From Thermoanaerobaculia bacterium (lineage in GTDB: Bacteria; Acidobacteriota; Thermoanaerobaculia; Gp7-AA8): a stretch of DNA of 64,000 bases. Every line of letters begins with the position of its first letter. Position 1 is the stretch's first letter. The translations under genes were made by a program, and so were the position numbers. The notes under the pieces are model-generated. The model saw nothing but the letters and a program-made list of their open reading frames with translations. It was not told the origin of the DNA and ran no database searches. This document shows, one piece after another, positions 1 to 64,000 of the stretch. The DNA lies in NCBI GenBank assembly GCA_035996815.1, contig DASYJF010000040.1, forward strand, positions 41,792 through 105,791. Reading direction: 5' to 3'.

Positions 1-548
1 CCTTCATCGGCCTTGGCTTCGATGCAGGTCAGAATCTCTACCTCAGTAACTCCGCCGGCGGCAGCAATCTCTACGTTTACGCGCCGCCGTACACCGGCGC
101 GCCGGTCATCACGCCCCTCATCGCGGGCTCCGCGTACCGTGAGCTGACCATCATCGGAAATCAGCTTTTCGTTGGCGACGTCTCAGGCACGTTGGGCAAA
201 GTCGACGTGTACAACCTTCCTTTGACCATTGCAAGCACGCCGGCTTTCTCCATCACCAACGGCGTCAATACTCCCGAGGGCGCGGCGTCCGATCTGAGCA
301 ACCGGCTGTATATCGGGAACCTCGGCAACGCCACGGTAACGGTTTATACCGCGCCGTTCTCCGCTGCCAGCGTTCCGGTTGCGACGGTGACCGCTGGAAG
401 TGGGTCCTTTGCCATTTTCGGCATCGCGACGGACAACGCAGCCTCGGCACCCGCCGGCAGCATTCCGGCCATCGGACGTGACGCGCTCATCGCGCTCTGC
501 GCCCTGCTGATGGTCATCGGCCTCATCGCCACTCGAGCCCAGTCGTAG
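1..548 (+). CDS. 3' part of a secreted repeat (beta-propeller-like) protein with a C-terminal hydrophobic anchor; the 5' end lies outside the window
   Basis: Frame 3 is open from nt 3 to the TAG at 546-548. Repeated ..NLY(V/I).. strand-like motifs. Ends in a ~20-aa hydrophobic segment followed by TRAQS. Confidence 0.5.
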   Translation, partial: FIGLGFDAGQNLYLSNSAGGSNLYVYAPPYTGAPVITPLIAGSAYRELTIIGNQLFVGDVSGTLGKVDVYNLPLTIASTPAFSITNGVNTPEGAASDLSNRLYIGNLGNATVTVYTAPFSAASVPVATVTAGSGSFAIFGIATDNAASAPAGSIPAIGRDALIALCALLMVIGLIATRAQS

Positions 549-587
549 CACGCGGCCGCAAACGGCTACCGTGGCTCTCGGCACGCA

Positions 588-631
588 CATACGAAACTCT
601 TCGTTGACATCGACGAAAAACTTCGTATGAT
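588..631 (+). promoter_or_regulatory. Sigma70-like promoter with two ACGAA-N4-TTCGT dyads (putative BlaI-type operator)
   Basis: TTGACA 604-609, 16-nt spacer, TATGAT 626-631. Dyads at 591-604 and 613-626. Outer arms CATACGAA 588-595 / TTCGTATG 622-629. AAGAGGAA RBS at 643-650. Confidence 0.5.
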
Positions 632-656
632 GGGCTGCGTACAAGAGGAAATGATC

Positions 657-1046
657 ATGAGCGATCGACAGCCACCACGACCAACGGACTCTGAACTGGC
701 CATCCTGGGAGTGCTTTGGGAACGCGGACCGAGCACCGTCCGCGACGTCCACGAGCAGCTCAATAAGGATGGCACCACCGGCTACACCACCGTCCTCAAA
801 CTCCTGCAGATCATGACCGAGAAAGGGCTCGTCGTCCGTGACGAGAGCGAGCGCGCGCACGTCTATCAATCGCGTTACGGCGAACAGAAGACGCAGCGCC
901 AGCTCCTGACCGATCTCGCCGAGCGTGCCTTCGGCGGCTCGGCCACGAAGCTGGTCATGCAGGCACTCTCCGGACGCAAAGCAAACGCCTCCGAGCTGAA
1001 CGCCATCCGCGAACTGCTCGACACCCTGGAAGGAGAATCGCGATGA
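657..1046 (+). CDS. BlaI/MecI/CopY-family winged-helix transcriptional repressor
   Basis: ELAILGVLWERGPSTVRDVHEQL...GYTTVLKLLQIMTEKGLV is a typical penicillinase-repressor fold sequence. The ATG at 657 follows the RBS; the track start at 627 would overlap the -10 box. The stop overlaps the next gene start (ATGA). Confidence 0.85.
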   Translation: MSDRQPPRPTDSELAILGVLWERGPSTVRDVHEQLNKDGTTGYTTVLKLLQIMTEKGLVVRDESERAHVYQSRYGEQKTQRQLLTDLAERAFGGSATKLVMQALSGRKANASELNAIRELLDTLEGESR

Positions 1047-3058
1047 ATACGATCAGCACACTACTCGGATCAGCGATAGGTCAGGCCATCGGTTGGGCAC
1101 TCCTGCATCTCCTTTGGCAGGGCGTGCTCGTCGCCGCGATCCTCGCCGCGACGCTGGCGCTCCTTTCGAAACAAAGCGCGAACGCGCGCTACCTCGCCTC
1201 CTGCGGCGCGCTCGCGCTGCTGGTGGTCCTCGGCGCGGCGACTGCGTATCGGTCGTACGAAGGGAGTGGGGAGTTGGGTGTGGGGAGTGGGAGCGAAGCA
1301 AGTGACATCGCTTCGCTCACTGCCGCCTTTCAGAACACACCCGAAACTCTGGTCTCCTACACCCCACTCCCCACACCCTACCCCCTCATTAACTACACCA
1401 AATCCCATCTTCCGCAAATCGTCCTGGTCTGGCTGACCGGCGTTCTGCTGCTGTCCGTCCGTCTTCTCTTCGGATGGCTGCGCGCGCATTCGATCGCCAG
1501 GAAAAATGCGACCGAGGCTGCGCCGGAATGGCAGCGCAGCGCGCGGCGTCTCGCGGACGCGCTCAAACTCCGCCGCGCCGTGCAGCTTCTCGAGTCGGCG
1601 GCGGTCGAAGTGCCGACGGTTATCGGCTGGCTGCGGCCGGTCGTCCTCTTGCCCGCCACATCGCTTACCGGACTCTCCACCGAACAGATGGAGATGATCC
1701 TCGCGCACGAGCTGGCCCATATCCGCCGCAACGACTTCTTCGTCAACCTGATGCAGGCCGTGGTCGAGACGTTGCTTTTCTACCATCCGGCCGTGTGGTG
1801 GATTTCGAACCGCATCCGCGTCGAGCGGGAGCACTGCTGCGATGACGTCGCGGTTTCCGTCTCCGGCAAGCCGCTCGTCTACGCCCGCGCCCTGACCCGT
1901 CTCGAAGAACTGCGTGTCGAAGATGCGCAGGCGTTCATCGCCGCGAACGGCGGCTCGCTCATCGGCCGCATCCGCCGCCTGGCGGGCGCGCGCGCCGAAT
2001 CGCCGAATGCGCCGTCGCGCTTCGTCGCCGGAGCAGCGCTGCTCACCGTGCTGCTCGCGCTGATCATCGCCCCGTCGCTGCCGATCCGCGGACAGCAGCA
2101 GAAAGCCGACACACCGGCTCCGAAGCCGCAGGCATCGCAGACGACGGTCGAAGTCAAAGCCGGCGACGCCACGGATGACGAAGACTCCAACGATGCCGAA
2201 GCACCGGAAGCGGACGACACGGACGACAACGTGGCTCCTGCCATCGCGCCGCGCCCCGTCATTGCCGGAGTTCCGGGCGGAATTGCTGGTGGAATCGAAG
2301 GCGGCATTGCCGGCGGAATCGCTGACGGAATCTCGGAAGGCATCAGTGGAAACACTCCGATGATCGCCCCGATGGCATTCGCGCCCGCCGCTCGCGCGAT
2401 CGCGCAGGTCGCCCCGCGCATCGCGATGCGCGCGCTGGAAAGCATCAATCTCGACGACATCAACATCGACGCGCCTGAGTCACCGACCCCGCGTCCGGAT
2501 CGTCATCGCCGTCATCACATCGGCGAAGGCGGCAAACTCACCATCGACGACCTGATCGAGCTGCGCGCCTCCGGAGTCACGCCCGCGTACATCGACACGA
2601 TGCGTAGTGCCGGCATCGGCGAGTTGTCGCTCGATGAGATCGCCGAGATGCGCGCCATGGGCGTCACGCCGGAGTACATCAAGTCGCTTCGCGACGCGGG
2701 CATCAAGTTCGACAATGCTCGCAGCATCACCGAGCTGCGCGCGCTCGGCGTCACCGGCGAGTACCTCTCGCAGATGCGCGCCGCGGGCTACGCCAACCTC
2801 ACCACGAAGCAGCTCAGCGAAATGCGTGCGATGGGCGTTACGCCGTCGTACATAAAGCAGATGTCGGACGCCGGTTACCGCAACCTGACGCCGAGAGAAT
2901 TGGTCGAGCTGAAGGCGCAGGGCATCCGCCCCGAATTCATCAAATCGCTCAACGACGCCGGCTACACGAACCTCTCCATCAAAGACCTCGTGCGCATGGC
3001 CGCGATGGGCGTGAACGCCGATTTCATTCGCGACCTGGCGAAGTACAAAGTGAAGTAG
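1043..3058 (+). CDS. BlaR1-like M56 membrane metalloprotease/signal transducer with a non-canonical C-terminal repeat sensor domain
   Basis: N-terminal TM helices, HELAHIRRND zinc motif, position directly after the BlaI-like gene with a 4-nt overlap. The C-terminus has six ~30-aa repeats (LRAxGVTPEYIKxLRDAGY). Confidence 0.85.
   Translation: MNTISTLLGSAIGQAIGWALLHLLWQGVLVAAILAATLALLSKQSANARYLASCGALALLVVLGAATAYRSYEGSGELGVGSGSEASDIASLTAAFQNTPETLVSYTPLPTPYPLINYTKSHLPQIVLVWLTGVLLLSVRLLFGWLRAHSIARKNATEAAPEWQRSARRLADALKLRRAVQLLESAAVEVPTVIGWLRPVVLLPATSLTGLSTEQMEMILAHELAHIRRNDFFVNLMQAVVETLLFYHPAVWWISNRIRVEREHCCDDVAVSVSGKPLVYARALTRLEELRVEDAQAFIAANGGSLIGRIRRLAGARAESPNAPSRFVAGAALLTVLLALIIAPSLPIRGQQQKADTPAPKPQASQTTVEVKAGDATDDEDSNDAEAPEADDTDDNVAPAIAPRPVIAGVPGGIAGGIEGGIAGGIADGISEGISGNTPMIAPMAFAPAARAIAQVAPRIAMRALESINLDDINIDAPESPTPRPDRHRRHHIGEGGKLTIDDLIELRASGVTPAYIDTMRSAGIGELSLDEIAEMRAMGVTPEYIKSLRDAGIKFDNARSITELRALGVTGEYLSQMRAAGYANLTTKQLSEMRAMGVTPSYIKQMSDAGYRNLTPRELVELKAQGIRPEFIKSLNDAGYTNLSIKDLVRMAAMGVNADFIRDLAKYKVK
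1262..1385. repeat. G-family heptamer palindrome (GGGGAGT arm / ACTCCCC arm) lying in frame inside the BlaR1-like CDS
   Basis: G arm 1262-1292, inner 7-bp hairpin gcgaagc/gcttcgc 1293-1316, C arm 1358-1385. Translated as GSGELGVGSGS...YTPLPTPYP. Confidence 0.8.
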
Positions 3059-3061
3059 AAG

Positions 3062-3335
3062 CAGTGGTCAGTGGCTAGTGGTCAGTGGTCAGAATGCGCT
3101 GATCACTGACCTCCCGGCCACACCACCCACTGATCCTGATACTGACCACTGACCTCTGATCACTCTGACCACTGACCACTGGCCACTGATCACTAACCAC
3201 TGACCACTGGCCACTGATCACTAACCACTAACCACTGGCCACTGATCACTAACCACTGGCCACTAACCACTAACCACTGGCCACTGGCCACTGACCACTG
3301 ACCACTGACCACTGGCCACTGACCACTGACCACTA
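3062..3335. repeat. T-family element: short CAGTGGT arm, then a 24-unit in-register heptamer array CT(G/A)(G/A)(C/T)CA
   Basis: Left arm 3062-3092 (4.5 units). Degenerate units 3099-3164. 24 uninterrupted heptamers at 3165-3332 in four variants: CTGACCA, CTGGCCA, CTGATCA, CTAACCA. Confidence 0.9.
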
Positions 3336-3348
3336 AAAAGGAGCCAAC

Positions 3349-4293
3349 ATGCGCCGTTATCTAGCTCTTGCTCTGTTATTTTTTCTCGCCGCCTTCACAG
3401 CGCGCGCCGCGTCCCCGCATGGCGCCTGGCATCTCAGCCAGCGCGAAGACGGCCGCATGCAGATCGAAATGATCAGCGATCACAATCAGAACAGCCATCC
3501 GATCGAGCGTTCCGCATTCACCGGATTGACCGCCGCACAGATCGATGCGAACGCCGACACGCCGGTCGACTTCCGCATGATTCGCGAAGCGGGCACGATG
3601 CACTTCACCGGCACGTTCCAGCATGGCGACGGCGTCGGCCGCTTCACCTTCGAACCAAACCCCGCCTACGCCGCGACGTTGCGCAGCCTCGGAGTCGCCG
3701 CCAGCGATCTCGATGACGAGCACCTTTTCACGCTCGCCGTCCACGACGTTTCATCGAGCTTCATCAAGGAGATGCAATCGCTCGGCTACCGCGACGATCT
3801 CGACCAGTACGTTGCCTTCCGCATCCACGGCGCCACGCCCGAGTTCGTCCGCGAGATCAACGCCCTCGGCTACAAACCAGACAGCGGCGATCTGATCGCC
3901 TTCCGAATCCATGGGGCCACACCTTCGTTCATTCGTGACATCCGCGCGCTCGGCTACCAGCCCGACGCCGGCGATCTGGTCGCCTTCCGCATTCACGGCG
4001 TCTCCCCCGAGTTCATCAAAGGGATGAAAGAGCTGGGTGTCCGCGACCTCGGCGACGACAATCTCGTCGCCCTGCGAATCCACGGCGCCTCGGTAAACTA
4101 CGTCCGCGACCTTCGCGACCTCGGCTACCCGAGCCTCTCCGCTGACGACCTCGTCTCGATGTGCATCCACGGCGTCTCCGCGAGCTACATCCGCGACCTG
4201 AAAAACGCCGGCTACGCCCGAATCCCCGTCGAGAAGCTGGTCGAGATGAAGATCCACGGGATCGATGCGGAGTTCGTGAAGCGGACGAAGTAG
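3349..4293 (+). CDS. Secreted protein made of about seven ~30-aa repeats homologous to the BlaR1-like C-terminal domain
   Basis: AAGGAG RBS at 3338-3343, signal peptide MRRYLALALLFFLAAFTARA, repeats AFRIHGATPEF(V/I)R(E/D)IxALGY. Confidence 0.8.
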   Translation: MRRYLALALLFFLAAFTARAASPHGAWHLSQREDGRMQIEMISDHNQNSHPIERSAFTGLTAAQIDANADTPVDFRMIREAGTMHFTGTFQHGDGVGRFTFEPNPAYAATLRSLGVAASDLDDEHLFTLAVHDVSSSFIKEMQSLGYRDDLDQYVAFRIHGATPEFVREINALGYKPDSGDLIAFRIHGATPSFIRDIRALGYQPDAGDLVAFRIHGVSPEFIKGMKELGVRDLGDDNLVALRIHGASVNYVRDLRDLGYPSLSADDLVSMCIHGVSASYIRDLKNAGYARIPVEKLVEMKIHGIDAEFVKRTK

Positions 4294-4346
4294 TTCACGC
4301 GGAGATGCGGAGACGCGGAGAAAACAACCCCGCGGCTCCGCGTGAA
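4294..4346. terminator. Bidirectional hairpin between convergent genes, built from 3 x octamer YGCGGAGA
   Basis: TTCACGCGGAG 4294-4304 pairs with CTCCGCGTGAA 4336-4346. It lies between the stop at 4293 (+) and the stop at 4358 (-). Confidence 0.5.
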
Positions 4347-4357
4347 CCGGTCCCTCT

Positions 4358-5371
4358 TCAATTACTCAGTGCCGCCGCCCGCCCCCGCCCAACCGTACGC
4401 GCGGACTCCTGCCAGCCGAGTTGGATCACTTCGAAGTCGCTGCCTTTAATCGCGGAAAAGGCCGGGTTGAGGACGTCGTTATCCCATCGCGTGTCGTACG
4501 TTCCGCTCACGTACAGATCGCTGCCGTTGTCGGCGACGATCAGGCCGTAAGTTTTCATCGCCTGGAAAATGCGTCGCAGCGGTTCGGAGTAGGCGGAGAT
4601 GTCCTTCGATGCTTTCAGCCGGAGGCGCGCGCCCATCGGCAGCGCGCCGTGCGTCGATCCGGCGCGATGCGAGGCTGGAAAGACGTAGCCATTCGAGTGG
4701 CGGATGGTGACGCGAAACGCGTGGCGGATCGGAACGCCGCCGTACACCTCGTCGTAGCGGACCAGTCCCGGCAGAATCGCCAGCCCTGCCGCGTCGGCGC
4801 TCGTCCACCCTTCGGGACGACGCGCATTCGAATCGAGCGGGAACGTCGCGCCGGATCCTGCCGTCCACTGCGATCCGGTCCAATGCAGCGCGTAGAGCTC
4901 ATACAGAATGCGGTTGTCGCGATCGACGAGCAGCATGTGCCGGTCGCCATCCGCATTCGGATCGTTGCCGGCCAGTCCCCCTTCGATCCACTTCTGCTGC
5001 GTCTTCGCCTCCTCGGGGATCGGATAGCCGGGCGGACGTCCCGGCGCGGCGACATCGCTTTCATCGTTGTAGTCGAATGTCACCGGCAGAAGCGGCTGCG
5101 AGCCGGAGACGATGACAAACGGCATGCCGTAGATCGGCGCCGAGGGATCGTTGCTGTCGCCGCCGAAATCGGGATGCATGCCGCGGGTGGCGCCGACGTC
5201 GGCGATGAACGCATTGCTGTTCGGATCGACCGGCGCCGCGCTGATGTCCGCGTTCCACCAGTTGCCGGGCGGGAAGAGCGGAAGCGGCTGAGGTAGTACT
5301 CCGCCACGTTGGGGCGACTGCGCGAACGCTGCCGAGGAGAGGGCGAGAACGAGGAGGGCGAGGCGGGACAT
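4358..5371 (-). CDS. Secreted hypothetical protein
   Basis: Signal peptide MSRLALLVLALSSAAFAQS. Coding-like composition. The overlapping + strand ORF 4421..5296 is Arg-rich and looks like an artefact. Confidence 0.7.
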   Translation of the reverse strand: MSRLALLVLALSSAAFAQSPQRGGVLPQPLPLFPPGNWWNADISAAPVDPNSNAFIADVGATRGMHPDFGGDSNDPSAPIYGMPFVIVSGSQPLLPVTFDYNDESDVAAPGRPPGYPIPEEAKTQQKWIEGGLAGNDPNADGDRHMLLVDRDNRILYELYALHWTGSQWTAGSGATFPLDSNARRPEGWTSADAAGLAILPGLVRYDEVYGGVPIRHAFRVTIRHSNGYVFPASHRAGSTHGALPMGARLRLKASKDISAYSEPLRRIFQAMKTYGLIVADNGSDLYVSGTYDTRWDNDVLNPAFSAIKGSDFEVIQLGWQESARTVGRGRAAALSN

Positions 5372-5548
5372 GAAACGGATTCTCCTCGACTGCCACTAAA
5401 CGTTTGTGCCTGCCGTCACAGCGGGGCCGCGGTTTCCGAATGAGATTGGTCTCCGCTACAATACACAAGCTTCAAATAAGTAACGTAAATAAAACCGGCA
5501 GGGAGCGCCGGTCACCGCTCCCGCAAGCCATCCTAAGAGAGGTCTCCT

Positions 5549-8500
5549 GTGAAGCACATTCGCCTCATCGCCATCATTTGTCTTCTTGCCTCGGCCGCCT
5601 CGGCCACCGTCTTCCAGCCGCTTACCGACCGCCAGCTCGTCGATCGGTCCGACTCCGTCGTCATCGCCACGGTGCGCGATGCCGCATCGCGTGTTCGGAC
5701 GGACGGCTACGTCGTCACCGACTACCGCTTCGACGTCGAACAGACGCTGAAAGGAGCGGCGGCGGGAACGATCACCGTCAGCGAGATCGGCGGCGTGTCG
5801 GGATCGCGCTTCACGTTCATCTCCGACTCGGCGTCGTACACACCCGGCGAGCGGGTGATGGTCTTCCTCAAGAAACGCGGCGACGGAACGTACTTCACGA
5901 CCTCGATGGCGATGGGCAAGTTCTCGTTCACGCGCACCGCGCGCGGCGAGTCGGTCGTGACGCGCGACGTGTCGGAGCTGCGCGGCGATCCGGCGCGATT
6001 GGCGGATGGATTCGCGCAGTTTGTGAAGAGTGGTTCTCGCGACACGTATCAGGCGACGCTAACGCCGATTGCGAGCGCATTGCATCCAATTGCGCTCACC
6101 GCACCGTCGGCCTATTGCCTGAGGACGTCGTCAGGGCCGGGCGGATTTCCCGTGCGATGGGAAAACGGCGATACCGGAAGGACCGTACCTGTACTCACGA
6201 ACTCCTCAATGCCGTACAGCACGACGAGTGCGATTGCGGCCGGCGCTGCCGCATGGACCAATGATCCTGGCGCGAACATCACACTCACTCCATCCGGGAC
6301 GACTACAGCCTCCAGTGCTGATGGCAGCAACAGCATTTACATCTACCTGAGCACAACACAGGCAAACCCGCCCGGGATCTGCGACGGATCGCAAGCCTGC
6401 ACGCTGGGTTACGGCTCGACCTTTCATACGTTCGCGGGCGAGCAGTTCGTTGGCATCGTCGGCGCCGACATTTTCGTCCAGCCCACCGTCCCCGCTGCGG
6501 CGTTCGATGCACTCATCACACATGAGCTCGGACATGCGATTGGATTCCGTCATGCGAATGATGGGAACTCGCCTTCGTCCTCCACAGCTTTGATGTCATC
6601 CCCAGTCAATCAAGCCTTGGGTTCAAGCCTGCAGTCATGGGATGTCGAGGCGGTCGAAACCGTCTACGGCACCGGTCCCGTATGCCAGCCTCCGACCTCG
6701 GTCTCCATTTCCGGCGGCGGTACGTACCCATCCGGACAAACCGCCACGCTCACCGCGACCGTCATCGGAGGCAATGGCACCTTCACATTTGCCTGGTTCG
6801 AGGGCAACCTCAACGACACGTCGACACCGGTCGGAACGAACAGCAACACTTTCACTACGCCGCCGATCACGAGTTCGAAGAATTACTGGGTGCGCGTTAT
6901 GAATGGCTGCGGCACCGTGACGGCTACGACATCGGTGAATCTGCAGCCTGTCGGTCCGGGATGCACGCAGGTGAGCATTGCGGTGCAGCCTACCGCCTCG
7001 CAGCCGGTGAGTTCCGGCGGCTCGGTCACGCTTACAGTCACCGCGGGCGGAACGCCGCCATTCACCTATCAGTGGTACCAGGCCACGAGCACGCTCGACA
7101 CCAGCCATCCGGTCGGATCGAACAGCCCGAGCTTCACCACGCCCGCGCTGACGCAGCCGACGTCGTACTGGGTCAAAGTCACGAACGACTGCGGCGTCGT
7201 GAACAGCAACATCGCCGCGATCACCATCACCGGCCAGTGCATCCCGCCGTCGTTCTCCATTCAGCCGGCCAGTGCCACGATCGTGGCGGGATCGCAGACG
7301 TATTTGATCGCGTTCGCCAGCGGCGCGACTTCGTATCAGTGGTACCGAGGAAACGCGGGCGACACTTCCACGCCGGTCGCGGGCGTTGGGCCTTCGAACG
7401 ACCGCTGGATCAATCAGCTCTACATCGATCTCCTCGGGCGTCCTGCCGACGCCGCCGCACTCTCCACTCTCAACGCCCTGCTGGCCGGCGGCGCAACCCG
7501 CAACAGCGTCGCGTTGGTTGTGCTGACCTCGGCCGAATACCGCCAGCGATTGCTGACCGACTTCTACTCGACCTTCCTGCACCGTCCGATTTCGGCCGCC
7601 GAGGTCGGGTTCTGGATGCCGGCGTTCGCGTCGGGGATGACGGATGAGCAGATCGAATCGCAGATCCTCGCATCGCCTGAATACTTCGCGCTCGGCGGCT
7701 CCTCGAACTCGAGCTGGATCAACCGCGTCTACAACGAAGTCCTCGGACGTTCCCCCAGCAGCGCGGAAACGTCCGCAAATCTGACGCTGCTCGGCAGCAA
7801 CTCGCGGCTGAGCATCGCGCTCTCGATTCTCAACTCGCTCGAAGCCGCCAGCCACCGAGTCCAGCTGGGCTTCCCGCGCTTCCTGCACCGCAGCCCGACC
7901 GGTAGCGAAACGTCCGCATTCGTCGCCCAGCTGCAAGGCGGCGTCACCGACGAGCAGTTCCTCGCGCAACTTCTCGCCTCGGACGAATACTTCAACTTCG
8001 GCACGATCCTCTTCACCGGTCCGATCTCCGCCACGACCCGCTACTGGGTTCGCGCGACCAACGGCAATTGCGCCGGCGACAGCAGCGTGGCCACGCTCAC
8101 CGTTCCGCAATGCACGCTGCCGGTCATCGTGACGCAGCCCTCGAACGTGACGCTGACAGCCGGCGAGACGTTCTCCGTGGCGGTAATCGCGACCGGCGCG
8201 ACCTCGTACCAGTGGTTCCGTGCGTCGTCGGGTGATCCGTCGAACCCGGTCAGCGGCGCAACAGGCCCAGTCCTCACGAGCACCATCAACAACGTCGGTC
8301 CGACAGAGTTCTGGGTTCGCATCACCAACGAATGCGGCAGCACTAACAGCAACACCGTCACCGTGACCACGCAATGCGGAACGCGCGTGCCGGCGATATC
8401 GGGCCCGCCCATCGCTCCCTCGGCCACGAGCTACCCGATCACGTGGAACGGCAGCTCGCTGCGCGACGCGTCGTACGAATTGCAGGAAGCGACGAAGTCC

Positions 8501-10498
8501 GATTTCAGCGACGCGCAGACGATCCAGATCACCAGCCAGGTAGCCGGAGCCACCACGCGAACCTTCTCGCATACGGTGACCACCGATACGCGCTATTACT
8601 ACCGCGTTCACGCCGCGCCGGCGTGCGGCGGCAACTACGGAGCGTTCTCACTGGTCGCGAGCGTCCTGGTGACCGCGCCACAATCGTCGCGGCAGCCGAA
8701 TTTCAACTTTGCGCAGCTCCCCTGCCCGCCATCGCCCTGCACCATCACGCAGCAGATCTTCATCCCCGGCATCCCCACGAGCGGCAAGACGGCGCTCGCC
8801 ACGGGCGACACGTTCAGCGTCTCCTCGGACGAACCATTCATCACGATTTCGCCCTCCAGCGGATCGCTTCCAGCCGAAGGCGCCACCGTCACGGCGACGA
8901 TCGATCTCTCGCAGCTCGACGTCGGCTCGACGCAGGCCAGCCTCACGATCAACCGCGCGCAGGCTGCCGGCAAAATCGGCGCGCTTGGCGACCAGCCGCC
9001 AACCAACGTACCGGTATCGATCAGCGTCGTCGCGCCTGTCACGCCGACGCCGAAGGACCCGAACTCCGGATTCAACGCGCTGCTCATCCCGGCAATCGCG
9101 CACGCGGACGGCATCGGCTCGCGCTTCGTCAGCGACGTCCGCGTGACCAACACCGCCACGCAGTCGATCGACTACCAGCTCACCTACACGCCGAACGGCG
9201 CCGACGGCACCGTCACCGGTAAGCAGGTCACGCTCACCGTCAAGGCGGGCGAGACGAAGGCGCTCAACGACATCGTCAAAGACTGGTACGGCTCGGGCGT
9301 CCTCGGCGAAGCGCCGCAAGGCTCGCTCGAAATTCGTCCGCTCAACTTCGCGGGCAAGGACACCCCCAGCATCAGCCTGGCTACGGTCGCCGCCAGCCGC
9401 ACGTACAGCGTCGCGGCGACGGGCACCTTCGGGCAGTACATCCCCGCGCTGGCGTTGGTGAACTTCCTCTCGAAGGCGAGCGCGTCGAAGATTTCGCTAC
9501 AGCAGGTTTCGCAGAGCAGCGCCACGGGCGGCTTCCGCACGAACCTCGGCTTCATCGAAGGCTCCGGCCAGCCGGTCGATTTCGTGGCCACCCTGCTCGA
9601 TGACGCCGGCCACACGGTCGCCGAACGGGCCTATTCGTTAAAACCGTACGAATCGCAGCAGCAGCGGCTCGATCAGTTCTTCAGCGTCTCATCGATCACC
9701 GATGGGCGCGTGGAAGTGCGCGTGACCAGCGATACGGGCCACGTCAGTTCGTACGCCTCGGTCCTCGACAACACCACCACCGATCCGCTGCTGGTCTTCC
9801 CCGCCGATCCGGCCAAGATTTCCGCGAAGCGCTTCGTGGTGCCGGGCGTGGCGGAGTTCGACAATTCGTTCTCGAATTTCCACACCGACATGCGCATCTA
9901 CAATGGCGGAACGTCGCCCGTCGACGTGACGCTGGCCTTCACCGGCGCCAGCGTACCGAACAAAGTGAAGACGATCGGCGCGGGCGAAACGCTGGCGGTC
10001 GACAACGTCCTGCCGACGCTCTGGAACACCACCGGCGGCGGCTCAGTCGTGGCGACAACGGCGAATGAGTCGCAGCTCGTCGTCACCGCACGTACCTTCA
10101 GCCGTGACAAAACGAACGGTGGAACGTTCGGTCAGTTCATCCCCGGCGTTACCGCCGCGGAGGCAGTCGGCAACGGCGAGCGCGCGCTGCAGATCGTGCA
10201 GCTCGAGGAATCGCCCGCCTTCCGCACGAACCTCGGCCTCGTGGAAGTAACCGGCAGCCCCATCACCGTGGAGTTGCTCGCCTACACGCCCGACTCGAAA
10301 GTGGCCGCGCGCACGGTCGTGCCCCTCGGCGCAGGCGAGTACCTGCAGAAAGGCGGCATCTTCAAATCGCTCGGATTCAACAACGTCTACAACGGCCGCA
10401 TCACCGCCCGCGTCATCAGCGGCACCGGCCGCGTAGCCGCCTACGGCTCCGTCATCGACAACAGAACGACGGATCCGACGTACGTGCCGTCGCAGTAG
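5549..10498 (+). CDS. Giant secreted multidomain metzincin-type zinc protease (1649 aa) with Ig-like, DUF4214-like and Fn3-like modules and a duplicated C-terminal domain
   Basis: GTG start after AGAGAGG. Signal peptide. HELGHAIGFRH = HExxHxxGxxH (about 6521-6553). Repeated ..YQWY..TNxCG Ig-like modules. WINQLY/WINRVY..LGR repeats. Confidence 0.85.
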   Translation: MKHIRLIAIICLLASAASATVFQPLTDRQLVDRSDSVVIATVRDAASRVRTDGYVVTDYRFDVEQTLKGAAAGTITVSEIGGVSGSRFTFISDSASYTPGERVMVFLKKRGDGTYFTTSMAMGKFSFTRTARGESVVTRDVSELRGDPARLADGFAQFVKSGSRDTYQATLTPIASALHPIALTAPSAYCLRTSSGPGGFPVRWENGDTGRTVPVLTNSSMPYSTTSAIAAGAAAWTNDPGANITLTPSGTTTASSADGSNSIYIYLSTTQANPPGICDGSQACTLGYGSTFHTFAGEQFVGIVGADIFVQPTVPAAAFDALITHELGHAIGFRHANDGNSPSSSTALMSSPVNQALGSSLQSWDVEAVETVYGTGPVCQPPTSVSISGGGTYPSGQTATLTATVIGGNGTFTFAWFEGNLNDTSTPVGTNSNTFTTPPITSSKNYWVRVMNGCGTVTATTSVNLQPVGPGCTQVSIAVQPTASQPVSSGGSVTLTVTAGGTPPFTYQWYQATSTLDTSHPVGSNSPSFTTPALTQPTSYWVKVTNDCGVVNSNIAAITITGQCIPPSFSIQPASATIVAGSQTYLIAFASGATSYQWYRGNAGDTSTPVAGVGPSNDRWINQLYIDLLGRPADAAALSTLNALLAGGATRNSVALVVLTSAEYRQRLLTDFYSTFLHRPISAAEVGFWMPAFASGMTDEQIESQILASPEYFALGGSSNSSWINRVYNEVLGRSPSSAETSANLTLLGSNSRLSIALSILNSLEAASHRVQLGFPRFLHRSPTGSETSAFVAQLQGGVTDEQFLAQLLASDEYFNFGTILFTGPISATTRYWVRATNGNCAGDSSVATLTVPQCTLPVIVTQPSNVTLTAGETFSVAVIATGATSYQWFRASSGDPSNPVSGATGPVLTSTINNVGPTEFWVRITNECGSTNSNTVTVTTQCGTRVPAISGPPIAPSATSYPITWNGSSLRDASYELQEATKSDFSDAQTIQITSQVAGATTRTFSHTVTTDTRYYYRVHAAPACGGNYGAFSLVASVLVTAPQSSRQPNFNFAQLPCPPSPCTITQQIFIPGIPTSGKTALATGDTFSVSSDEPFITISPSSGSLPAEGATVTATIDLSQLDVGSTQASLTINRAQAAGKIGALGDQPPTNVPVSISVVAPVTPTPKDPNSGFNALLIPAIAHADGIGSRFVSDVRVTNTATQSIDYQLTYTPNGADGTVTGKQVTLTVKAGETKALNDIVKDWYGSGVLGEAPQGSLEIRPLNFAGKDTPSISLATVAASRTYSVAATGTFGQYIPALALVNFLSKASASKISLQQVSQSSATGGFRTNLGFIEGSGQPVDFVATLLDDAGHTVAERAYSLKPYESQQQRLDQFFSVSSITDGRVEVRVTSDTGHVSSYASVLDNTTTDPLLVFPADPAKISAKRFVVPGVAEFDNSFSNFHTDMRIYNGGTSPVDVTLAFTGASVPNKVKTIGAGETLAVDNVLPTLWNTTGGGSVVATTANESQLVVTARTFSRDKTNGGTFGQFIPGVTAAEAVGNGERALQIVQLEESPAFRTNLGLVEVTGSPITVELLAYTPDSKVAARTVVPLGAGEYLQKGGIFKSLGFNNVYNGRITARVISGTGRVAAYGSVIDNRTTDPTYVPSQ

Positions 10499-10511
10499 GT
10501 TGCGTCTAACA

Positions 10512-10547
10512 GACCAATCGCCGGCAAAGAATCACCGGCGATTGGTC
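10512..10547 (+). terminator. Stem-loop immediately after the giant protease gene
   Basis: Perfect 13-bp stem GACCAATCGCCGG / CCGGCGATTGGTC with a 10-nt loop. No clear U-tract. Confidence 0.5.
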
Positions 10548-10574
10548 ACAATCTTCCTCGAGGACACTTTCGCC

Positions 10575-10799
10575 ATGAATCCCGCCGGCTTCGCACTGTT
10601 TCTTTTCGTCGCCTCGATCAACACCTTTCCAGTGCAGCAGGCGGTGCTGACGCCTCCGCCGATCGTCTCGCCCGACCCCGCGCCGCCGCATCCGCTGAGG
10701 CCGCGCGATCCCGAAGCCAAGTTCAATACGCCGACGGTAGCTCTGGCGCGCGTGATCGGATCAATCGCGCAAGGCGTTCTGCGCGATCACGGTCACTGA
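10575..10799 (+). CDS. Small hypothetical exported protein (74 aa)
   Basis: The ATG at 10575 gives MNPAGFALFLFVASINTFPVQQ, a signal-like N-terminus. No recognisable domain. Weak call. Confidence 0.3.
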   Translation: MNPAGFALFLFVASINTFPVQQAVLTPPPIVSPDPAPPHPLRPRDPEAKFNTPTVALARVIGSIAQGVLRDHGH

Positions 10800-10844
10800 G
10801 GCGCGGTCTCCGGCTACACTCCGCGCGACTCAGCGGAGGAACGT

Positions 10845-11687
10845 ATGCCGTGTGATGCGGGGATGCTCGCGAAGAACGAGCTTTTTGAGCAGCTCACCGA
10901 GGAAGATCGGACCGAATTAGCGAAAGTCGTCGATCGTCGCGAACTGAAAGCGGGAACGACACTCTTTCAGGCTGGCGAGCCGGGCGAATCGCTGTTCGTC
11001 GTCAGCACCGGCGAGGTCGAGCTGTTCATCAAAGACACGGCGGGACAAAAGATCGTTCTCACGGTCGCACGCGACGGCGCGATTTTTGGCGAGCTGGCTC
11101 TCCTCGACCGCGGAGCGCGCACGGCCACGGCGATCGCGCTCGTCGACACCGAACTGCTGGAGCTCGACCGCGACGACCTGCTGCTCCTCTTCCAGAAGAC
11201 ACCCGAGGCCGCGGTGAGGTTGCTGGCGGCAGTCGGGCACATGACGCGAAAAGCGGACGAGCTCCTGCAGACGCGCGTCTCGCGCAACGTCAACATCGAG
11301 GTCGAGGAAAATCTCAGCACGCTGCAGAAAATCGCCGACTGGATCGCCTGGTTCAGCGGCAGCATGCCCTTCCTGCTCATCAACCTCATTTGGTTCGGCG
11401 CCTGGATCATCGTCAACGTCTTCCCCCTCGGCATCCCCGCGTTCGATCCGTATCCGTTCGGCCTGTTGACGATGATCGTCTCGCTCGAAGCGATCTTCCT
11501 CTCCTGCTTCGTCCTGATCAGCCAGAACCGCCAGGCCGAAAAGGATCACGTCCGCTCCGACGTCGAATACGAGATCAACATCAAAGCGGAGCTGGAAGTC
11601 GCCCACCTCCACGAAAAGACCGACCGCATCTACACCGAAATGCTGGAGCGGTTCGCCACGATGGAAGGGCTGCTCAGGAAGGGGTAG
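10845..11687 (+). CDS. Cyclic-nucleotide-binding domain protein fused to a DUF1003-type membrane domain
   Basis: GGAGG RBS. FGELALLDRGARTATAIA cNMP-binding signature. C-terminal DPYPFGLLTMIVSLEAIFLSCFVLISQNRQ is DUF1003-like. Confidence 0.8.
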   Translation: MPCDAGMLAKNELFEQLTEEDRTELAKVVDRRELKAGTTLFQAGEPGESLFVVSTGEVELFIKDTAGQKIVLTVARDGAIFGELALLDRGARTATAIALVDTELLELDRDDLLLLFQKTPEAAVRLLAAVGHMTRKADELLQTRVSRNVNIEVEENLSTLQKIADWIAWFSGSMPFLLINLIWFGAWIIVNVFPLGIPAFDPYPFGLLTMIVSLEAIFLSCFVLISQNRQAEKDHVRSDVEYEINIKAELEVAHLHEKTDRIYTEMLERFATMEGLLRKG

Positions 11688-11691
11688 CGGT

Positions 11692-11724
11692 TATACGCAG
11701 AGTTCATCAACTCTGCGTATATTT
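11692..11724 (+). terminator. Rho-independent terminator after the cNMP/DUF1003 gene
   Basis: 13-bp perfect stem TATACGCAGAGTT / AACTCTGCGTATA, 4-nt loop, followed by TTT. Confidence 0.65.
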
Positions 11725-11728
11725 GGCC

Positions 11729-12796
11729 GTGGCCTACGTTCGACTGCCGGAATCCGTTCAGACGCTCTACGCGGAACTGCTCGATCAGGTCCGCACCGCC
11801 GACGCGGCAGCGGTCCTCGGTGGTGTGCGCGGGTCGTTCGTGTCAAAGGAGATTCACGGCCGCGCGTATTGGTACTTGCAGAAAAACGGCGGCGCCACGA
11901 AACGCCAGATCTACCTCGGACGAGACACACCGGAACTTCGCGCGTGGATGGAGAGAGGTACGGAGCAACGCGCCGATACCAAGCCCGACGAGAACCACCG
12001 GCGCGATCTCGTCGCGATGCTCGCCGCGGGAGGCATGTTCCGCGATTCCGCGTCGAAGTCGACCGTGCTCCACATTCTTGCGGACGTGAGCGTTTTTCGC
12101 GCGGGCGGAGTACTGGTCGGAACGGAGGCCTTCAGTTGCCTTGCAAACATGCTCGGCGTCACGTTTGAGAAAGAGAGTGTGCGCACGGCCGATATCGACG
12201 TCGTGCATGACACGAACATCCCCATCGTTATCGACGAACGTCCGGATGAAAGTGATCGCCTCCTTCGCCTGCGCGCGGCAGACCCTGCATTCTTCGCGGT
12301 GCCTGGACTCGATCCGCGCGACGCGAGCACATCGTTCCGCGTGCGCGGTCGCGACCTCGGTGTCGACTTCCTCACTCCCGATCGCAGCCACGGCCGCAAC
12401 ACGAAACCAGTTCGGCTGATCCACCTCGGGATCGCCGCACAGCCGTTGTACGGACTCGACTACCTGATCGAAGACGCCGTGGACGCGGTCGTCGTCGGCG
12501 GAAGCGGCATCCGCGTCAACGTCCCCTCGCCTGCTCGGTTCGCATTTCACAAACTGTGGGTCTCGACCTCGCGAACGGTGTCCGAGGCCGCGAAGTCGCG
12601 AAAAGATGTCCGGCAGGCAACCCAGATTCTCGAAATCCTCGCCGACGATCGGCCGCGCGACATCACCATCGCCTACGCCGCGCTTCAGAAACGGACGCGG
12701 ATGACGCGCGCCGCGAACGAGAAACTCAAATCGTTCGATCCCGACTTGTTGAAGCGACTCCGCCCGCTCCTCAAGCCTTCTCCAGCAAGTCCTTGA
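11729..12796 (+). CDS. Nucleotidyltransferase-fold protein resembling the GSU2403 family (start uncertain: TTG 11723 or GTG 11729)
   Basis: The upstream part of the track ORF overlaps the previous gene in another frame. No ATG near the terminator. Family assignment is from memory of LPESVQxLYxELL... and the ...FHKLWVS... C-terminal region. Confidence 0.55.
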   Translation: MAYVRLPESVQTLYAELLDQVRTADAAAVLGGVRGSFVSKEIHGRAYWYLQKNGGATKRQIYLGRDTPELRAWMERGTEQRADTKPDENHRRDLVAMLAAGGMFRDSASKSTVLHILADVSVFRAGGVLVGTEAFSCLANMLGVTFEKESVRTADIDVVHDTNIPIVIDERPDESDRLLRLRAADPAFFAVPGLDPRDASTSFRVRGRDLGVDFLTPDRSHGRNTKPVRLIHLGIAAQPLYGLDYLIEDAVDAVVVGGSGIRVNVPSPARFAFHKLWVSTSRTVSEAAKSRKDVRQATQILEILADDRPRDITIAYAALQKRTRMTRAANEKLKSFDPDLLKRLRPLLKPSPASP

Positions 12797-13835
12797 ACTG
12801 CTCCTTGTCGATCGACTTGTCGTAGGCGGCGCGGGCCGTGACCAAGCCGGCTTCGTAGAGGCGGCGGATGGAGCCGTCCATGTCGATCATCCCTTCCTTT
12901 ACGCCGGTCTGGATCGCACTCGTGACCTGCGAGGTCTTGCCTTCGCGGATCATGTTGCCGATGGCTGGCGAGGCGAAGAGGATCTCCACCGCGGCGATGC
13001 GGCCGCCGCCGACTTTCGGCATGAGCTGTTGCGCGACGACGCCGCGAATCGTTTCGCCGAGGACGTTGCGGACGCCTTCCTGTTCCGAGGCGGGGAAGAC
13101 GCTGATGATGCGATCCATCGTCTTTGCGGCGTTGTTCGTGTGCAGCGTACCGAAGACGAGCGTGCCGCGCTCGGCGGCGGAGAGGGCCATGGCGATCGTC
13201 TCGAGGTCGCGCATCTCGCCGACCAGGATCACGTCGGGATCTTCGCGGCCGGCCGACTTCAGCGCCTCGGCGAACGACTTCGCGTGCGTGCCGATCTCGC
13301 GCTGGTGCACGAGGCATTTCTTGTTCGGATGAACGAACTCGATCGGATCTTCGATGGTGATGATGTGCAGTCCGCGCGTCTCGTTGATCAGATCGATGAT
13401 GGCCGCAAGCGTCGTCGATTTGCCGGAGCCAGTCGGACCGGTCACCAGCACCAGACCACTGCGGATCGAGGCAATGCGGCGCACCGGATCGGGAAGTCCG
13501 AGCTGTTCGAGCGTCATGATCTTCGTCGGGATGACGCGAAAAACCGCGCCGCCGCCGCGCTGCTGGCGGAAGAGATTGACGCGGTAGCGGGCCACGCCGG
13601 GGATCTCGTACGAGAAATCGACATCGCCGGTCTGCTGGTATTCGTCCCACAGTCTGGCCGGCGTGACCGGCTTGATCATCTCCGTGAAATCGCCCTCGGT
13701 CAGCGTGCGGTAGCGGATCGACTCCATCGTTCCCGACGCGCGCAGCATCGGCGGACGGCCGACGGTAAGATGAAAATCGGACGCGCCGCGATCATTCATC
13801 AGCTTGAGGAAGCGATCGATTTTCTGCATCGCCAT
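12771..13835 (-). CDS. pilT: Type IV pilus twitching-motility ATPase PilT
   Basis: GASDFHL, Walker A GPTGSGKST, REDPDVILVGEMRD, GTLHTN. Full-length 354 aa. Confidence 0.9.
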   Translation of the reverse strand: MAMQKIDRFLKLMNDRGASDFHLTVGRPPMLRASGTMESIRYRTLTEGDFTEMIKPVTPARLWDEYQQTGDVDFSYEIPGVARYRVNLFRQQRGGGAVFRVIPTKIMTLEQLGLPDPVRRIASIRSGLVLVTGPTGSGKSTTLAAIIDLINETRGLHIITIEDPIEFVHPNKKCLVHQREIGTHAKSFAEALKSAGREDPDVILVGEMRDLETIAMALSAAERGTLVFGTLHTNNAAKTMDRIISVFPASEQEGVRNVLGETIRGVVAQQLMPKVGGGRIAAVEILFASPAIGNMIREGKTSQVTSAIQTGVKEGMIDMDGSIRRLYEAGLVTARAAYDKSIDKEQFKDLLEKA

Positions 13836-16339
13836 TACGCTTTCCCTCGGGCGATGAACTCCGCGCTGACCATCGACTCGAAGTCTTCTTTCTTCAGGGC
13901 CGCCATGTACGCCGTCTCGGCGCTGATCTGTTCGCGGCGCAGGAGGTCTTTGAGCGCCTCATCGAACGTCTGCATCCCGAGCGAACGGCCGATCTGCATC
14001 GCCGAGTAGATCTGGTACGTCTTCTGGTCGCGGATCATCGTGCCGATGTTGCTGGTGCCCTTCAGCACTTCGAAGGCAGCGACCTGGCGGCGCCCTTCCC
14101 TCGCCGGCAGCAGACGCTGCGCGATGCAGTAGCGCAGCGACTCGGAGAGCGACGCCCGAATCTGCGGCTGTTCGTCGGCGGGAAAACTGGAGAGGATGCG
14201 GTCGATCGCTTTCGGCGCGCTGGTCGAGTTCAACGTGCCGAGGACGATGTGACCGGTCTCGGCGGCGGTGAGTGCGAGAGTGATCGATTCGTTGTCGCGC
14301 AGCTCGCCGATCACGATCACATCCGGATCTTCGCGGAGCGCCGCGCGCAACGCGCGCGCGAACGATCCCGTGTGCGAGCCAACCTCGCGCTGATTGATGA
14401 GGCAGTTCTTGAAGGGATGGACGAACTCGACCGGATCCTCCATCGTCAGGATGTGATCGTTGCGCGTCTCGTTGAACAGATTCACGAGCGCGGCTAGCGT
14501 CGTCGACTTGCCGGAGCCGGACGGGCCGCAGACGAGCACGAGTCCCTGGTGATAGTCGGCGATTTCAGAAAGATGCGCGGGTAGTCCCAGGTCGACGATC
14601 GTCGGCGGCTTTTCGGGGATGACGCGGAAGACGCCGTTGTAGCCGTGATGGTCGTAGAAAACGTTCGCGCGATAGCGGCCGCCTTGTGGCACGACGTAGC
14701 AGAAATCGATCTGCGTCTGCGTCTGCAGCGTCGTCCACTGCGCCTCGGTGAGCACTTCCTTCAGCATCGACTCCGTCTGCGCCGCGGTGAACGATTCGCC
14801 CTGCGCGCGCAGGAGATCGGCGGAGAGTCGAACGATCGGAGGCTGGCCGACGGAGAGGTGAAAATCCGATCCGCCCTGGTTGCGCGTGGCGATCAGCAGC
14901 GTGTTGAGACGCGGCTCGCCCTGCGCGCCAGCGACGGTCAGCGCCGCTTTGCGAATCGCGTCGATGCCTGATTGTGACTGGCGATCCGTCGCCGCGAGCT
15001 CGTCGAGAATTTCGATCGCGTGCGTGCGGACGCCGCGATCGGGATCGTTCTGCGCCACGCTCGTCAACGCATTGCGAACCTGCGGATGCTGAAAGTTCTT
15101 CAACGCCAGCATCACTTCGACGCGAACGTCGGGCAGTGGATCGGCGAGCATCTTTCCGAGCGCGGGCAATGCGCGCGGATCGCCGATTCGACCGAGCGCC
15201 TCGACTGCGGCCCACTTCATGTCGGGATCGGCGAGCGTCGCGACGAGCGGTTCGACGGCGCGCGGATCTTTCAGCCGGCCGAGCATGTCGGCGGCGGAGA
15301 TGCGAATCCACCAATCAGGATCGCGGAGCAGCTGGACCGTTGCAGGGACGATGCGGACATCTTCGAATCCGCCCGCGACGGCCATCGCGCCCGAGCGCGT
15401 GTCGGGATCGGGATCGTGCAGCAGTTCGATGACCGGCTCGATGAGCGCGGCGCCAAACTCGCGCAGCGAATCGAGCGCGCGGTCGCGGATGAAGCCGGCC
15501 AGCGTGCTGGAGAAACGGATGTAGCGCTTGATGACGCCGGCCGGATCGCCGATGCCGAGGAGGATTTTCAGGACGGCCGTGCGCGTGGCGGCGTCGCCGG
15601 AAGCAAGCGCAGGAAGGAGGCGATCGGCGAATGCAGCGCCTTGTCCGGCGGCAAGCTTCGTCATTGCCTCCACGATCGTTTGCTGCACCGCGTAGCCGGC
15701 GCGCGGCAGCGCTTCGATCAGCAGATCGAGCGAATGCTGTGGCGCTTTCGCGGCCAGGACTTCGATCGCTTTGTCGCGAATGGCCGGAGTGGGATCGGCA
15801 GCCAGACGGCGCCAGCGGCGCGCTGCGTTCTCATCGATCTCGAGCGACGCGAGCTTGTTGAGAAACGGAACGCGCTCCTCGGGATTGCCGGTCGACCCAA
15901 GCTGCCAGAGCACCGGTTCCAGTTGCCGCGACATCGGCGCCTCGGCGAGCAGACGCCGCACCGATTCCTGCAACTCGCGCGTCTCCTTCGTCTCCTTCGG
16001 CGGCGGCGCGAGAAGCTGAATGAGCCGCGCGTCGATGCCGGGCAGGCCGAGCGCAAAGAGAGCCGCGGCCGCGGCGCGCAGCGCCTGCTCCGGTTTCCCT
16101 TTCGATTCGGCGAGAAAGACATCGAGCGTTTCCGCATCGCCGATGCGCGGCAACACGCGCGCGGCACTCTCGCGGAGCGCGCGATCGGGGCGGAACAGCA
16201 TCCAGATGACGTCGCGCGCGCGCACGCCGTCCGCCGATTCGACGCGGCCGAGCAGCTCGTCGCGCTCTTCCTGCGTCGCGTACGACTTCGCCGCGAGACG
16301 CTTCACCGCATCGCTGACTTCGTTGGAGAAGAGCGCCAT
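13835..16339 (-). CDS. HEAT-repeat (~480 aa) N-terminal domain fused to a PilT/PilU-type ATPase
   Basis: Repeated DPDxxVRxxAxxALGxIGDPRA HEAT/PBS-lyase-like units, then GGSDFHLS, GPSGSGKST, REDPDVIVIGELRD. Its TAA overlaps the pilT ATG by 1 nt. Confidence 0.85.
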   Translation of the reverse strand: MALFSNEVSDAVKRLAAKSYATQEERDELLGRVESADGVRARDVIWMLFRPDRALRESAARVLPRIGDAETLDVFLAESKGKPEQALRAAAAALFALGLPGIDARLIQLLAPPPKETKETRELQESVRRLLAEAPMSRQLEPVLWQLGSTGNPEERVPFLNKLASLEIDENAARRWRRLAADPTPAIRDKAIEVLAAKAPQHSLDLLIEALPRAGYAVQQTIVEAMTKLAAGQGAAFADRLLPALASGDAATRTAVLKILLGIGDPAGVIKRYIRFSSTLAGFIRDRALDSLREFGAALIEPVIELLHDPDPDTRSGAMAVAGGFEDVRIVPATVQLLRDPDWWIRISAADMLGRLKDPRAVEPLVATLADPDMKWAAVEALGRIGDPRALPALGKMLADPLPDVRVEVMLALKNFQHPQVRNALTSVAQNDPDRGVRTHAIEILDELAATDRQSQSGIDAIRKAALTVAGAQGEPRLNTLLIATRNQGGSDFHLSVGQPPIVRLSADLLRAQGESFTAAQTESMLKEVLTEAQWTTLQTQTQIDFCYVVPQGGRYRANVFYDHHGYNGVFRVIPEKPPTIVDLGLPAHLSEIADYHQGLVLVCGPSGSGKSTTLAALVNLFNETRNDHILTMEDPVEFVHPFKNCLINQREVGSHTGSFARALRAALREDPDVIVIGELRDNESITLALTAAETGHIVLGTLNSTSAPKAIDRILSSFPADEQPQIRASLSESLRYCIAQRLLPAREGRRQVAAFEVLKGTSNIGTMIRDQKTYQIYSAMQIGRSLGMQTFDEALKDLLRREQISAETAYMAALKKEDFESMVSAEFIARGKA

Positions 16340-16360
16340 GAACCGCGAAAGTGTAACGGT

Positions 16361-16843
16361 TTACCGCAGCGAGGCGACGAATGTCGCGTCATACGAGAAC
16401 GACATCGTGTTCGTCTTGATGCGCAGCGACGAAACGGTGCCGCCGTACGTTCCCGATTCGCCCTTGCGCTGCCTGAACTCGTAGTCCGGCACGCCTTCGA
16501 AGTAACCGCCGTCGTACGTGCCTTTGGGATGCTGCACGGCGACGTGGCCGACGCGTCCGAGCTTGTCGATGCAGATGATGACGCCGTTCAGATCGCCGGG
16601 GAGGTTGTTGTCCATCTCCGTCAGCTTCGCGCCGTCGGGCAGCGGCTTTTCGGTGAGGATGATGCGCGTCATCTCGTTGCGGCCGGAAAGCTCGTTCTTC
16701 TGCTTCGCCACCGCATACGCGTAGTTGAGCGGGATCTTGTTCCCATCAATCGTCAAGCTCCCCTCGGCGCGCCCGAGGTCGACAGCGAAGAGAGGCAGCG
16801 CGACGAGAAAAACGACGAGCAACGCCCCGGCGACGTGACGCAT
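16361..16843 (-). CDS. Secreted hypothetical protein (160 aa), 21 nt upstream of the HEAT-PilT gene
   Basis: Signal peptide MRHVAGALLVVFLVALPLFA. Coding-like composition. Confidence 0.65.
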   Translation of the reverse strand: MRHVAGALLVVFLVALPLFAVDLGRAEGSLTIDGNKIPLNYAYAVAKQKNELSGRNEMTRIILTEKPLPDGAKLTEMDNNLPGDLNGVIICIDKLGRVGHVAVQHPKGTYDGGYFEGVPDYEFRQRKGESGTYGGTVSSLRIKTNTMSFSYDATFVASLR

Positions 16844-16907
16844 GCAAAGCCCCCTTTGTGATGAGGCGCTGAGTGTAGCATCCGCCGCCGGAGACGTCCG
16901 GAACGGG

Positions 16908-17348
16908 TTACGGCATGAAGGTTTCGGTGAATTGCTTGACGAACGACTTGTGTCCCGGTGAGTCGAGGTACGCGACGCCCCGAACCGTCACCGGCTCCTC
17001 GGAACGGAGAAAACCGCCGGCTGACTGGCCCCATGCGGAGAGGTCGATGGTGACCTTGCCATTCGGCGGAATCGTCCGCGTAATCGGAGTCGCGCCCGTG
17101 TGCAGCGAATACGCGCCCGATCCCATCGTGCTGAGATCGATTCGCCGCAGCGTAATCGGCTCGCTGGTCGGATTCGTGACCGCGAGCTGATACTGAAGAT
17201 TTACCGGACCCCGAAAGTAGAAAACGTCGCCCGGCATCGATGCCTGTCTGAGCTGGATATCCAGTTTCGGCGCTTCGGCACCGCTCGAGCTCGACGCAAA
17301 ACCGAGGAGCCCGACGAAGAGAACGGCCACTGCAGTCGTGATTCTCAT
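16908..17348 (-). CDS. Secreted hypothetical protein (146 aa)
   Basis: The internal ATG at 17348 is preceded by GGAGG. MRITTAVAVLFVGLLGFASSSSGA signal peptide. The longer track ORF has an implausible N-terminus. Confidence 0.65.
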   Translation of the reverse strand: MRITTAVAVLFVGLLGFASSSSGAEAPKLDIQLRQASMPGDVFYFRGPVNLQYQLAVTNPTSEPITLRRIDLSTMGSGAYSLHTGATPITRTIPPNGKVTIDLSAWGQSAGGFLRSEEPVTVRGVAYLDSPGHKSFVKQFTETFMP

Positions 17349-17472
17349 GGGATGACCTCCGCCTGAAATCAGTGCAAACGGGGTGCAGGAAACCGCTTGG
17401 CGAACTGAGCGCAAAAAGCAATCAGCCGACTCATCACTTCCTCCTTTTCGTTGTCTGTCGATAATACGCCGC

Positions 17473-19497
<2,025 letters not shown>

Positions 19498-19504
19498 ACC
19501 CCGG

Positions 19505-19700
19505 ATTTGTCACTTCAGGAGGACAAACACTCCATCGAAAATGGAACCAAGACGGAGGTCGTCTGTCTTCAAGACGGAGGTCGTCCGTCTCAAGACCGAG
19601 GTCGTCTGTCTTCAAGACGGAGATCGTCTGTCTTCAAGACGGAAGTCGTCTGTCTTCAAGACGGAGGTCGTCTGTCTTCAAGACGGAGCTCGGCTATCTT
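19505..19700 (+). repeat. Leader hairpin plus 7 tandem 22-nt units CAAGACGGAGGTCGTCTGTCTT (candidate multi-hairpin RNA)
   Basis: Units at 19548, 19570, 19591, 19613, 19635, 19657, 19679. Each contains AGACG-GAGGT-CGTCT (5-bp stem, 5-nt loop). Upstream hairpin TTTGTC-ACTTCAGGAG-GACAAA at 19506-19527. Confidence 0.85.
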
Positions 19701-19736
19701 CAACGCGGATCTGACCGCACCAAAGACGGGAAGATC

Positions 19737-21092
19737 CTACCGCTCCTTCTTCATCCCCTTCCGAGCCCGAAGCACCAGATGGACGGGGCATCCCACGAGC
19801 CCCAATCCCTCCCGGAACTGGTTCTCCAGATACCGCTTATACGAAAAGTGCAGCGGCTCGTCGACGTTTGAAAAGAGCGCAATCGTGGTCGGCTGCGTTT
19901 TGAGTTGGGTCGTGTAGTAGAAGCGGCGCGGACGGCCTTTGACCGCCGGAGGCTGGTGGCCGGCGATGGCCTTTTCAAGGATCTGGTTCAGCTCGGACGT
20001 CCCGAAACGTTTGCGGTAGCCGGCCACTATTTTGTCGATGCTCGGGAAAATCTTTTCGACGCGGCGGCCGGTTTTCGCGGAGATGAACTCGACCGGCGCG
20101 TAGGGGAGAAACTTCAGTTTGAAGCGGATCTCTTCTTCGACTTTCTTGTAGTCGTCCTGCTCGTGCGTGGCGGCATCCCACTTATTCACGAGCAGCATGG
20201 CCGCCTTGCCGGCATCTTCGGCGTAGCCGGCGACGGTTGCATCCTGACCGGTCACGCCATCCTCGGCGTCGATCATCACCAGCGCGATTTCGCAACGCTC
20301 GATCGCTTTGCGCGCGGAGATCACCGACAGCTTCTCTGCCTCATCGTGCGTCTTGCCCTTGCGCCGGATTCCGGCGGTGTCGATGATCAGGTACTGCTGC
20401 CCGCCGCGCACGATCTCCATGTCGATGGCGTCGCGCGTGGTGCCGGAGATCGGCGAGACGACGGCGCGCTCTTCCGCGGCCAGACGATTGAGCAGCGATG
20501 ACTTGCCGACGTTCGGCCGTCCGATGATGGCGATGCGAATCGGACCTTTGTCGTCCTCGTCGATCTCCGTCACCGAATCGGCGGGAACGATGTCGCCAAT
20601 GATGTCGAACAGCTCGTCGATCCCTTCGCCATGCTCGGCCGAAAGCGGCAGCATCCGCTCAAATCCCAGCTCGTAGAACTCCGGCACATTCGCCTCGGCA
20701 TCGCGGCGATCGACTTTGTTGACCAGCAGCAGCGTGCGTCCCGCCGCGGGCCGCAGTTCCGTCGCGATGTCGCGATCCTCGGTCAGCACACCCGCGGCGC
20801 CATCGACGACGAAGAGGATGAAGTCGGCCGTGTCGAGCGCGCGCCGGGCCTGGTCGCGAATCTCGCCCGCGAACGCGGACATCGGAGAGTCGCCGTACTC
20901 GAGTCCGCCCGTATCGGTGAGCTCGTAACGGCGGCCGTCGTCGAGCGTGATGATGTCCGACAGGCGGTCGCGCGTCATCCCAGGCATGTCATGCGTGAGC
21001 GCGCGGCGTTTGCCGGCGAGGCGATTGAAAAGCGTCGACTTGCCCACATTCGGGCGTCCGACGATGACGACTTTCTTGAGATTGGTGGCCAT
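19737..21092 (-). CDS. der: Ribosome-associated double-GTPase Der (EngA)
   Basis: Two G domains (GRPNVGKST and GRPNVGKSS) plus a KH-like C-terminus. Confidence 0.92.
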   Translation of the reverse strand: MATNLKKVVIVGRPNVGKSTLFNRLAGKRRALTHDMPGMTRDRLSDIITLDDGRRYELTDTGGLEYGDSPMSAFAGEIRDQARRALDTADFILFVVDGAAGVLTEDRDIATELRPAAGRTLLLVNKVDRRDAEANVPEFYELGFERMLPLSAEHGEGIDELFDIIGDIVPADSVTEIDEDDKGPIRIAIIGRPNVGKSSLLNRLAAEERAVVSPISGTTRDAIDMEIVRGGQQYLIIDTAGIRRKGKTHDEAEKLSVISARKAIERCEIALVMIDAEDGVTGQDATVAGYAEDAGKAAMLLVNKWDAATHEQDDYKKVEEEIRFKLKFLPYAPVEFISAKTGRRVEKIFPSIDKIVAGYRKRFGTSELNQILEKAIAGHQPPAVKGRPRRFYYTTQLKTQPTTIALFSNVDEPLHFSYKRYLENQFREGLGLVGCPVHLVLRARKGMKKER

Positions 21093-21157
21093 GGTTTTTC
21101 GTGCGGTGCAACGCGCGCCGCGAGGCTGCGGGCACGGCGAATGCTACACTGTCGCCC

Positions 21158-21355
21158 ATGGCATCGAACGCTGACTCCACTTGTCGACTGTGTGGTAGCA
21201 GCGTTCCTGACGCCGATCTCAGCCGCCAGCTCTGCCCCGTCTGCGACGAATACGCGCAGCACGTCGCGCTGCAGAGCAATCAAGGCCTCGACCGCGTCGT
21301 CGGCGAATTGCAGAACGGCACCGCGTTCCGGGCCGCGTCGCGCAACGGGCATTAG
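21158..21355 (+). CDS. Small zinc-ribbon-like hypothetical protein (65 aa)
   Basis: CRLC...CPVC pair. No SD. Weak call. Confidence 0.3.
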   Translation: MASNADSTCRLCGSSVPDADLSRQLCPVCDEYAQHVALQSNQGLDRVVGELQNGTAFRAASRNGH

Positions 21356-21398
21356 CGCACCCGACGCCGGAGGCGGCCTTCGCTCGGCTTCGCCGCTG

Positions 21399-22904
21399 TT
21401 AGGGCTTGAACGCCGTCTCGATCTTCGGACCTGTCGCGATGTCGACCAGCGCGTGAATGAGCACCTTCGTCCCCTTCTGCAGATCGGCGATCGGGTTCTT
21501 TTCATCGACGTCGTGGCCGGGGTAGGGCTTGTCGTGGAACCACATGCCGAATGCGATCGAGTTCGGGAGTCTCTTCGCGTACGTTCCGCCGCCGGAGATG
21601 GCGGGTTTCGGATTTCTCGTACCCGTCGCGGCGGCGTAATCGGCGAGCAGTCGCCGAACGATTTTCGAATTCGGATCGAACGCTAACGGCTCGTCGCCGT
21701 AGAAACCGGCCGGCGCGAGCGATGCGCCGGTTCGTTGATTGAACGCGGCCACGAGCTCGTCCATCTTCGTCTTCAGTTGCGGACCGGTGCGCGGCGGCGT
21801 GCGGCGGATGTTGATCGTCATCGTGGAGAGTTTCGGATCGCCGAGGTTTGGTTTGATCGTGGCAATGTTGACGGCGTAGCGGCCCCAAAGCGGGTCGGAG
21901 TCGGTGATGCCGAGGCCGGTGCCGTAGATGTCGGCGCCAGCGATGCGGACGAAGGCAAGGAGATCGTTTGCGCCGCCGGTCGGGAGCAGTCCGTCGAGTG
22001 CGCGCGCGAGCGCTACCAGCGCGTTGCGGCCGCTTTCGAGGTTCACGCCGGCGTGCGACGAATGTCCATACGCGACGATGCGCAGCGTCTCGCCGATCGC
22101 TTGGGTGGCGATGCGCGTGTCCGGCGGCAGCTTCGCCGTTTTCACCGCGTCGATGACCGGCTCCCACTTCGCCGCATCCCCTTTCCACAGCAGCTTTACC
22201 TCGGCGCGATCGGGGACGATGCTCGCCGAGAGTCCCGCCTCGATGAACGACACGCCGTACGATTTCGTGATGCCGGGCCGTTCGGATTTCGCATCGGTCG
22301 TCAATGTCAGTGAGTTCCATGCCTTCTCGCCGACGACGACGGGAAACTCCGAATCGATGACCAGCGTGTAGTCGGGCGGCTGATGCGTCTTCAGATACTC
22401 CGCGACGTCCGTGTTGTTCGATTCCTCGTCGCTGCCGACGAGCAGCCGCACCGTATGCGTCCGCGCGATGCCGCTGTCCGCGAGCGCCTTCATCGCCAGC
22501 AGCGCCTGGACCAGCGGGCCCTTGTCGTCCGCGGAGCCGCGGCCGTAGACGTAGGTTCCATCCGCTTTGCCGCTGAAGGGCGAGAATGACCATGCATCGC
22601 CCTCGGCCGGCTGCACGTCGCCATGAACCATGAGTCCGAGCACCGGCGCATTCGGCGGACCGGGTAACTCGATCTCGCTGATCAACCCAGCGTCGCGATA
22701 GGTGAAGCCGAGGTCACCGGCGGTTTTCGCGAGCCACGCTTTTTGCGCCGCGTGGCCCTCGGTATCGAACTGCGTCGTCGGAAAGCTGATCACCTCGGTG
22801 AGCATCGGGACGAGCTTCTTCGCGTAGTCGCGGTCGTAGATCTTCGTGACCGAGGCGACATTCGTCTGCAGCGTGGCGGCGAGGAGGATTGCGGAGAAAA
22901 CCAT
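21399..22904 (-). CDS. M20-family dipeptidase (exported)
   Basis: HGDVQP, GRGSADDKG, a dimerisation-domain-like middle region. The ATG at 22904 gives the hydrophobic N-terminus MVFSAILLAATLQ. Confidence 0.8.
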   Translation of the reverse strand: MVFSAILLAATLQTNVASVTKIYDRDYAKKLVPMLTEVISFPTTQFDTEGHAAQKAWLAKTAGDLGFTYRDAGLISEIELPGPPNAPVLGLMVHGDVQPAEGDAWSFSPFSGKADGTYVYGRGSADDKGPLVQALLAMKALADSGIARTHTVRLLVGSDEESNNTDVAEYLKTHQPPDYTLVIDSEFPVVVGEKAWNSLTLTTDAKSERPGITKSYGVSFIEAGLSASIVPDRAEVKLLWKGDAAKWEPVIDAVKTAKLPPDTRIATQAIGETLRIVAYGHSSHAGVNLESGRNALVALARALDGLLPTGGANDLLAFVRIAGADIYGTGLGITDSDPLWGRYAVNIATIKPNLGDPKLSTMTINIRRTPPRTGPQLKTKMDELVAAFNQRTGASLAPAGFYGDEPLAFDPNSKIVRRLLADYAAATGTRNPKPAISGGGTYAKRLPNSIAFGMWFHDKPYPGHDVDEKNPIADLQKGTKVLIHALVDIATGPKIETAFKP

Positions 22905-22957
22905 TTCGCGGATTGTCCCGTAAAATGTCCGAAATCGTTCAACTCGGAGAGAGATAG

Positions 22958-23944
22958 ATGAAGACCTTTTTGAAGATCGTTGGCGGAGTTGTGCTGGTTG
23001 TCGTCGCAGTAATCGCGTGCGGAGTGATCTGGCTGATGGCAAGGAAACCGGCGACGCAGCCTGCGTCCGCGGAAAAAGTACAGGTCACGCCGGAGCGCAT
23101 GGTCCGAGGAAAATACATCGTCGAGCATGTTGCGCCGTGTCTCGAATGCCATTCCGACCACGTGCTCAAATTCAGCACGCCGGTGAAGCCAGGAACCGAG
23201 GGACAGGGCGGATTCATCTTCGACAAGAACATCGGATTTCCCGGAGTCGTGGCCGCGCAGAACATCACCTCGGACTCGGAATTCGGGCTCGGGAAGTGGA
23301 CGGACGGCGAGATCATCCGCGCCGTGCGCGAAGGCATCGACAACAAAGGCGAGGCGCTCTTCCCGATGATGCCGTACGAGCACTTCCGCAGCATGAGCGA
23401 CGAAGACGTGAAGTCCGTGGTCGTCTACCTGCGCACGCTGAAGCCGATCCACAGCGGAGTTCCGTCGAAGCACATCGACTTCCCGGTCAACCTGATGATC
23501 AAGTTCGCGCCAAAGCCGGTCGAGGGGGCCGTGAAGTCGCCCGATCCGCACGACAGCGTCGCCTACGGCAAGTACCTGACCACGATCGGCGGCTGCTACG
23601 AATGCCACACGCCGCACGACGATCACAACGCGCTCGTCGCGGACAAGCCGTTCGCCGGCGGTTGGGAAATGAAGGGACCGTGGGGCCGCAATTTCACGGC
23701 AAACCTGACGCCGGCCGGCTCGTACATGTCGCACGCGACGAAGGAAGAGTTCATCGGCCGCTTCAAGGCCTACGCATCGATGGACGCGAACACAGCGCCC
23801 GACGCACCTGTCGGTCACAACACGGTCATGCCGTGGATCGCGTTCGCCGGCATGACGGAAAACGACCTCGGCTCGATCTACGACTACCTGAAGACGGTGA
23901 AGCCGATCGAGAACAAGGTGGTCACGTTTCCCGCCGGGAAGTGA
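22958..23944 (+). CDS. Membrane-anchored di-haem c-type cytochrome
   Basis: N-terminal TM helix. Two CxxCH motifs (CLECH, CYECH). Confidence 0.8.
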   Translation: MKTFLKIVGGVVLVVVAVIACGVIWLMARKPATQPASAEKVQVTPERMVRGKYIVEHVAPCLECHSDHVLKFSTPVKPGTEGQGGFIFDKNIGFPGVVAAQNITSDSEFGLGKWTDGEIIRAVREGIDNKGEALFPMMPYEHFRSMSDEDVKSVVVYLRTLKPIHSGVPSKHIDFPVNLMIKFAPKPVEGAVKSPDPHDSVAYGKYLTTIGGCYECHTPHDDHNALVADKPFAGGWEMKGPWGRNFTANLTPAGSYMSHATKEEFIGRFKAYASMDANTAPDAPVGHNTVMPWIAFAGMTENDLGSIYDYLKTVKPIENKVVTFPAGK

Positions 23945-23948
23945 ATCC

Positions 23949-24036
23949 GGGGGGTGGGGAGTAGGGGGTGGGGAGTGGGAGATGGAACCCGCGCTTCCCA
24001 CAGCGGGCCGTTCTCCTACACCCCACTCCCCACCCC

Positions 24037-24042
<6 letters not shown>
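23949..24042. repeat. G-family heptamer palindrome filling the gap between convergent stops
   Basis: G arm 23949-23981 (GGGGGGTGGGGAGTAGGGGGTGGGGAGTGGGAG). C arm 24015-24042. The TAG of the S9 peptidase (24037-24039) lies inside the C arm. Confidence 0.85.
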
Positions 24043-26151
<2,109 letters not shown>

Positions 26152-26377
26152 TGTAGTTTCGACGTGGCGGGAGGCGGCGTAACCAGGCGGTGACGGGTCG
26201 CGCACGATGTCTTGCGTAACGCGCGCGAAGGCGCGCTTCGACAATGCAGCCCCGCGCTCGGCGCGGGGTTTCGGGAACGGGTGTGGAGTTGTGGCCGCGG
26301 AGGCGGCCACGACAACGTTCCACGAATCTTGTTGCGGCCGCCTCCGCGGCCGCAAACCTGTTTCCACATCCACGTTC

Positions 26378-26397
26378 CCCGGGCAGAGCCCGGGGCT
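26378..26397 (-). terminator. GC hairpin just downstream of the polytopic membrane protein gene
   Basis: CCCCGGGC-AGA-GCCCGGGG, 7 nt after the stop at 26404. Confidence 0.45.
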
Positions 26398-26403
26398 GGA
26401 TTG

Positions 26404-28695
26404 TTAAGCGCGCCTTCGCGCGCGACGAGATTCGCCCACCAGGCTGCCGGCGTTCCGTCGCGCGGCGACGACCAACGCGATCAATGTCAGGACCGAAATC
26501 GCTGCGCCGATCGGGACCACCGGATTGCGATACCGCATCGCGATCGTGTGCGTTCCTGCCGGGACGGCTAATCCCTGATACGCGAGATTGGTCGCAATCA
26601 GCGGTGCGGGATGGCCGTCGATCGTGGCGGACCAGTATCGATGTCCTGTCACGCTGGCAACGAGGAATGCGCGGCCGGCGGAGGTGATGTCGATCGTGGC
26701 GGTATTGGCGGTTTCGCGGACGCGCGTCACGCGCGCGCTCGCGGGCGCGAACGGCTCGGCGGCGATGTACGCCACGGACGGATCGGCGGCGTTCTGCTCG
26801 ACGGCGTAGCGGAATCCGCCGGCATCCGGCGCGCGCTCGAGACGGCCGGCGAATGAGTAGCGTTCGACGCGCGGGACGGGCACAATCTCGACAGGAGCGG
26901 CTTTGCTGCTGTCGGCGGCGATCTGCTGCCGAAGGGCGTCGTCGATCGGACGCAGGCGTACGCGCCAGCCGACGTTCGACATTCGTGCGTAGGGAAGATC
27001 CGCATCCGGAAGATGCGTCGAACGCGCTCCTTTGAAGGCCTGGCGGAAATCGTCCGCGTTCGTCAGCGAGGTGAGGTCGATGTCGTCTTCCATCGCCAGT
27101 GGAAGATCTCGCATCGCCGGCACCTCCGGAAAGGCGCTGTCGCGCATCAGCCACCACAATCCGGGACCAGGCGGAACATCGAATAGCTGATTGACGACCG
27201 GATCGCCTTCCCATCCCTCCCACGCCACTTCGTTGAAGATGCGGTATGGCAGTGACGCGTCGACGGCCGCGAGGACCTGCGGCGGATCGAAGAATTCGCG
27301 TCGCGCGCGCGGAACAGCGTTGAGAGTGCCGTACCAGAGATCGGCTGCGAGGAGTACGACGCCCGCGATCGCAATCGCATTCGAGCGCCTTGTCCGCATC
27401 AGCCACAGCCACGCCGCGACGATCGCGGCGCGGATGCAGTTGATGACGAAGTAACGCCGATCGTCAAAATTGAGAAGCAGCGCGATCGAGATGAGCAGCC
27501 AGACGATCGCCAGGCTGAACGTCCATCGAATGACGCGACGGTCGCCAGCCAGGAGCCGATCGAACACGATCGCGCCCCAGACGGACATCGCGAATGCCGC
27601 GGTGAGGAGGAACTTCTCCGGGAAACGGACGGCGGAGAAGAGTCGCGTGTCGTAGAGGATTCGCAGCAGCGGCGTGTGGTCGCCCATCGCCACGATCACG
27701 CCCGCCGCGGTCGTGCCGAGGAAAAGCCAGCGCCCGCGCACTCCCGCGAAAACGCCGGCGATCGCCAGCAGCACGATGAGGAGGCCGGCGTAAATCTCCG
27801 TCAGATATGCGTCGGCGCGAAATGGATAGATCGTCGTGATCAGCGCGCTCCCATTCGCGGCAGCGACGTGGCGCAGTACGCCAGGCAGAATCAGCTCGAC
27901 CAATCGTACCGGCGGCGTGCTCCAGTTCGCGACGACGCGAAAGTCGAACGTTTTCGTGCGGACGGTGTCGCGGACGAAATCGATGGCCGGCAGCAGTTGC
28001 ACGGCGGCGAGGAGCAAGGACGCCGCGATGGCCATGCCGAGGGCGGCAAGGATCGGTTTCGCTCCATCCGCCCTGCGCAAAATTCGCAGGAGCGAATAAC
28101 CGCCGATGATCGCCCACGTCTGCATCGCCACTGTCGGCTCGCCGAGAATCCACTGCATCGCCAGAACCGCAGCGAGCGGCAGCAGTCGCGCGGCCGTTCG
28201 CGATTCGAAAAAGCGCATCAGCAGCCAGAGCGCGAGCGGCAGCCACGAAATTGAGAAGAGGATCGGCAGCTTCGACGACAGCGAGACGTAGCTTCCACAG
28301 AAAACGAAGGCGATGCTGCCGAAGATCGCCGCGGCGATCGAGATGCCGAGGCGGCGCAGCAGGAGGAACATGCCGGTGATCGCGATGGCGAAGTGCAGCA
28401 GGATGTGAAGCTGCACGCCGAAGTGAAACGGGAGCACGTACACGAGCCACTGCGGCGGATAAAAAAGCTCGTAGGCCGGATTGGCCGCGAGCGGCGCGCC
28501 GCCGGAGTAGAGCGGGTTCCAATACGGAAATTCGCCGCTGCGCACGGCCTCGCGTACGACGTGCTTCATCGGATAGTGATAGACGCCGAGGTCGCTGACG
28601 TAGAAGCCGCGGCCGAGAAGGAGGATGTCGGCGTACGCAATCGCAATCAGCGCGAGCAACAGCGCGATTGCGGTGCGGTCGGTCCGAATCTTCAT
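26404..28695 (-). CDS. Large polytopic membrane protein, YfhO-like / GT-C-type glycosyltransferase (function tentative)
   Basis: More than 10 predicted TM helices followed by a ~250-aa extracytoplasmic C-terminal domain. The ATG at 28695 (MKIRTDRTAIALLLALIAIAY) overlaps the ZIP gene stop (ATGA). Confidence 0.6.
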   Translation of the reverse strand: MKIRTDRTAIALLLALIAIAYADILLLGRGFYVSDLGVYHYPMKHVVREAVRSGEFPYWNPLYSGGAPLAANPAYELFYPPQWLVYVLPFHFGVQLHILLHFAIAITGMFLLLRRLGISIAAAIFGSIAFVFCGSYVSLSSKLPILFSISWLPLALWLLMRFFESRTAARLLPLAAVLAMQWILGEPTVAMQTWAIIGGYSLLRILRRADGAKPILAALGMAIAASLLLAAVQLLPAIDFVRDTVRTKTFDFRVVANWSTPPVRLVELILPGVLRHVAAANGSALITTIYPFRADAYLTEIYAGLLIVLLAIAGVFAGVRGRWLFLGTTAAGVIVAMGDHTPLLRILYDTRLFSAVRFPEKFLLTAAFAMSVWGAIVFDRLLAGDRRVIRWTFSLAIVWLLISIALLLNFDDRRYFVINCIRAAIVAAWLWLMRTRRSNAIAIAGVVLLAADLWYGTLNAVPRARREFFDPPQVLAAVDASLPYRIFNEVAWEGWEGDPVVNQLFDVPPGPGLWWLMRDSAFPEVPAMRDLPLAMEDDIDLTSLTNADDFRQAFKGARSTHLPDADLPYARMSNVGWRVRLRPIDDALRQQIAADSSKAAPVEIVPVPRVERYSFAGRLERAPDAGGFRYAVEQNAADPSVAYIAAEPFAPASARVTRVRETANTATIDITSAGRAFLVASVTGHRYWSATIDGHPAPLIATNLAYQGLAVPAGTHTIAMRYRNPVVPIGAAISVLTLIALVVAARRNAGSLVGESRRARRRA

Positions 28696-29414
28696 ACCTG
28701 CAGCGCGTAGACGAGCAGTCCGGCCATCGCCACGCCGGCGATGGTCGCGGCGATGAGCGCGCCGCGCGTGCGCGCATGCACCTGCGGCAGGAGATCGCTC
28801 GCGCCGAGGTAGAGGAGGAAGCCGGCGAAGAACGAAAGTTGAAACGCGAGCAGCCGCGGCGCGATGTTCAACACGCCCGCGCAAAGCGCGCCGAGGACCG
28901 GCGCGCTGGCGTCGATGGCCAGCAGCGCGCCAGTGCGCCAGCGGCTGTTGCGCGTGGCCAGCATGAAGGTGACGGTGTTCAATCCATCGGCGAAATCGTG
29001 CGCGACGACGGCGAGGAGCACGATCAATCCGACCTGCGTCCCCGCTTTGAATCCGACGCCGATGGCCAGTCCGTCGAGGAAGCTGTGAAACGAGAGTCCG
29101 ATCGCACCGACCAGTCCGACGTTGTGATGATGTCCCGGCGCGTCGTGCTGTTTTTCACCGTGGATGATGGTCAGTTTCTCGAGCAGAAAGATGGCCAGAA
29201 ACCCGGCGATGACGGTGAACATCAGCGACCGGATATCAATCCCATGCTGCTGCGCCAGCGCCGCAACCTCGGGGATCAGATCGAGAAACGCGACGCCGAT
29301 CAGCAGCCCCGAGGAGAAGGCCATGATGTAGAGGAGATAGCGCTGGTAGCGGAAGGCAAACGCCCCGCCGGCCAGGGTCATCGCGAATGCCGCGAGGGCG
29401 TAGAGCGCGCTCAT
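28692..29414 (-). CDS. ZIP-family divalent metal transporter (ZupT-like)
   Basis: HSFLDGLAIG and HDFADG motifs, 8 TM helices, a His-rich loop (GHHHN). Confidence 0.85.
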   Translation of the reverse strand: MSALYALAAFAMTLAGGAFAFRYQRYLLYIMAFSSGLLIGVAFLDLIPEVAALAQQHGIDIRSLMFTVIAGFLAIFLLEKLTIIHGEKQHDAPGHHHNVGLVGAIGLSFHSFLDGLAIGVGFKAGTQVGLIVLLAVVAHDFADGLNTVTFMLATRNSRWRTGALLAIDASAPVLGALCAGVLNIAPRLLAFQLSFFAGFLLYLGASDLLPQVHARTRGALIAATIAGVAMAGLLVYALQV

Positions 29415-29454
29415 GCGGCGGGCAGTCTAACGCGGTGTGTCATTGCGCTGGCTA

Positions 29455-29580
29455 TTAGTGGTCAGTGGTCAGTGGTCAGTCGTGAGGCGCAGTGGTTAGT
29501 GTGACCATCGTTAGTGAGGGACTGGCCATGACGACCGAGGTCGGCTTCTCCAAACCACTGACCACCAGCCACTGACCACC
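29455..29580. repeat. T-family heptamer palindrome (GTGGTCA / TGACCAC) upstream of the ZIP-YfhO-like operon
   Basis: Left arm 29455-29506 (TTAGTGGTCAGTGGTCAGTGGTCAG...). Right arm 29554-29580 (AACCACTGACCACCAGCCACTGACCACC). Confidence 0.8.
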
Positions 29581-29723
29581 CCGGATCATCGTCGACGGCG
29601 ATCACCTGACGTGCAGCGGACGGAGGATCCGAGCGGGACATGGGACGACGGGCTGGAGTGAGAGACGATACATCCAATGAAATGCGATTACACACTGCGT
29701 TTGCGCCTAACGCAAAGCGTGTT

Positions 29724-29966
29724 CTACGCCGCGTAGACGCGCACGAGGAACACTGAGTCGTTCTTCTTCACGGTGGCGATCGACTCCTGGCCGCGAACGG
29801 GCGTGGTCACGCTGACCAGCTCCCACTCGTTCTGCCGCACAAACTCGCCGATCGCGTCATCCGGCGTTCCGGCTTCGATGAACGTCTGCTTGGTCTCTGC
29901 GTCGAACGAAGGGCGATGCGTGTATTCGTTCGTAAGCTGACGGCTCTCGATCGTAAATTGCAACAT
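29724..29966 (-). CDS. Small hypothetical protein (80 aa)
   Basis: The ATG at 29966 is preceded by GGGGAGG. The longer track ORF is implausible. Confidence 0.5.
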   Translation of the reverse strand: MLQFTIESRQLTNEYTHRPSFDAETKQTFIEAGTPDDAIGEFVRQNEWELVSVTTPVRGQESIATVKKNDSVFLVRVYAA

Positions 29967-30173
29967 AGCCTCCCCTGCTTCGTGGTCAACCGCTTCAGAT
30001 TTTTCGTCTGATGAAAAGCAATCCCTTTGCCAGACCGGTGGAGTTCTTGCACGGTGGATTCCGGCCGGCCTACTGTTCACGATCCTCGGAATCGCGATTT
30101 TCGCCGCGTGGCTAGGGGAAGCAGAGCGCCGCGTCGCACTCGGCACAAGTGACGCACTGCGAAAGGAACGACC

Positions 30174-30524
30174 ATGAAACGACTTCTGGTTCTGATTTTG
30201 CTCCTCGCTGCCTGCAAGCGCCCTGAGGCCGCGGCGCCCGTTGTTGGCGATGTCAACCGAGGGAAGCAACTCATCGAGCAGTACGGCTGCAACTCCTGCC
30301 ACATCGTCCCCGGAATCGATGGAGCGAAAGGAATGGTCGGCCCGTCGCTCGAGCACGTCGCATCTCGCCAGATCATCGCCGCCAAGCTCCAGAACTCGCA
30401 GCCGAACATGACGGCGTATATCCAGAATCCACAGATGACGAATCCCGACAACGCGATGCCGAACCTCGGCGTGAAATCGGATCAGGCGCGCGACATCGTT
30501 GCGTATCTCTACACGTTGAAATGA
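30174..30524 (+). CDS. Small c-type cytochrome (lipoprotein-like signal)
   Basis: LLLAAC lipobox-like sequence. Single CNSCH haem motif. Confidence 0.8.
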   Translation: MKRLLVLILLLAACKRPEAAAPVVGDVNRGKQLIEQYGCNSCHIVPGIDGAKGMVGPSLEHVASRQIIAAKLQNSQPNMTAYIQNPQMTNPDNAMPNLGVKSDQARDIVAYLYTLK

Positions 30525-31465
30525 AGGCGTTCGTCTTCGTCGTACTCGCCGCGTTGCCGATGCAGGCCGCGAGACTCTTCGTCACGAGCGAGCGCGCCGG
30601 CACCGTGACGATGATCGATGGCTCCACGATCAAAACCGTCCCAGTCGGCACACGCCCGCGCGGAATCGTCCTCAGTCCCGACGGCAAACGGCTCTACGTA
30701 GCGGTCAGCCACTTCCGCGGACAGTTTTCGAAGACGGCGGACGGAGTGGTCGCACTCGATCCGCGAACGCTGACGGTCATCCGCCGCTACAAAGCGGGAA
30801 CCGATCCCGAGGGCATCGCCATCACGCCCGACGGCAAGCGGTTCTGCGTCGCGAACGAAGATGCAGGAACCGCATCGATCGTCGACATCGGAAGCGGAAG
30901 GAACGTCTCGCTCGTCACGGGAACGGAACCCGAGGGAGTCGCGGCGAGTGATGACGGAACGCTGATCTACGTTACGGCGGAAACGAGCAACACCGTCACG
31001 GTCATCGATCCGAAGAACAACGCAGTCACGGCGAACATCTTCGTCGACGCCCGCCCGCGCGCTGCCGTCTTCGCGCGCGACGGCGTGCGCGCGTATGTCA
31101 GTTCCGAAGTGGGCGGCAGTATCAACGTCATCGATGTGAAGAAGAACCGCGCTGTTGCGCACATCAAGCTGCGGCCGGCCGATCATCCGGTCGGCGTCGT
31201 CCTCTCGCCGGACGGCAAGCGTCTCTATGCGGCGACTGGCCGCGGCAACGCCGTCGCGGTCATCGACACGGCCACGAATCGCGCCGTGCAATACATCGCG
31301 GTCGGAAACCGCCCGTGGGGCATCAACCTCACGCGCGATGGCCGCACGCTCTATACCGCGAATGGATTGTCGAACGACGTATCGGTGATCGATACGGCGT
31401 CCGGCCGTGTCACCGCCACGATCAAAGTGCCGGACGGGCCGTGGGGAATCGCGGTCGCTCGGTAG
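30521..31465 (+). CDS. YVTN-family beta-propeller repeat protein
   Basis: Seven ~40-aa repeats (P.G(I/V)..SPDGK.LYV....N.V.VID). 4-nt overlap with the cytochrome gene. Confidence 0.8.
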   Translation: MKAFVFVVLAALPMQAARLFVTSERAGTVTMIDGSTIKTVPVGTRPRGIVLSPDGKRLYVAVSHFRGQFSKTADGVVALDPRTLTVIRRYKAGTDPEGIAITPDGKRFCVANEDAGTASIVDIGSGRNVSLVTGTEPEGVAASDDGTLIYVTAETSNTVTVIDPKNNAVTANIFVDARPRAAVFARDGVRAYVSSEVGGSINVIDVKKNRAVAHIKLRPADHPVGVVLSPDGKRLYAATGRGNAVAVIDTATNRAVQYIAVGNRPWGINLTRDGRTLYTANGLSNDVSVIDTASGRVTATIKVPDGPWGIAVAR

Positions 31466-31477
31466 TTGAACAGCCGG

Positions 31478-31617
31478 GCTGGCGTCTCGCCGGCTGGCCC
31501 GGCTGCGTCCTCGCTGCCGAATGGGAGGCTTGCACGGGTGTCTCGTTACCAGCGAAATTCGAGGGGTTGGTCAGGTCGGCAGCGAGACGCAGCCGGGCCA
31601 GCCGGCGAGACGCCAGC
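31478..31617. repeat. P-family long palindrome (about 42-bp GC-rich arms, 55-nt conserved centre), copy 1
   Basis: Left arm 31478-31520 is the reverse complement of 31576-31617 with one indel. Homologous to 63901-64000. Confidence 0.85.
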
Positions 31618-31649
31618 GCTCCGTGACGAAGATCGCCGTCGCGCCGTAG

Positions 31650-32165
31650 CTATCCCCACATCCCCGACTTCGCCAGCTTCTGAATCTTCTTCAGGATGCG
31701 GTCCTTTTTGAAGCCGCGAACGTGGTCGATGTACAGACCGCCGTTGAGGTGATCGATTTCGTGGCAGAGCGCGCGGGCCATCAGTCCTTCGCCGCGAAGC
31801 TCGCGCTGCTGTCCGTTGCGGTCGGTGAAGCGGACCTTCACGCGCTCCGGCCGCGTGACGTTTTCGACGAAGTCCGGAATCGAGAGGCAACCCTCTTCCT
31901 CCGTGATCTGCCCTTCCATTTCCACCAACTCGGGATTGATGAAGATGTGCAGGTTGCCCGGCTTCTTGCCGACGCTCAGATCGATCACCGCCAGCCGTTT
32001 GGAGACGCCGACCTGGTTCGCGGCCAACCCGACTCCGGGCGCGGCATACATGGTGTCGACCATGTCGTCGATCAACTTCTGCAGCGCAGCGTCGATGTCG
32101 ACGACCGGTTGCGTCGGATTGCGTAGAACGGGATCGCCGTATTTGACGATGGGAAGAACGGACAA
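31650..32165 (-). CDS. def: Peptide deformylase
   Basis: GVGLAANQ, EGCLS, HEIDHLNG motifs. Confidence 0.92.
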   Translation of the reverse strand: MSVLPIVKYGDPVLRNPTQPVVDIDAALQKLIDDMVDTMYAAPGVGLAANQVGVSKRLAVIDLSVGKKPGNLHIFINPELVEMEGQITEEEGCLSIPDFVENVTRPERVKVRFTDRNGQQRELRGEGLMARALCHEIDHLNGGLYIDHVRGFKKDRILKKIQKLAKSGMWG

Positions 32166-32182
32166 GGTTGTGACTCCTGCGC

Positions 32183-32275
32183 GTGGACTGGAAGTGGATT
32201 AGTAGATTAGTAGATTCGGACGCGTGCTTTCGGTCCTGCTCCGAATCTACTCATCGACTAATCCACTAATCTACT
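32183..32275. repeat. A-family octamer palindrome (AGTRGATT / AATCYACT), copy 1
   Basis: Left arm 32183-32220, loop containing GGACGCGTG, right arm 32240-32275. The TAG of the upstream gene (32271-32273) is inside the arm. Confidence 0.85.
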
Positions 32276-33020
32276 TTCTCTTCAAACTCTCGATCATCGC
32301 CTCGACCGTGTGCTCGGCGCGGCGTTGATAAAAGTCGTTGAGGACGTTGCGGATTCCGGGATACGTCGCCAGCGCGTTGTCGAGTTTTTCCTTGTCGAGA
32401 CGGAGCAGTTCGGTGCGCTGCGACGCGGTGATCGTGGCGGTGCGCGGCTTGCCGGTGAGCATGCTCACTTCGCCGAAGAAATCGCCCTCGCCGAGGCGCG
32501 CGAGATAAAGCGTGGAGCCTCCGGCGCCGTTCGTGAACACCTTCACCTCGCCGCTGGCGATGATGTACATCGACGCGCCGGGCTGCCCTTCGCTGATGAT
32601 GACGCTCCCCTCGTCGTGCGACTCCAACTCCATCTCGCGCACCAGCGCGTCGCGCTCTTCGTCGTTCAGCACTTCGAACAGCGGCGACTTCGGCACAGGA
32701 CGCGTGAACAGCGGATCGCTCTTCCCCGCCGTCGCTTCCTGCGGCGCCGGAGCAGCGATCTGCCCGCGCAGTTTCTCCGCCTTCTTGCCGACGGCGATGG
32801 CCTGCACAGTCAGCCCGTTGTCTTCGTAGTACTTCGCCGTGTGGTCGTACTGCGCGATGGCCTCTTCGTGCTGGCCGGCGCCGGCGAGTGCATCGGCGTA
32901 CTGCAGACGGATGCGTGGATTGGACTGGTACTTGTCGAGATCGCGTTTGAGGAGCGGAACGGCGCGCGCATAGTCGCGCCGCGCGAGAAGCGATGCCCCG
33001 CTTTCGGTTTCGTCAGCCAT
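32271..33020 (-). CDS. TPR plus cyclic-nucleotide-binding domain protein
   Basis: N-terminal TPR-like helices. FGEVSMLTGKPRTATITA cNMP signature. Confidence 0.75.
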   Translation of the reverse strand: MADETESGASLLARRDYARAVPLLKRDLDKYQSNPRIRLQYADALAGAGQHEEAIAQYDHTAKYYEDNGLTVQAIAVGKKAEKLRGQIAAPAPQEATAGKSDPLFTRPVPKSPLFEVLNDEERDALVREMELESHDEGSVIISEGQPGASMYIIASGEVKVFTNGAGGSTLYLARLGEGDFFGEVSMLTGKPRTATITASQRTELLRLDKEKLDNALATYPGIRNVLNDFYQRRAEHTVEAMIESLKRK

Positions 33021-33036
33021 GGAGTGGGATTGTATC

Positions 33037-33115
33037 GGGTGTGGGGGGTTGGGGGTGGGGAGTGGTTAGTGGAAATCGCGACTCAGCGACTGCCACTCCC
33101 CACTCCCGACTCCCC
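33037..33115. repeat. G-family heptamer palindrome between ybgF and the TPR/cNMP gene
   Basis: G arm 33037-33072 (ends GGGGAGTGGTTAGTGG, a hybrid with the T-family unit). C arm 33093-33115 (CCACTCCCCACTCCCGACTCCCC). Confidence 0.8.
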
Positions 33116-33117
33116 GA

Positions 33118-33852
33118 TCAGTACTTCACGCGCTTGAGCTCGAGCTTCGACGACGACGCCGCGGTCGAGTACGGATAGCGGCGGATCACTTCATCGAAGG
33201 TCTTCCGCGCCATGCCGAGGTCGCCGGTTTTTTCGAAGGTCAGTCCGATCTTGAACATGGCGTCGGGCGCTTTGTTCTGTTCGGGATACTCCTTCGTCAC
33301 GCGCTCGTAGGCGCGCATCGCGTTCGTGAAATCGGAGGCGGCGTAGTACGTCTCGCCAATCCAGTAGAGCGCGTTGTCGGCAAGCTCGCCGGAGGGATCG
33401 GCATCGAAGACCTGCTGGAGTGCGGCGCGCGCGTCGGCCATGCGTCCTTTGCCGAAGAGGATGAGCGCGCCGCGATAGCTGTCGGCGATCGCGGCGTTCT
33501 GTAGTGGTCCGCTCACCGGTGTCGACGTCGCGCGAGTTGGAGCTGGCGCCGGCTCCAACGCCGGACGCGGCGCAGGTTCGACGACTCGCGGCGGCGTTTG
33601 CACCGCGACCCGCGTCTCGGCTTGCGGCGCTGCTTCGAGCCGGGCGATGCGCGCGTTGAGCACATCGATCCGTTCCAGCAGTTCCGTCATCGACGTCTGC
33701 ATCTCCGCGAGACGCGCATCCGAGGCAGCATTCGTCGCCGACGAAATCTCCGGCGGCGGTACCAGCGACGGCACGTCGTTCTCGTCGGTCTTCTTCGTGG
33801 CGCAAGCCGTCACGAAGAGCAGGAGAACGATGGCTGCTCCGTACTTTTTCAT
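33118..33852 (-). CDS. ybgF: Tol-Pal system protein YbgF (CpoB)-like lipoprotein
   Basis: Lipobox LFVTAC, coiled-coil segment, C-terminal TPR block (ALYWIGETYY...KIGLTFEKTGD). Confidence 0.75.
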   Translation of the reverse strand: MKKYGAAIVLLLFVTACATKKTDENDVPSLVPPPEISSATNAASDARLAEMQTSMTELLERIDVLNARIARLEAAPQAETRVAVQTPPRVVEPAPRPALEPAPAPTRATSTPVSGPLQNAAIADSYRGALILFGKGRMADARAALQQVFDADPSGELADNALYWIGETYYAASDFTNAMRAYERVTKEYPEQNKAPDAMFKIGLTFEKTGDLGMARKTFDEVIRRYPYSTAASSSKLELKRVKY

Positions 33853-34673
33853 GCTGTCTTCATCGTCCCGAGTTTCTGTTTCGCCTTGCTCGCGTAGGGA
33901 CTCTGCGGAAACTCCGTCACGACGCGGTCGAAGTAAAGCCGCGCCTCGGCCGTCCGTCCGAGTCCCGACAACGCCGTGCGCAGGTCGAAGAAGACACTGT
34001 CGCGCTCGCGGTAGTTCGGATACAGCTCAACGATTCCATTCAGCCGCTGCACGGCCGCGTTGTAGCTGCGCCGCTTGATGTAGTAGCGGGCGATGATCTG
34101 ATCGTGCTTCGCCAGACGGTCGAGCACATCCTGATACCGCTTGTCGATCTCCGGACGGAGCGCGCTGCGCGGATAGGTCTTCAGCACGTCGTTGAACTTG
34201 TCCAGCGCCTCGCGCGTCTTCTGCTGATCGCGGTCAGGGCGCTCCATCTGCTTGAACGAGCACATGGCGATCTGCAGCATCGCGTAGTCGGCGCGGTCGC
34301 TGCCGGGATAGCGGTTGATGAAATCGCGGTACTTGTACTGCGCCTCGACGAGATTCACCGCGTCGCCCTGCTCGTAGTACGCGTCCGCGACGCGGAGCAA
34401 CGCGCGCCGGCCGAGGGGATCGTTCGGGTACGTCTCGTAGACGTGGGAGTAGTACTGGCGCGCCTTCGCGTACTTCTTCTTCGCGAACTGATCCTCGCCG
34501 AGCTGGAAGACCTGTTCTTTACTCATCTTCATCAGCGATGGATCGAAACTCGTGCGCAGCGACGAGCGCGTGGCGCTGCTGCTGCCCGCGGCGTCTGACT
34601 TGCCGCGGAACGTATGCCGGCAGCCGGCAAGCGCGATCGCGAGCACCGCGATCAGGGTCAATGTCTTTTTCAA
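33849..34673 (-). CDS. bamD: Outer-membrane protein assembly factor BamD
   Basis: Lipobox ALAGC, TPR-like BamD/YfiO architecture, 4-nt overlap with ybgF. Confidence 0.8.
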   Translation of the reverse strand: MKKTLTLIAVLAIALAGCRHTFRGKSDAAGSSSATRSSLRTSFDPSLMKMSKEQVFQLGEDQFAKKKYAKARQYYSHVYETYPNDPLGRRALLRVADAYYEQGDAVNLVEAQYKYRDFINRYPGSDRADYAMLQIAMCSFKQMERPDRDQQKTREALDKFNDVLKTYPRSALRPEIDKRYQDVLDRLAKHDQIIARYYIKRRSYNAAVQRLNGIVELYPNYRERDSVFFDLRTALSGLGRTAEARLYFDRVVTEFPQSPYASKAKQKLGTMKTA

Positions 34674-34689
34674 AATTCCTCCGGTGAAG

Positions 34690-34821
34690 CAGTGGACTAG
34701 TAGGTTAGTGGATTTAGTGGATTAGGACGCGTGGTGTCCACTCATCTACTGATCGCAACCCGCTGATCTGCCTCATCCACTGATCTACTAATCCACTCAT
34801 CTACTAGTCGACTAATCCACT
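34690..34821. repeat. A-family octamer palindrome, copy 2 (right arm expanded to about 10 units)
   Basis: Left arm 34690-34727 (AGTGGACTAGTAGGTTAGTGGATTTAGTGGATT), loop GGACGCGTGGTGTCC, right arm 34737-34821. The rpe TAG (34820-34822) is at the arm end. Confidence 0.85.
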
Positions 34822-35488
34822 ACGTTTTCATCACAACGCTACTTCGGATCGCTTCCATTGCCGCTTTGCGGTCGGGCTGTCCGAAGACGGCCGATCCGGC
34901 CACGAGGATGCGCGCGCCGGCCGCAACTACCAGCGGCGCCGTGGCCGCGTCGATGCCGCCGTCGACTTCGATGTCGACCGCGCCCCCCCCCTCTCTGATC
35001 ATCTGCGCTATATGACGGATCTTGCCCACAACAGGTTCGATGAACTTCTGTCCGCCGAAGCCGGGGTTGACCGTCATCACCAGCACAAAGTCGCAGAACT
35101 CGATGGCCGTGGTCAGCGATTCCGCCGGCGTGGCGGGGTTGATGGCGATGCCCGCCTTCGCGCCGCCGTGGCGGATCATCTGCAACGCGCGCTGCAGATG
35201 TGGCTCGGCTTCCTGATGGATCGAGATCATGTCCGCGCCGGCTTCGATGAACGCGTCGATGTATCGCTGCGGCTCGGAAATCATCAGGTGACAGTCGAAC
35301 GTCAGCTTCGTCTGCGCACGGCACGACTTCACGATGGCAGGACCGATGGTCAGGTTCGGAACGAAATGCCCGTCCATGACGTCGAGATGGACGAGGTCCG
35401 CGCCGCCGGCTTCGATGTCGCGTAGTTCGTCGCCGAGCCGCGAGAAATCAGCCGAGAGGAGCGACGGCGCGATCTGAACTTTCGTCAT
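34820..35488 (-). CDS. rpe: Ribulose-phosphate 3-epimerase
   Basis: Typical rpe sequence (PSLLSADF, HLDVMDGHFVPN, MTVNPGFGGQKF). Confidence 0.92.
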   Translation of the reverse strand: MTKVQIAPSLLSADFSRLGDELRDIEAGGADLVHLDVMDGHFVPNLTIGPAIVKSCRAQTKLTFDCHLMISEPQRYIDAFIEAGADMISIHQEAEPHLQRALQMIRHGGAKAGIAINPATPAESLTTAIEFCDFVLVMTVNPGFGGQKFIEPVVGKIRHIAQMIREGGGAVDIEVDGGIDAATAPLVVAAGARILVAGSAVFGQPDRKAAMEAIRSSVVMKT

Positions 35489-36270
35489 TGAGTAGTGGTG
35501 GCCGCGACCGCCGCGGGACCTTCGATGATGCCGCCCTCGGCCTGACGGCTAACGACGACCGTGATCGGGTCGCGGCCGCTGACCGGCGCGCCGCGCAGCG
35601 GAAACTGGCGAATGATAATGCCGTCGGCAATGCCCGGATACGACTCGAACTTCACGTTCGAGACGGCCAGCCCGCGGCTTTCCAGCGCAGGCCGGACGGT
35701 GTCGAGCGGGCGATCGATCAGGTCAGGCATCACGTACGGCAACGGAGGCAGTTGTTCGCCGACGAGCAGCGAGATCTCCTTCTGCGCCGCGACGACCGTC
35801 CCCTTCGGTGGCTCCTCGGAGATGATCCCCTGCTGCAGCGCACTCTCAACGCGCGCCACGCTGCCGAGCTTCAGGTTCTGCTGGCTGAGCCGGAGCAACG
35901 CCGTGCGCGCTGACTGGCCGTTGAGATCGGGCACCTGCAGAACCAGCGGTCCGGCGCTCAGCTCGACGTGAATGTCCGTGCCGCGCTTGACGAGATTCGT
36001 CGCACCGGGCGTTCGGTTCTGCCAGACCACGTTGCCGGTGGCGATCTTGTCCGAATTGCGCGTGCCCGCATCGACGACGAGACTGACGCCGAGGTCCGAG
36101 CAGATTGCCTTGGCGTTGGCGAGAGGGCGCCCAATCAGATTCGGCGTCGAAACCGATCGCCCTCGTATGAAAAAGTTGAAGCAGACGTAGGTGCTGACGC
36201 CGAAGACGAGGACGACGAGCGCGGCGAAGAGGATGTTGTCCAGCCAGCCGCGTTTGTTTGTCTCACTCAT
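35485..36270 (-). CDS. Stand-alone membrane-anchored PASTA-domain protein
   Basis: N-terminal TM helix followed by three PASTA-like ~65-aa repeats. ATGA overlaps with lon upstream and rpe downstream. Confidence 0.7.
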   Translation of the reverse strand: MSETNKRGWLDNILFAALVVLVFGVSTYVCFNFFIRGRSVSTPNLIGRPLANAKAICSDLGVSLVVDAGTRNSDKIATGNVVWQNRTPGATNLVKRGTDIHVELSAGPLVLQVPDLNGQSARTALLRLSQQNLKLGSVARVESALQQGIISEEPPKGTVVAAQKEISLLVGEQLPPLPYVMPDLIDRPLDTVRPALESRGLAVSNVKFESYPGIADGIIIRQFPLRGAPVSGRDPITVVVSRQAEGGIIEGPAAVAATTTQ

Positions 36271-38729
36271 CGTTGTTCTAGCCGGTCGCTCGTCGGAGGA
36301 TCGATTTTGTTCTCAGCGTCGTCCTGCTTGCGGGCGATGGGATGGGCCACGACGCCCGGAATGAGGGTTTCTTTCCAGACGGTTTCGACGCGCTCGGCGA
36401 AGATGAAATTCAGACCTTTCTTCACTTCCTCCGGCACCTCGGTGAGATCCTTGCGATTCCCTTCCGGCAGCACCACGGTCTTGATGTTCGCCCGTTGCGC
36501 CGCCATCACCTTTTCTTTGACTCCGCCGACGGAGAGCACTTTACCGCGAAGGGTGATCTCGCCGGTCATGGCCACGTCGTGTCGCACCGGGCGGTCTCCC
36601 ATCACCGAGGCGATGCAAGTGGCGATGGCGACGCCAGCGGAAGGTCCATCTTTCGGAATCGCGCCGGCCGGGAAATGGATGTGGATATCGTTCTCGGTGA
36701 ACTTCTTGTCGTCGATATCGAGGTCCTTCGCCTTCGACCGCACGTACGAATACGCGGCGGTGACCGACTCGCGCATGACGTCGCCGAGCTGACCGGTGAC
36801 GGTGGTGCGTCCGCTGCCCGCCATGCGCGTGGCCTCGATGAACATGATCTCGCCGCCGAACTGCGTCCACGCCAATCCCGTCGTGACGCCGACCTCGGGA
36901 TGCCGCTCCGCAAATTCGTGCTCGTACGACGGCAGGCCGAGGTATGCCTCGATCTCGGGAGTCTCCACCGTGTAGGAAGCCTCTTCCGATCCGCTGGCCA
37001 CTTTGCGGGCGATCTTCCGAAGAATCGTGGCCAGCTTGCGCTCCAGGTTGCGCACACCCGCCTCGGCGGTGTAGTCGCGGATGACCATCAGCAGCGCGTC
37101 ATCATTGAACGTCACGTGAGAGGCAGTGAGGCCGTGATTTTCGAGCAGCTCCGGGATCAGATGCTTCTTCGCGATCTCCAGCTTCTCCCGCTCCGTGTAG
37201 CCGGAGAGCCGGATCACTTCCATCCGATCGCGCAACGGGCTCGGAATCGTGTCGAGCATGTTCGCTGTGCTGATGAAGAGCGTGTGCGAGAGATCGAACG
37301 GAATCTCGAGGTAGCGGTCGACGAAGGCGACGTTCTGCTTCGGATCCATCACCTCGAGAAGTGCCGAAGCGGGATCGCCGCGGTAGTCCTTCCCGATCTT
37401 GTCGATCTCGTCGATCATGATCAGCGGGTTGTTGACGCCGACCTGGATGTAACTCTGGATCAACTTCCCGGGCATCGCGCCGATATAGGTCTTGCGATGC
37501 CCGCGGATTTCCGATTCGTCGGTGACGCCGCCGACGGCCATGCGCACGAACTTGCGCCCGAGCGCGTCCGCGATGGCCGCGCCGAGCGAGGTCTTGCCGA
37601 CGCCGGGCGGTCCGACGAAGCAGAGGATCGGACCTTTCAGATCGCCCTTGAGCTTGAGCACGGCCAGAAACTCCAACACGCGCTCTTTGACCTTCTCCAA
37701 CCCGTGATGGCGCTCTTCGAGAATCTCCTCGGCGCGCACGAGGTCGAGCCGGTCCTCAGTCTTCTCCGCCCACGGAATCTGAAAAACGGTATCGAGATGA
37801 CCCTTGATGACGGAGTAGTCGCTCGATGAGGGCGACAGTTGCCCGAACCGGTTCACCTCGCGCCGCAGCGTCTGTTTGTGCTCCTCGGCGATCGGAAGCG
37901 TTTCGACCCGATCGCGATACGTATCGGCTTCGCGCTCCGAGCTGTTCGTGTCGCCCAACTCGTCCTGAATGACGCGAAGCTGTTCGCGAAGATACGTCTC
38001 ACGTTCGCGGCGATCGATCGAGGTCTGAATTGTGCGCTGCAGTTCCTTGTCGAAGGTGGCCTTGCCGAGGTCGCGCTGAATCCAGTCGATGAGCAGTTCG
38101 AGACGCTCGACAGGGTTGACGGTTTCGAGCAGCAACTGCTTCTCTTCGAGTGGAAAGTTGACGAACGAGGAGAGCAGGTCGGCGAAGGTATCCGGCCCCT
38201 CGCTCATGTTCATCCGCAGAATGTTCAGCAGTTCGTTCGAATACTTGGAATCGCTCTCGACCAGCTTCTCGAAGAGCGACATGGCCTTGTTCATGAGGTT
38301 TTCGGTCTTGACGCTCTTCGGAATCGAGCGCGGCGCGATCTCGCGCAGCATCCCTTCGAAGTACGGCTCGGTCTGCAGCATCTGCACGAGCTCGACGCGC
38401 CGCCGTCCCTGCAAAAAGACCTGGTAACGATCGGATGACAGCGGAAGGCGCTGCACGATCGCGGCGAGCACACCGATCGGCGAAAGATCCTCGGCGCGCG
38501 GATTTTCTTTGTCGCCGCTCTTCTGGCAGAACGCGGCGATCAGGTTCTGGTCGTCGCCGAGGCTCTTGAGCAGCCGCACGTTGCGATCGATGCCGACCTG
38601 CAGCGAGAGCACGCCGTTCGGGAAGAGAACCGACGAGACGAGCGGGATGATCGGGAGGCTCTTCGGGACGTCCTCGTCCATCCACTCGGATGCGCTGGGA
38701 TTCGGCGGCTTTCGGTTGATGGTGGCCAT
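36267..38729 (-). CDS. lon: ATP-dependent Lon protease
   Basis: LON N-domain, Walker A GPPGVGKTS, catalytic PKDGPSAG, 820 aa. Confidence 0.95.
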   Translation of the reverse strand: MATINRKPPNPSASEWMDEDVPKSLPIIPLVSSVLFPNGVLSLQVGIDRNVRLLKSLGDDQNLIAAFCQKSGDKENPRAEDLSPIGVLAAIVQRLPLSSDRYQVFLQGRRRVELVQMLQTEPYFEGMLREIAPRSIPKSVKTENLMNKAMSLFEKLVESDSKYSNELLNILRMNMSEGPDTFADLLSSFVNFPLEEKQLLLETVNPVERLELLIDWIQRDLGKATFDKELQRTIQTSIDRRERETYLREQLRVIQDELGDTNSSEREADTYRDRVETLPIAEEHKQTLRREVNRFGQLSPSSSDYSVIKGHLDTVFQIPWAEKTEDRLDLVRAEEILEERHHGLEKVKERVLEFLAVLKLKGDLKGPILCFVGPPGVGKTSLGAAIADALGRKFVRMAVGGVTDESEIRGHRKTYIGAMPGKLIQSYIQVGVNNPLIMIDEIDKIGKDYRGDPASALLEVMDPKQNVAFVDRYLEIPFDLSHTLFISTANMLDTIPSPLRDRMEVIRLSGYTEREKLEIAKKHLIPELLENHGLTASHVTFNDDALLMVIRDYTAEAGVRNLERKLATILRKIARKVASGSEEASYTVETPEIEAYLGLPSYEHEFAERHPEVGVTTGLAWTQFGGEIMFIEATRMAGSGRTTVTGQLGDVMRESVTAAYSYVRSKAKDLDIDDKKFTENDIHIHFPAGAIPKDGPSAGVAIATCIASVMGDRPVRHDVAMTGEITLRGKVLSVGGVKEKVMAAQRANIKTVVLPEGNRKDLTEVPEEVKKGLNFIFAERVETVWKETLIPGVVAHPIARKQDDAENKIDPPTSDRLEQR

Positions 38730-38840
38730 TTGGAGTTCACGGGGGTGAGCTACACTTCCGTGCTCATCCTCACCGGCACGCGAATTGTAGGAAAAAGACA
38801 GACAGGTTGATCAATCATTTCTGAGACTACTGCAAACTCG

Positions 38841-39821
38841 ATGAACGATACGGCCACGGTGCAGATCCTCGCGGATCCAACCATCAAGCGAGCCGATCTG
38901 CACTGCCACAGCCGTTATTCGGTGTTCAAGTACTTCCGCCGCGCGAACACACGCGACTGCTACAACAACCCCGAGGACGTCTACCGCATCGCCAAGGAGC
39001 GGGGGATGTCGTACGTGACGCTCACCGATCACGACTCGATCGACGGCGCACTGTACCTTCTCAACAAGTACCCCGACATGACCGATTTCTTCATCGGAGA
39101 AGAGGTCGAGACGTTTTTTCCCGAGACCGGCCAGCGTATCCACGTCGGCGTCTGGGGCTTGAACGAAGCGCAGCATCGCGAGATCCAGCGGCTGCGTCCG
39201 AACATCCGCGAGATGGTGCCGTACATGAAATCGCAGCGGATGATTTTCGGGGTCAACCACCTCTTCCAGAACTATCGGATGAAAAACGTGGCCGCGCACT
39301 ACATCGCCGAGCTCCTGGAGATGTTCGACATCTTCGAGGCGATGAACGGCGCGATGGCGTCGTTCCACAACAAGATGGTGCAGCAGCTCGTGACCACCGT
39401 GGAGAAGGGCGGCCGGCACGCCTCGATGATCGGCGGCTCGGACGCGCACACGCTCAAGCACGTTGCCAAGGTACACACGGTCTCGAAAGGCGAGACGACG
39501 ACGGAGTTTCTGGAGAACATCCGCAGCGGCGACTGCTTCGCCTGGGGCAGCGAGATGCGCTTCCGCGAGCTGATCGCCGACATCTACCTGTTGACCATCG
39601 CCTACAACGGCCAGGCCCGCGCCGACCTGATGTCGCAGGACTACAGCGTGGCCGACAAAACGATGCAGCTCGCGGGACGCCTGGCCTCGATCCCCGCCGC
39701 CATCTCCGGCTTACCGGCCGCAATCACGTCGCTCAACTATCTCAAACAGATCGTGGTGACGAAAGGGATCTCGATGCGGTTCGAGAAGCTCGTCGAGAAA
39801 ATCCAGCCTGGGCTGAAGTAG
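38841..39821 (+). CDS. PHP-domain metal-dependent phosphoesterase
   Basis: ADLHCHSRYS and TDHDSIDG motifs. Confidence 0.75.
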   Translation: MNDTATVQILADPTIKRADLHCHSRYSVFKYFRRANTRDCYNNPEDVYRIAKERGMSYVTLTDHDSIDGALYLLNKYPDMTDFFIGEEVETFFPETGQRIHVGVWGLNEAQHREIQRLRPNIREMVPYMKSQRMIFGVNHLFQNYRMKNVAAHYIAELLEMFDIFEAMNGAMASFHNKMVQQLVTTVEKGGRHASMIGGSDAHTLKHVAKVHTVSKGETTTEFLENIRSGDCFAWGSEMRFRELIADIYLLTIAYNGQARADLMSQDYSVADKTMQLAGRLASIPAAISGLPAAITSLNYLKQIVVTKGISMRFEKLVEKIQPGLK

Positions 39822-39824
39822 GTT

Positions 39825-41408
39825 TCAGGGCCGCGAGTTCTGGCAGTTTCTTGGTGAACAGACGTATCGCGCCAGCGACGTCTGCTCTGGTACCACCGCG
39901 GAAAACCTCCAATACCGACCCGCGGCGGCGCGAGCGGCGGATAGTCGACATCGCTGCGGCGCTGTAATGGCTCCACGCAAGAGGCAGAAGACGTCAGACA
40001 GAACTGTTTGATTGTCAGCGACATACGCGTGGCCGAGAAGGCTTGTGTCGACCGCAGAGACGTCGATGGTGTCGACTCCGGCAACGATCGTGATGTTTTT
40101 CCCTGCTTCGCCGGCACGCGGGGACTGATGAAGCCTCTTAGAAGCGTTAAGTGCTTTGTCGCGGGAAGAGGCATACAAGGTGACGTGGCTGGACAGCCTG
40201 AGAAGCGCCGGCGCAAGGTCACGCTTGAAAACATCGGCGTCAATATCCGGCGCAGCCAAAACGACTTGGCTAAACTTAGCGCGCGTTTCAGGCGTCGCCA
40301 ACCTGGCCAACGCCTGCGCCATGACCCTGTTCCCCATGCTGTGAGCAACTACGTGGATCGCGCGAGCTCCGGTCCGTTGTGCCAAATCGTTCAGAAATGC
40401 TGCGAGATGCGGCACCGTCCAATCGACGGTGCCTTCGTCTGCGCTGTAGTCAGCGAGCGCTCCGCCGGAGGGCCAGCTATAGGCAATCGCTGCTCCGTCA
40501 AAGCCGAGGTCATATTTTATCTGGGCCGTGCGCCGCACGGCGTCAGCGAATGTGTTCTTGTATCCATGAATGAATATAAATACTTCTCCACGATCGGAGG
40601 CGGCGATACTGCCGCCCAGCTTAGCGTAGAAGTCAGAGGCTCGTTGAGGCTGCACAGCGAGAAGTACGACATGCTTTTTCGGATCCTCACGACGCTCGAA
40701 CCTCCAGATCGACGGCTCTTCAAGCTCCCCCAAACGGTGTTCCCTTGGAATGCTCACACGCGCAATGCCAAGCCGCAACTGCTCATTTCCGCGCGCACTA
40801 CCGAAGAGACGGGCCGGAGCGGTCTCTCCGCTGTACGCGCGGTCGGTAGCGTAGTAAACGTTGACAACTGCGTAGTCTTTGCCGGGCGCGACGTCGACGG
40901 GGCCGTGTTTATGGTTCCTGTGAGGCGTGCGTGTCGTCCCGCTGGTGGTGGTTGCGGGTGGAGGTGGAGGTGACGGCGGCGCCGACAGTGGGGGCGGTTC
41001 CGGACGTGGCACAGGAGGTGGCAGAGGTGGAAGGGGCGGCGGCGGTAGCTGATCTGAGGGGATTGGGGGGGGAGGCGGCAGTAATTCCGGATTCGATGTT
41101 TCTTGCAACCGGAGCGTAATTCTTTCGGTTCTACCAACGGCGACGTCCACCGACCTGTTCGTGACGGCGAAACCCGCCATTTCTGCTCGGAGCATCGCCT
41201 GGCCAGGAGGAAGGGTCAGCCTAGCAATGCCGTCGGCATCGGTGACTGTTTTTACCATGCGCCCGGCAGCGATGGCGGCAATTACGGTCACGCCTGGAAG
41301 CGGACGACCGGAAGTGTCGACGACAGCGACGGCGAGCGTTACACGGACTTGCGCCGATGCCGTGGTGCAGCAAAGAATAAGGACGAACCATCTAGAAACT
41401 TTACGCAT
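39825..41408 (-). CDS. Secreted protein: carboxypeptidase-regulatory-like domain, Pro-rich linker, DUF900-type alpha/beta hydrolase
   Basis: Signal peptide. DADGIARLTLPPG CarboxypepD_reg-like motif. A PPPP linker. FIFIHGY...AHSMGN hydrolase motifs. Confidence 0.75.
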   Translation of the reverse strand: MRKVSRWFVLILCCTTASAQVRVTLAVAVVDTSGRPLPGVTVIAAIAAGRMVKTVTDADGIARLTLPPGQAMLRAEMAGFAVTNRSVDVAVGRTERITLRLQETSNPELLPPPPPIPSDQLPPPPLPPLPPPVPRPEPPPLSAPPSPPPPPATTTSGTTRTPHRNHKHGPVDVAPGKDYAVVNVYYATDRAYSGETAPARLFGSARGNEQLRLGIARVSIPREHRLGELEEPSIWRFERREDPKKHVVLLAVQPQRASDFYAKLGGSIAASDRGEVFIFIHGYKNTFADAVRRTAQIKYDLGFDGAAIAYSWPSGGALADYSADEGTVDWTVPHLAAFLNDLAQRTGARAIHVVAHSMGNRVMAQALARLATPETRAKFSQVVLAAPDIDADVFKRDLAPALLRLSSHVTLYASSRDKALNASKRLHQSPRAGEAGKNITIVAGVDTIDVSAVDTSLLGHAYVADNQTVLSDVFCLLRGAITAPQRCRLSAARAAAGRYWRFSAVVPEQTSLARYVCSPRNCQNSRP

Positions 41409-41441
41409 GTAAAGCTAGACGGCCACGAATCCAATTTTTCT

Positions 41442-43259
41442 TTAGAAGTTGACGGCCAACCCGCCGATGTACCGGCGCGTGCTGCCGTCGGCGTCGAGGG
41501 CATCCAAGAGGATGCGCGAGTTCTCGGAGCGGGCCAGCTCGATGCCGAGGAGGACTTTGAGATCAAGCGGGAGATGAAGCGACTGCGCGAGACGGACGTC
41601 GACGCGATGCGTGCGATATGCGTCGCCACCGTTCGGCTGCGGCTGTTGAATCTGGCGGTAGGAGACGGCCACCGTGGTGCGCGTCGGCGAGAAGGTCGAT
41701 TCGACGTCGCCCGCAACGTACAGTTTGTCGGTGCCGTGCGCGTTGACCGATGTGTGGCCCGGCGTGGCCGTGCCGGCCATCGAGGAAACGTCGAGCAGGA
41801 ATCGGCTGCCGAGCTCTTTGCGGAAGGCGACACGAACATCGCGGCGAATGTCGCCCGCGTCGATGTAGAGGCCGTCCCAGAAATGTTCGAGCCCGTCGGT
41901 GAAGACGATGCGCAGAGGCGTGTCGGCGGCGCTGACGCTGCCGACGACGCTGAAATGCTCGCGGGCCGTGTCGCCCGAGACGATGCCCGCCGAGTACGAG
42001 TAATGCGGCAGAAGGCGCGAGTCATCACTCCAGACGATCACGCTCGGCAGCGTGTTCTGGTGCATCGCATCGACGACTTTGTACATCCCGGAGACGACGA
42101 GCGCCGTGTCTTTGCCGATCTTGATTTCCGCACCGGTGCGCGGCGCCCACTCGGTGCCGTAGAGGCCAACGCGGCTGGACATCCCGTAATCGATGGTGAA
42201 GGCGGGGACGATTTCGAACTTCGCGTTCGCGGTGAGATCCGCGGTTCGAAGCGTCGGTCCGGTCGTGATGCCGGGCGTGCTGCGCAGGCTTTCCTGCGTC
42301 ACGCGCAACGACACGCCGACTTCGTTGCGGCGCGTCTGAATCACGTTCGTGTCGCCGGCGACCTCGATGAGGTCCGAGCCGGGTGTCGCGGCAAAGAGGT
42401 TTTGCTGCGCGAGGTAACGAACCTGCACGCGCGAGCCGCCGTGCTCCCATTCGAAGTTGTGCGAACGGATATCGGCCTGATGTGAATCGTCAGGAACGTC
42501 ATCGCGATAGCGCCACCAGGAACGGGTCGAGGCGAGCTTGTACGAATCGGTCGGCGAAGAGCGCAACTCGATCTGCGCCGCACTCGCTTGTGCAACAGGA
42601 GCTCCGAACGAGTAACTGTCCGTCTGGTCCTCGACCCGATGCAGGTTGCCGCGGAAGCCCAGCTGCCAGTTGTCGCCGATGCGGCTTTGCAGTCCAAGAG
42701 CGGTCTGCGCGAAGGCGGGACCGGAGGCGGAGGTCGGCCCGGACGACATTCCGGTCATCGACATCATGTCGCCGCGGAAGCGTGGCGTTGCGTACGCTTC
42801 GGTGGCCACCGGACCGATCGGATCGGGCGGCGGCGTCATGACCATGTCGATCTCGCGCAGGATGTCGGGCGGAAGCGAGCCGCGGATTTCCCACATCTGC
42901 TGATTGGTGCCGCGCGCCTGTTTCTCGGCCTCCATCCTCAGCTTGAGACGATGATCTTTCTTCGTCGGGACGATCGTCTCGATGGCCGGCGCGAAGCCGT
43001 ACTTCATCGCCACGATCTTGTAGACGCCGGCGGGCAGCTGCGGCAGCGAAAACGATCCGTCGCTGGCGCTGAAGGTCTGGATCGCGTCAAGACTGTTCAG
43101 ATTGAGCGCGATGACGAGCGCGTTGCCGACAGGACGCGTGGAGCTGGTGACGTTGCCAAGGACTTGCAGAAACGCGGGAAGCGGAACCTCGGAATGCGCA
43201 GGGACAGCGAGGATGACGATGGCGGTAGTCGCAATCGCAATCGCACGCAGTCGGCGCAT
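41442..43259 (-). CDS. Outer-membrane beta-barrel-like protein with an N-terminal carboxypeptidase-regulatory-like domain
   Basis: The ATG at 43259 is preceded by AAGGAGGG. Signal peptide. SDGSFSLPQLPAGVYKIV motif. The C-terminus ends ...GGLAVNF (aromatic terminal residue). Confidence 0.7.
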   Translation of the reverse strand: MRRLRAIAIATTAIVILAVPAHSEVPLPAFLQVLGNVTSSTRPVGNALVIALNLNSLDAIQTFSASDGSFSLPQLPAGVYKIVAMKYGFAPAIETIVPTKKDHRLKLRMEAEKQARGTNQQMWEIRGSLPPDILREIDMVMTPPPDPIGPVATEAYATPRFRGDMMSMTGMSSGPTSASGPAFAQTALGLQSRIGDNWQLGFRGNLHRVEDQTDSYSFGAPVAQASAAQIELRSSPTDSYKLASTRSWWRYRDDVPDDSHQADIRSHNFEWEHGGSRVQVRYLAQQNLFAATPGSDLIEVAGDTNVIQTRRNEVGVSLRVTQESLRSTPGITTGPTLRTADLTANAKFEIVPAFTIDYGMSSRVGLYGTEWAPRTGAEIKIGKDTALVVSGMYKVVDAMHQNTLPSVIVWSDDSRLLPHYSYSAGIVSGDTAREHFSVVGSVSAADTPLRIVFTDGLEHFWDGLYIDAGDIRRDVRVAFRKELGSRFLLDVSSMAGTATPGHTSVNAHGTDKLYVAGDVESTFSPTRTTVAVSYRQIQQPQPNGGDAYRTHRVDVRLAQSLHLPLDLKVLLGIELARSENSRILLDALDADGSTRRYIGGLAVNF

Positions 43260-43354
43260 AGGCTTCCCTCCTTCGTTACCCGGCAAGCGAGTCTAAGGAG
43301 TCGTTTGCCGCGAGTCAAATGGGGGAACGTGAGGTTTCGGTGAGGAAGTTCCTT

Positions 43355-43914
43355 GGGTGGGGAGTCGGGGGTCGGGAGTCGGGGGTCGGAGGTCGGAGGT
43401 CGGGTGCCGGATACTGTTACTGATTTGTCGCCCGAGGTACACTGACGCCCCCACACAGCGCTGCTGCGCTCGCATCTTCTCTCTGCCGTCAACGCCACAC
43501 GACCGCGATGAGCGAAAGTATCTACGAACGATTGGACGCTTGGAAAAAAGCTATGCGCCTTGCTACCGCCACCTATGCAGCAATGCAATCATTTCCACGT
43601 CATGAGCTGTATGGGCTTACCGCGCAAATGCGCCGTGCCGCGATATCGGTACCGTCCAACATCGCCGAAGGCCGAGGGCGCGACACAAAGCGGGACTTTC
43701 GACAATTCGTCATTCGAGCACGCGCATCCGCGTTCGAGTTGCGGACTCAGATCACGATAGCGGAATCGCTGAACTACTTTTCTAGAGAAGAGGCGAAGCA
43801 CCTGATCGAGCAATCCGACGACGTTCTTCTGGTGATCAACGGCCTGATTCGCCACCTCACGAGGAGCGTCACTGGGTTCCGGGGGCCTTTTCGACTCCCG
43901 ACCCCCGACTCCCG
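43355..43914 (+). mobile_element. G-family palindrome carrying a four-helix-bundle gene as cargo (cassette 1)
   Basis: G arm 43355-43410 (GGGGAGTCGGGGGTCGGGAGTCGGGGGTCGGAGGTCGGAGGTCGGG). Conserved box CCGAGGTACACT 43432-43443. The cargo ORF. C arm 43892-43914 (CGACTCCCGACCCCCGACTCCCG). Confidence 0.6.
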
Positions 43915-43927
43915 TTCTACCCTTTGA
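43508..43927 (+). CDS. Four-helix-bundle protein (23S rRNA intervening-sequence protein / Avd-like family)
   Basis: Hallmark LYGLTAQMRRAAISVPSNIAEGRGR...F..A..S..EL.TQ sequence. Visibly lower GC than its neighbours. The 3' end reads through the C arm and overlaps the pyk 3' end by 11 nt. Confidence 0.8.
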   Translation: MSESIYERLDAWKKAMRLATATYAAMQSFPRHELYGLTAQMRRAAISVPSNIAEGRGRDTKRDFRQFVIRARASAFELRTQITIAESLNYFSREEAKHLIEQSDDVLLVINGLIRHLTRSVTGFRGPFRLPTPDSRSTL

Positions 43928-45347
43928 CGCGATGCACGCGCAGCAGATTTGTTTTCGCGCGCTGATAGATCGGCGATCCCATCAGTATGACCAGGCGATC
44001 CCCCGGAACGACGATGTCGCGGCTGAGCAGGAACTCGTCGACGCGATCGACGATCTGCTCGTGATATTCGCCGACGTCGCGGAGGACGAACGGCTGCACG
44101 CCCCAGAGAATGTTCATCCGCCGCGCGACCCAGGTCGAAGGCGTCAGCGCGATGATCGGCTGCTTCGGACGGAACTTCGACATCAGCCGCGCCGCGAATC
44201 CGGTCTGCGTGAAAACGATGATGAACTTCGCATCCATCTGCTGCGCGGCGTAGTTTGCGGCACCGGCCAGCGCGTCGGTGAACTCGTCGATCTCCGAGGA
44301 AACGCGGTACGGTTCGCGGCTGCCGGCGACCTGAAACTCGCGGTTCTGTTCGGCGGCCATGATGATGCGGGCCATCATCTGCACCGCTTCGACGGGATAC
44401 ATGCCGGACGCGGTTTCCGCCGACAGCATCACCGCATCGGAGCCGTCGAAGATCGCGTTAGCCACATCCGAGGCTTCGGCGCGCGTTGGGCGCGAATTCG
44501 TCGTCATCGACTCCAGCATCTGTGTCGCCGTAATCGCGAAGCGGCCCCAAATCGCGGCCCTGTGCAGAACCTGCTTTTGCACGATCGGCACGGCCTCGGG
44601 CGGAAGTTCGACGCCGAGGTCGCCGCGGGCGACCATCACGCCGTCGCTGACGTCGAGGATGTCTTCGAGCGCGTCGATGGCCTGCGATTTTTCGAGCTTG
44701 GCGACAACATTGATCTCATCTCCGCCGAGGCCGTGAAGAAGAGAGCGCAGCTCGACGATGTCGCCGCGGCGGCGGATAAAGGACGCGGCGATGTAGTCGA
44801 GGCCATTCGCGACGGCGAAAGCAACATCCTCGCGATCCTTCTCCGTGATGGCCGGAATCGTCAGTTCCGTATCGGGGAAGTTCATCCCCTTCTTCGACGA
44901 GATCGGCCCGCCGTGAATGACGCGCGTCAGGACTTTCGCGCCATCGACCGCGGCAACGACGAGCTCGACCAGCCCATCATTAATGAGGATGCGTTGCCCG
45001 AGTTGCACTTCCCGAGGCAGCGGCGTGAAGGGCGTAGAGACGATCGACGCGTTGCCCATCAACGCCTCGGTCGTGATCGTCAGCATCTGTCCCGTCTTCA
45101 GGTGAATGACGCCATCGACCTCACCGATGCGCAGCTTCGGCCCCTGGATGTCGGCGAGGATCGGGATGTACTTCCCGTTATCCATCGAAACACGCCGGAT
45201 GATCTCGATGAGCCGTACGCGATCGGACGGCGTTCCGTGCGAGAAGTTCATCCGAAACACATCGACGCCCGTGGTCCGCAGGCGAAGGATGAGATCTGCG
45301 GACGCGCACGCGGGGCCGTGCGTTGCGATGATTTTGGTTCGGCGCAT
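43917..45347 (-). CDS. pyk: Pyruvate kinase
   Basis: MRRTKIIATHGPA, full-length 476 aa with typical PK motifs (MVARGDLGVE). Confidence 0.95.
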   Translation of the reverse strand: MRRTKIIATHGPACASADLILRLRTTGVDVFRMNFSHGTPSDRVRLIEIIRRVSMDNGKYIPILADIQGPKLRIGEVDGVIHLKTGQMLTITTEALMGNASIVSTPFTPLPREVQLGQRILINDGLVELVVAAVDGAKVLTRVIHGGPISSKKGMNFPDTELTIPAITEKDREDVAFAVANGLDYIAASFIRRRGDIVELRSLLHGLGGDEINVVAKLEKSQAIDALEDILDVSDGVMVARGDLGVELPPEAVPIVQKQVLHRAAIWGRFAITATQMLESMTTNSRPTRAEASDVANAIFDGSDAVMLSAETASGMYPVEAVQMMARIIMAAEQNREFQVAGSREPYRVSSEIDEFTDALAGAANYAAQQMDAKFIIVFTQTGFAARLMSKFRPKQPIIALTPSTWVARRMNILWGVQPFVLRDVGEYHEQIVDRVDEFLLSRDIVVPGDRLVILMGSPIYQRAKTNLLRVHRVKG

Positions 45348-45778
45348 CAGCGTTTTCGATATATCACGGGGATTTGGGGGGGGGGGGTGGGGGGTGGGGT
45401 GTGGGGAGGTGAATCAACAGCTTCCGTGAGATGCCGAATGAGACCATTCAAGAGGCGAACGACCGCTTCGGAGTGTTTCGTCAGCCGAACGAGATCATCG
45501 CTCGTCGCGTAGTGCAGAGCATCCGCAATGCTGATTTGAGTTTGTAACTCGTACAACGATCCGCGCGCTTGGACTGCGAATCGGCAAAAGTCGCGCTTCG
45601 AAGCGCGGCCTCGTCCCTCGGCAATGTTGCTCGGCACTGACACTGCCGCTCGTCGGAGTTGCGAGGTAAGTCCGTAAAGCTCGTGTTTTGGAAATGTCTG
45701 CGTGACTTTATAGGTGTCGATCGCTAGCTGCATAGATTCTTTCCACACCTCAAGCCGTCGATAGATGCTGTCGGTCAT
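45347..45778 (-). CDS. Four-helix-bundle protein (second, diverged copy), stop/start coupled to pyk
   Basis: MTDSIYRRLEVWKESMQLAIDTY...LYGLTSQLRRAAVSVPSNIAEGRGR, roughly 55-60% identical by eye to the 43508 product. Its TGA overlaps the pyk ATG (TGATG). Confidence 0.8.
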   Translation of the reverse strand: MTDSIYRRLEVWKESMQLAIDTYKVTQTFPKHELYGLTSQLRRAAVSVPSNIAEGRGRASKRDFCRFAVQARGSLYELQTQISIADALHYATSDDLVRLTKHSEAVVRLLNGLIRHLTEAVDSPPHTPPPTPPPQIPVIYRKR

Positions 45779-45890
45779 ACTTTGGCTGGCGCGCGGAGAG
45801 CCGACGCAGAGGTGGGAGACGGTTAGTGTACCTCGGCCGCGGCTTCGCCGCAGCTGAGCTCCCACACCCCACCCCCAACTCCCCACCCCC
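45368..45890 (-). mobile_element. G-family palindrome carrying a four-helix-bundle gene as cargo (cassette 2, inverted relative to cassette 1)
   Basis: On the minus strand: G arm = 45890-45861, box CCGAGGTACACT = 45836-45825, cargo ORF, C arm = 45409-45368 including a C12 run (45376-45387). Confidence 0.6.
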
Positions 45891-46927
45891 TAAACGCTCG
45901 CAGTCAGCGCGGGTTGCAATGACCGGCCCACTACGCGCGCGATCGCATCGCACTCGCGGACGATCTGGGCGAAGGCTTCCGGCAGGATGGCTTGCGGACC
46001 GTCGGAGAGCGCTTCCTCCGGCTTGTGATGGACTTCGATCAGTACGCCGTCGGCGCCAGCCGCAATCGAGGCGCGCGACATCGGTGCGACTTTGTTGCGC
46101 TTGCCGGTGCCGTGACTCGGATCGACGAGGACCGGCAGATGGCTGATGCGCTTGATGGCCGGGATGATGGAGAGGTCGAGGGTGTTTCGCGTGTGGTCGG
46201 CAAACGTCCGCACACCGCGCTCGCACAGGATCACGTTGTAGTTGCCCTCGGCCATGATGTATTCGGCCGACAGCAAAAGCTCTTCGAGAGTGGCCGACAT
46301 CCCGCGCTTCAGCAGTACCGGTTTCCGCGCGCGGCCGGCCATCTTCAGCAGCGAGAAGTTCTGCATGTTCCGCGCACCGATCTGGATGCAGTCGGCGTAT
46401 TTGTCGACCAATAGCAGCGCCTCGTTGTCGATCGCCTCGGTGACGATGGGGAGATCGAACTCTTCCCGGACGCGCGCCAGAATTTCGAGTCCTTCCTCGC
46501 CGAGTCCCTGAAACGAGTACGGCGACGTGCGCGGCTTGTACGCGCCGCCGCGGAAGAGCTGCCCGCCGGCGTTCTTGATGCCCTCAGCAATTGCGCGGGC
46601 CTGATCGAGCGACTCGACCGCGCACGGACCACCGACGACGATGATTCCGTTGCCGCCGACGTCCACGCCACCAACATTGATGATGCTGTCATCCGGACGC
46701 GCTTCGCGGCTGACCAGCTTGTACGCGTGCGAGACACGAATGACTTCTTTGACGCCCGGATAGTTCTCGAGAACCTCGGGATCGGCTTTCCCCGGCTTGC
46801 CGGTGATTCCGATGGCAGTGCGGTTCGCGCCTGGGATGGCGTGAGCCTTGAGGCCCATGCGCTCAATGTGGCGGACGACGGCTTCGATTTGATCGGGCCG
46901 TGCACCGGCCTCCATGACGACGAGCAT
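45890..46927 (-). CDS. aroF: 3-deoxy-7-phosphoheptulonate (DAHP) synthase, type I-beta with an N-terminal ferredoxin-like regulatory domain
   Basis: GPCAVES, KPRTSPYSFQGLG, CERG, DPSH motifs. ~75-aa N-terminal extension. Confidence 0.88.
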   Translation of the reverse strand: MLVVMEAGARPDQIEAVVRHIERMGLKAHAIPGANRTAIGITGKPGKADPEVLENYPGVKEVIRVSHAYKLVSREARPDDSIINVGGVDVGGNGIIVVGGPCAVESLDQARAIAEGIKNAGGQLFRGGAYKPRTSPYSFQGLGEEGLEILARVREEFDLPIVTEAIDNEALLLVDKYADCIQIGARNMQNFSLLKMAGRARKPVLLKRGMSATLEELLLSAEYIMAEGNYNVILCERGVRTFADHTRNTLDLSIIPAIKRISHLPVLVDPSHGTGKRNKVAPMSRASIAAGADGVLIEVHHKPEEALSDGPQAILPEAFAQIVRECDAIARVVGRSLQPALTASV

Positions 46928-46941
46928 CGGGTCAGTATAAT
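46914..46941 (+). promoter_or_regulatory. Candidate sigma70-type promoter for the 46975 gene
   Basis: ATGACG (46914-46919), 16 nt, TATAAT (46936-46941), 33 nt upstream of the ATG. Confidence 0.35.
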
Positions 46942-46974
46942 CGAGCGTTCTGAGGCGTCATTCCGGAGACACAG

Positions 46975-47691
46975 ATGAAGAAATCGCTAATCCTCGCCGC
47001 ACTTGCAGTCCTCACCGTCACGCAACTCGTCGCCGCGTCGTACTGGGTCGTGATGAAAGACGGCACGCGCTACGAGGCGCGCGCGAAGTGGACGATCGTC
47101 AACGGCAAGGCGACGATGACGCTGACGAATGGCAGCATCCTGGCGCTCGATCCGGCAGCGATCGATGTGGCGAAGTCGGAGGAGGTGACGCGGCTTGGCG
47201 GCGGCGAGCTCCTCGGCGTGGAGCAGAGACCGGCACAGACGTCAAAAGCATCTGAGATCGGAAGCGCGATCCGTCTCCGCAAGCTAACACCCTCGCAGCC
47301 CGCGCCGGCCGCGGCGCCGGTTGCCACCGAAACGGTACCGATCGCGCCAGGCACCGGCCTCGGGCCAAATGTGATCAGCAAATTCGAGCGCGGCTTTGAA
47401 GACATCGGCATCTTCGAACACAAAGTCATCTCGACCGGTCCGCACTCACTTCGCGCCGATCTCACGGCGGACAACGAGGAGAAAGTCTTCAACACGCTCA
47501 CGGCCACGGCGTTCCTGATGATGCACAACGCCGGCGTGGCGGGCGTGCAGATCGATTCCGTCGATCTCTTCATGAAGACCACGACCTTTGGCGCCGCCGG
47601 GCGGTTTCACGTCACGCGCGAAGACGCGCAAGCGCTGGACTCGAAGACGATTACGCCGGCAAGCTACTTCGTGCTCAAAGTGCTTCTTTGA
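46975..47691 (+). CDS. Secreted hypothetical protein (238 aa)
   Basis: Signal peptide MKKSLILAALAVLTVTQLVAA. Coding-like composition. Confidence 0.7.
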   Translation: MKKSLILAALAVLTVTQLVAASYWVVMKDGTRYEARAKWTIVNGKATMTLTNGSILALDPAAIDVAKSEEVTRLGGGELLGVEQRPAQTSKASEIGSAIRLRKLTPSQPAPAAAPVATETVPIAPGTGLGPNVISKFERGFEDIGIFEHKVISTGPHSLRADLTADNEEKVFNTLTATAFLMMHNAGVAGVQIDSVDLFMKTTTFGAAGRFHVTREDAQALDSKTITPASYFVLKVLL

Positions 47692-48069
47692 TCGACAACG
47701 CGGTAGTGCGTGGCACAGACGCAAGAGCGCCTGTGCCCACAGTTGTCCAAATTAGCGGACGTGGTCTAACTAAATCCTTGCACCGTTGACGGGGCGTCCC
47801 GCACTGGGACGTGGCATCACACACCGTGTACCCCGGGCGTCACACACTGTGGGACGCGACGTCCCGCACCGTGTAACCCACTGTCTTACAGTGCGTTACG
47901 GCCCATTCAGTCCACCACCACTCCCTCCCGCCGCTCAACTCTCACTCTTCCGGACAGCAGAGGTCTGTGCCGCACCATCCTGCCGTAGCCCCCGGTCCGG
48001 CAGCGGCGGCAGGAGGAATGTGGCACCGACCGTCTGTGCCACACAATCCTTCGGTGGTGGAACCGACAT

Positions 48070-49011
48070 TCACCTCACAACGTCGACGCTCGCCGCGCTT
48101 CCGTACACGGTCACGTAGCGAAAGTTGCGCGAGTCTTCGTCGAGGATGATCCGCTCCCCTGCCGCGAAAACGACCTGCTCGATGCTGCCTTCGACGGTGA
48201 ACAGCTCGCGACGGTCGTTCGCGAAACGCACGGTGACATTGCGCGCTGAATTTGCGACATCGAGGATCGTGAGTCGCGCCCTACCGGAAACGGGACCAAA
48301 GTCATACGCGGTCGCATGCGTCTTGCGCGACACCGTAACCGCCGTTCCGCCGATGACGACAATCTCCGGCAATGCCGTCTCGAAGTCGAACCTTTCGCGC
48401 GGCACGATGGCTTCCTGCTCCGGCGCGAACGGTTTCGCGTCGCGCTGCACCAAATAGTTCCAGCGCCGCGCGGGTGGCCGTCCGAGGAGTTGCGGGCGCG
48501 CGAGCTCGTTTGACGGCGGATCGCGGAGCAGCAGATCGTCGCGCAAGCGGCGGACGATGTGCCAGTCCTTGCCAGTCACGACGAAATTGCCGAACTCCTG
48601 CGTCAGATCGATTGACGCGATCAGTCCACCGACGCCGTTCGCGCTTCGCAGCGCCACGACCATGCGATTCTTCTTGTCGCGCGCCAACGCGCTCACGTCG
48701 TACGTGTCGAGCGCTTCGTTGTCGTCGCCTACGTGCCGCCCGCCCACTGCCACACCGTTGAAGTAGAGCGTGTACTCCGGATCGCCGAGCACCTTGATCC
48801 GCGTGAACGTGCGATTCGGCGGCAGGTCGAACTCGTACGTCGCAAAGAAAGCGGCCGGATTGCCGTCGGCGAACCGATTCTGTTGCCAGATCCACTGTGC
48901 GGTTCCGGTGTTGTCGAAGAACTTGTGTGAGTACAACAGTTCGAGACGGCTGGCCGCGGCGACGATAACGAAGATCGCCGCTGCGATGACGAGCAGGCGG
49001 CGGATGAGCAC
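48070..49011 (-). CDS. Membrane-anchored hypothetical protein (start ambiguous: GTG 49011, or ATG 49131/49119 reading through the repeat)
   Basis: A GTG at 49011 gives (M)LIRRLLVIAAAIFVIVAAA, a TM anchor. The longer version would overlap the kdsB start. Confidence 0.6.
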   Translation of the reverse strand: MLIRRLLVIAAAIFVIVAAASRLELLYSHKFFDNTGTAQWIWQQNRFADGNPAAFFATYEFDLPPNRTFTRIKVLGDPEYTLYFNGVAVGGRHVGDDNEALDTYDVSALARDKKNRMVVALRSANGVGGLIASIDLTQEFGNFVVTGKDWHIVRRLRDDLLLRDPPSNELARPQLLGRPPARRWNYLVQRDAKPFAPEQEAIVPRERFDFETALPEIVVIGGTAVTVSRKTHATAYDFGPVSGRARLTILDVANSARNVTVRFANDRRELFTVEGSIEQVVFAAGERIILDEDSRNFRYVTVYGSAASVDVVR

Positions 49012-49020
49012 GCGATCGCT

Positions 49021-49098
49021 GGGCGTGGGGAGTAGGGAGTGGGGAGTGGAAGATAAGGCGCTTTTTGCCACTCCCCACTCCCCACTCCCCACTCCCCC
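49021..49098. repeat. G-family heptamer palindrome occupying the divergent intergenic region upstream of kdsB
   Basis: G arm 49021-49050, 17-nt A/T-rich spacer, C arm 49069-49098 (CACTCCCCACTCCCCACTCCCCACTCCCCC). Confidence 0.85.
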
Positions 49099-49117
49099 AT
49101 TAGAATTCGCTCCACTC

Positions 49118-49825
49118 ATGAAGGCCGTCATTGTAATTCCGGCGCGATGGGCATCGTCGCGCTTCCCGGGCAAGCCGCTGGCGATGATCGCCGGCGTGTC
49201 GTTGATTCAACGCGTGTACGAGCGCGCCGCTCGCTCGAAGCGCGCCAGCGTCGTGTATGTCGCGACCGACGACGACCGCATCGCCGATCACGTCGCGTCG
49301 TTCGGCGGCCGTTTCGTGAGGCCGGAGGGCGAATTTCAGAGCGGCACCGACCGGATCGCCGCATCGCTCGATCTACTCGACGACGACTACGATCAGGTCA
49401 TCAACCTCCAGGGCGACGAGCCGCTCATCGATATCGACTCCATCGACGCAGTCATCGACGTCCTGCAGGAAACCGGCGTCGACATAACCACGCTCGCGTC
49501 GCGCATCGAACACGACGACGAACGGCAGTCGCGCGACGTTGTCAAAGTAGTCACTGCCCTCTCCGGCGATGCACTTTACTTCTCACGTTCACCGCTCGCC
49601 GGCGCGCAGCGGCACGTCGGGATGTATGGCTATCAGGCCGGTGTGCTAAAAACCCTCGCTGCTCTCGCGCCGTCGCCTCTCGAGCTCGCAGAATCGCTGG
49701 AACAGTTGCGAGCGCTGCAGAACGGCTTTAAAATCCGGGTCGTTCAAACCACAAGAGCCCACCTCGGCGTCGATCGCCCCGAGGATGTTGCGCGCGTCGA
49801 ACATGAACTGGCTGAAAAAAAGTAA
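49118..49825 (+). CDS. kdsB: 3-deoxy-manno-octulosonate cytidylyltransferase
   Basis: MKAVIVIPARWASSRFPGKPL; full-length match to the KdsB pattern. Confidence 0.9.
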   Translation: MKAVIVIPARWASSRFPGKPLAMIAGVSLIQRVYERAARSKRASVVYVATDDDRIADHVASFGGRFVRPEGEFQSGTDRIAASLDLLDDDYDQVINLQGDEPLIDIDSIDAVIDVLQETGVDITTLASRIEHDDERQSRDVVKVVTALSGDALYFSRSPLAGAQRHVGMYGYQAGVLKTLAALAPSPLELAESLEQLRALQNGFKIRVVQTTRAHLGVDRPEDVARVEHELAEKK

Positions 49826-49963
49826 CTTCGGAGAGCGTTCGTGAGCTGCGTGCTCACACGCACACGCTTCTTCGCCACAGCCAGCACCACTCTCCCCGCC
49901 AGCAAGCAGCCCGAACCGCGCCGCGGCCTCGGGGCAGACTCTCTTAACCAACCGGAGGCATGA

Positions 49964-52023
<2,060 letters not shown>

Positions 52024-52066
52024 GACTATTTCTTGCGGCGTGCTCTTTACTGCGCTGCTTAACCTT

Positions 52067-52327
52067 TCAGTCAGTTTTTCCGCGGTCAGGGACATCAGTA
52101 TGGTCAGCGCGCGGTGACGCGATCCCATCCTCGATCCGCTGAAAAGTCGCGCTCATCTCTTGATTGTAGGCGTGGAGTCGATCGAACCGTTTATGGATCT
52201 CGGCCATGTGGGAATCGAGTTCGGTTGTCGTCGTCAGGCTATCAATCCGGGAACGGAGCCTATCGAAGTCTGGCTTCAACACCTCGCGGTAGTACCGCAT
52301 CAGCATTTCCCACGCGTCATCGGCCAT
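52067..52327 (-). CDS. Small hypothetical helical protein (about 86 aa)
   Basis: ATG at 52327 (MADDAWEMLMRYYREVLKPDF...). No recognisable domain. Confidence 0.35.
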   Translation of the reverse strand: MADDAWEMLMRYYREVLKPDFDRLRSRIDSLTTTTELDSHMAEIHKRFDRLHAYNQEMSATFQRIEDGIASPRADHTDVPDRGKTD

Positions 52328-52366
52328 GCCCAAGGATTCTACCTCGGTGAGTACAATGCGCCGCAC

Positions 52367-53197
52367 ATGAGCACGCGTTCAATCGCCATCACTGACGACA
52401 TCACTTTCGGCGGCGATCACCCTCCTCTTTTCATTGCCGGACCGTGCGTCATCGAGTCGCGGGAGCATGCGTTGCGGATGGCGCGGACGCTTCTGGCGTT
52501 GCGCGATGAGTTGAAGATCAATCTCGTTTTCAAGTCGTCGTTCGACAAGGCGAACCGGACCTCGGTCGAGTCGTTTCGCGGGCCGGGAATCGAGGAGGGA
52601 TTGGACATTCTGCGGGCCGTCAAAGAGGAGACGGGACTGCCGCTTCTCTCCGACATTCACGAATGGCAGCAGGCGGAGCGTGCGGCCGAGGTGCTCGACA
52701 TCCTGCAGATTCCGGCGTTTCTTTGCCGGCAGACGGACCTCGTTGCCGCGGCGGCGCGGACGGGCAAAGCGGTCGGCGTGAAGAAGGGACAGTTTCTTTC
52801 GCCGGAAGAGGCGAAGAACATTCTCGACAAGGGACACGAGGTTGGGAACGACCGCGTGTACATCACCGAGCGCGGATCGTCGTTCGGGTATCAGAACCTC
52901 GTGGTCGACATGCGCGCGTTCCCGATTCTGCGCGGATTCGGCGCGCCGGTCGTGTACGACATCACGCATTCGATGCAGAAGCCGGGCGGCGAAGGGAAGC
53001 AGACCGGAGGCACGCCGCAGTTCGCGCGTCCGCTCGCACGCGCGGCGGCGGCGGCGGGCGCGGACGGCTTCTTCATGGAAGTGCACGACAATCCGCCGGC
53101 CGCGCTGAGCGACCGCACCACGCAGATACGTCCCGAGGCCGCGCGCGAGATCATCAGCGACATTCTGGCGTTGCGCGCCGCGCTGCCGCCGCTCTGA
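52367..53197 (+). CDS. kdsA: 3-deoxy-8-phosphooctulonate synthase
   Basis: GPCVIES, KSSFDKANRTS, DITHS motifs. ATG at 52367. Confidence 0.92.
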   Translation: MSTRSIAITDDITFGGDHPPLFIAGPCVIESREHALRMARTLLALRDELKINLVFKSSFDKANRTSVESFRGPGIEEGLDILRAVKEETGLPLLSDIHEWQQAERAAEVLDILQIPAFLCRQTDLVAAAARTGKAVGVKKGQFLSPEEAKNILDKGHEVGNDRVYITERGSSFGYQNLVVDMRAFPILRGFGAPVVYDITHSMQKPGGEGKQTGGTPQFARPLARAAAAAGADGFFMEVHDNPPAALSDRTTQIRPEAAREIISDILALRAALPPL

Positions 53198-53206
53198 GAC
53201 GTTCGC

Positions 53207-55003
53207 ATGTCGAAGATTCAGCGCATCGTCTCGATCGTCATCGCGCTCTACCTTCTGCTCGTTCTCATCGACCGATTCGTTCTCGTCGAGCTGCTCGTCA
53301 CGCGCGTCGGCCTGTCGGTTCTGCTGGCGCTGTTTGAAGCGTTCGCGATCTTCGGCGCCGGCTTCGCGGTGCGGGCTGCGATCGCGCGGGATTGGAGCAC
53401 TGTTGATGCCGATCTTCCGCGCGACTTTCTCCTCGGCTATCCCATCTTCGGCGCGCTCTGTTTTCTCGCCGGCACGCTGAACATCTCCGCGTGGTCGATG
53501 GGCATGCTCCTGGTTGTGTTTGGCGTCGGCGGAATTTACGTTTTCGTGCGGCGAATCGAATCGCGTCCGCCCGAGATGCCCACGATCGGTGAGCCGCTCG
53601 TGCTCATCGCGCTCGCGATCGTTTTCATTTGCGCGCTGATCGCCGCGCAAGCGCCGCCGTCGTCGCTCGACGAGCTCGCCTATCACCTGGCCGTTCCGTG
53701 GACGTGGGTAAAGGAACATCGCGCCATCGAGCTGCCGCTGATTTCGCATTCGTACTTTCCGCTCGGAATCGAATCGGCCGATCTTCCACTGCTGACGATC
53801 CTCGGCCAACTTGCCGGCGGCATCGCATCACACTTCCTTCATCTCGGCGCGGCACTCGCCGCGACGGCGATGCTCTTCCGCCTTTCGCGCGGCAACGCGC
53901 TCGCACTCGCCGCGATCGTGACCACTCCCGCGCTCGCGCTCATCGCGGGCTGGTCGCTGGTCGACTGGCCGTTGATCGGCATCTGCGCGATCCTCGTTCT
54001 TGCGCTCGATGATGACGACGTGGCGAGGATCTCGATGGCGATCGCCGCAGGCTTGCTGACGAAGTACACGTTTATTGCGTTCGCGGTTTTGGGGTGTGGG
54101 GTGTGGGGTGTGGGGCGTGGGAAAAGCACGTCGTCGACCCCAGACTCTCACTCCCCACTTCCCACTCCCCACTCCCTCCTTATCGGCATCGCCATCGGCT
54201 CCATCTTCTTCATCCGCAATCTAATCCTTACCGCGAATCCGATCGCGCCATTTTTCTCTTCCGCGGCACCACATGTGGCGGCATATCGCGCACCGTTCCT
54301 TTCCGACTACGTCTTCGACGGACACTTCCTCGACGAAAGCCTCGGCGCATCGCTCATCGCCGCCTGCACGCTCTCGGCCGGCATGCTTCCGTGGATTTTG
54401 ATCGGTGCCGCGGTGCTTCTGTTCCTGCTCGCGCCGTCGTCGCGGATCCTTCTGCCGTTTCTCGCCATTCCTGCCGCGCGATCACACAGGCCGGGGCGAC
54501 TCATGCGACTCGTCCTGGTCCTATCGATCGTCGTACAGCTTTTTCTGATCGGCTACTTCGTCGATCGCGGCGCCGGGTTCTCGTTGCTCTCGGCTGCGGC
54601 CTCGGACGCCGAATTCCTGACGAAGCAGCGCTCCTCCTTCAAGACGGTGCAGTCGATCGATGCACTTCTTCCCGCCGATGCGCGCGCGCTCGTCATCGGC
54701 CTCAACGAAACGTTCTGGTTCGCGCGGCGCGTGCGCGGCGGCGGCAACTTCGACGGACCGCGCGTCTCGCGTTACCTTGAGATGTCGACACCCGAGGCGT
54801 TGTACGCGCGGCTGAAGAACGACGGCATCACGCATGTCGCGGTTGTCGCGCCCGCGGCAGCCGCCACCACCGTCGCGCAGAAACTGGCAGAGCGTGAGAC
54901 CGCGCTCTCCCCTGTCGCGCAGCGTATGCTTGCCCAAACTCTCGACCGCTACGCTTCGAACGTCGCTCCCGGCGCGGGCGCAACGGTCTTCACACTCAGA
55001 TAG
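53207..55003 (+). CDS. Polytopic membrane protein, GT-C-like glycosyltransferase (tentative)
   Basis: More than 10 TM helices. SLDELAYH first-loop acidic motif. C-terminal soluble domain. Follows kdsA by 9 nt. Confidence 0.6.
   Translation: MSKIQRIVSIVIALYLLLVLIDRFVLVELLVTRVGLSVLLALFEAFAIFGAGFAVRAAIARDWSTVDADLPRDFLLGYPIFGALCFLAGTLNISAWSMGMLLVVFGVGGIYVFVRRIESRPPEMPTIGEPLVLIALAIVFICALIAAQAPPSSLDELAYHLAVPWTWVKEHRAIELPLISHSYFPLGIESADLPLLTILGQLAGGIASHFLHLGAALAATAMLFRLSRGNALALAAIVTTPALALIAGWSLVDWPLIGICAILVLALDDDDVARISMAIAAGLLTKYTFIAFAVLGCGVWGVGRGKSTSSTPDSHSPLPTPHSLLIGIAIGSIFFIRNLILTANPIAPFFSSAAPHVAAYRAPFLSDYVFDGHFLDESLGASLIAACTLSAGMLPWILIGAAVLLFLLAPSSRILLPFLAIPAARSHRPGRLMRLVLVLSIVVQLFLIGYFVDRGAGFSLLSAAASDAEFLTKQRSSFKTVQSIDALLPADARALVIGLNETFWFARRVRGGGNFDGPRVSRYLEMSTPEALYARLKNDGITHVAVVAPAAAATTVAQKLAERETALSPVAQRMLAQTLDRYASNVAPGAGATVFTLR
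54090..54177. repeat. G-family heptamer palindrome in frame inside the GT-C-like membrane protein CDS
   Basis: G arm 54090-54122 (TGGGGTGTGGGGTGTGGGGTGTGGGGCGTGGGA). C arm 54148-54177. Translated as LGCGVWGVGRGKSTSSTPDSHSPLPTPHS. Confidence 0.8.
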
Positions 55004-55011
55004 GAGAAAAC

Positions 55012-55398
55012 GTGGAAAAAGTGACCGGAATCGGCGGCATTTTCTTCAAGGCGTCCGACTCGAAATCGCTCGGCGCCTGGTATCGCGACAACCTCGGCAT
55101 TCCGGTCGACCCGTCGTACGGCGGCGCGTCCTTCGAATGGCGCGACAAGGAGCAGCCCGACGTCGTCGGCACAACAGTGTGGTCGACATTCCCATCGACG
55201 ACGAAGTACTTCGATCCGACCGTCGCCCCGTTCATGATCAATTACCGCGTCGACGATCTCGACGCGATGCTTGCACAGCTTCGTGAGGCCGGTGCAACAG
55301 TCGATGAGAAGATCTCCGACGAAGGTTACGGCCGCTTCGGATGGGCAACGGATCCCGAGGGGAATCGCTTCGAGTTGTGGCAACCGCCGAAGGAGTAG
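55012..55398 (+). CDS. VOC (glyoxalase/bleomycin-resistance) family protein
   Basis: GTG start 5 nt after AGGAG. GIGGIFFKA...GWATDPEGNRFELWQP pattern. Confidence 0.8.
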   Translation: MEKVTGIGGIFFKASDSKSLGAWYRDNLGIPVDPSYGGASFEWRDKEQPDVVGTTVWSTFPSTTKYFDPTVAPFMINYRVDDLDAMLAQLREAGATVDEKISDEGYGRFGWATDPEGNRFELWQPPKE

Positions 55399-55404
55399 CT
55401 CAGA

Positions 55405-56802
55405 TCACAGCAGCGTGCCGTGAAGAATCAGCAACGCGACGGTGAAGTAGATACACAGCCCCGTCACATCGACGAGCGTGGCCACGAACGGCGCGGAGGC
55501 AGTAGCTGGATCGAAACCGAGCCGGCGCAGGATGAAGGGCAGCATCGAGCCGGCCAGCGTGCCGAACAACACTACGCCGATCAGCGATGCCCAGATCGTG
55601 AACGCGACGAGCATGTAGTGCGGGCCGTAGTTCGGTTTAATCCCGAGTTGCTCCCACAGAACGATACGGATGAAGCCGATGAATCCGAGGAGCGAGCCAA
55701 GGGCGAGGCCGGAAATGATCTCGCGCCGGAAGACGCGAAACCAGTCGCGGAGGCGCAGCTCACGCAACGCCAGCGAACGGATGATCAGCGACGTCGCCTG
55801 CGAGCCGGAGTTGCCGCCGCTGGAGATAATCAGCGGGACGAACAGTGCCAGGACGACGGCGCGCGCAATCTCCTTTTCGAAATAGCCCATCGCCGTCGCG
55901 GTCAGCATCTCGCCGAGGAAAAGCGCGGAGAGCCAGCCCGCACGCTTCTTAATCATCGACAGCACGTCCACCTGCAGGTACGGCGCGTCGAGCGCTTCCA
56001 TACCGCCGAGTTTCTGGATGTCTTCCGTCGCCTCCTGCTCGGCGACGTCGAGCACGTCGTCGACGGTGATGATGCCGAGCATGTGACCGTCGGCGTCCGT
56101 CACCGGAAGCGCGAGCCGATCGTATTTTTCGAACGCCTTCAGAACTTCTTCGCGATCGTCGGTCGCGTTCATCTTCACGAGCGGCGGATCATCGATGTCC
56201 ACAACCTTCGACGATGGGTCGGCAAGAACGAGGGAGCTGAGACGAATGTCTTCGACGAGCCGTCCGCGCTGATCGACGATGTAGACGACGTTCACCGTCT
56301 CCTTGCCCGGCCCGGTTCTGCGAATGTGGTCAAGCGCTTCGCGGGCGGTCATCTCCGGCTGCACGGTGACGTAGCGCGGCGTCATGTAGCGGCCGGCGGT
56401 GTCTTCCGGATACCCGAGCAACCAACGCGCGTTCTTCAAATCCTCGGGGGAGAGCGCGGTCAGCAGCCGCCTCGTCACCTCGGCCGGCATCTCTTCGAGC
56501 AGGCGGGTGCGGTCGTCGGGATTCATTTCCGCGAGGACGTTGCGGACCTGCTCGTTGCTGAGCGACTCGATCAGGCCTTCCTGGTGATCGGGCGGCAGAT
56601 AGGAGAAGACTTCACCGGCCTCGTCGCGCGGAAGCACGCGGAAGACGAATCCTTCCTCCTCGCGCGGCAGGGCGATGATGAGATCGGCCACGTCGGACGG
56701 ATGCATGTCCGTAAGGCGGTCGCGCAATTCGTTCCAGCTCTGCTGCCGGATCAACTCGCGCAGCTCATCACCAACAGACACCGTCTCGACCCTCTCGATC
56801 AT
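55405..56802 (-). CDS. mgtE: Magnesium transporter MgtE
   Basis: MgtE N-domain, two CBS domains, a TM domain with PLIISSGGNSGSQ. The ATG at 56802 is preceded by GGGGAGG. Confidence 0.9.
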   Translation of the reverse strand: MIERVETVSVGDELRELIRQQSWNELRDRLTDMHPSDVADLIIALPREEEGFVFRVLPRDEAGEVFSYLPPDHQEGLIESLSNEQVRNVLAEMNPDDRTRLLEEMPAEVTRRLLTALSPEDLKNARWLLGYPEDTAGRYMTPRYVTVQPEMTAREALDHIRRTGPGKETVNVVYIVDQRGRLVEDIRLSSLVLADPSSKVVDIDDPPLVKMNATDDREEVLKAFEKYDRLALPVTDADGHMLGIITVDDVLDVAEQEATEDIQKLGGMEALDAPYLQVDVLSMIKKRAGWLSALFLGEMLTATAMGYFEKEIARAVVLALFVPLIISSGGNSGSQATSLIIRSLALRELRLRDWFRVFRREIISGLALGSLLGFIGFIRIVLWEQLGIKPNYGPHYMLVAFTIWASLIGVVLFGTLAGSMLPFILRRLGFDPATASAPFVATLVDVTGLCIYFTVALLILHGTLL

Positions 56803-56896
56803 CCTCAACGCCTCCCCAGCGCGGAGGGTACGAGATGCGCCCCCGAAAGTCGAAGCAACTTTGTTGGCCGTGCTGCGATAATCAGCAGCCAGAACG

Positions 56897-58030
56897 ATGA
56901 CCTCGATGCGATTGGAACTGCTGGGTGATTTATTGATCCGCTCCGCCGACGGCTCGCTCGCCACGATCGGCTCGAAAAAATCGCAGGCGCTGCTCGCGTA
57001 CCTGGCCATCAAGCCGGGCCAGCACGTCTCGCGCGAGAAGCTGGCGGGATTGCTGTGGTCGAGCACGGGACCCGATCAGGCGCGGCAGAGTCTGCGGCAG
57101 ACGCTGTCGAGCGTGCGCAAGGATCTGTCGCACATCGCGCCGGACCACAAACTGCTGATCGAGGAAAGCGATCTGCTCTCGCTCGACGGCTCGGTTTCGT
57201 GCGACGTGGCGGAGATGGAGTCGCTGATCGCGGTGGGCACGGAAGAGGCGCTGAAGAAGGCGATCGATCTCTACCGCGGCGATTTCCTCGATGGTTTCAG
57301 CATCAACGAAGAGCGCTTCGATCAATTCGTGACCGGAGAACGCGACCGGCTGCATCGCGTTGCTCTCCGCGCGCACGCACAACTGGTCGAGTTGCAGGCA
57401 AAACACGCGCTCGACGACGCCATCGGCACCGCACAAGCGTCGCTGCGGCTGGACGTTCTGCAGGAGCCGATGCACCGCACGCTGATGCGCCTCTACCTGC
57501 AAAGTGGCGATGTCGTCGAAGCGCTACAGCAATACGAGAGTTGCGCGAAGGTGCTCAAGCGTGAGTTGCGCATCGAGCCGGACGCGGAGACGAAAGCGCT
57601 GCAGCGCGAGATCGTTCAGCTCCGCGCCCGCCGCGGAGAACAGACCGCGGCTCCTGCCGATGACCGCAAGAAGACCATCCTGATCGTCGAAGACAACCTC
57701 CTGAGCCGCGAGCTGACGAACGCTGTACTGAAATCTGCCGGCTACGCGGTGGTAATGGCCAAAGACGGCGCGGAAGCGCTGATGATCGTCGGCCGCGAAG
57801 CGATCGACCTGATGGTGATCGACGTCGACCTCCCCTACATCGACGGCCATTCGCTTCTGCAGGCGATGCACGAAAATGGCGTCGAAGTGCCGGCCATCTT
57901 CATCTCCGGCCTGCCAGGCGACGACGTCGAAGTCCGCGCCTTCGAAGTCGGCGCCGTCGACTTCATCCGCAAGCCGGTGAAGAACAGCGTGCTGCTGGCG
58001 AGGGTTGCGAAGGCGTGGCGGGATGCGTAG
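56897..58030 (+). CDS. SARP/BTAD-type transcriptional regulator with a C-terminal receiver (REC) domain
   Basis: N-terminal winged-helix (LELLGDL...SREKLAGLLW), a BTAD helical region, and a C-terminal REC domain (ILIVEDN...DLMVIDVDLPYIDG...IRKP). Confidence 0.75.
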   Translation: MTSMRLELLGDLLIRSADGSLATIGSKKSQALLAYLAIKPGQHVSREKLAGLLWSSTGPDQARQSLRQTLSSVRKDLSHIAPDHKLLIEESDLLSLDGSVSCDVAEMESLIAVGTEEALKKAIDLYRGDFLDGFSINEERFDQFVTGERDRLHRVALRAHAQLVELQAKHALDDAIGTAQASLRLDVLQEPMHRTLMRLYLQSGDVVEALQQYESCAKVLKRELRIEPDAETKALQREIVQLRARRGEQTAAPADDRKKTILIVEDNLLSRELTNAVLKSAGYAVVMAKDGAEALMIVGREAIDLMVIDVDLPYIDGHSLLQAMHENGVEVPAIFISGLPGDDVEVRAFEVGAVDFIRKPVKNSVLLARVAKAWRDA

Positions 58031-58248
58031 CGGATTCGTCGATTAGTGGATTAGTAGGTTAGGTCTCCTGACCCACTTCTTCATCGATCAGATTGGCGTT
58101 CGGTGTCGCGTGATGACTCGAAGCGACCCTGATCTGGTCGTTCGAGTGGACCTTGCCAACCGCCGACTACTCTCTCAAAGAATCCTTCCGGCCACTCTTC
58201 ATCAATTTTCGGGATCGGACATTTCAACCTCCAATCGACTAATCCACT
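58031..58248. repeat. A-family octamer arms separated by a ~170-nt insert (copy 3)
   Basis: Left arm 58031-58062 (CGGATTCGTCGATTAGTGGATTAGTAGGTTAGG). Right arm 58233-58248 (AATCGACTAATCCACT). The decarboxylase TAG (58239-58241) is inside the arm. Confidence 0.6.
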
Positions 58249-59618
58249 GCAGCGTCCAAACATCGCACGATCGCGGCGCACGACTTCTCCACATCGTCCG
58301 CCGTCGTCGACCAGTTCGAAACCGAGATGCGCATGGCGGCATTGCCTTGCCAAGTTGTGCCGCCGAGCCAGCAGGTGCCTTCGCTCTGGACGCGGGCGAT
58401 GACGTCGCGGGTGATGTCGTCGCTGTCATTGAAGCGGACTAGGACCTGGTTGAGGACGACGTCGTTGAGGATCGCGACACGTTTGTCGCGGCCGAGGATT
58501 TCGGCGAACTGGCGGGCGCGTTCGCAGCAGCCGTCGACGAGGGCGGCGATTCCGCGGCGTCCGAGGCTGCGGATGGCGGCGTAGATCGGGAAGGCGCGGG
58601 CGCGGCGGGAGAACTCGGGTACCCATTCGAAGTTGTCGCGTTCGACCCCGGTGGTCTGCTGCAGATATTCAGCGGAGAGCGTCATCGCGGCACGGTGCGA
58701 TGCGGAATCGCGGACGATGACGATGCCGCTGTCGTACGGGACGTTCAGCCATTTGTGCGCGTCGTTGGCCCACGAGTCGGCCAGTTCGCAACCGTCGAGC
58801 AGAGCGCGCTTCGATTCGGTCGCGCGGCCCCACAGGCCGAAGGCGCCATCGACATGGAGCCACGCATTTCGTTCGCGCGCGATCTCCGCAATGTCGCACA
58901 GCGGATCGACCGCGCCGCTGTTCACGTTGCCTGCCTGCGCGCAGATGATGACCGGGCCGTCGAGGGTCCGCAGCGTTTCGCGGAGCGCATCGGCGCGCAT
59001 CCTCCCCTGCTCGTCGGTGTCGACTTTGATCAGCGCGCGCGTGCCGAAGCCGAGGAGGCGCATGGAGAAATGGATGGTGATGTGCGAGGCGGCGCTGACG
59101 ACGAGATGCACGGGCGGCGCGCCGGTCAGTCCGTCTTCCTCGACGTTCCATCCGGCGTTGCGCAGCACGCCGTGCCGGGCCGCGGCCAGCGCGGTGAAGT
59201 TGGCCATCTGTCCGCCAGTGACAAAGCCGACGCTGGAGGTGCGAGGCAGATCGAACAGCTCGAGCAGCCATTCGCGGACGATGTCTTCAACGACCGAGGC
59301 GGCGGGCGATGTGGCGTAGATGCCGGCGTTCTGATCCCAGGCGCTGGTCAGCCAGTCGGCCGCGAGCGCGACCGGAAGACTGCCGCCGATGACGAAGCCG
59401 AAGTAGCGCGGACCGGCGCAGGCGATGAGGCCGCGGCCGGCGCCGCGCGAAAGGGCGTCGATGACGGCGGCGGGATCTTCTCCGTCGTCGGCTAGCGGCG
59501 CATGCAAGGCGGCGACGAGCTCATCGCGTGTGGCCTGCGCGCCGGCGTGGCGGTCCGGAAGCTCGCGAAGAAAGGCCGAGGCGTGGTCGCGGGCGAGATC
59601 GAGTAAGGAATTGCTCAC
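58239..59618 (-). CDS. PLP-dependent group II amino-acid decarboxylase family protein
   Basis: Fold-type I pattern with NDAHKW (PLP lysine). 459 aa. Confidence 0.8.
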   Translation of the reverse strand: MSNSLLDLARDHASAFLRELPDRHAGAQATRDELVAALHAPLADDGEDPAAVIDALSRGAGRGLIACAGPRYFGFVIGGSLPVALAADWLTSAWDQNAGIYATSPAASVVEDIVREWLLELFDLPRTSSVGFVTGGQMANFTALAAARHGVLRNAGWNVEEDGLTGAPPVHLVVSAASHITIHFSMRLLGFGTRALIKVDTDEQGRMRADALRETLRTLDGPVIICAQAGNVNSGAVDPLCDIAEIARERNAWLHVDGAFGLWGRATESKRALLDGCELADSWANDAHKWLNVPYDSGIVIVRDSASHRAAMTLSAEYLQQTTGVERDNFEWVPEFSRRARAFPIYAAIRSLGRRGIAALVDGCCERARQFAEILGRDKRVAILNDVVLNQVLVRFNDSDDITRDVIARVQSEGTCWLGGTTWQGNAAMRISVSNWSTTADDVEKSCAAIVRCLDAAVD

Positions 59619-59675
59619 GTGCGGATCATAGCGGGCGACGAACGCTTTCGACCGCGCCTCGGCGTGCTCACAAAT

Positions 59676-59706
59676 GAAAACGGCCCGGCGTTGCCGCCGG
59701 GCCGTT
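59676..59706 (-). terminator. Rho-independent terminator of the TonB-dependent receptor gene
   Basis: 12-bp stem AACGGCCCGGCG / CGCCGGGCCGTT, 4-nt loop, followed on the minus strand by TTTT. Confidence 0.7.
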
Positions 59707-59724
59707 CGCGTGAAGATCAGAAAA

Positions 59725-62700
59725 TCAGAACTGAATGCGCGCAGTCAGCTGATAGCGGCGCGGCGCGTAGAACGTTTTCGGCTGTGGAGCTTTGACCGCC
59801 CAATCCCCACGAACGAATGGTACGCCCTTCGTCAGAAGGTTCTGAAGAGCGGCATCCGGAATGGAGTCCGGAATGTCGATCACGGGCGTCGAAGTCGCTG
59901 ACGCATCCGTTCTCCTGATGAATGCGCTCGGATTCGAGATACGGGTCTCGTAGTCATAGCCGGTCTGCGAATTCAGGGCATTGAAGACCGCCACCTGGAA
60001 CTGAAGGTTGAGACCGCGGCTCATCGGCACGTTCTGCGTGTAATTCAGGTCCATCTGGTGATGCGACGGTGACACACGAGTTCCGGCGGGTTCCGCATAG
60101 CGATTCGTGTCACTCGTGTTGCCGGTGAGATTCGTGTATGGCAGATAGCTCTCGAGCTGATATGGCTGGCCCGACTGATAATAAGCAAACGCGCCGAGCG
60201 TTGCATGCCACGGCAGGGCGTACGTCGAGTTTACCTTCACATTGTTACGGCGGTCGCCGCGCAGATTGCCATACTTGAAGTTCCACAACTGGCGTCCGGG
60301 ACCGTCACCAATGTTCGACGAGCCAATGAACACGGCCGCGTCATTGGCACTATTGAACGAGGAGTCGTCCTGATCGAAGTTGCCGTAATAGTGGCTCCAC
60401 GTGTAAGAACCATTGATCGTCAACTTGTCGCCACGCCACTCCGACTCCGCCGTGGCTTCGTAATACTTGGTAAATGCGCCGTCGAGATTGGCGATGACGT
60501 ACGACGATCCACTTCCGATCGCATTGCGGATCGTGCCCGGGGTTGTGACCGTGCCGAGATTCGGAACGTACGGATCCTTCGGGATTCCTGCCGGAGCCTG
60601 GAAGTCGCTTCGCGCGGTGTTCTGCGTGTCTTCCAGATAGTGCGCTCCCTTGCGGTAACGGGAGTAGAGGCGCGCCGTCCAGCGCTGGCCCATCTGACGG
60701 CTCGTGCCGACCATGAACTCCTTGACCTCGGGATGCTTGATGTCATCCTCCCACCATTTGCCGGATGACGACGCGTTCGGCGCGATGCCGATCTCATTGC
60801 CGTCTTTGTCGAAATAGACTTTGAGCTGGGCCACGAGGTTGCGGTCCCACGACGCGGCGCGCGCATCCGAGTTCGCGGGAGGCATGTAGCGCGCGAAGCT
60901 CGCCCATACCGTATCGCGGCCGTTATACGCCCACGTTCCGCTGAGCCGCGGCTGCACCATGTCCGACCAGGAGAAACGCTGCATCAGATACTTGGTGCCG
61001 GGCGACGAAATAAAACCGGCAACGTTGTTGGCCTTTGCCAGTCCCTGTCCGTAGAGCGTGTCCTGACTATCGAGGAAGCCGATGTTGAAACTCCAGTTAT
61101 TCATGTGAATCGTGTCGTTGAACTCGGCGTTCTGCGACACGATCTCCGAATGAATTGTCGGGACACCTGTCGCGCCCTGCTGACTGACCTGGGCGACGAA
61201 AAACGCGGGTGTCACCACGCCGCACGCTGACGCAGGACACGTTGCGTCCGCGCCGGCATTCGCGGGGATGGAAATCAAACCCCAGCCGTTAGAAAGCTGG
61301 AAGCGATCCTCGGAATCTTTGTAGTGCTGATATCCGACGTGCAGGTCGTGTGTGATGTTGGTACCGAGCGTGTAGTTATAAGCGCCCTGCGCCGCCGTCC
61401 GATAAAAACTGTCGTCGTCGCGCGAAAACTGGCCGAAGCCGAGTGTGCCGCCGCCGCTGATCGCGCCAGCCACACAACCGAGCGCTTTGGCCTGCGCCGC
61501 GTCGGTAGGGCAGGGAAATCCGTATTTTGTGATGTACGGTTGGATAAACGCGGTTTGTGTGGCATTGACGGGAGTCGGCACGGTGAACCGCCCCAGTGAC
61601 GGGAGATTGTTGATGTCGAGATGCGTTCCCTTTGTGAAGCTCGGAACGACAGTGGCGGTGTTGGATGCGGTACCGGTTCCGGGGTTCTTGAAATCGTAGA
61701 ACTTCGCCGTGGCGAAGCTCTTCGGGCTGATGATCCACGAAGTTTCCAGCGTGCCGATCTTCAGTCCATTCACCGAATCAGTACCGGTCGTCGACGCCGA
61801 AGTGGAACCGAATGACGTCGGCGTTTCCGTGGTATGTGAGTCGCGATAGCTTCCAGTGACCAACCAGGACGACGTCGGACTGAACGTCAGCTTGCCGAAT
61901 TTGTCCGTACGTTTGAGCGCATATGCAGGGAGGTCGCCATAGACATTGGCCTGATTTGATTTTTTGAAGTCGGGCCGGTAATACGATCCATAGAAGAAGA
62001 GTCGATCCTGAATCACCGGGCCGCCGAGGCTGGCGTTCGCCCACGAACGGTCCTGCTGATACGTCAGAACAGACGCGTTCGTCTGGTCCGCGATGAAGTT
62101 CTTATTCAATAGCTCGTAGCCCGCTTCACCGGAGAACTTGTTCGTTCCCGATTTACTGACCGTGTCGATCACGAAGCCGCCCGCGCGCGCAAAATCGATC
62201 GCCTTCGCGCCGCCACGAATGACCGTTACCTGCGCCACGTCGTGATTGTTGGGGTCGGATGTGTTGACGTTGAGAATGCCGAACAGCGGCATGGTGATGT
62301 TCACGCCATCGAACATGTAGACGTTGTCCTGTCCGCTCGAGCCCGCGCTCGGACCGCGGAAGGTGTCCGGGGTGACCATCACGCCCGGGATGAACTTCTG
62401 CAGATCGCTATAGTTCTGCGTGACCGGCAACGCCCTGATCTGGTCGCCGTTCAGGCCGCTTTGCAGCGCGGCCGACTGTTTGTCGATCAGCGAGGCCTGG
62501 GCGGTTACCGTGATGTTTTCGGACACACCACTCACGCCAAGCTTCACGTCGATGGCCGCGTCCTGGCCGAGGAGAACCTCGGCGTTGCGCGTTCCCGTCT
62601 GCATCCCGCTCAGCGAGAACGTCAGCGTGTACGCCCCAGGCTGCAACTGCGGCAGACGATAGTCGCCGCTGCTGTCGCTCACGGTCACGCGCGGCTGCGG

Positions 62701-62853
62701 CAAGACGTTTGAACGGGCTTCGACGGTGACGCCGGGCAATGCCGACCCGTCTGATGCAGAGACTCTCCCGTGGAGCGAGCCCGTTTGCTGGGCAAAGGCT
62801 GCGGTGGCTGCAAAGACCACCAATAGACAACAGAACAACCTGCGAAGTTGCAT
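59725..62853 (-). CDS. TonB-dependent receptor with an N-terminal carboxypeptidase-regulatory-like domain
   Basis: The ATG at 62853 follows GGGGAG. Signal peptide ..AAFAQQ. GSLHGRVSASDGSALPGVTVEA motif, a plug region, a large barrel, C-terminal ...LTARIQF. Confidence 0.88.
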   Translation of the reverse strand: MQLRRLFCCLLVVFAATAAFAQQTGSLHGRVSASDGSALPGVTVEARSNVLPQPRVTVSDSSGDYRLPQLQPGAYTLTFSLSGMQTGTRNAEVLLGQDAAIDVKLGVSGVSENITVTAQASLIDKQSAALQSGLNGDQIRALPVTQNYSDLQKFIPGVMVTPDTFRGPSAGSSGQDNVYMFDGVNITMPLFGILNVNTSDPNNHDVAQVTVIRGGAKAIDFARAGGFVIDTVSKSGTNKFSGEAGYELLNKNFIADQTNASVLTYQQDRSWANASLGGPVIQDRLFFYGSYYRPDFKKSNQANVYGDLPAYALKRTDKFGKLTFSPTSSWLVTGSYRDSHTTETPTSFGSTSASTTGTDSVNGLKIGTLETSWIISPKSFATAKFYDFKNPGTGTASNTATVVPSFTKGTHLDINNLPSLGRFTVPTPVNATQTAFIQPYITKYGFPCPTDAAQAKALGCVAGAISGGGTLGFGQFSRDDDSFYRTAAQGAYNYTLGTNITHDLHVGYQHYKDSEDRFQLSNGWGLISIPANAGADATCPASACGVVTPAFFVAQVSQQGATGVPTIHSEIVSQNAEFNDTIHMNNWSFNIGFLDSQDTLYGQGLAKANNVAGFISSPGTKYLMQRFSWSDMVQPRLSGTWAYNGRDTVWASFARYMPPANSDARAASWDRNLVAQLKVYFDKDGNEIGIAPNASSSGKWWEDDIKHPEVKEFMVGTSRQMGQRWTARLYSRYRKGAHYLEDTQNTARSDFQAPAGIPKDPYVPNLGTVTTPGTIRNAIGSGSSYVIANLDGAFTKYYEATAESEWRGDKLTINGSYTWSHYYGNFDQDDSSFNSANDAAVFIGSSNIGDGPGRQLWNFKYGNLRGDRRNNVKVNSTYALPWHATLGAFAYYQSGQPYQLESYLPYTNLTGNTSDTNRYAEPAGTRVSPSHHQMDLNYTQNVPMSRGLNLQFQVAVFNALNSQTGYDYETRISNPSAFIRRTDASATSTPVIDIPDSIPDAALQNLLTKGVPFVRGDWAVKAPQPKTFYAPRRYQLTARIQF

Positions 62854-62940
62854 ATGATCTCCCCTCAATTGTTTGTGACCTGGGTGGACGAAGCTCGCGG
62901 AGTCTACACCCGCTCGTCCTCTGCGCAGGCCGTACAAATG

Positions 62941-63870
62941 TCAGGAAAGCGGCCAGTCCAATTCGCCGAGAAACCGCTCGTCCTCGCGCCACGATCCGTG
63001 CACGGCAACATGAAGGTCGAGGAAGACGCGCGAACCGAGGATCGACTCCAACTCCACGCGCGCCTCGGTGCCGATCGTTTTGATCATCTCGCCGCGCTTG
63101 CCGATGATGATCGGCTTCTGCGTCTCGCGCTCGACCACGATCGTCGCGTAGATCTTGATAAGGTTCTTCGCCTCATCCTCTTCCCATCGATCGACCGCCA
63201 CCGCCGTGGAGTACGGCAACTCCTCGGACATGTGCGCCAGCAGCTTCTCCCGCACAATCTCGGCCGCAAAGAAGCGCTCCGGCTGGGTGGTGAACTCCTC
63301 GGTCGGATAGATCGCTTCGCCGAGTCCGACGCTTTCGAACAAGGAGTTGACGAGCCGCTCGACGCCATCACCGGTCGATGCGGAGACGGGAACGATCTCA
63401 TCGAACAGTCCTGTCTCGCTGTACTGCTGGATGAGCGGCAGCAGTTTGTTTTTCTTCAGCAGATCGATCTTGTTGAGGATGGCGAAGCGCTTCCCCTCCC
63501 CGCCTGACGCTTTCTGGTGACGCATCATCTCGAGCACGAATTCGTCGCCGTGTCCGAACGGCTGACTGGCGTCGATCATCACCGCGACGACATCCGCCTC
63601 GGACACGCTGGCCCGCACGTGCTCCATCATCCGCACGTTCATCTTGTGCAGCGGCCGGTGGATGCCGGGCGTGTCGAGAAAGGCCAGCTGTCCGCGCGGA
63701 TCGTTGAGGATGCCGACGATGCGGTTGCGCGTCGTCTGCGGTTTCGCGGAAACGATCGACACTTTCTGCCCGAGGATGCGATTGAGGATCGTCGACTTGC
63801 CGGCGTTCGGACGTCCGACCAGCGCCACGACGCCGAAGTGCGGCTTGTTGGGTTTGGATTGATCAACCAT
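62941..63870 (-). CDS. era: GTPase Era
   Basis: GRPNAGKST, DTPG, NKID motifs and a KH C-terminal domain. Confidence 0.93.
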   Translation of the reverse strand: MVDQSKPNKPHFGVVALVGRPNAGKSTILNRILGQKVSIVSAKPQTTRNRIVGILNDPRGQLAFLDTPGIHRPLHKMNVRMMEHVRASVSEADVVAVMIDASQPFGHGDEFVLEMMRHQKASGGEGKRFAILNKIDLLKKNKLLPLIQQYSETGLFDEIVPVSASTGDGVERLVNSLFESVGLGEAIYPTEEFTTQPERFFAAEIVREKLLAHMSEELPYSTAVAVDRWEEDEAKNLIKIYATIVVERETQKPIIIGKRGEMIKTIGTEARVELESILGSRVFLDLHVAVHGSWREDERFLGELDWPLS

Positions 63871-63900
63871 TGATGTTCATCCTAGACGAAGAACCGGAAC

Positions 63901-64000
63901 GCTGGCGTCCCGCCGGCTGGCTCGGCTGCGTCCCGCTGCCGAATGGGAGGCTTGCGACGGCGTTGTGTTACCAGCGACAGTTGAGGGTTTGGCGGTTCGG
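63901..64000. repeat. P-family long palindrome, copy 2 (truncated by the window end)
   Basis: Aligns by eye at about 85% with 31478-31577, including the centre CCGAATGGGAGGCTTGC...GTTACCAGCGA. Confidence 0.8.

Follow-up and report, generated by a model that had tools for sequence, protein, structure and literature searches.

Four-helix-bundle genes framed by inverted heptamer arrays in bacterial operon spacers are probable intervening-sequence-type elements

What kind of unit is a small gene that lies inside a palindrome of tandem heptamers, and how do two such units come to bracket the gene for pyruvate kinase? The question is raised by a 64,000-nucleotide stretch of a Thermoanaerobaculia bacterium contig (the window), in which an earlier note had described two inverted cassettes around pyk, each with a four-helix-bundle (4HB) gene that has a G-rich heptamer array on one side and the C-rich complement of that array on the other. 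This anatomy was upheld in every detail that was checked, and its parts are the following.

43355..43411, plus strand: cassette 1 5' arm, about seven tandem heptamers GGGAGTC/GGGGGTC/GGAGGTC (TRF period 7, 7.1 copies)
43432..43443, plus strand: cassette 1 box CCGAGGTACACT, 64 nt before the ATG
43508-43927, plus strand: cassette 1 4HB gene, 139 aa, core 43508-43864, PF05635 and TIGR02436
43892..43914, plus strand: cassette 1 3' arm, CGACTCC/CGACCCC, pairs with the 5' arm in folds
43917..45347, minus strand: pyk (pyruvate kinase), PF00224 and PF02887, host gene bracketed by both cassettes
45347-45778, minus strand: cassette 2 4HB gene, 143 aa, PF05635 and TIGR02436
45369..45411, minus strand: cassette 2 3' arm, C-rich on the coding strand, inside the ORF tail, from complementarity and fold
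45825..45836, minus strand: cassette 2 box CCGAGGTACACT, 46 nt before the ATG
45856..45893, minus strand: cassette 2 5' arm, G-rich on the coding strand, from complementarity and fold
45890..46927, minus strand: aroF-type DAHP synthase, PF00793 and PF18152, host gene upstream of cassette 2

The arms of cassette 1 are 100% complementary over 22 nt (43360-43381 with 43892-43913) and those of cassette 2 are 88% complementary over 33 nt (3' arm with 45861-45893). When folded, as had been proposed, the arms pair in the predicted minimum-energy and centroid RNA structures of both cassettes (z -2.9 and -5.7). Cassette 2 is indeed wedged between its host genes, its 5' arm touching the aroF stop (45890-45892) and its ORF stop overlapping the pyk ATG at 45347 (TGATG), an overlap retained in three related loci (L001, L003 and L006); cassette 1 abuts the other end of pyk, with 2 nt between its 3' arm and the pyk stop codon. 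No record matches the pyk sequence of the window exactly. The flanks are protein genes (aroF, pyk and a CarboxypepD_reg protein) with no adjacent reverse transcriptase. The site is not helix 25 or 45 of 23S rRNA, and an Rfam search of 42800-46400 at E ≤ 1 returned a chance miRNA match only and no rRNA. The box shared by the two leaders occurs exactly twice in the window, where 0.14 occurrences are expected by chance, and is invariant in eight of eight related cassettes, both paralogues included. Promoter and terminator scanning gave no sigma-70 match at the box, nothing else at box or arms, and no T-tract terminators; the box may still have a promoter role.

The proposed membership of both ORFs in the PF05635 family stands, with E values of 1.7e-34 and 2.6e-37 for cassettes 1 and 2 (118.7 and 127.7 bits, curated cut-off 33.8) and TIGR02436 scores of 114 and 125 bits (cut-off 24). 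In both proteins NGLIRHLT ends the core, and both ORFs translate the 3' arm into a tail, PPHTPPPTPPP... and FRLPTPDSRSTL, respectively; by way of this arm the cassette 1 ORF overlaps the pyk stop in antisense. The closest relatives of the cassette 1 protein (L091 and L092, 78-82%) come from a cassette that is cassette-1-like over its whole length, which ruled out a recombinant. The AF2 model of the cassette 2 protein (pLDDT 89) has four helices, and Foldseek aligned it with 2GSC (TM 0.92 at 49% identity), 2RLD (TM 0.89) and the Avd structures 4DWL (TM 0.83) and 8UB7, a DGR RNP (TM 0.84). These solved relatives have five chains (A-E) each, and 2GSC forms a homopentameric ring (PMC4990558). A nuclease or recombinase fold was not found, the domain search giving only PF05635 and the fold being a four-helix bundle. 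PADLOC gave no match that would indicate a link to defence, and no relatives were found in IMG/VR and INPHARED (2.9 million viral contigs and 50,697 phage records). As had been noticed, the cargo is lower in GC than its surroundings (54.6% GC and 60-61% GC3 in the 4HB cores, 62-64% and 80-81% in the neighbours), and dN/dS of the 4HB gene is 0.04-0.17. The protein is under purifying selection, yet its codon usage and composition are foreign.

Are the arms a peculiarity of this locus or a property of the gene family? A check of PF05635-type genes for inverted arms, as the earlier note had suggested, located them at 76 of 79 named Acidobacteriota loci as against 4 of 543 shifted control positions, and at 34 of 56 metagenome loci as against 5 of 220 controls (p = 3e-19), the comparison sequences being mostly MAGs and metagenome contigs, in which repeats may be misassembled. 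Loci were retrieved by protein patterns alone, so that retrieval was blind to arms. An unbiased search of 1.15 Mb for tandem-repeat inverted arms 200-2500 nt apart returned 67 pairs. Fifty-six of these overlap 4HB cassettes that were known by then, a further two surround a PF05635 gene (L127, which BLAST had missed, and L097), and the other nine are mostly arms of neighbouring free hairpins. Armed cassettes were also found in the named organisms Calothrix, Nostoc edaphicum, N. punctiforme, Stanieria, Picosynechococcus and Gemmatirosa, and Xanthomonas campestris and X. sacchari have the order accB-[(GGGAATC)4-4HB-complement]-accC, with accC starting at the end of the cassette 3' arm. The X. campestris gene is XCC0516 (PDB 2GSC), and both of its arms are present. 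Arms are a general property of the PF05635/TIGR02436 family, nearly every sampled member being armed, across several bacterial phyla.

The arms are built of units of 7-9 nt and have a median length of 32 nt (28-36 nt, about 4-5 units), and the median distance from the upstream ORF to the start of the 5' arm is 9 nt. Both neighbours run in the same direction as the cassette in 39 cases and antisense to it in six. G exceeds C in the 5' arm of 112 of 129 cassettes. A purine-rich 5' arm as a universal rule was ruled out by the GTCGTTG arms of Terriglobales, a Shine-Dalgarno motif as the cause of polarity by its presence in only 52 of 137 arms, and the G-quadruplex as a general arm property by the fact that a canonical G4 is possible in only 13 of 137 5' arms.

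The unit itself varies together with the protein, protein identity being correlated with unit distance (Spearman -0.51, Mantel 0/500). Two cassettes on one contig (L114 and L154) encode proteins that are 51% identical and have different units, and each has relatives of 80-84% identity elsewhere that bear its own unit. The repeat unit goes with the protein lineage and not with the host genome, and two lineages may coexist in one genome. Empty sites, which the earlier note had recommended looking for, were found for cassette 1: it is present in the window and in L002 and missing in L003, L004 and L006, where the site holds 8-21 nt and no hairpin, and apparently also in L008, judged from a spacing of about 80 nt between pyk and cpd. 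Among close relatives gene and arms occur together or are missing together, as one unit. At this one site the filled/empty comparison yielded a candidate 3-nt AAC duplication and no transposase; neither a transposase or integrase nor a clear target-site duplication was seen. The indel of the cassette 1 unit could reflect a hairpin-mediated deletion rather than an insertion, and cassette 1 is perhaps old and lost in some relatives, because the site is also occupied by a cassette in L101 (pyk 75%). In some relatives pyk is inverted, and the cassettes act as inverted repeats around host genes.

Stems also occur without a gene. Six cargo-free G-rich heptamer stems had been reported in the window and were confirmed (1262/1356, 18119/18168, 23949/24022, 33037/33093, 49021/49068 and 54090/54149), and five further cargo-free stems have other units (AGTGGTC, AGTGGATT). 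The cargo-free palindromes, given unstranded, are these.

1262..1386: GGGAGTG type, 71-nt loop
3062..3334: AGTGGTC units, 3' side expanded to about 27 units (ACTGACC)
18119..18200: cassette-1-type units (CGGGGGT), 21-nt loop, 93% complementary
23949..24053: GGGGAGT type
29457..29579: AGTGGTC type
32193..32275: octamers AGTAGATT
33037..33115: GGGGGTG type
34691..34822: octamers AGTGGATT
49021..49097: GGGAGTG type, 18-nt loop, 93% complementary
54090..54176: TGGGGTG type

The stem at 18119 has the units of cassette 1 and five others have cassette-2-type units. The G-rich arm comes first in all 13 palindromes of the window, free or loaded. Free hairpins reach a density of about 1.6-2 per 10 kb in the lineage of the window, and a mixed-phylogeny metagenome sample contained 5 free tandem-repeat hairpins in 260 kb near 4HB genes, and 3 of these 5 come from close relatives of the window. 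When free-hairpin loops were compared with cassette interiors by blastn-short, only chance-level matches and no cassette remnant were found. At the aroF-pyk junction of L101 a cargo-free (GTGCTGA)n/(CTCAGGA)n hairpin lies exactly where the window has cassette 2, and the 9-mer TCTCCGCGC common to its loop and the cassette 2 leader has an E value of about 1. In a comparison of free-hairpin with cassette units, shuffled units matched equally well and polarity alone differed (1.26 against 1.97). In another relative (L009) a CGGGGGT-armed stem encloses another cargo, repeats of roughly 59 nt that together span about 500 nt.

We consider it probable that the cassettes are intervening-sequence-type elements, each composed of an S23p/TIGR02436 gene, a leader box and inverted heptamer arrays, that reside in the spacers of host mRNA. 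Such an element, in which a 4HB gene with a short conserved leader box of its own lies between two inverted heptamer arrays of about 4-5 tandem units, would have entered the spacers of the aroF-pyk-cpd transcription unit by insertion. In read-through operon RNA the arms would pair as a stem of about 30 bp closing off the cassette, and host RNase III may cut this stem, if the ORF-bearing 23S rRNA intervening sequences (IVS) of Coxiella and Leptospira are a guide. Cutting would part the cassette RNA from the flanking messages and thereby make residence in rRNA and operons tolerable. The downstream host gene would be tied to the cassette, pyk starting on the cassette stop and accC of Xanthomonas at the 3' arm end, and the cargo-free palindromes would be the same arms without a gene, either cassette derivatives or products of the same process. 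For RNase III cleavage of mRNA-borne cassettes the argument is one of analogy, and the mobility of the cassettes and the role of the 4HB protein are likewise what we infer. Against the element interpretation speak the dissimilarity of free-hairpin loops to cassette interiors, the lack of a transposase, integrase or clear target-site duplication, the possible loss of cassette 1 by deletion and the mismatch spectrum of the arms, which is taken up below.

The link to rRNA intervening sequences that had been drawn from the gene family holds, the Coxiella IVS having tandem heptamers in its stem (PMC4990558). In Coxiella burnetii tandem GACAGAT heptamers precede the S23p ATG in copy numbers that vary between strains, and a 28-bp terminal stem is cut by RNase III in vitro (PMC4990558), where for the cassettes such cutting is proposed. 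The cassettes resemble the ORF-bearing IVS of Leptospira and Coxiella in having a PF05635 ORF between inverted repeats (stem of about 28 bp), in having tandem heptamers beside the ORF (just upstream of the ATG in Coxiella) and in sitting inside a host transcript, and the IVS have long been suspected of being selfish or mobile. They are unlike rRNA IVS in several respects: they are hosted by an mRNA operon spacer (aroF-pyk, or accB-accC in Xanthomonas) instead of helix 45 of 23S rRNA; tandem units make up the whole of both arms; purifying selection acts on the ORF, where the Coxiella ORF is reported to be decaying; and many cargo-free copies are dispersed in the same genome. Beside TIR transposons and MITEs, the cassettes have inverted ends and at one site a candidate target-site duplication of 3 nt, and a transposase is absent. 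Only fragments of the combination of arms and 4HB gene inside mRNA operons were present in the literature searched, which matches the earlier remark that no such arrangement had been described.

At what level are the arms maintained? A stem under RNA-level selection alone should tolerate G·U far more than A·C mismatches, and a wobble test for sense-RNA selection gave no G·U excess (164 G·U-type and 191 A·C-type mismatches, both sets). To judge from this mismatch spectrum, DNA-level copying or recognition probably shapes the arms, and the RNA stem may be a consequence.

Cyanobacterial STRR repeats have been known since about 1990, and the STRR heptamers of heterocystous species are among the nearest parallels to the cassettes. 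The heptamers of Xanthomonas (GGGAATC) and Nostoc (GGGGA(C/T)T) are tandem, typically of four units, and lie within housekeeping operons, a few nt downstream of gene ends (Rehm et al. 2015, PMC4692102). X. campestris has 186 such GGGAATC arrays and 70 inverted pairs (PMC4692102), in which the G-rich array comes first, with the same polarity and placement as in the cargo-free stems of the window. These heptamers were described as G-quadruplex-forming simple repeats with no mobile-element association stated, and array #15 was listed by XCC0516 only as the neighbour of a 'conserved' gene (PMC4692102); the present analysis shows the link to the 4HB gene, and also the second arm, where accC starts. 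Like the repeats of that description, the cassette arms and the six free G-rich stems of the window have at least four G runs, whereas most cassette arms of other lineages cannot form G4.

A second, more tentative reading overlaps with the intervening-element explanation and does not exclude it. The 4HB protein may maintain, spread or use dispersed heptamer palindromes in a protein-repeat partnership like that of REP and RAYT, its pentameric ring binding about 4-5 tandem cognate units as DNA or RNA and its own arms being copies next to the gene. Taken further, and held no more firmly, the S23p/TIGR02436 proteins might be dedicated partners of short-tandem-repeat palindromes in general (STRR, GGGAATC and the stems of the window), the cassette being autonomous and the hairpins non-autonomous, and rRNA IVS with and without an ORF being the same pair. 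The covariation of unit and protein lineage, co-resident cassettes included, would be expected, although simple linkage predicts it also and binding is putative. Arms of 28-36 nt and about 4-5 units are in register with the five chains of the solved relatives, and the symmetry of the mismatch spectrum agrees with a motif that is recognised in double-stranded form or independently of the strand. The consistent polarity (13 of 13 window palindromes, 112 of 129 5' arms) and the X. campestris genome, with its 186 arrays (PMC4692102) and XCC0516 flanked by the same GGGAATC, point in the same direction. As in REP/REPIN and RAYT systems (PMC3116915), the gene is flanked by an inverted short repeat that is also dispersed gene-free in intergenic spacers. 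Unlike RAYT, an HUH (IS200/IS605-like) tyrosine transposase, the 4HB protein looks non-enzymatic, with only PF05635 and no nuclease or recombinase fold; there are several copies and lineages per genome where RAYTs are single-copy, and the arms are tandem arrays and not single REP hairpins. The mixed metagenome sample, moreover, has cassettes with very few free hairpins nearby. Cassettes and hairpins may form an autonomous/non-autonomous pair, as the earlier note considered, the free hairpins sharing polarity and unit types with the cassette arms and their loops holding no cassette remnant.

The other suggestion of that note, that the 4HB gene homes into the loops of older host hairpins so that the arms predate their cargo, is unlikely. 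It would account for the cargo-free hairpin at the L101 junction, for the abundance of free hairpins in the lineage and for the L009 stem with its different cargo, but the L101 hairpin has other units than cassette 2, no hairpin stands at the empty site of cassette 1, the arm unit goes with the protein lineage across genomes, and around the armed cassettes of the mixed metagenome free hairpins are almost absent.

Far less probable is a coincidence in which ordinary RNA elements of the host, be they terminators, stabilisers of mRNA or G-quadruplex regulators, happen to lie beside an ordinary small gene as its arms. G-rich heptamer arrays do form G-quadruplexes in vitro near gene ends in Xanthomonas and Nostoc (PMC4692102), and the window arms have the four or more G runs; however, the arms pair across the gene and not locally, they are present at 76 of the 79 Acidobacteriota loci and at 4 of the 543 controls, the outcome of the unbiased search for paired arms agrees poorly with this reading, few 5' arms (13/137) could form a canonical G4, and T-tract terminators are absent. 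An assignment of the two genes to Avd, the accessory protein of diversity-generating retroelements, is hardly credible, since the similarity to Avd in fold, in five-chain structures (4DWL, 8UB7) and in weak bAvd (PF22296) and NF033474 matches of cassette 1, as well as the work of Avd with structured nucleic acid, is set against an NF033474 score of 22.3 bits with an equivalog cut-off of 80, no match for cassette 2, neighbours that include no reverse transcriptase, no template/variable repeats, and no relatives in the viral and phage collections.

As probable intervening-sequence-type elements, the cassettes bear on a family, PF05635/TIGR02436, of thousands of 'four helix bundle protein' genes without known function, nearly all sampled members of which share inverted arrays of 7-9-nt units. 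Three literatures are joined by them, on rRNA intervening sequences, on the G-rich heptamers of Xanthomonas and Nostoc, and on cyanobacterial STRR repeats. The cassettes split essential operons and break assemblies. Genes of the 23S_rRNA_IVP type have been noted inside cas operons (PMC3936711), and in the loci compared here they separate cmr2 from cmr3 and cas6 from cas4; such genes look like lodgers in operon spacers and not like Cas components, and guilt-by-association gene calls in cas operons need review. A tractable model is available in X. campestris, where XCC0516 has a crystal structure and both arms in a genome with 186 arrays of the same GGGAATC unit.

Pyruvate kinase (pyk) in the window is flanked by two cassettes, each a gene for a four-helix-bundle (4HB) protein lying within inverted arms of tandem heptamers, G-rich on the 5' side and complementary and C-rich on the 3' side.

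41442-43286, minus strand: CarboxypepD_reg protein gene, here named cpd, neighbour of cassette 1
43355-43411, plus strand: cassette 1 5' arm, seven G-rich heptamers
43432-43443, plus strand, and 45825-45836, minus strand: box CCGAGGTACACT, 0.14 occurrences expected in the window
43508-43927, plus strand: cassette 1 4HB gene, 139 aa; PF05635 E 1.7e-34, TIGR02436 far over cut-off
43892-43914, plus strand: cassette 1 3' arm, C-rich, with a 22-nt stretch perfectly complementary to the 5' arm
43917-45347, minus strand: pyk, lying between both cassettes
45347-45778, minus strand: cassette 2 4HB gene, 143 aa; PF05635 E 2.6e-37, TIGR02436 far over cut-off
45369-45411 and 45856-45893, minus strand: cassette 2 arms, 33 nt, 88% complementary
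45890-46927, minus strand: aroF-type DAHP synthase gene, neighbour of cassette 2

The profile matches and the complementarity of the arms bear out the earlier note, which had described two PF05635 genes inside inverted heptamer arms with a common box; the box lies between 5' arm and ATG at the two sites claimed and at no other in the window. The claimed fit to the neighbouring genes was equally accurate, as the 5' arm of cassette 2 abuts the aroF stop, the cassette 2 stop overlaps the pyk ATG (TGATG), and only 2 nt separate the cassette 1 3' arm from the pyk stop. The cargo genes are indeed lower in GC (54.6% in the 4HB cores, GC3 60%) than their neighbours (62–64%, GC3 80%), and when folded as RNA both cassettes show arm-arm pairing in the minimum-energy and centroid structures (z −2.9 and −5.7). 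The cassettes' outer (5') arms, 43355-43387 and 45856-45888, are 82% mutually complementary over 33 nt and the boxes are mutually complementary as well, so that the 2.5-kb block constitutes one large imperfect palindrome around pyk.

The association of gene and arms extends far beyond this locus. Comparison loci were retrieved by protein patterns alone, and the proposed search of PF05635-type genes in relatives for inverted arms gave a clear answer. Arms were present at 76 of 79 genes in 80 loci from named Acidobacteriota, against 4/543 controls (score at least 15), with a period of 7 in nearly all. In 80 metagenome loci of 42–82% identity, ranging from AT-rich to GC-rich, 34/56 testable genes had arms against 5/220 shifted control positions (ungapped inverted-repeat score at least 14; p = 3e-19). 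Units depend on lineage and include GTCGTTG (most frequent in Terriglobales), GGCTTCC, GGTCTTA, GTTTCAA, AGGCACAA, AGCGGAGTT and GGGGAGT; the median arm length is 32 nt, or about 4–5 units, and a canonical G-quadruplex is possible in just 13/137 5' arms. Conversely, when 1.15 Mb was searched for inverted tandem-repeat arms of any kind spaced 200–2500 nt apart, 67 pairs were returned, 56 of them overlapping already identified 4HB cassettes. One further pair led to a divergent PF05635 gene overlooked by BLAST (L127 4837-5196, E 7e-17), another (L097) also surrounds the 4HB gene of its locus, and the remaining nine are mostly arms of two adjacent free hairpins. Among cultured, named organisms, armed 4HB genes also occur in Calothrix (unit GGGTGTA), Nostoc edaphicum (GGGGAGT, between both ribonucleotide reductase genes), N. 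punctiforme (CAGGAGT), Stanieria (GGCAGAA) and Gemmatirosa (GGGCAGGA). CRISPR-cas operons house 4HB cassettes in Picosynechococcus PCC 7003 (armed, L088 1465-1894, between cmr2 and cmr3) and in Pseudanabaena galeata, a more complex case (L173 976-1657, between cas6 and cas4); 18 such genes within cas operons have been reported by Zhang et al. and interpreted as cas-associated (PMC3936711).

The AlphaFold model of the 4HB protein (pLDDT 89) consists of four helices plus a tail of low confidence; it is the 3' arm that codes for this tail. Among solved structures Xanthomonas XCC0516 is the closest (2GSC, Foldseek TM-score 0.92, 49% identity), followed by Bacteroides BT_0352 (2RLD, 0.89) and the Avd protein of a diversity-generating retroelement (4DWL, 0.83). 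Each of these entries has five chains, and XCC0516 is reported to form a homopentameric ring (PMC4990558). A role as retroelement Avd is very unlikely, the equivalog match being far under cut-off with no reverse transcriptase gene adjacent. The dN/dS values of 0.04–0.17 indicate that the 4HB protein is functional and under purifying selection. Judged by identity between the window and L003, a close relative (4HB 75%, pyk 95%, aroF 99.7%), it nevertheless evolves much faster than its neighbours. Its dS (45347-45778 against the relatives L003, L006 and L008) is 0.95–1.4, about twice that of adjacent pyk in the same genome pairs (0.48–0.64), which could reflect weak codon constraint or paralogue exchange.

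The gene for XCC0516 is itself armed. X. campestris and X. sacchari share the order aroQ-accB-[(GGGAATC)4-4HB-C-rich arm]-accC, in which the XCC0516 orthologue and both GGGAATC-type arms interrupt the accB-accC operon (L175 2423-2873 and L177 2483-2933). By manual comparison the arms are complementary at 26/30 positions; the 3' arm runs up to the accC ATG, with no visible Shine-Dalgarno sequence. Rehm et al. described 186 GGGAATC arrays in X. campestris, 70 of them in inverted pairs with the plus-strand array first; the pairs lie 3–16 nt past the preceding gene in operons that include gltBD, groESL and atp (PMC4692102). Their array #15 lies 6 nt past accB, overlapping XCC0516 at its annotated start, and no connection was drawn between the repeats and XCC0516 (PMC4692102).

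Judged by the names of homologues, the organism belongs to the Thermoanaerobaculia, phylum Acidobacteriota. Comparison of the aroF-pyk junction among close relatives, as the earlier note had advised, found the order aroF-cassette 2-pyk in five loci (L001, L003, L004, L006, L008), each retaining the two arms, the box and the overlap of stop and ATG. The box is unchanged in 8 Thermoanaerobaculia-type cassettes; the two paralogues, whose proteins are just 57% identical, are among them. Cassette 1 is found in L002 and missing from L003, L004 and L006, where the pyk stop is followed by 8–21 nt and then a common AACTTC(C)TCACCGAAACC without a hairpin; the pyk-cpd spacing of just ~80 nt in L008 suggests, from spacing and not from sequence, that it also lacks cassette 1. 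Being present whole or absent whole, gene and arms thus behave as one indel unit. In L101, with a pyk 75% identical, a cassette with GGGTAGC arms and the box variant CCGAGGTACGAT occupies the cassette 1 site in the same orientation. Cassette 1 may therefore be old, with losses in some lineages, although the direction of change is uncertain; loss could, we infer, have occurred by slippage across the hairpin.

Several relatives differ in the orientation of pyk. Relative to cpd, pyk is inverted in L009 (2581-6355), L091 (5947-10249) and L092 (4296-8114), the window counterpart being 41442-46927. In L009 it is inverted relative to aroF too, the order being cpd(−), cassette-2-type(+), pyk(+), armed stem, aroF(−); the order in both L091 and L092 is cpd(−), cassette-1-type(+), pyk(+), with no aroF before the contig ends. 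The inversions would fit recombination between the bracketing inverted arms, with MAG misassembly at repeats as a possible alternative. The armed stem of L009 (4862-5475) is the same kind of stem with a different cargo: CGGGGGT-type arms enclose ~500 nt of ~59-nt tandem repeats (GGTAGTGGTTTTGACTCGTGAAATCATGCTATGGACACTTTC...) and no 4HB gene.

Similar stems without cargo raise the question of whether the gene homes into existing hairpin loops, one of two readings that the earlier note had offered. The six cargo-free G-rich heptamer palindromes that it counted in the window are real, and five others have AGTGGTC or AGTGGATT units. The aroF-pyk spacer of L101 is occupied, exactly at the position of cassette 2 in the window, by a (GTGCTGA)n/(CTCAGGA)n hairpin without cargo (9843-9954); its loop shares with the cassette 2 leader just the 9-mer TCTCCGCGC, which is at chance level. 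Per 10 kb, the window has ~1.6–2 free tandem-repeat hairpins and Acidobacteriota flanks have 0.39; 260 kb of mixed metagenome flanks contained only 5. Moreover, protein identity correlates strongly with unit distance (Spearman −0.51; Mantel 0/500): cassette 1 clusters with L091 and L092 (CGGGGGT units) and cassette 2 with L001 and L008 (GGGGTGT units). L114 and L154, which share a contig, are 51% identical with unlike units, each having 80–84% relatives in other genomes that carry its own unit; one genome can thus host cassettes of different lineages. The densities and the tie of unit to protein lineage argue against the arms having generally originated by homing into existing hairpins.

Other repeats were noted in the window. 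One palindrome has about 27 tandem ACTGACC units on its 3' side (3141-3334) and just ~4 units on its 5' side (3062-3092), the array exactly spanning the gap between two plus-strand ORFs (ends 3058 and 3337). A partly palindromic 22-nt unit, CAAGACGGAGGTCGTCTGTCTT, is repeated 7 times in tandem at 19548-19703 and is unrelated to the heptamer stems, and a perfect 32-nt inverted repeat (GCTGGCGTCTCGCCGGCTGGCCCGGCTGCGTC) at 31478-31509 and 31586-31617, with a 76-nt loop, is not built of tandem units.

For 61 cassettes close neighbours could be compared: both run in the direction of the cassette in 39 cases and antisense to it in 6, and the median distance from upstream ORF to 5' arm is 9 nt. Cassettes thus normally belong to operon transcripts. 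Those of Terriglobales have conserved boxes of their own between arm and ATG, either CGTCACATACA or TGTGA-N6-TCACA palindromes, the latter CRP/FNR-like and found ~60–90 nt upstream of the 4HB ATG in L107, L108, L109, L132, L153, L154, L160 and L167. Such group-specific boxes, like that of the Thermoanaerobaculia, may be lineage-specific promoter/operator elements. G exceeds C in the 5' arm of 112/129 cassettes and 13/13 window palindromes, a G-first polarity that reads identically from either strand. If selection had long acted on the stem as sense RNA, G.U should be preferred; the arm mismatches are instead symmetric (G.T + T.G = 164, A.C + C.A = 191). Renewal or recognition of the arms at the DNA level fits this pattern better, and the RNA stem would then follow unavoidably.

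The nearest known system is the IVS of Coxiella, a 428-nt intervening sequence in helix 45 of 23S rRNA whose 28-bp terminal stem is cut by RNase III in vitro and which has an S23p ORF, with tandem GACAGAT heptamers of strain-dependent copy number ahead of the ATG (PMC4990558). It is the same kind of object as the cassettes and differs in its host transcript. Rfam families, PADLOC models, viral contigs and phage records gave no match. The literature searched, with subscription journals outside its coverage, held no account of a general gene-arm association or of mRNA-borne cassettes, which is consistent with the earlier note's claim that no such arrangement had been described inside mRNA operons. 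By the mechanism proposed here, cassettes would originate by insertion, their stems would be processed by RNase III and the downstream host gene would be coupled to the cassette; the 4HB protein may also bind the repeats. The two cassettes around pyk are the local case of a widespread pattern that has apparently gone undescribed.

Follow-up and report, generated by a model that had tools for sequence, protein, structure and literature searches.

The G12/C12 run in front of a pyruvate kinase gene is probably the end of a heptamer-repeat arm plus a single T>G, and not an evolved phase-variation tract

Phase variation by slipped-strand mispairing at homopolymeric contingency loci is a well-known phenomenon in Neisseria, Haemophilus, Campylobacter and Bordetella. 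A second described system comprises the intervening sequences of 23S rRNA that carry a PF05635 open reading frame, in which an inverted repeat forms a stem that is excised by RNase III. The literature on PF05635, TIGR02436 and IVS-protein cassettes yielded passing mentions only. A third body of work that bears on long G/C runs is of a technical nature. The change from GGT to GGG was found to be the strongest systematic error of Illumina sequencing, in studies performed on older four-colour instruments (Meacham et al., 2011, PMC3295828), and inverted repeats were found to cause series of miscalls as well as false SNPs and gaps in assemblies (Nakamura et al., 2011, PMC3141275).

The run studied here lies in a stretch of 64 kb (hereafter the window, i.e., the whole stretch of DNA that was analyzed) and comprises 12 G on the plus strand, or 12 C on the minus strand, at positions 45376–45387. 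An earlier note on this DNA had placed it at these coordinates, which are exact when read from the letters of the window. It is the sole homopolymer of more than 9 nt in the window; from base composition alone (62.6% GC) about 0.08 G/C runs of at least 12 nt are expected, and one is present. Apart from it, just two homopolymers exceed 7 nt, a C9 (34983–34991) and a G8 (41065–41072). An uninterrupted tract of at least about 8 nt in or next to a gene, as is typical for contingency loci, is present at this locus in this assembly only.

The earlier note had further claimed that the length of the run sets the relationship between a four-helix-bundle gene and the downstream pyruvate kinase gene (pyk). 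We rebuilt the tract with 8–16 bases and translated it from the ATG at 45778. With 12 C, the product comprises 143 aa and ends ...PPPQIPVIYRKR*, while its TGA (45349–45347) shares the A with the ATG of pyk (45347–45345), resulting in the overlap TGATG. With 11 C, a product of 137 aa ends ...PPPKSP* at a TGA at 45366–45364. With 13 C, the rebuilt sequence encodes an in-frame fusion with pyk of 620 aa. The predicted effects on the reading frame, namely a TGA overlapping the ATG, an earlier TGA and a fusion, were thus reproduced by the rebuilt tracts. However, the stop codon of the 11-C frame had been put 30 nt upstream of pyk, whereas the rebuilt tract gives a gap of 16 nt (19 nt from start to start).

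Three genes on the minus strand form the surroundings of the run: a DAHP synthase gene of the aroF type (45890–46927), which lies upstream of the cassette described below, the PF05635 gene (45347–45778; 23S rRNA IVS protein or four-helix-bundle protein, hereafter IVP), and pyk (43917–45347), which encodes the domains PF00224 and PF02887. The assignment of the IVP protein is based on a match of 127.1 bits to PF05635 (gathering cut-off 33.8, E-value 3.9e-37) that covers model positions 2–106 of 106, and its orthologues begin M[ST][DE]SIY. This gene is enclosed by an inverted repeat with arms of 33 nt each that are 88% complementary. The 5′ arm (45861–45893, minus strand) is G-rich on the mRNA strand and starts at the stop codon of aroF (TAG, 45892–45890), while the 3′ arm (45373–45405, minus strand) is C-rich on the mRNA strand. 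Read on the plus strand, the 3′ arm consists of TTT followed by the heptamers GGGGGGG, GGGGGTG, GGGGGTG and GGGTGTG, and the reverse complement of its partner consists of TTA followed by GGGGGTG, GGGAGTT, GGGGGTG and GGGTGTG in the same register. The C12 run is the outermost end of the 3′ arm. In the heptamer register its length amounts to 7 + 5, i.e., the degenerate heptamer GGGGGGG and the first five G of the following GGGGGTG, and the 3′ arm can be aligned to the partner arm free of gaps only with a run of 12 nt. In the predicted fold of the mRNA both arms pair to a single long stem whose loop is the gene (z = -4.4). Next to the arms, AGCGTTT at the end of aroF and AAACGCT before the pyk ATG are complementary (45893–45900 with 45350–45357), and this pairing extends the predicted stem to within 2 nt of the start codon of pyk. 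The additional pairing is found in some orthologues (e.g., L173) and is weaker in others.

Besides its arms, the cassette comprises two short boxes. The first, GTGATATATC(C/G)AAAAC (16 nt; 45352–45367, minus strand), lies shortly before the pyk ATG and includes the TGA at which the 11-C frame ends. It is kept in all orthologues with small variations (AAAC or AAAAAC, and one C in the contig L162). The second, CCGAGGTACACT (45825–45836, minus strand), lies between the 5′ arm and the start of the IVP gene, is invariant in 11/11 orthologues that reach that far and is shared with a second cassette (43432–43443); it may serve the cassette as promoter or as signal for processing. On the other side of pyk lies a second PF05635 gene with perfect arms of 22 nt, and at least eight further heptamer-repeat hairpins are scattered through the window.

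Orthologous loci were found via exact-protein look-ups in which the DAHP synthase and PF05635 homologues served as queries. Employing pyk as anchor delivered a single match of 80% among species-representative genomes, which is cut off inside pyk, while the remaining matches there and all matches among metagenome contigs had at most 49% identity. The exact-protein look-up of the window's pyk gave no match, which in hindsight is explained by a His at codon 10 that is private to the window (see below). In total, 15 orthologous aroF-IVP-pyk sequences from about 10 lineages (L162 to L176) were obtained from soil assemblies of JGI, ENA and NCBI, several of them labelled Thermoanaerobaculia. The pyk DNA of the orthologues is 84–90% identical to that of the window, and the longer contigs continue with an inverted second IVP gene followed by a CarboxypepD_reg gene. 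Judged from these sequences, the cassette is conserved at the aroF-pyk locus in a clade of Thermoanaerobaculia-like soil bacteria. Another arrangement was observed in L161 (3530–6038; ENA ERZ25039594 contig_24078, 1.06 Mb), the DAHP synthase protein of which is identical to that of the window in 345/345 aa at about 91% DNA identity. After its stop codon, hairpin, IVP gene and pyk are absent and a FAD oxidoreductase of 473 aa is found instead. The region downstream of this DAHP synthase gave no match to the 64-kb window, and synteny consequently ends exactly at the start of the 5′ arm.

The comparison of tract length among relatives, which the earlier note had proposed as a check, revealed no conserved slippery tract. 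The longest C-run in the 3′ arms of the 15 orthologous sequences is 4–6 nt, every orthologous arm that ends at AAATC reads A-CCCCC-AAATC, and all arms ending ...ACCCCCAAATC have T at the equivalent of 45381. The closest relative is L162, an independent JGI contig that equals the window at 4,119 of 4,123 nt (99.90%) without gaps, although both possibly derive from the same or sibling samples and may not be fully independent populations. Its tract reads CCCCCC-A-CCCCC (C6-A-C5), with the length of 12 nt and the frame unchanged, and belongs to a perfect (GGGGGTG)x3 array. Furthermore, an 856-nt contig (10.8x) of a 94% identical strain, X5, crosses the tract with unique flanks on both sides; it has T at 45381, 45386 and 45389, and its tract is free of indels. 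Thus, neither L162 nor the X5 contig nor any of the 15 orthologous sequences reproduces G12. What makes the run uninterrupted is a single base, 45381, with G on the plus strand of the window as against T in L162 and the X5 contig. GGGGG-T-GGGGGG, as part of (GGGGGTG)x3, appears to be the ancestral and otherwise universal sequence at this place, and a single T>G at 45381 would fuse the two G-blocks into G12. The proposal of a slippery homopolymer that sets or switches the relationship between IVP gene and pyk finds no support in this comparison: the tract is a homopolymer in this assembly only and is interrupted in L162 and about 10 orthologous lineages.

A different concern is the assembled length of 12 itself. 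We considered that it might be wrong and rejected this idea: L162 and X5 keep the 12-nt register without indel, and 7 + 5 fits the partner arm. The register is independently supported because both relatives keep it, while the uninterrupted run depends entirely on the base at 45381. As far as the nearest relatives tell, the 12-nt register and the TGATG overlap are correct and common to them.

If the window is compared to L162, four differences are found (45381, 45361, 45324 and 45319), all of them within 63 nt at or beside the arm, while the remaining 4,060 nt of the alignment are identical; neither assembly is clean here, given that the T of L162 is located about 77 nt from its contig end and that the base at 45361 is private to L162. 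Position 45319 is a second base private to the window, 62 nt from 45381. It turns codon 10 of pyk into CAC (His), where L162, X5, X16 and 11 orthologues have CTN (Leu), within the conserved N-terminal motif IATLGPA. This His is probably a local assembly error. In addition, the duplex of the arms is weaker in the window than in L162 (-81.9 vs. -86.8 kcal/mol) because the T>G removes a base pair.

Both described types of Illumina error are reflected at this site. A reference T that follows GG is called G (GGGGG[T>G]GGGGGG if compared to L162, X5 and the orthologues). Moreover, the site lies in an inverted repeat, discordant bases cluster around it and assemblies have gaps there. Two further orthologues, L166 and L173, which are independent short-read assemblies, contain G10 runs in their 5′ arms, between the aroF stop codon and the CCGAGGTACACT box, in place of the GGGGGTGGGG found in eight other orthologues. 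As the 3′ arms of L166 and L173 still carry the complementary A, the T>G is uncompensated there, as it is in the window.

The probable source run, X1, which contains 85% of the sampled words of the region, was compared as Logan contigs. These contigs end at 45310 and restart at 45403, and none spans the tract, which is touched by G-rich unitigs of 31–46 nt only. Furthermore, X1 is not among the runs that carry the window's words for 45296–45375. The L162 contig ends close by, at 45305. Over the tract, X1, X14, X15 and X16 mostly deliver G-rich or poly-G unitigs of 31–46 nt with depths of hundreds to thousands, which are uninformative on its length. At 45376–45406, summed unitig depths range from about 2,000 to 14,000 in X1, X2, X3, X4, X14, X15 and X16, and the G-rich or poly-G unitigs on the arm continue as pure G, as observed in every soil run examined. 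Poly-G piles of this kind are typical of the dark-cycle artefacts that two-colour Illumina chemistry produces, and 31-mers resembling poly-G that map to the arm are a hazard for k-mer assemblers.

Taken together, we are confident, though short of certain, that the run represents the end of a repeat arm plus one T>G and no evolved phase-variation tract. Regarding the G at 45381, we infer that a systematic GGT>GGG miscall or an assembly artefact beside the hairpin is its rather likely origin, while a private point mutation has a substantial chance of being the correct explanation, if somewhat below even. Either way, the run is no tract evolved for phase variation. The earlier note had also listed the run as a hot spot of sequencing error. 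This aspect has become the likeliest explanation, however in the form of a T>G substitution and not of an error in length.

One might envision that the T>G is real and recent and has created a hypermutable C12 by accident. In this scenario the population would be a mixture of cells with 11, 12 and 13 C, and IVP tails as well as the IVP-pyk geometry would differ between cells at a site that is accidental and not selected. The presence of the run in an assembled contig of 106 kb is consistent with this idea, runs of 12 G/C are known substrates of slippage, and the -1 product (..KSP*, 137 aa) is a natural tail in L166–L168 as well as in several members of the 90% cluster of the window's protein, so that such a variant would be tolerated. 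However, the G at 45381 occurs in no independent sequence, its context is that of a textbook miscall, the second implausible private base, pyk His10, is in close vicinity, and no contig of X1, the probable source run, spans the site. We thus regard a hypermutable tract of this kind as unlikely. A genuine G would make the C12 run physically prone to slippage, however it arose. That a real G and a newly acquired C12 together constitute a nascent contingency locus on a central glycolytic enzyme is, in our view, quite improbable. If true, the tract would lie at the sole place of a conserved hairpin cassette where one base more or less determines what becomes of ribosomes that have passed the 3′ arm: they would end on the pyk start, stop 16 nt short of it, or synthesize a fusion of four-helix-bundle protein and pyruvate kinase.

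A homopolymer that has evolved as a phase-variable switch, with translational coupling, uncoupling and an IVP-pyruvate kinase fusion as its states, would be a still stronger claim. Its frame arithmetic is correct, and the overlap of stop and start codon is kept in most orthologous lineages, so that the geometry may matter. However, the homopolymer is absent from all relatives including the 99.9% identical one, and a repeat of differing lengths in related strains, as known from contingency loci, was not found. The position of the tract argues against a switch as well. The Pfam domain of the IVP protein ends about 30 codons before the stop codon, the tract lies in the non-conserved tail about 20 codons past the domain end, and the last 22 codons (DSPPHTPPPTPPPQIPVIYRKR) are the translation of the C-rich arm plus a short spacer. 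No reading frame of the tract touches the PF05635 domain. Thus, no frame inactivates the IVP protein, and a frame change does not switch the product on or off, since the domain ends before the tract.

The tails of related proteins point in the same direction. Those of the 12-C and the 11-C frame are both natural among orthologues. Within the 90% cluster of the window's protein, four members end ...PTPKSP* and one ends ...VIYPKRQ*, while slightly more distant relatives end ...PRDISKR*. Close relatives hence use two of the three tail frames (..VIYRKR* and ..PKSP*) in addition to the ..PRDISKR* variant, and the Pro/Thr/His tail is consequently not a conserved protein sequence but a translation of the arm of low complexity. 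The differences in frame between orthologues result from the number and sequence of the heptamers in the arm and from a short indel in the run of A that precedes the ATG, and not from the length of a homopolymer.

The fusion predicted for 13 C was sought with the IVP part of the hypothetical 620-aa product as query, while long candidates were allowed. Among the long candidates scored from a collection of 5.8 billion proteins, no IVP-pyk fusion was detected: 31 long PF05635 proteins were recovered, none of them with a pyruvate kinase domain and none more than 54% identical. Based on these results, we consider an evolved switch to be extremely improbable, and a homopolymer by which the relationship of IVP gene and pyk is set or switched is not supported as a biological feature. 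In the 31 long proteins, which mostly form singleton clusters, the PF05635 part is joined to an unrelated neighbour, e.g., an acetyltransferase, PHP or release-factor domain. Another relative, P0020 (158 aa, 71% identical), continues in a different frame for about 50 nt beyond the start of pyk. Cassette ORFs which leave through their arm thus seem to read occasionally into the adjoining sequence.

The overlap of stop and start codon, to which the earlier note had drawn attention, is in contrast real and is found again in most orthologues. In 8/10 orthologous lineages the stop codon of the IVP gene overlaps the ATG of pyk, as TGATG or TAATG in seven and as ATGA in one, while in the other two lineages the IVP gene ends at a TGA 16 nt upstream of the pyk ATG. 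The distances from domain end to pyk ATG (83, 80, 77 and 68 nt) differ by multiples of three. A stop/start overlap conserved in orthologues is the hallmark of overlapping gene pairs and is found here; its conservation in 8/10 lineages would be suggestive only, as the lineages are related and the search was blind to fusions. The 25 nt before the pyk ATG show no Shine-Dalgarno-like sequence. One might speculate that ribosomes translating the PF05635 gene would unzip the 3′ arm and then pass to pyk by termination-reinitiation. Such a hand-over is plausible, yet it would belong to the cassette and not to the homopolymer.

Alternatively, the run could act at the level of nucleic acids, either with the G-rich arm as a G-quadruplex or as spacer or -35 element of a pyk promoter situated in the GTGATATATC box, and the tract length would then tune the transcription of pyk. 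At least four G-tracts (G12, G6, G4 and G4) are indeed found within 31 nt on the plus strand, and the box TGATATAT upstream of pyk, which is kept in all orthologues, resembles an extended -10 element. However, a consensus scan of 45250–45950 gave neither a sigma-70-like promoter nor a terminator, the arms pair strongly in every orthologue (-76 to -98 kcal/mol), and the mRNA is predicted to fold into the single stem described above. Moreover, the homopolymer is not conserved, so that any such role would be that of the arm and not of the run. To a tuning of transcription by tract length we consequently attach next to no weight, and the end of a repeat arm plus one T>G remains our preferred explanation of the run.

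This explanation has consequences beyond the locus. Where genomes contain many G-rich heptamer hairpins, their short-read metagenome assemblies produce what look like long G/C homopolymers. The G12 described here and the G10 runs of two further assemblies mimic phase-variation tracts, while they are one T>G off the consensus in a known miscall context. Consequently, we suggest that screens for contingency loci in metagenome-assembled genomes should require either a tract that is conserved in relatives or support from raw reads. The interesting biology is found in the surroundings of the run: a PF05635 gene in a heptamer-repeat stem that is kept between aroF and pyk in about 10 lineages.

If compared to known systems, the locus resembles homopolymeric contingency loci in its uninterrupted 12-nt G/C run within an ORF, where a change by one base shifts the frame. 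However, the tract is not a repeat in any relative, and among the assembled sequences compared (L162, X5 and the orthologues) no variants of tract length were seen. In addition, it is situated in a non-conserved 3′ tail instead of early in the gene and cannot switch the protein off. The resemblance to Illumina miscalls extends to a T read as G after a series of Gs, here within a 33-nt inverted repeat, to discordant bases that cluster beside the repeat, and to short-read contigs that break there (Meacham et al., 2011, PMC3295828; Nakamura et al., 2011, PMC3141275). The defining signature of such miscalls is, however, a strand-specific discordance of reads, while the present case is known from assembled contigs alone. 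With coupled gene pairs (UGAUG, AUGA, UAAUG) the locus shares the IVP stop that overlaps the pyk ATG, in the window as well as in most orthologous lineages. In contrast to such pairs, two lineages end the IVP gene 16 nt upstream, and P0020 reads about 50 nt into pyk. The overlap thus seems to be common and not obligatory, and the coupling itself is putative. Finally, as in 23S rRNA intervening sequences, a PF05635 gene is flanked by inverted repeats and occupies the loop of the long stem that they form, a stem which is predicted here. In contrast to these sequences, the element resides in a protein-coding operon between aroF and pyk instead of an rRNA, its arms are tandem heptamers, and its ORF reads through the 3′ arm to end on the start codon of the next gene.
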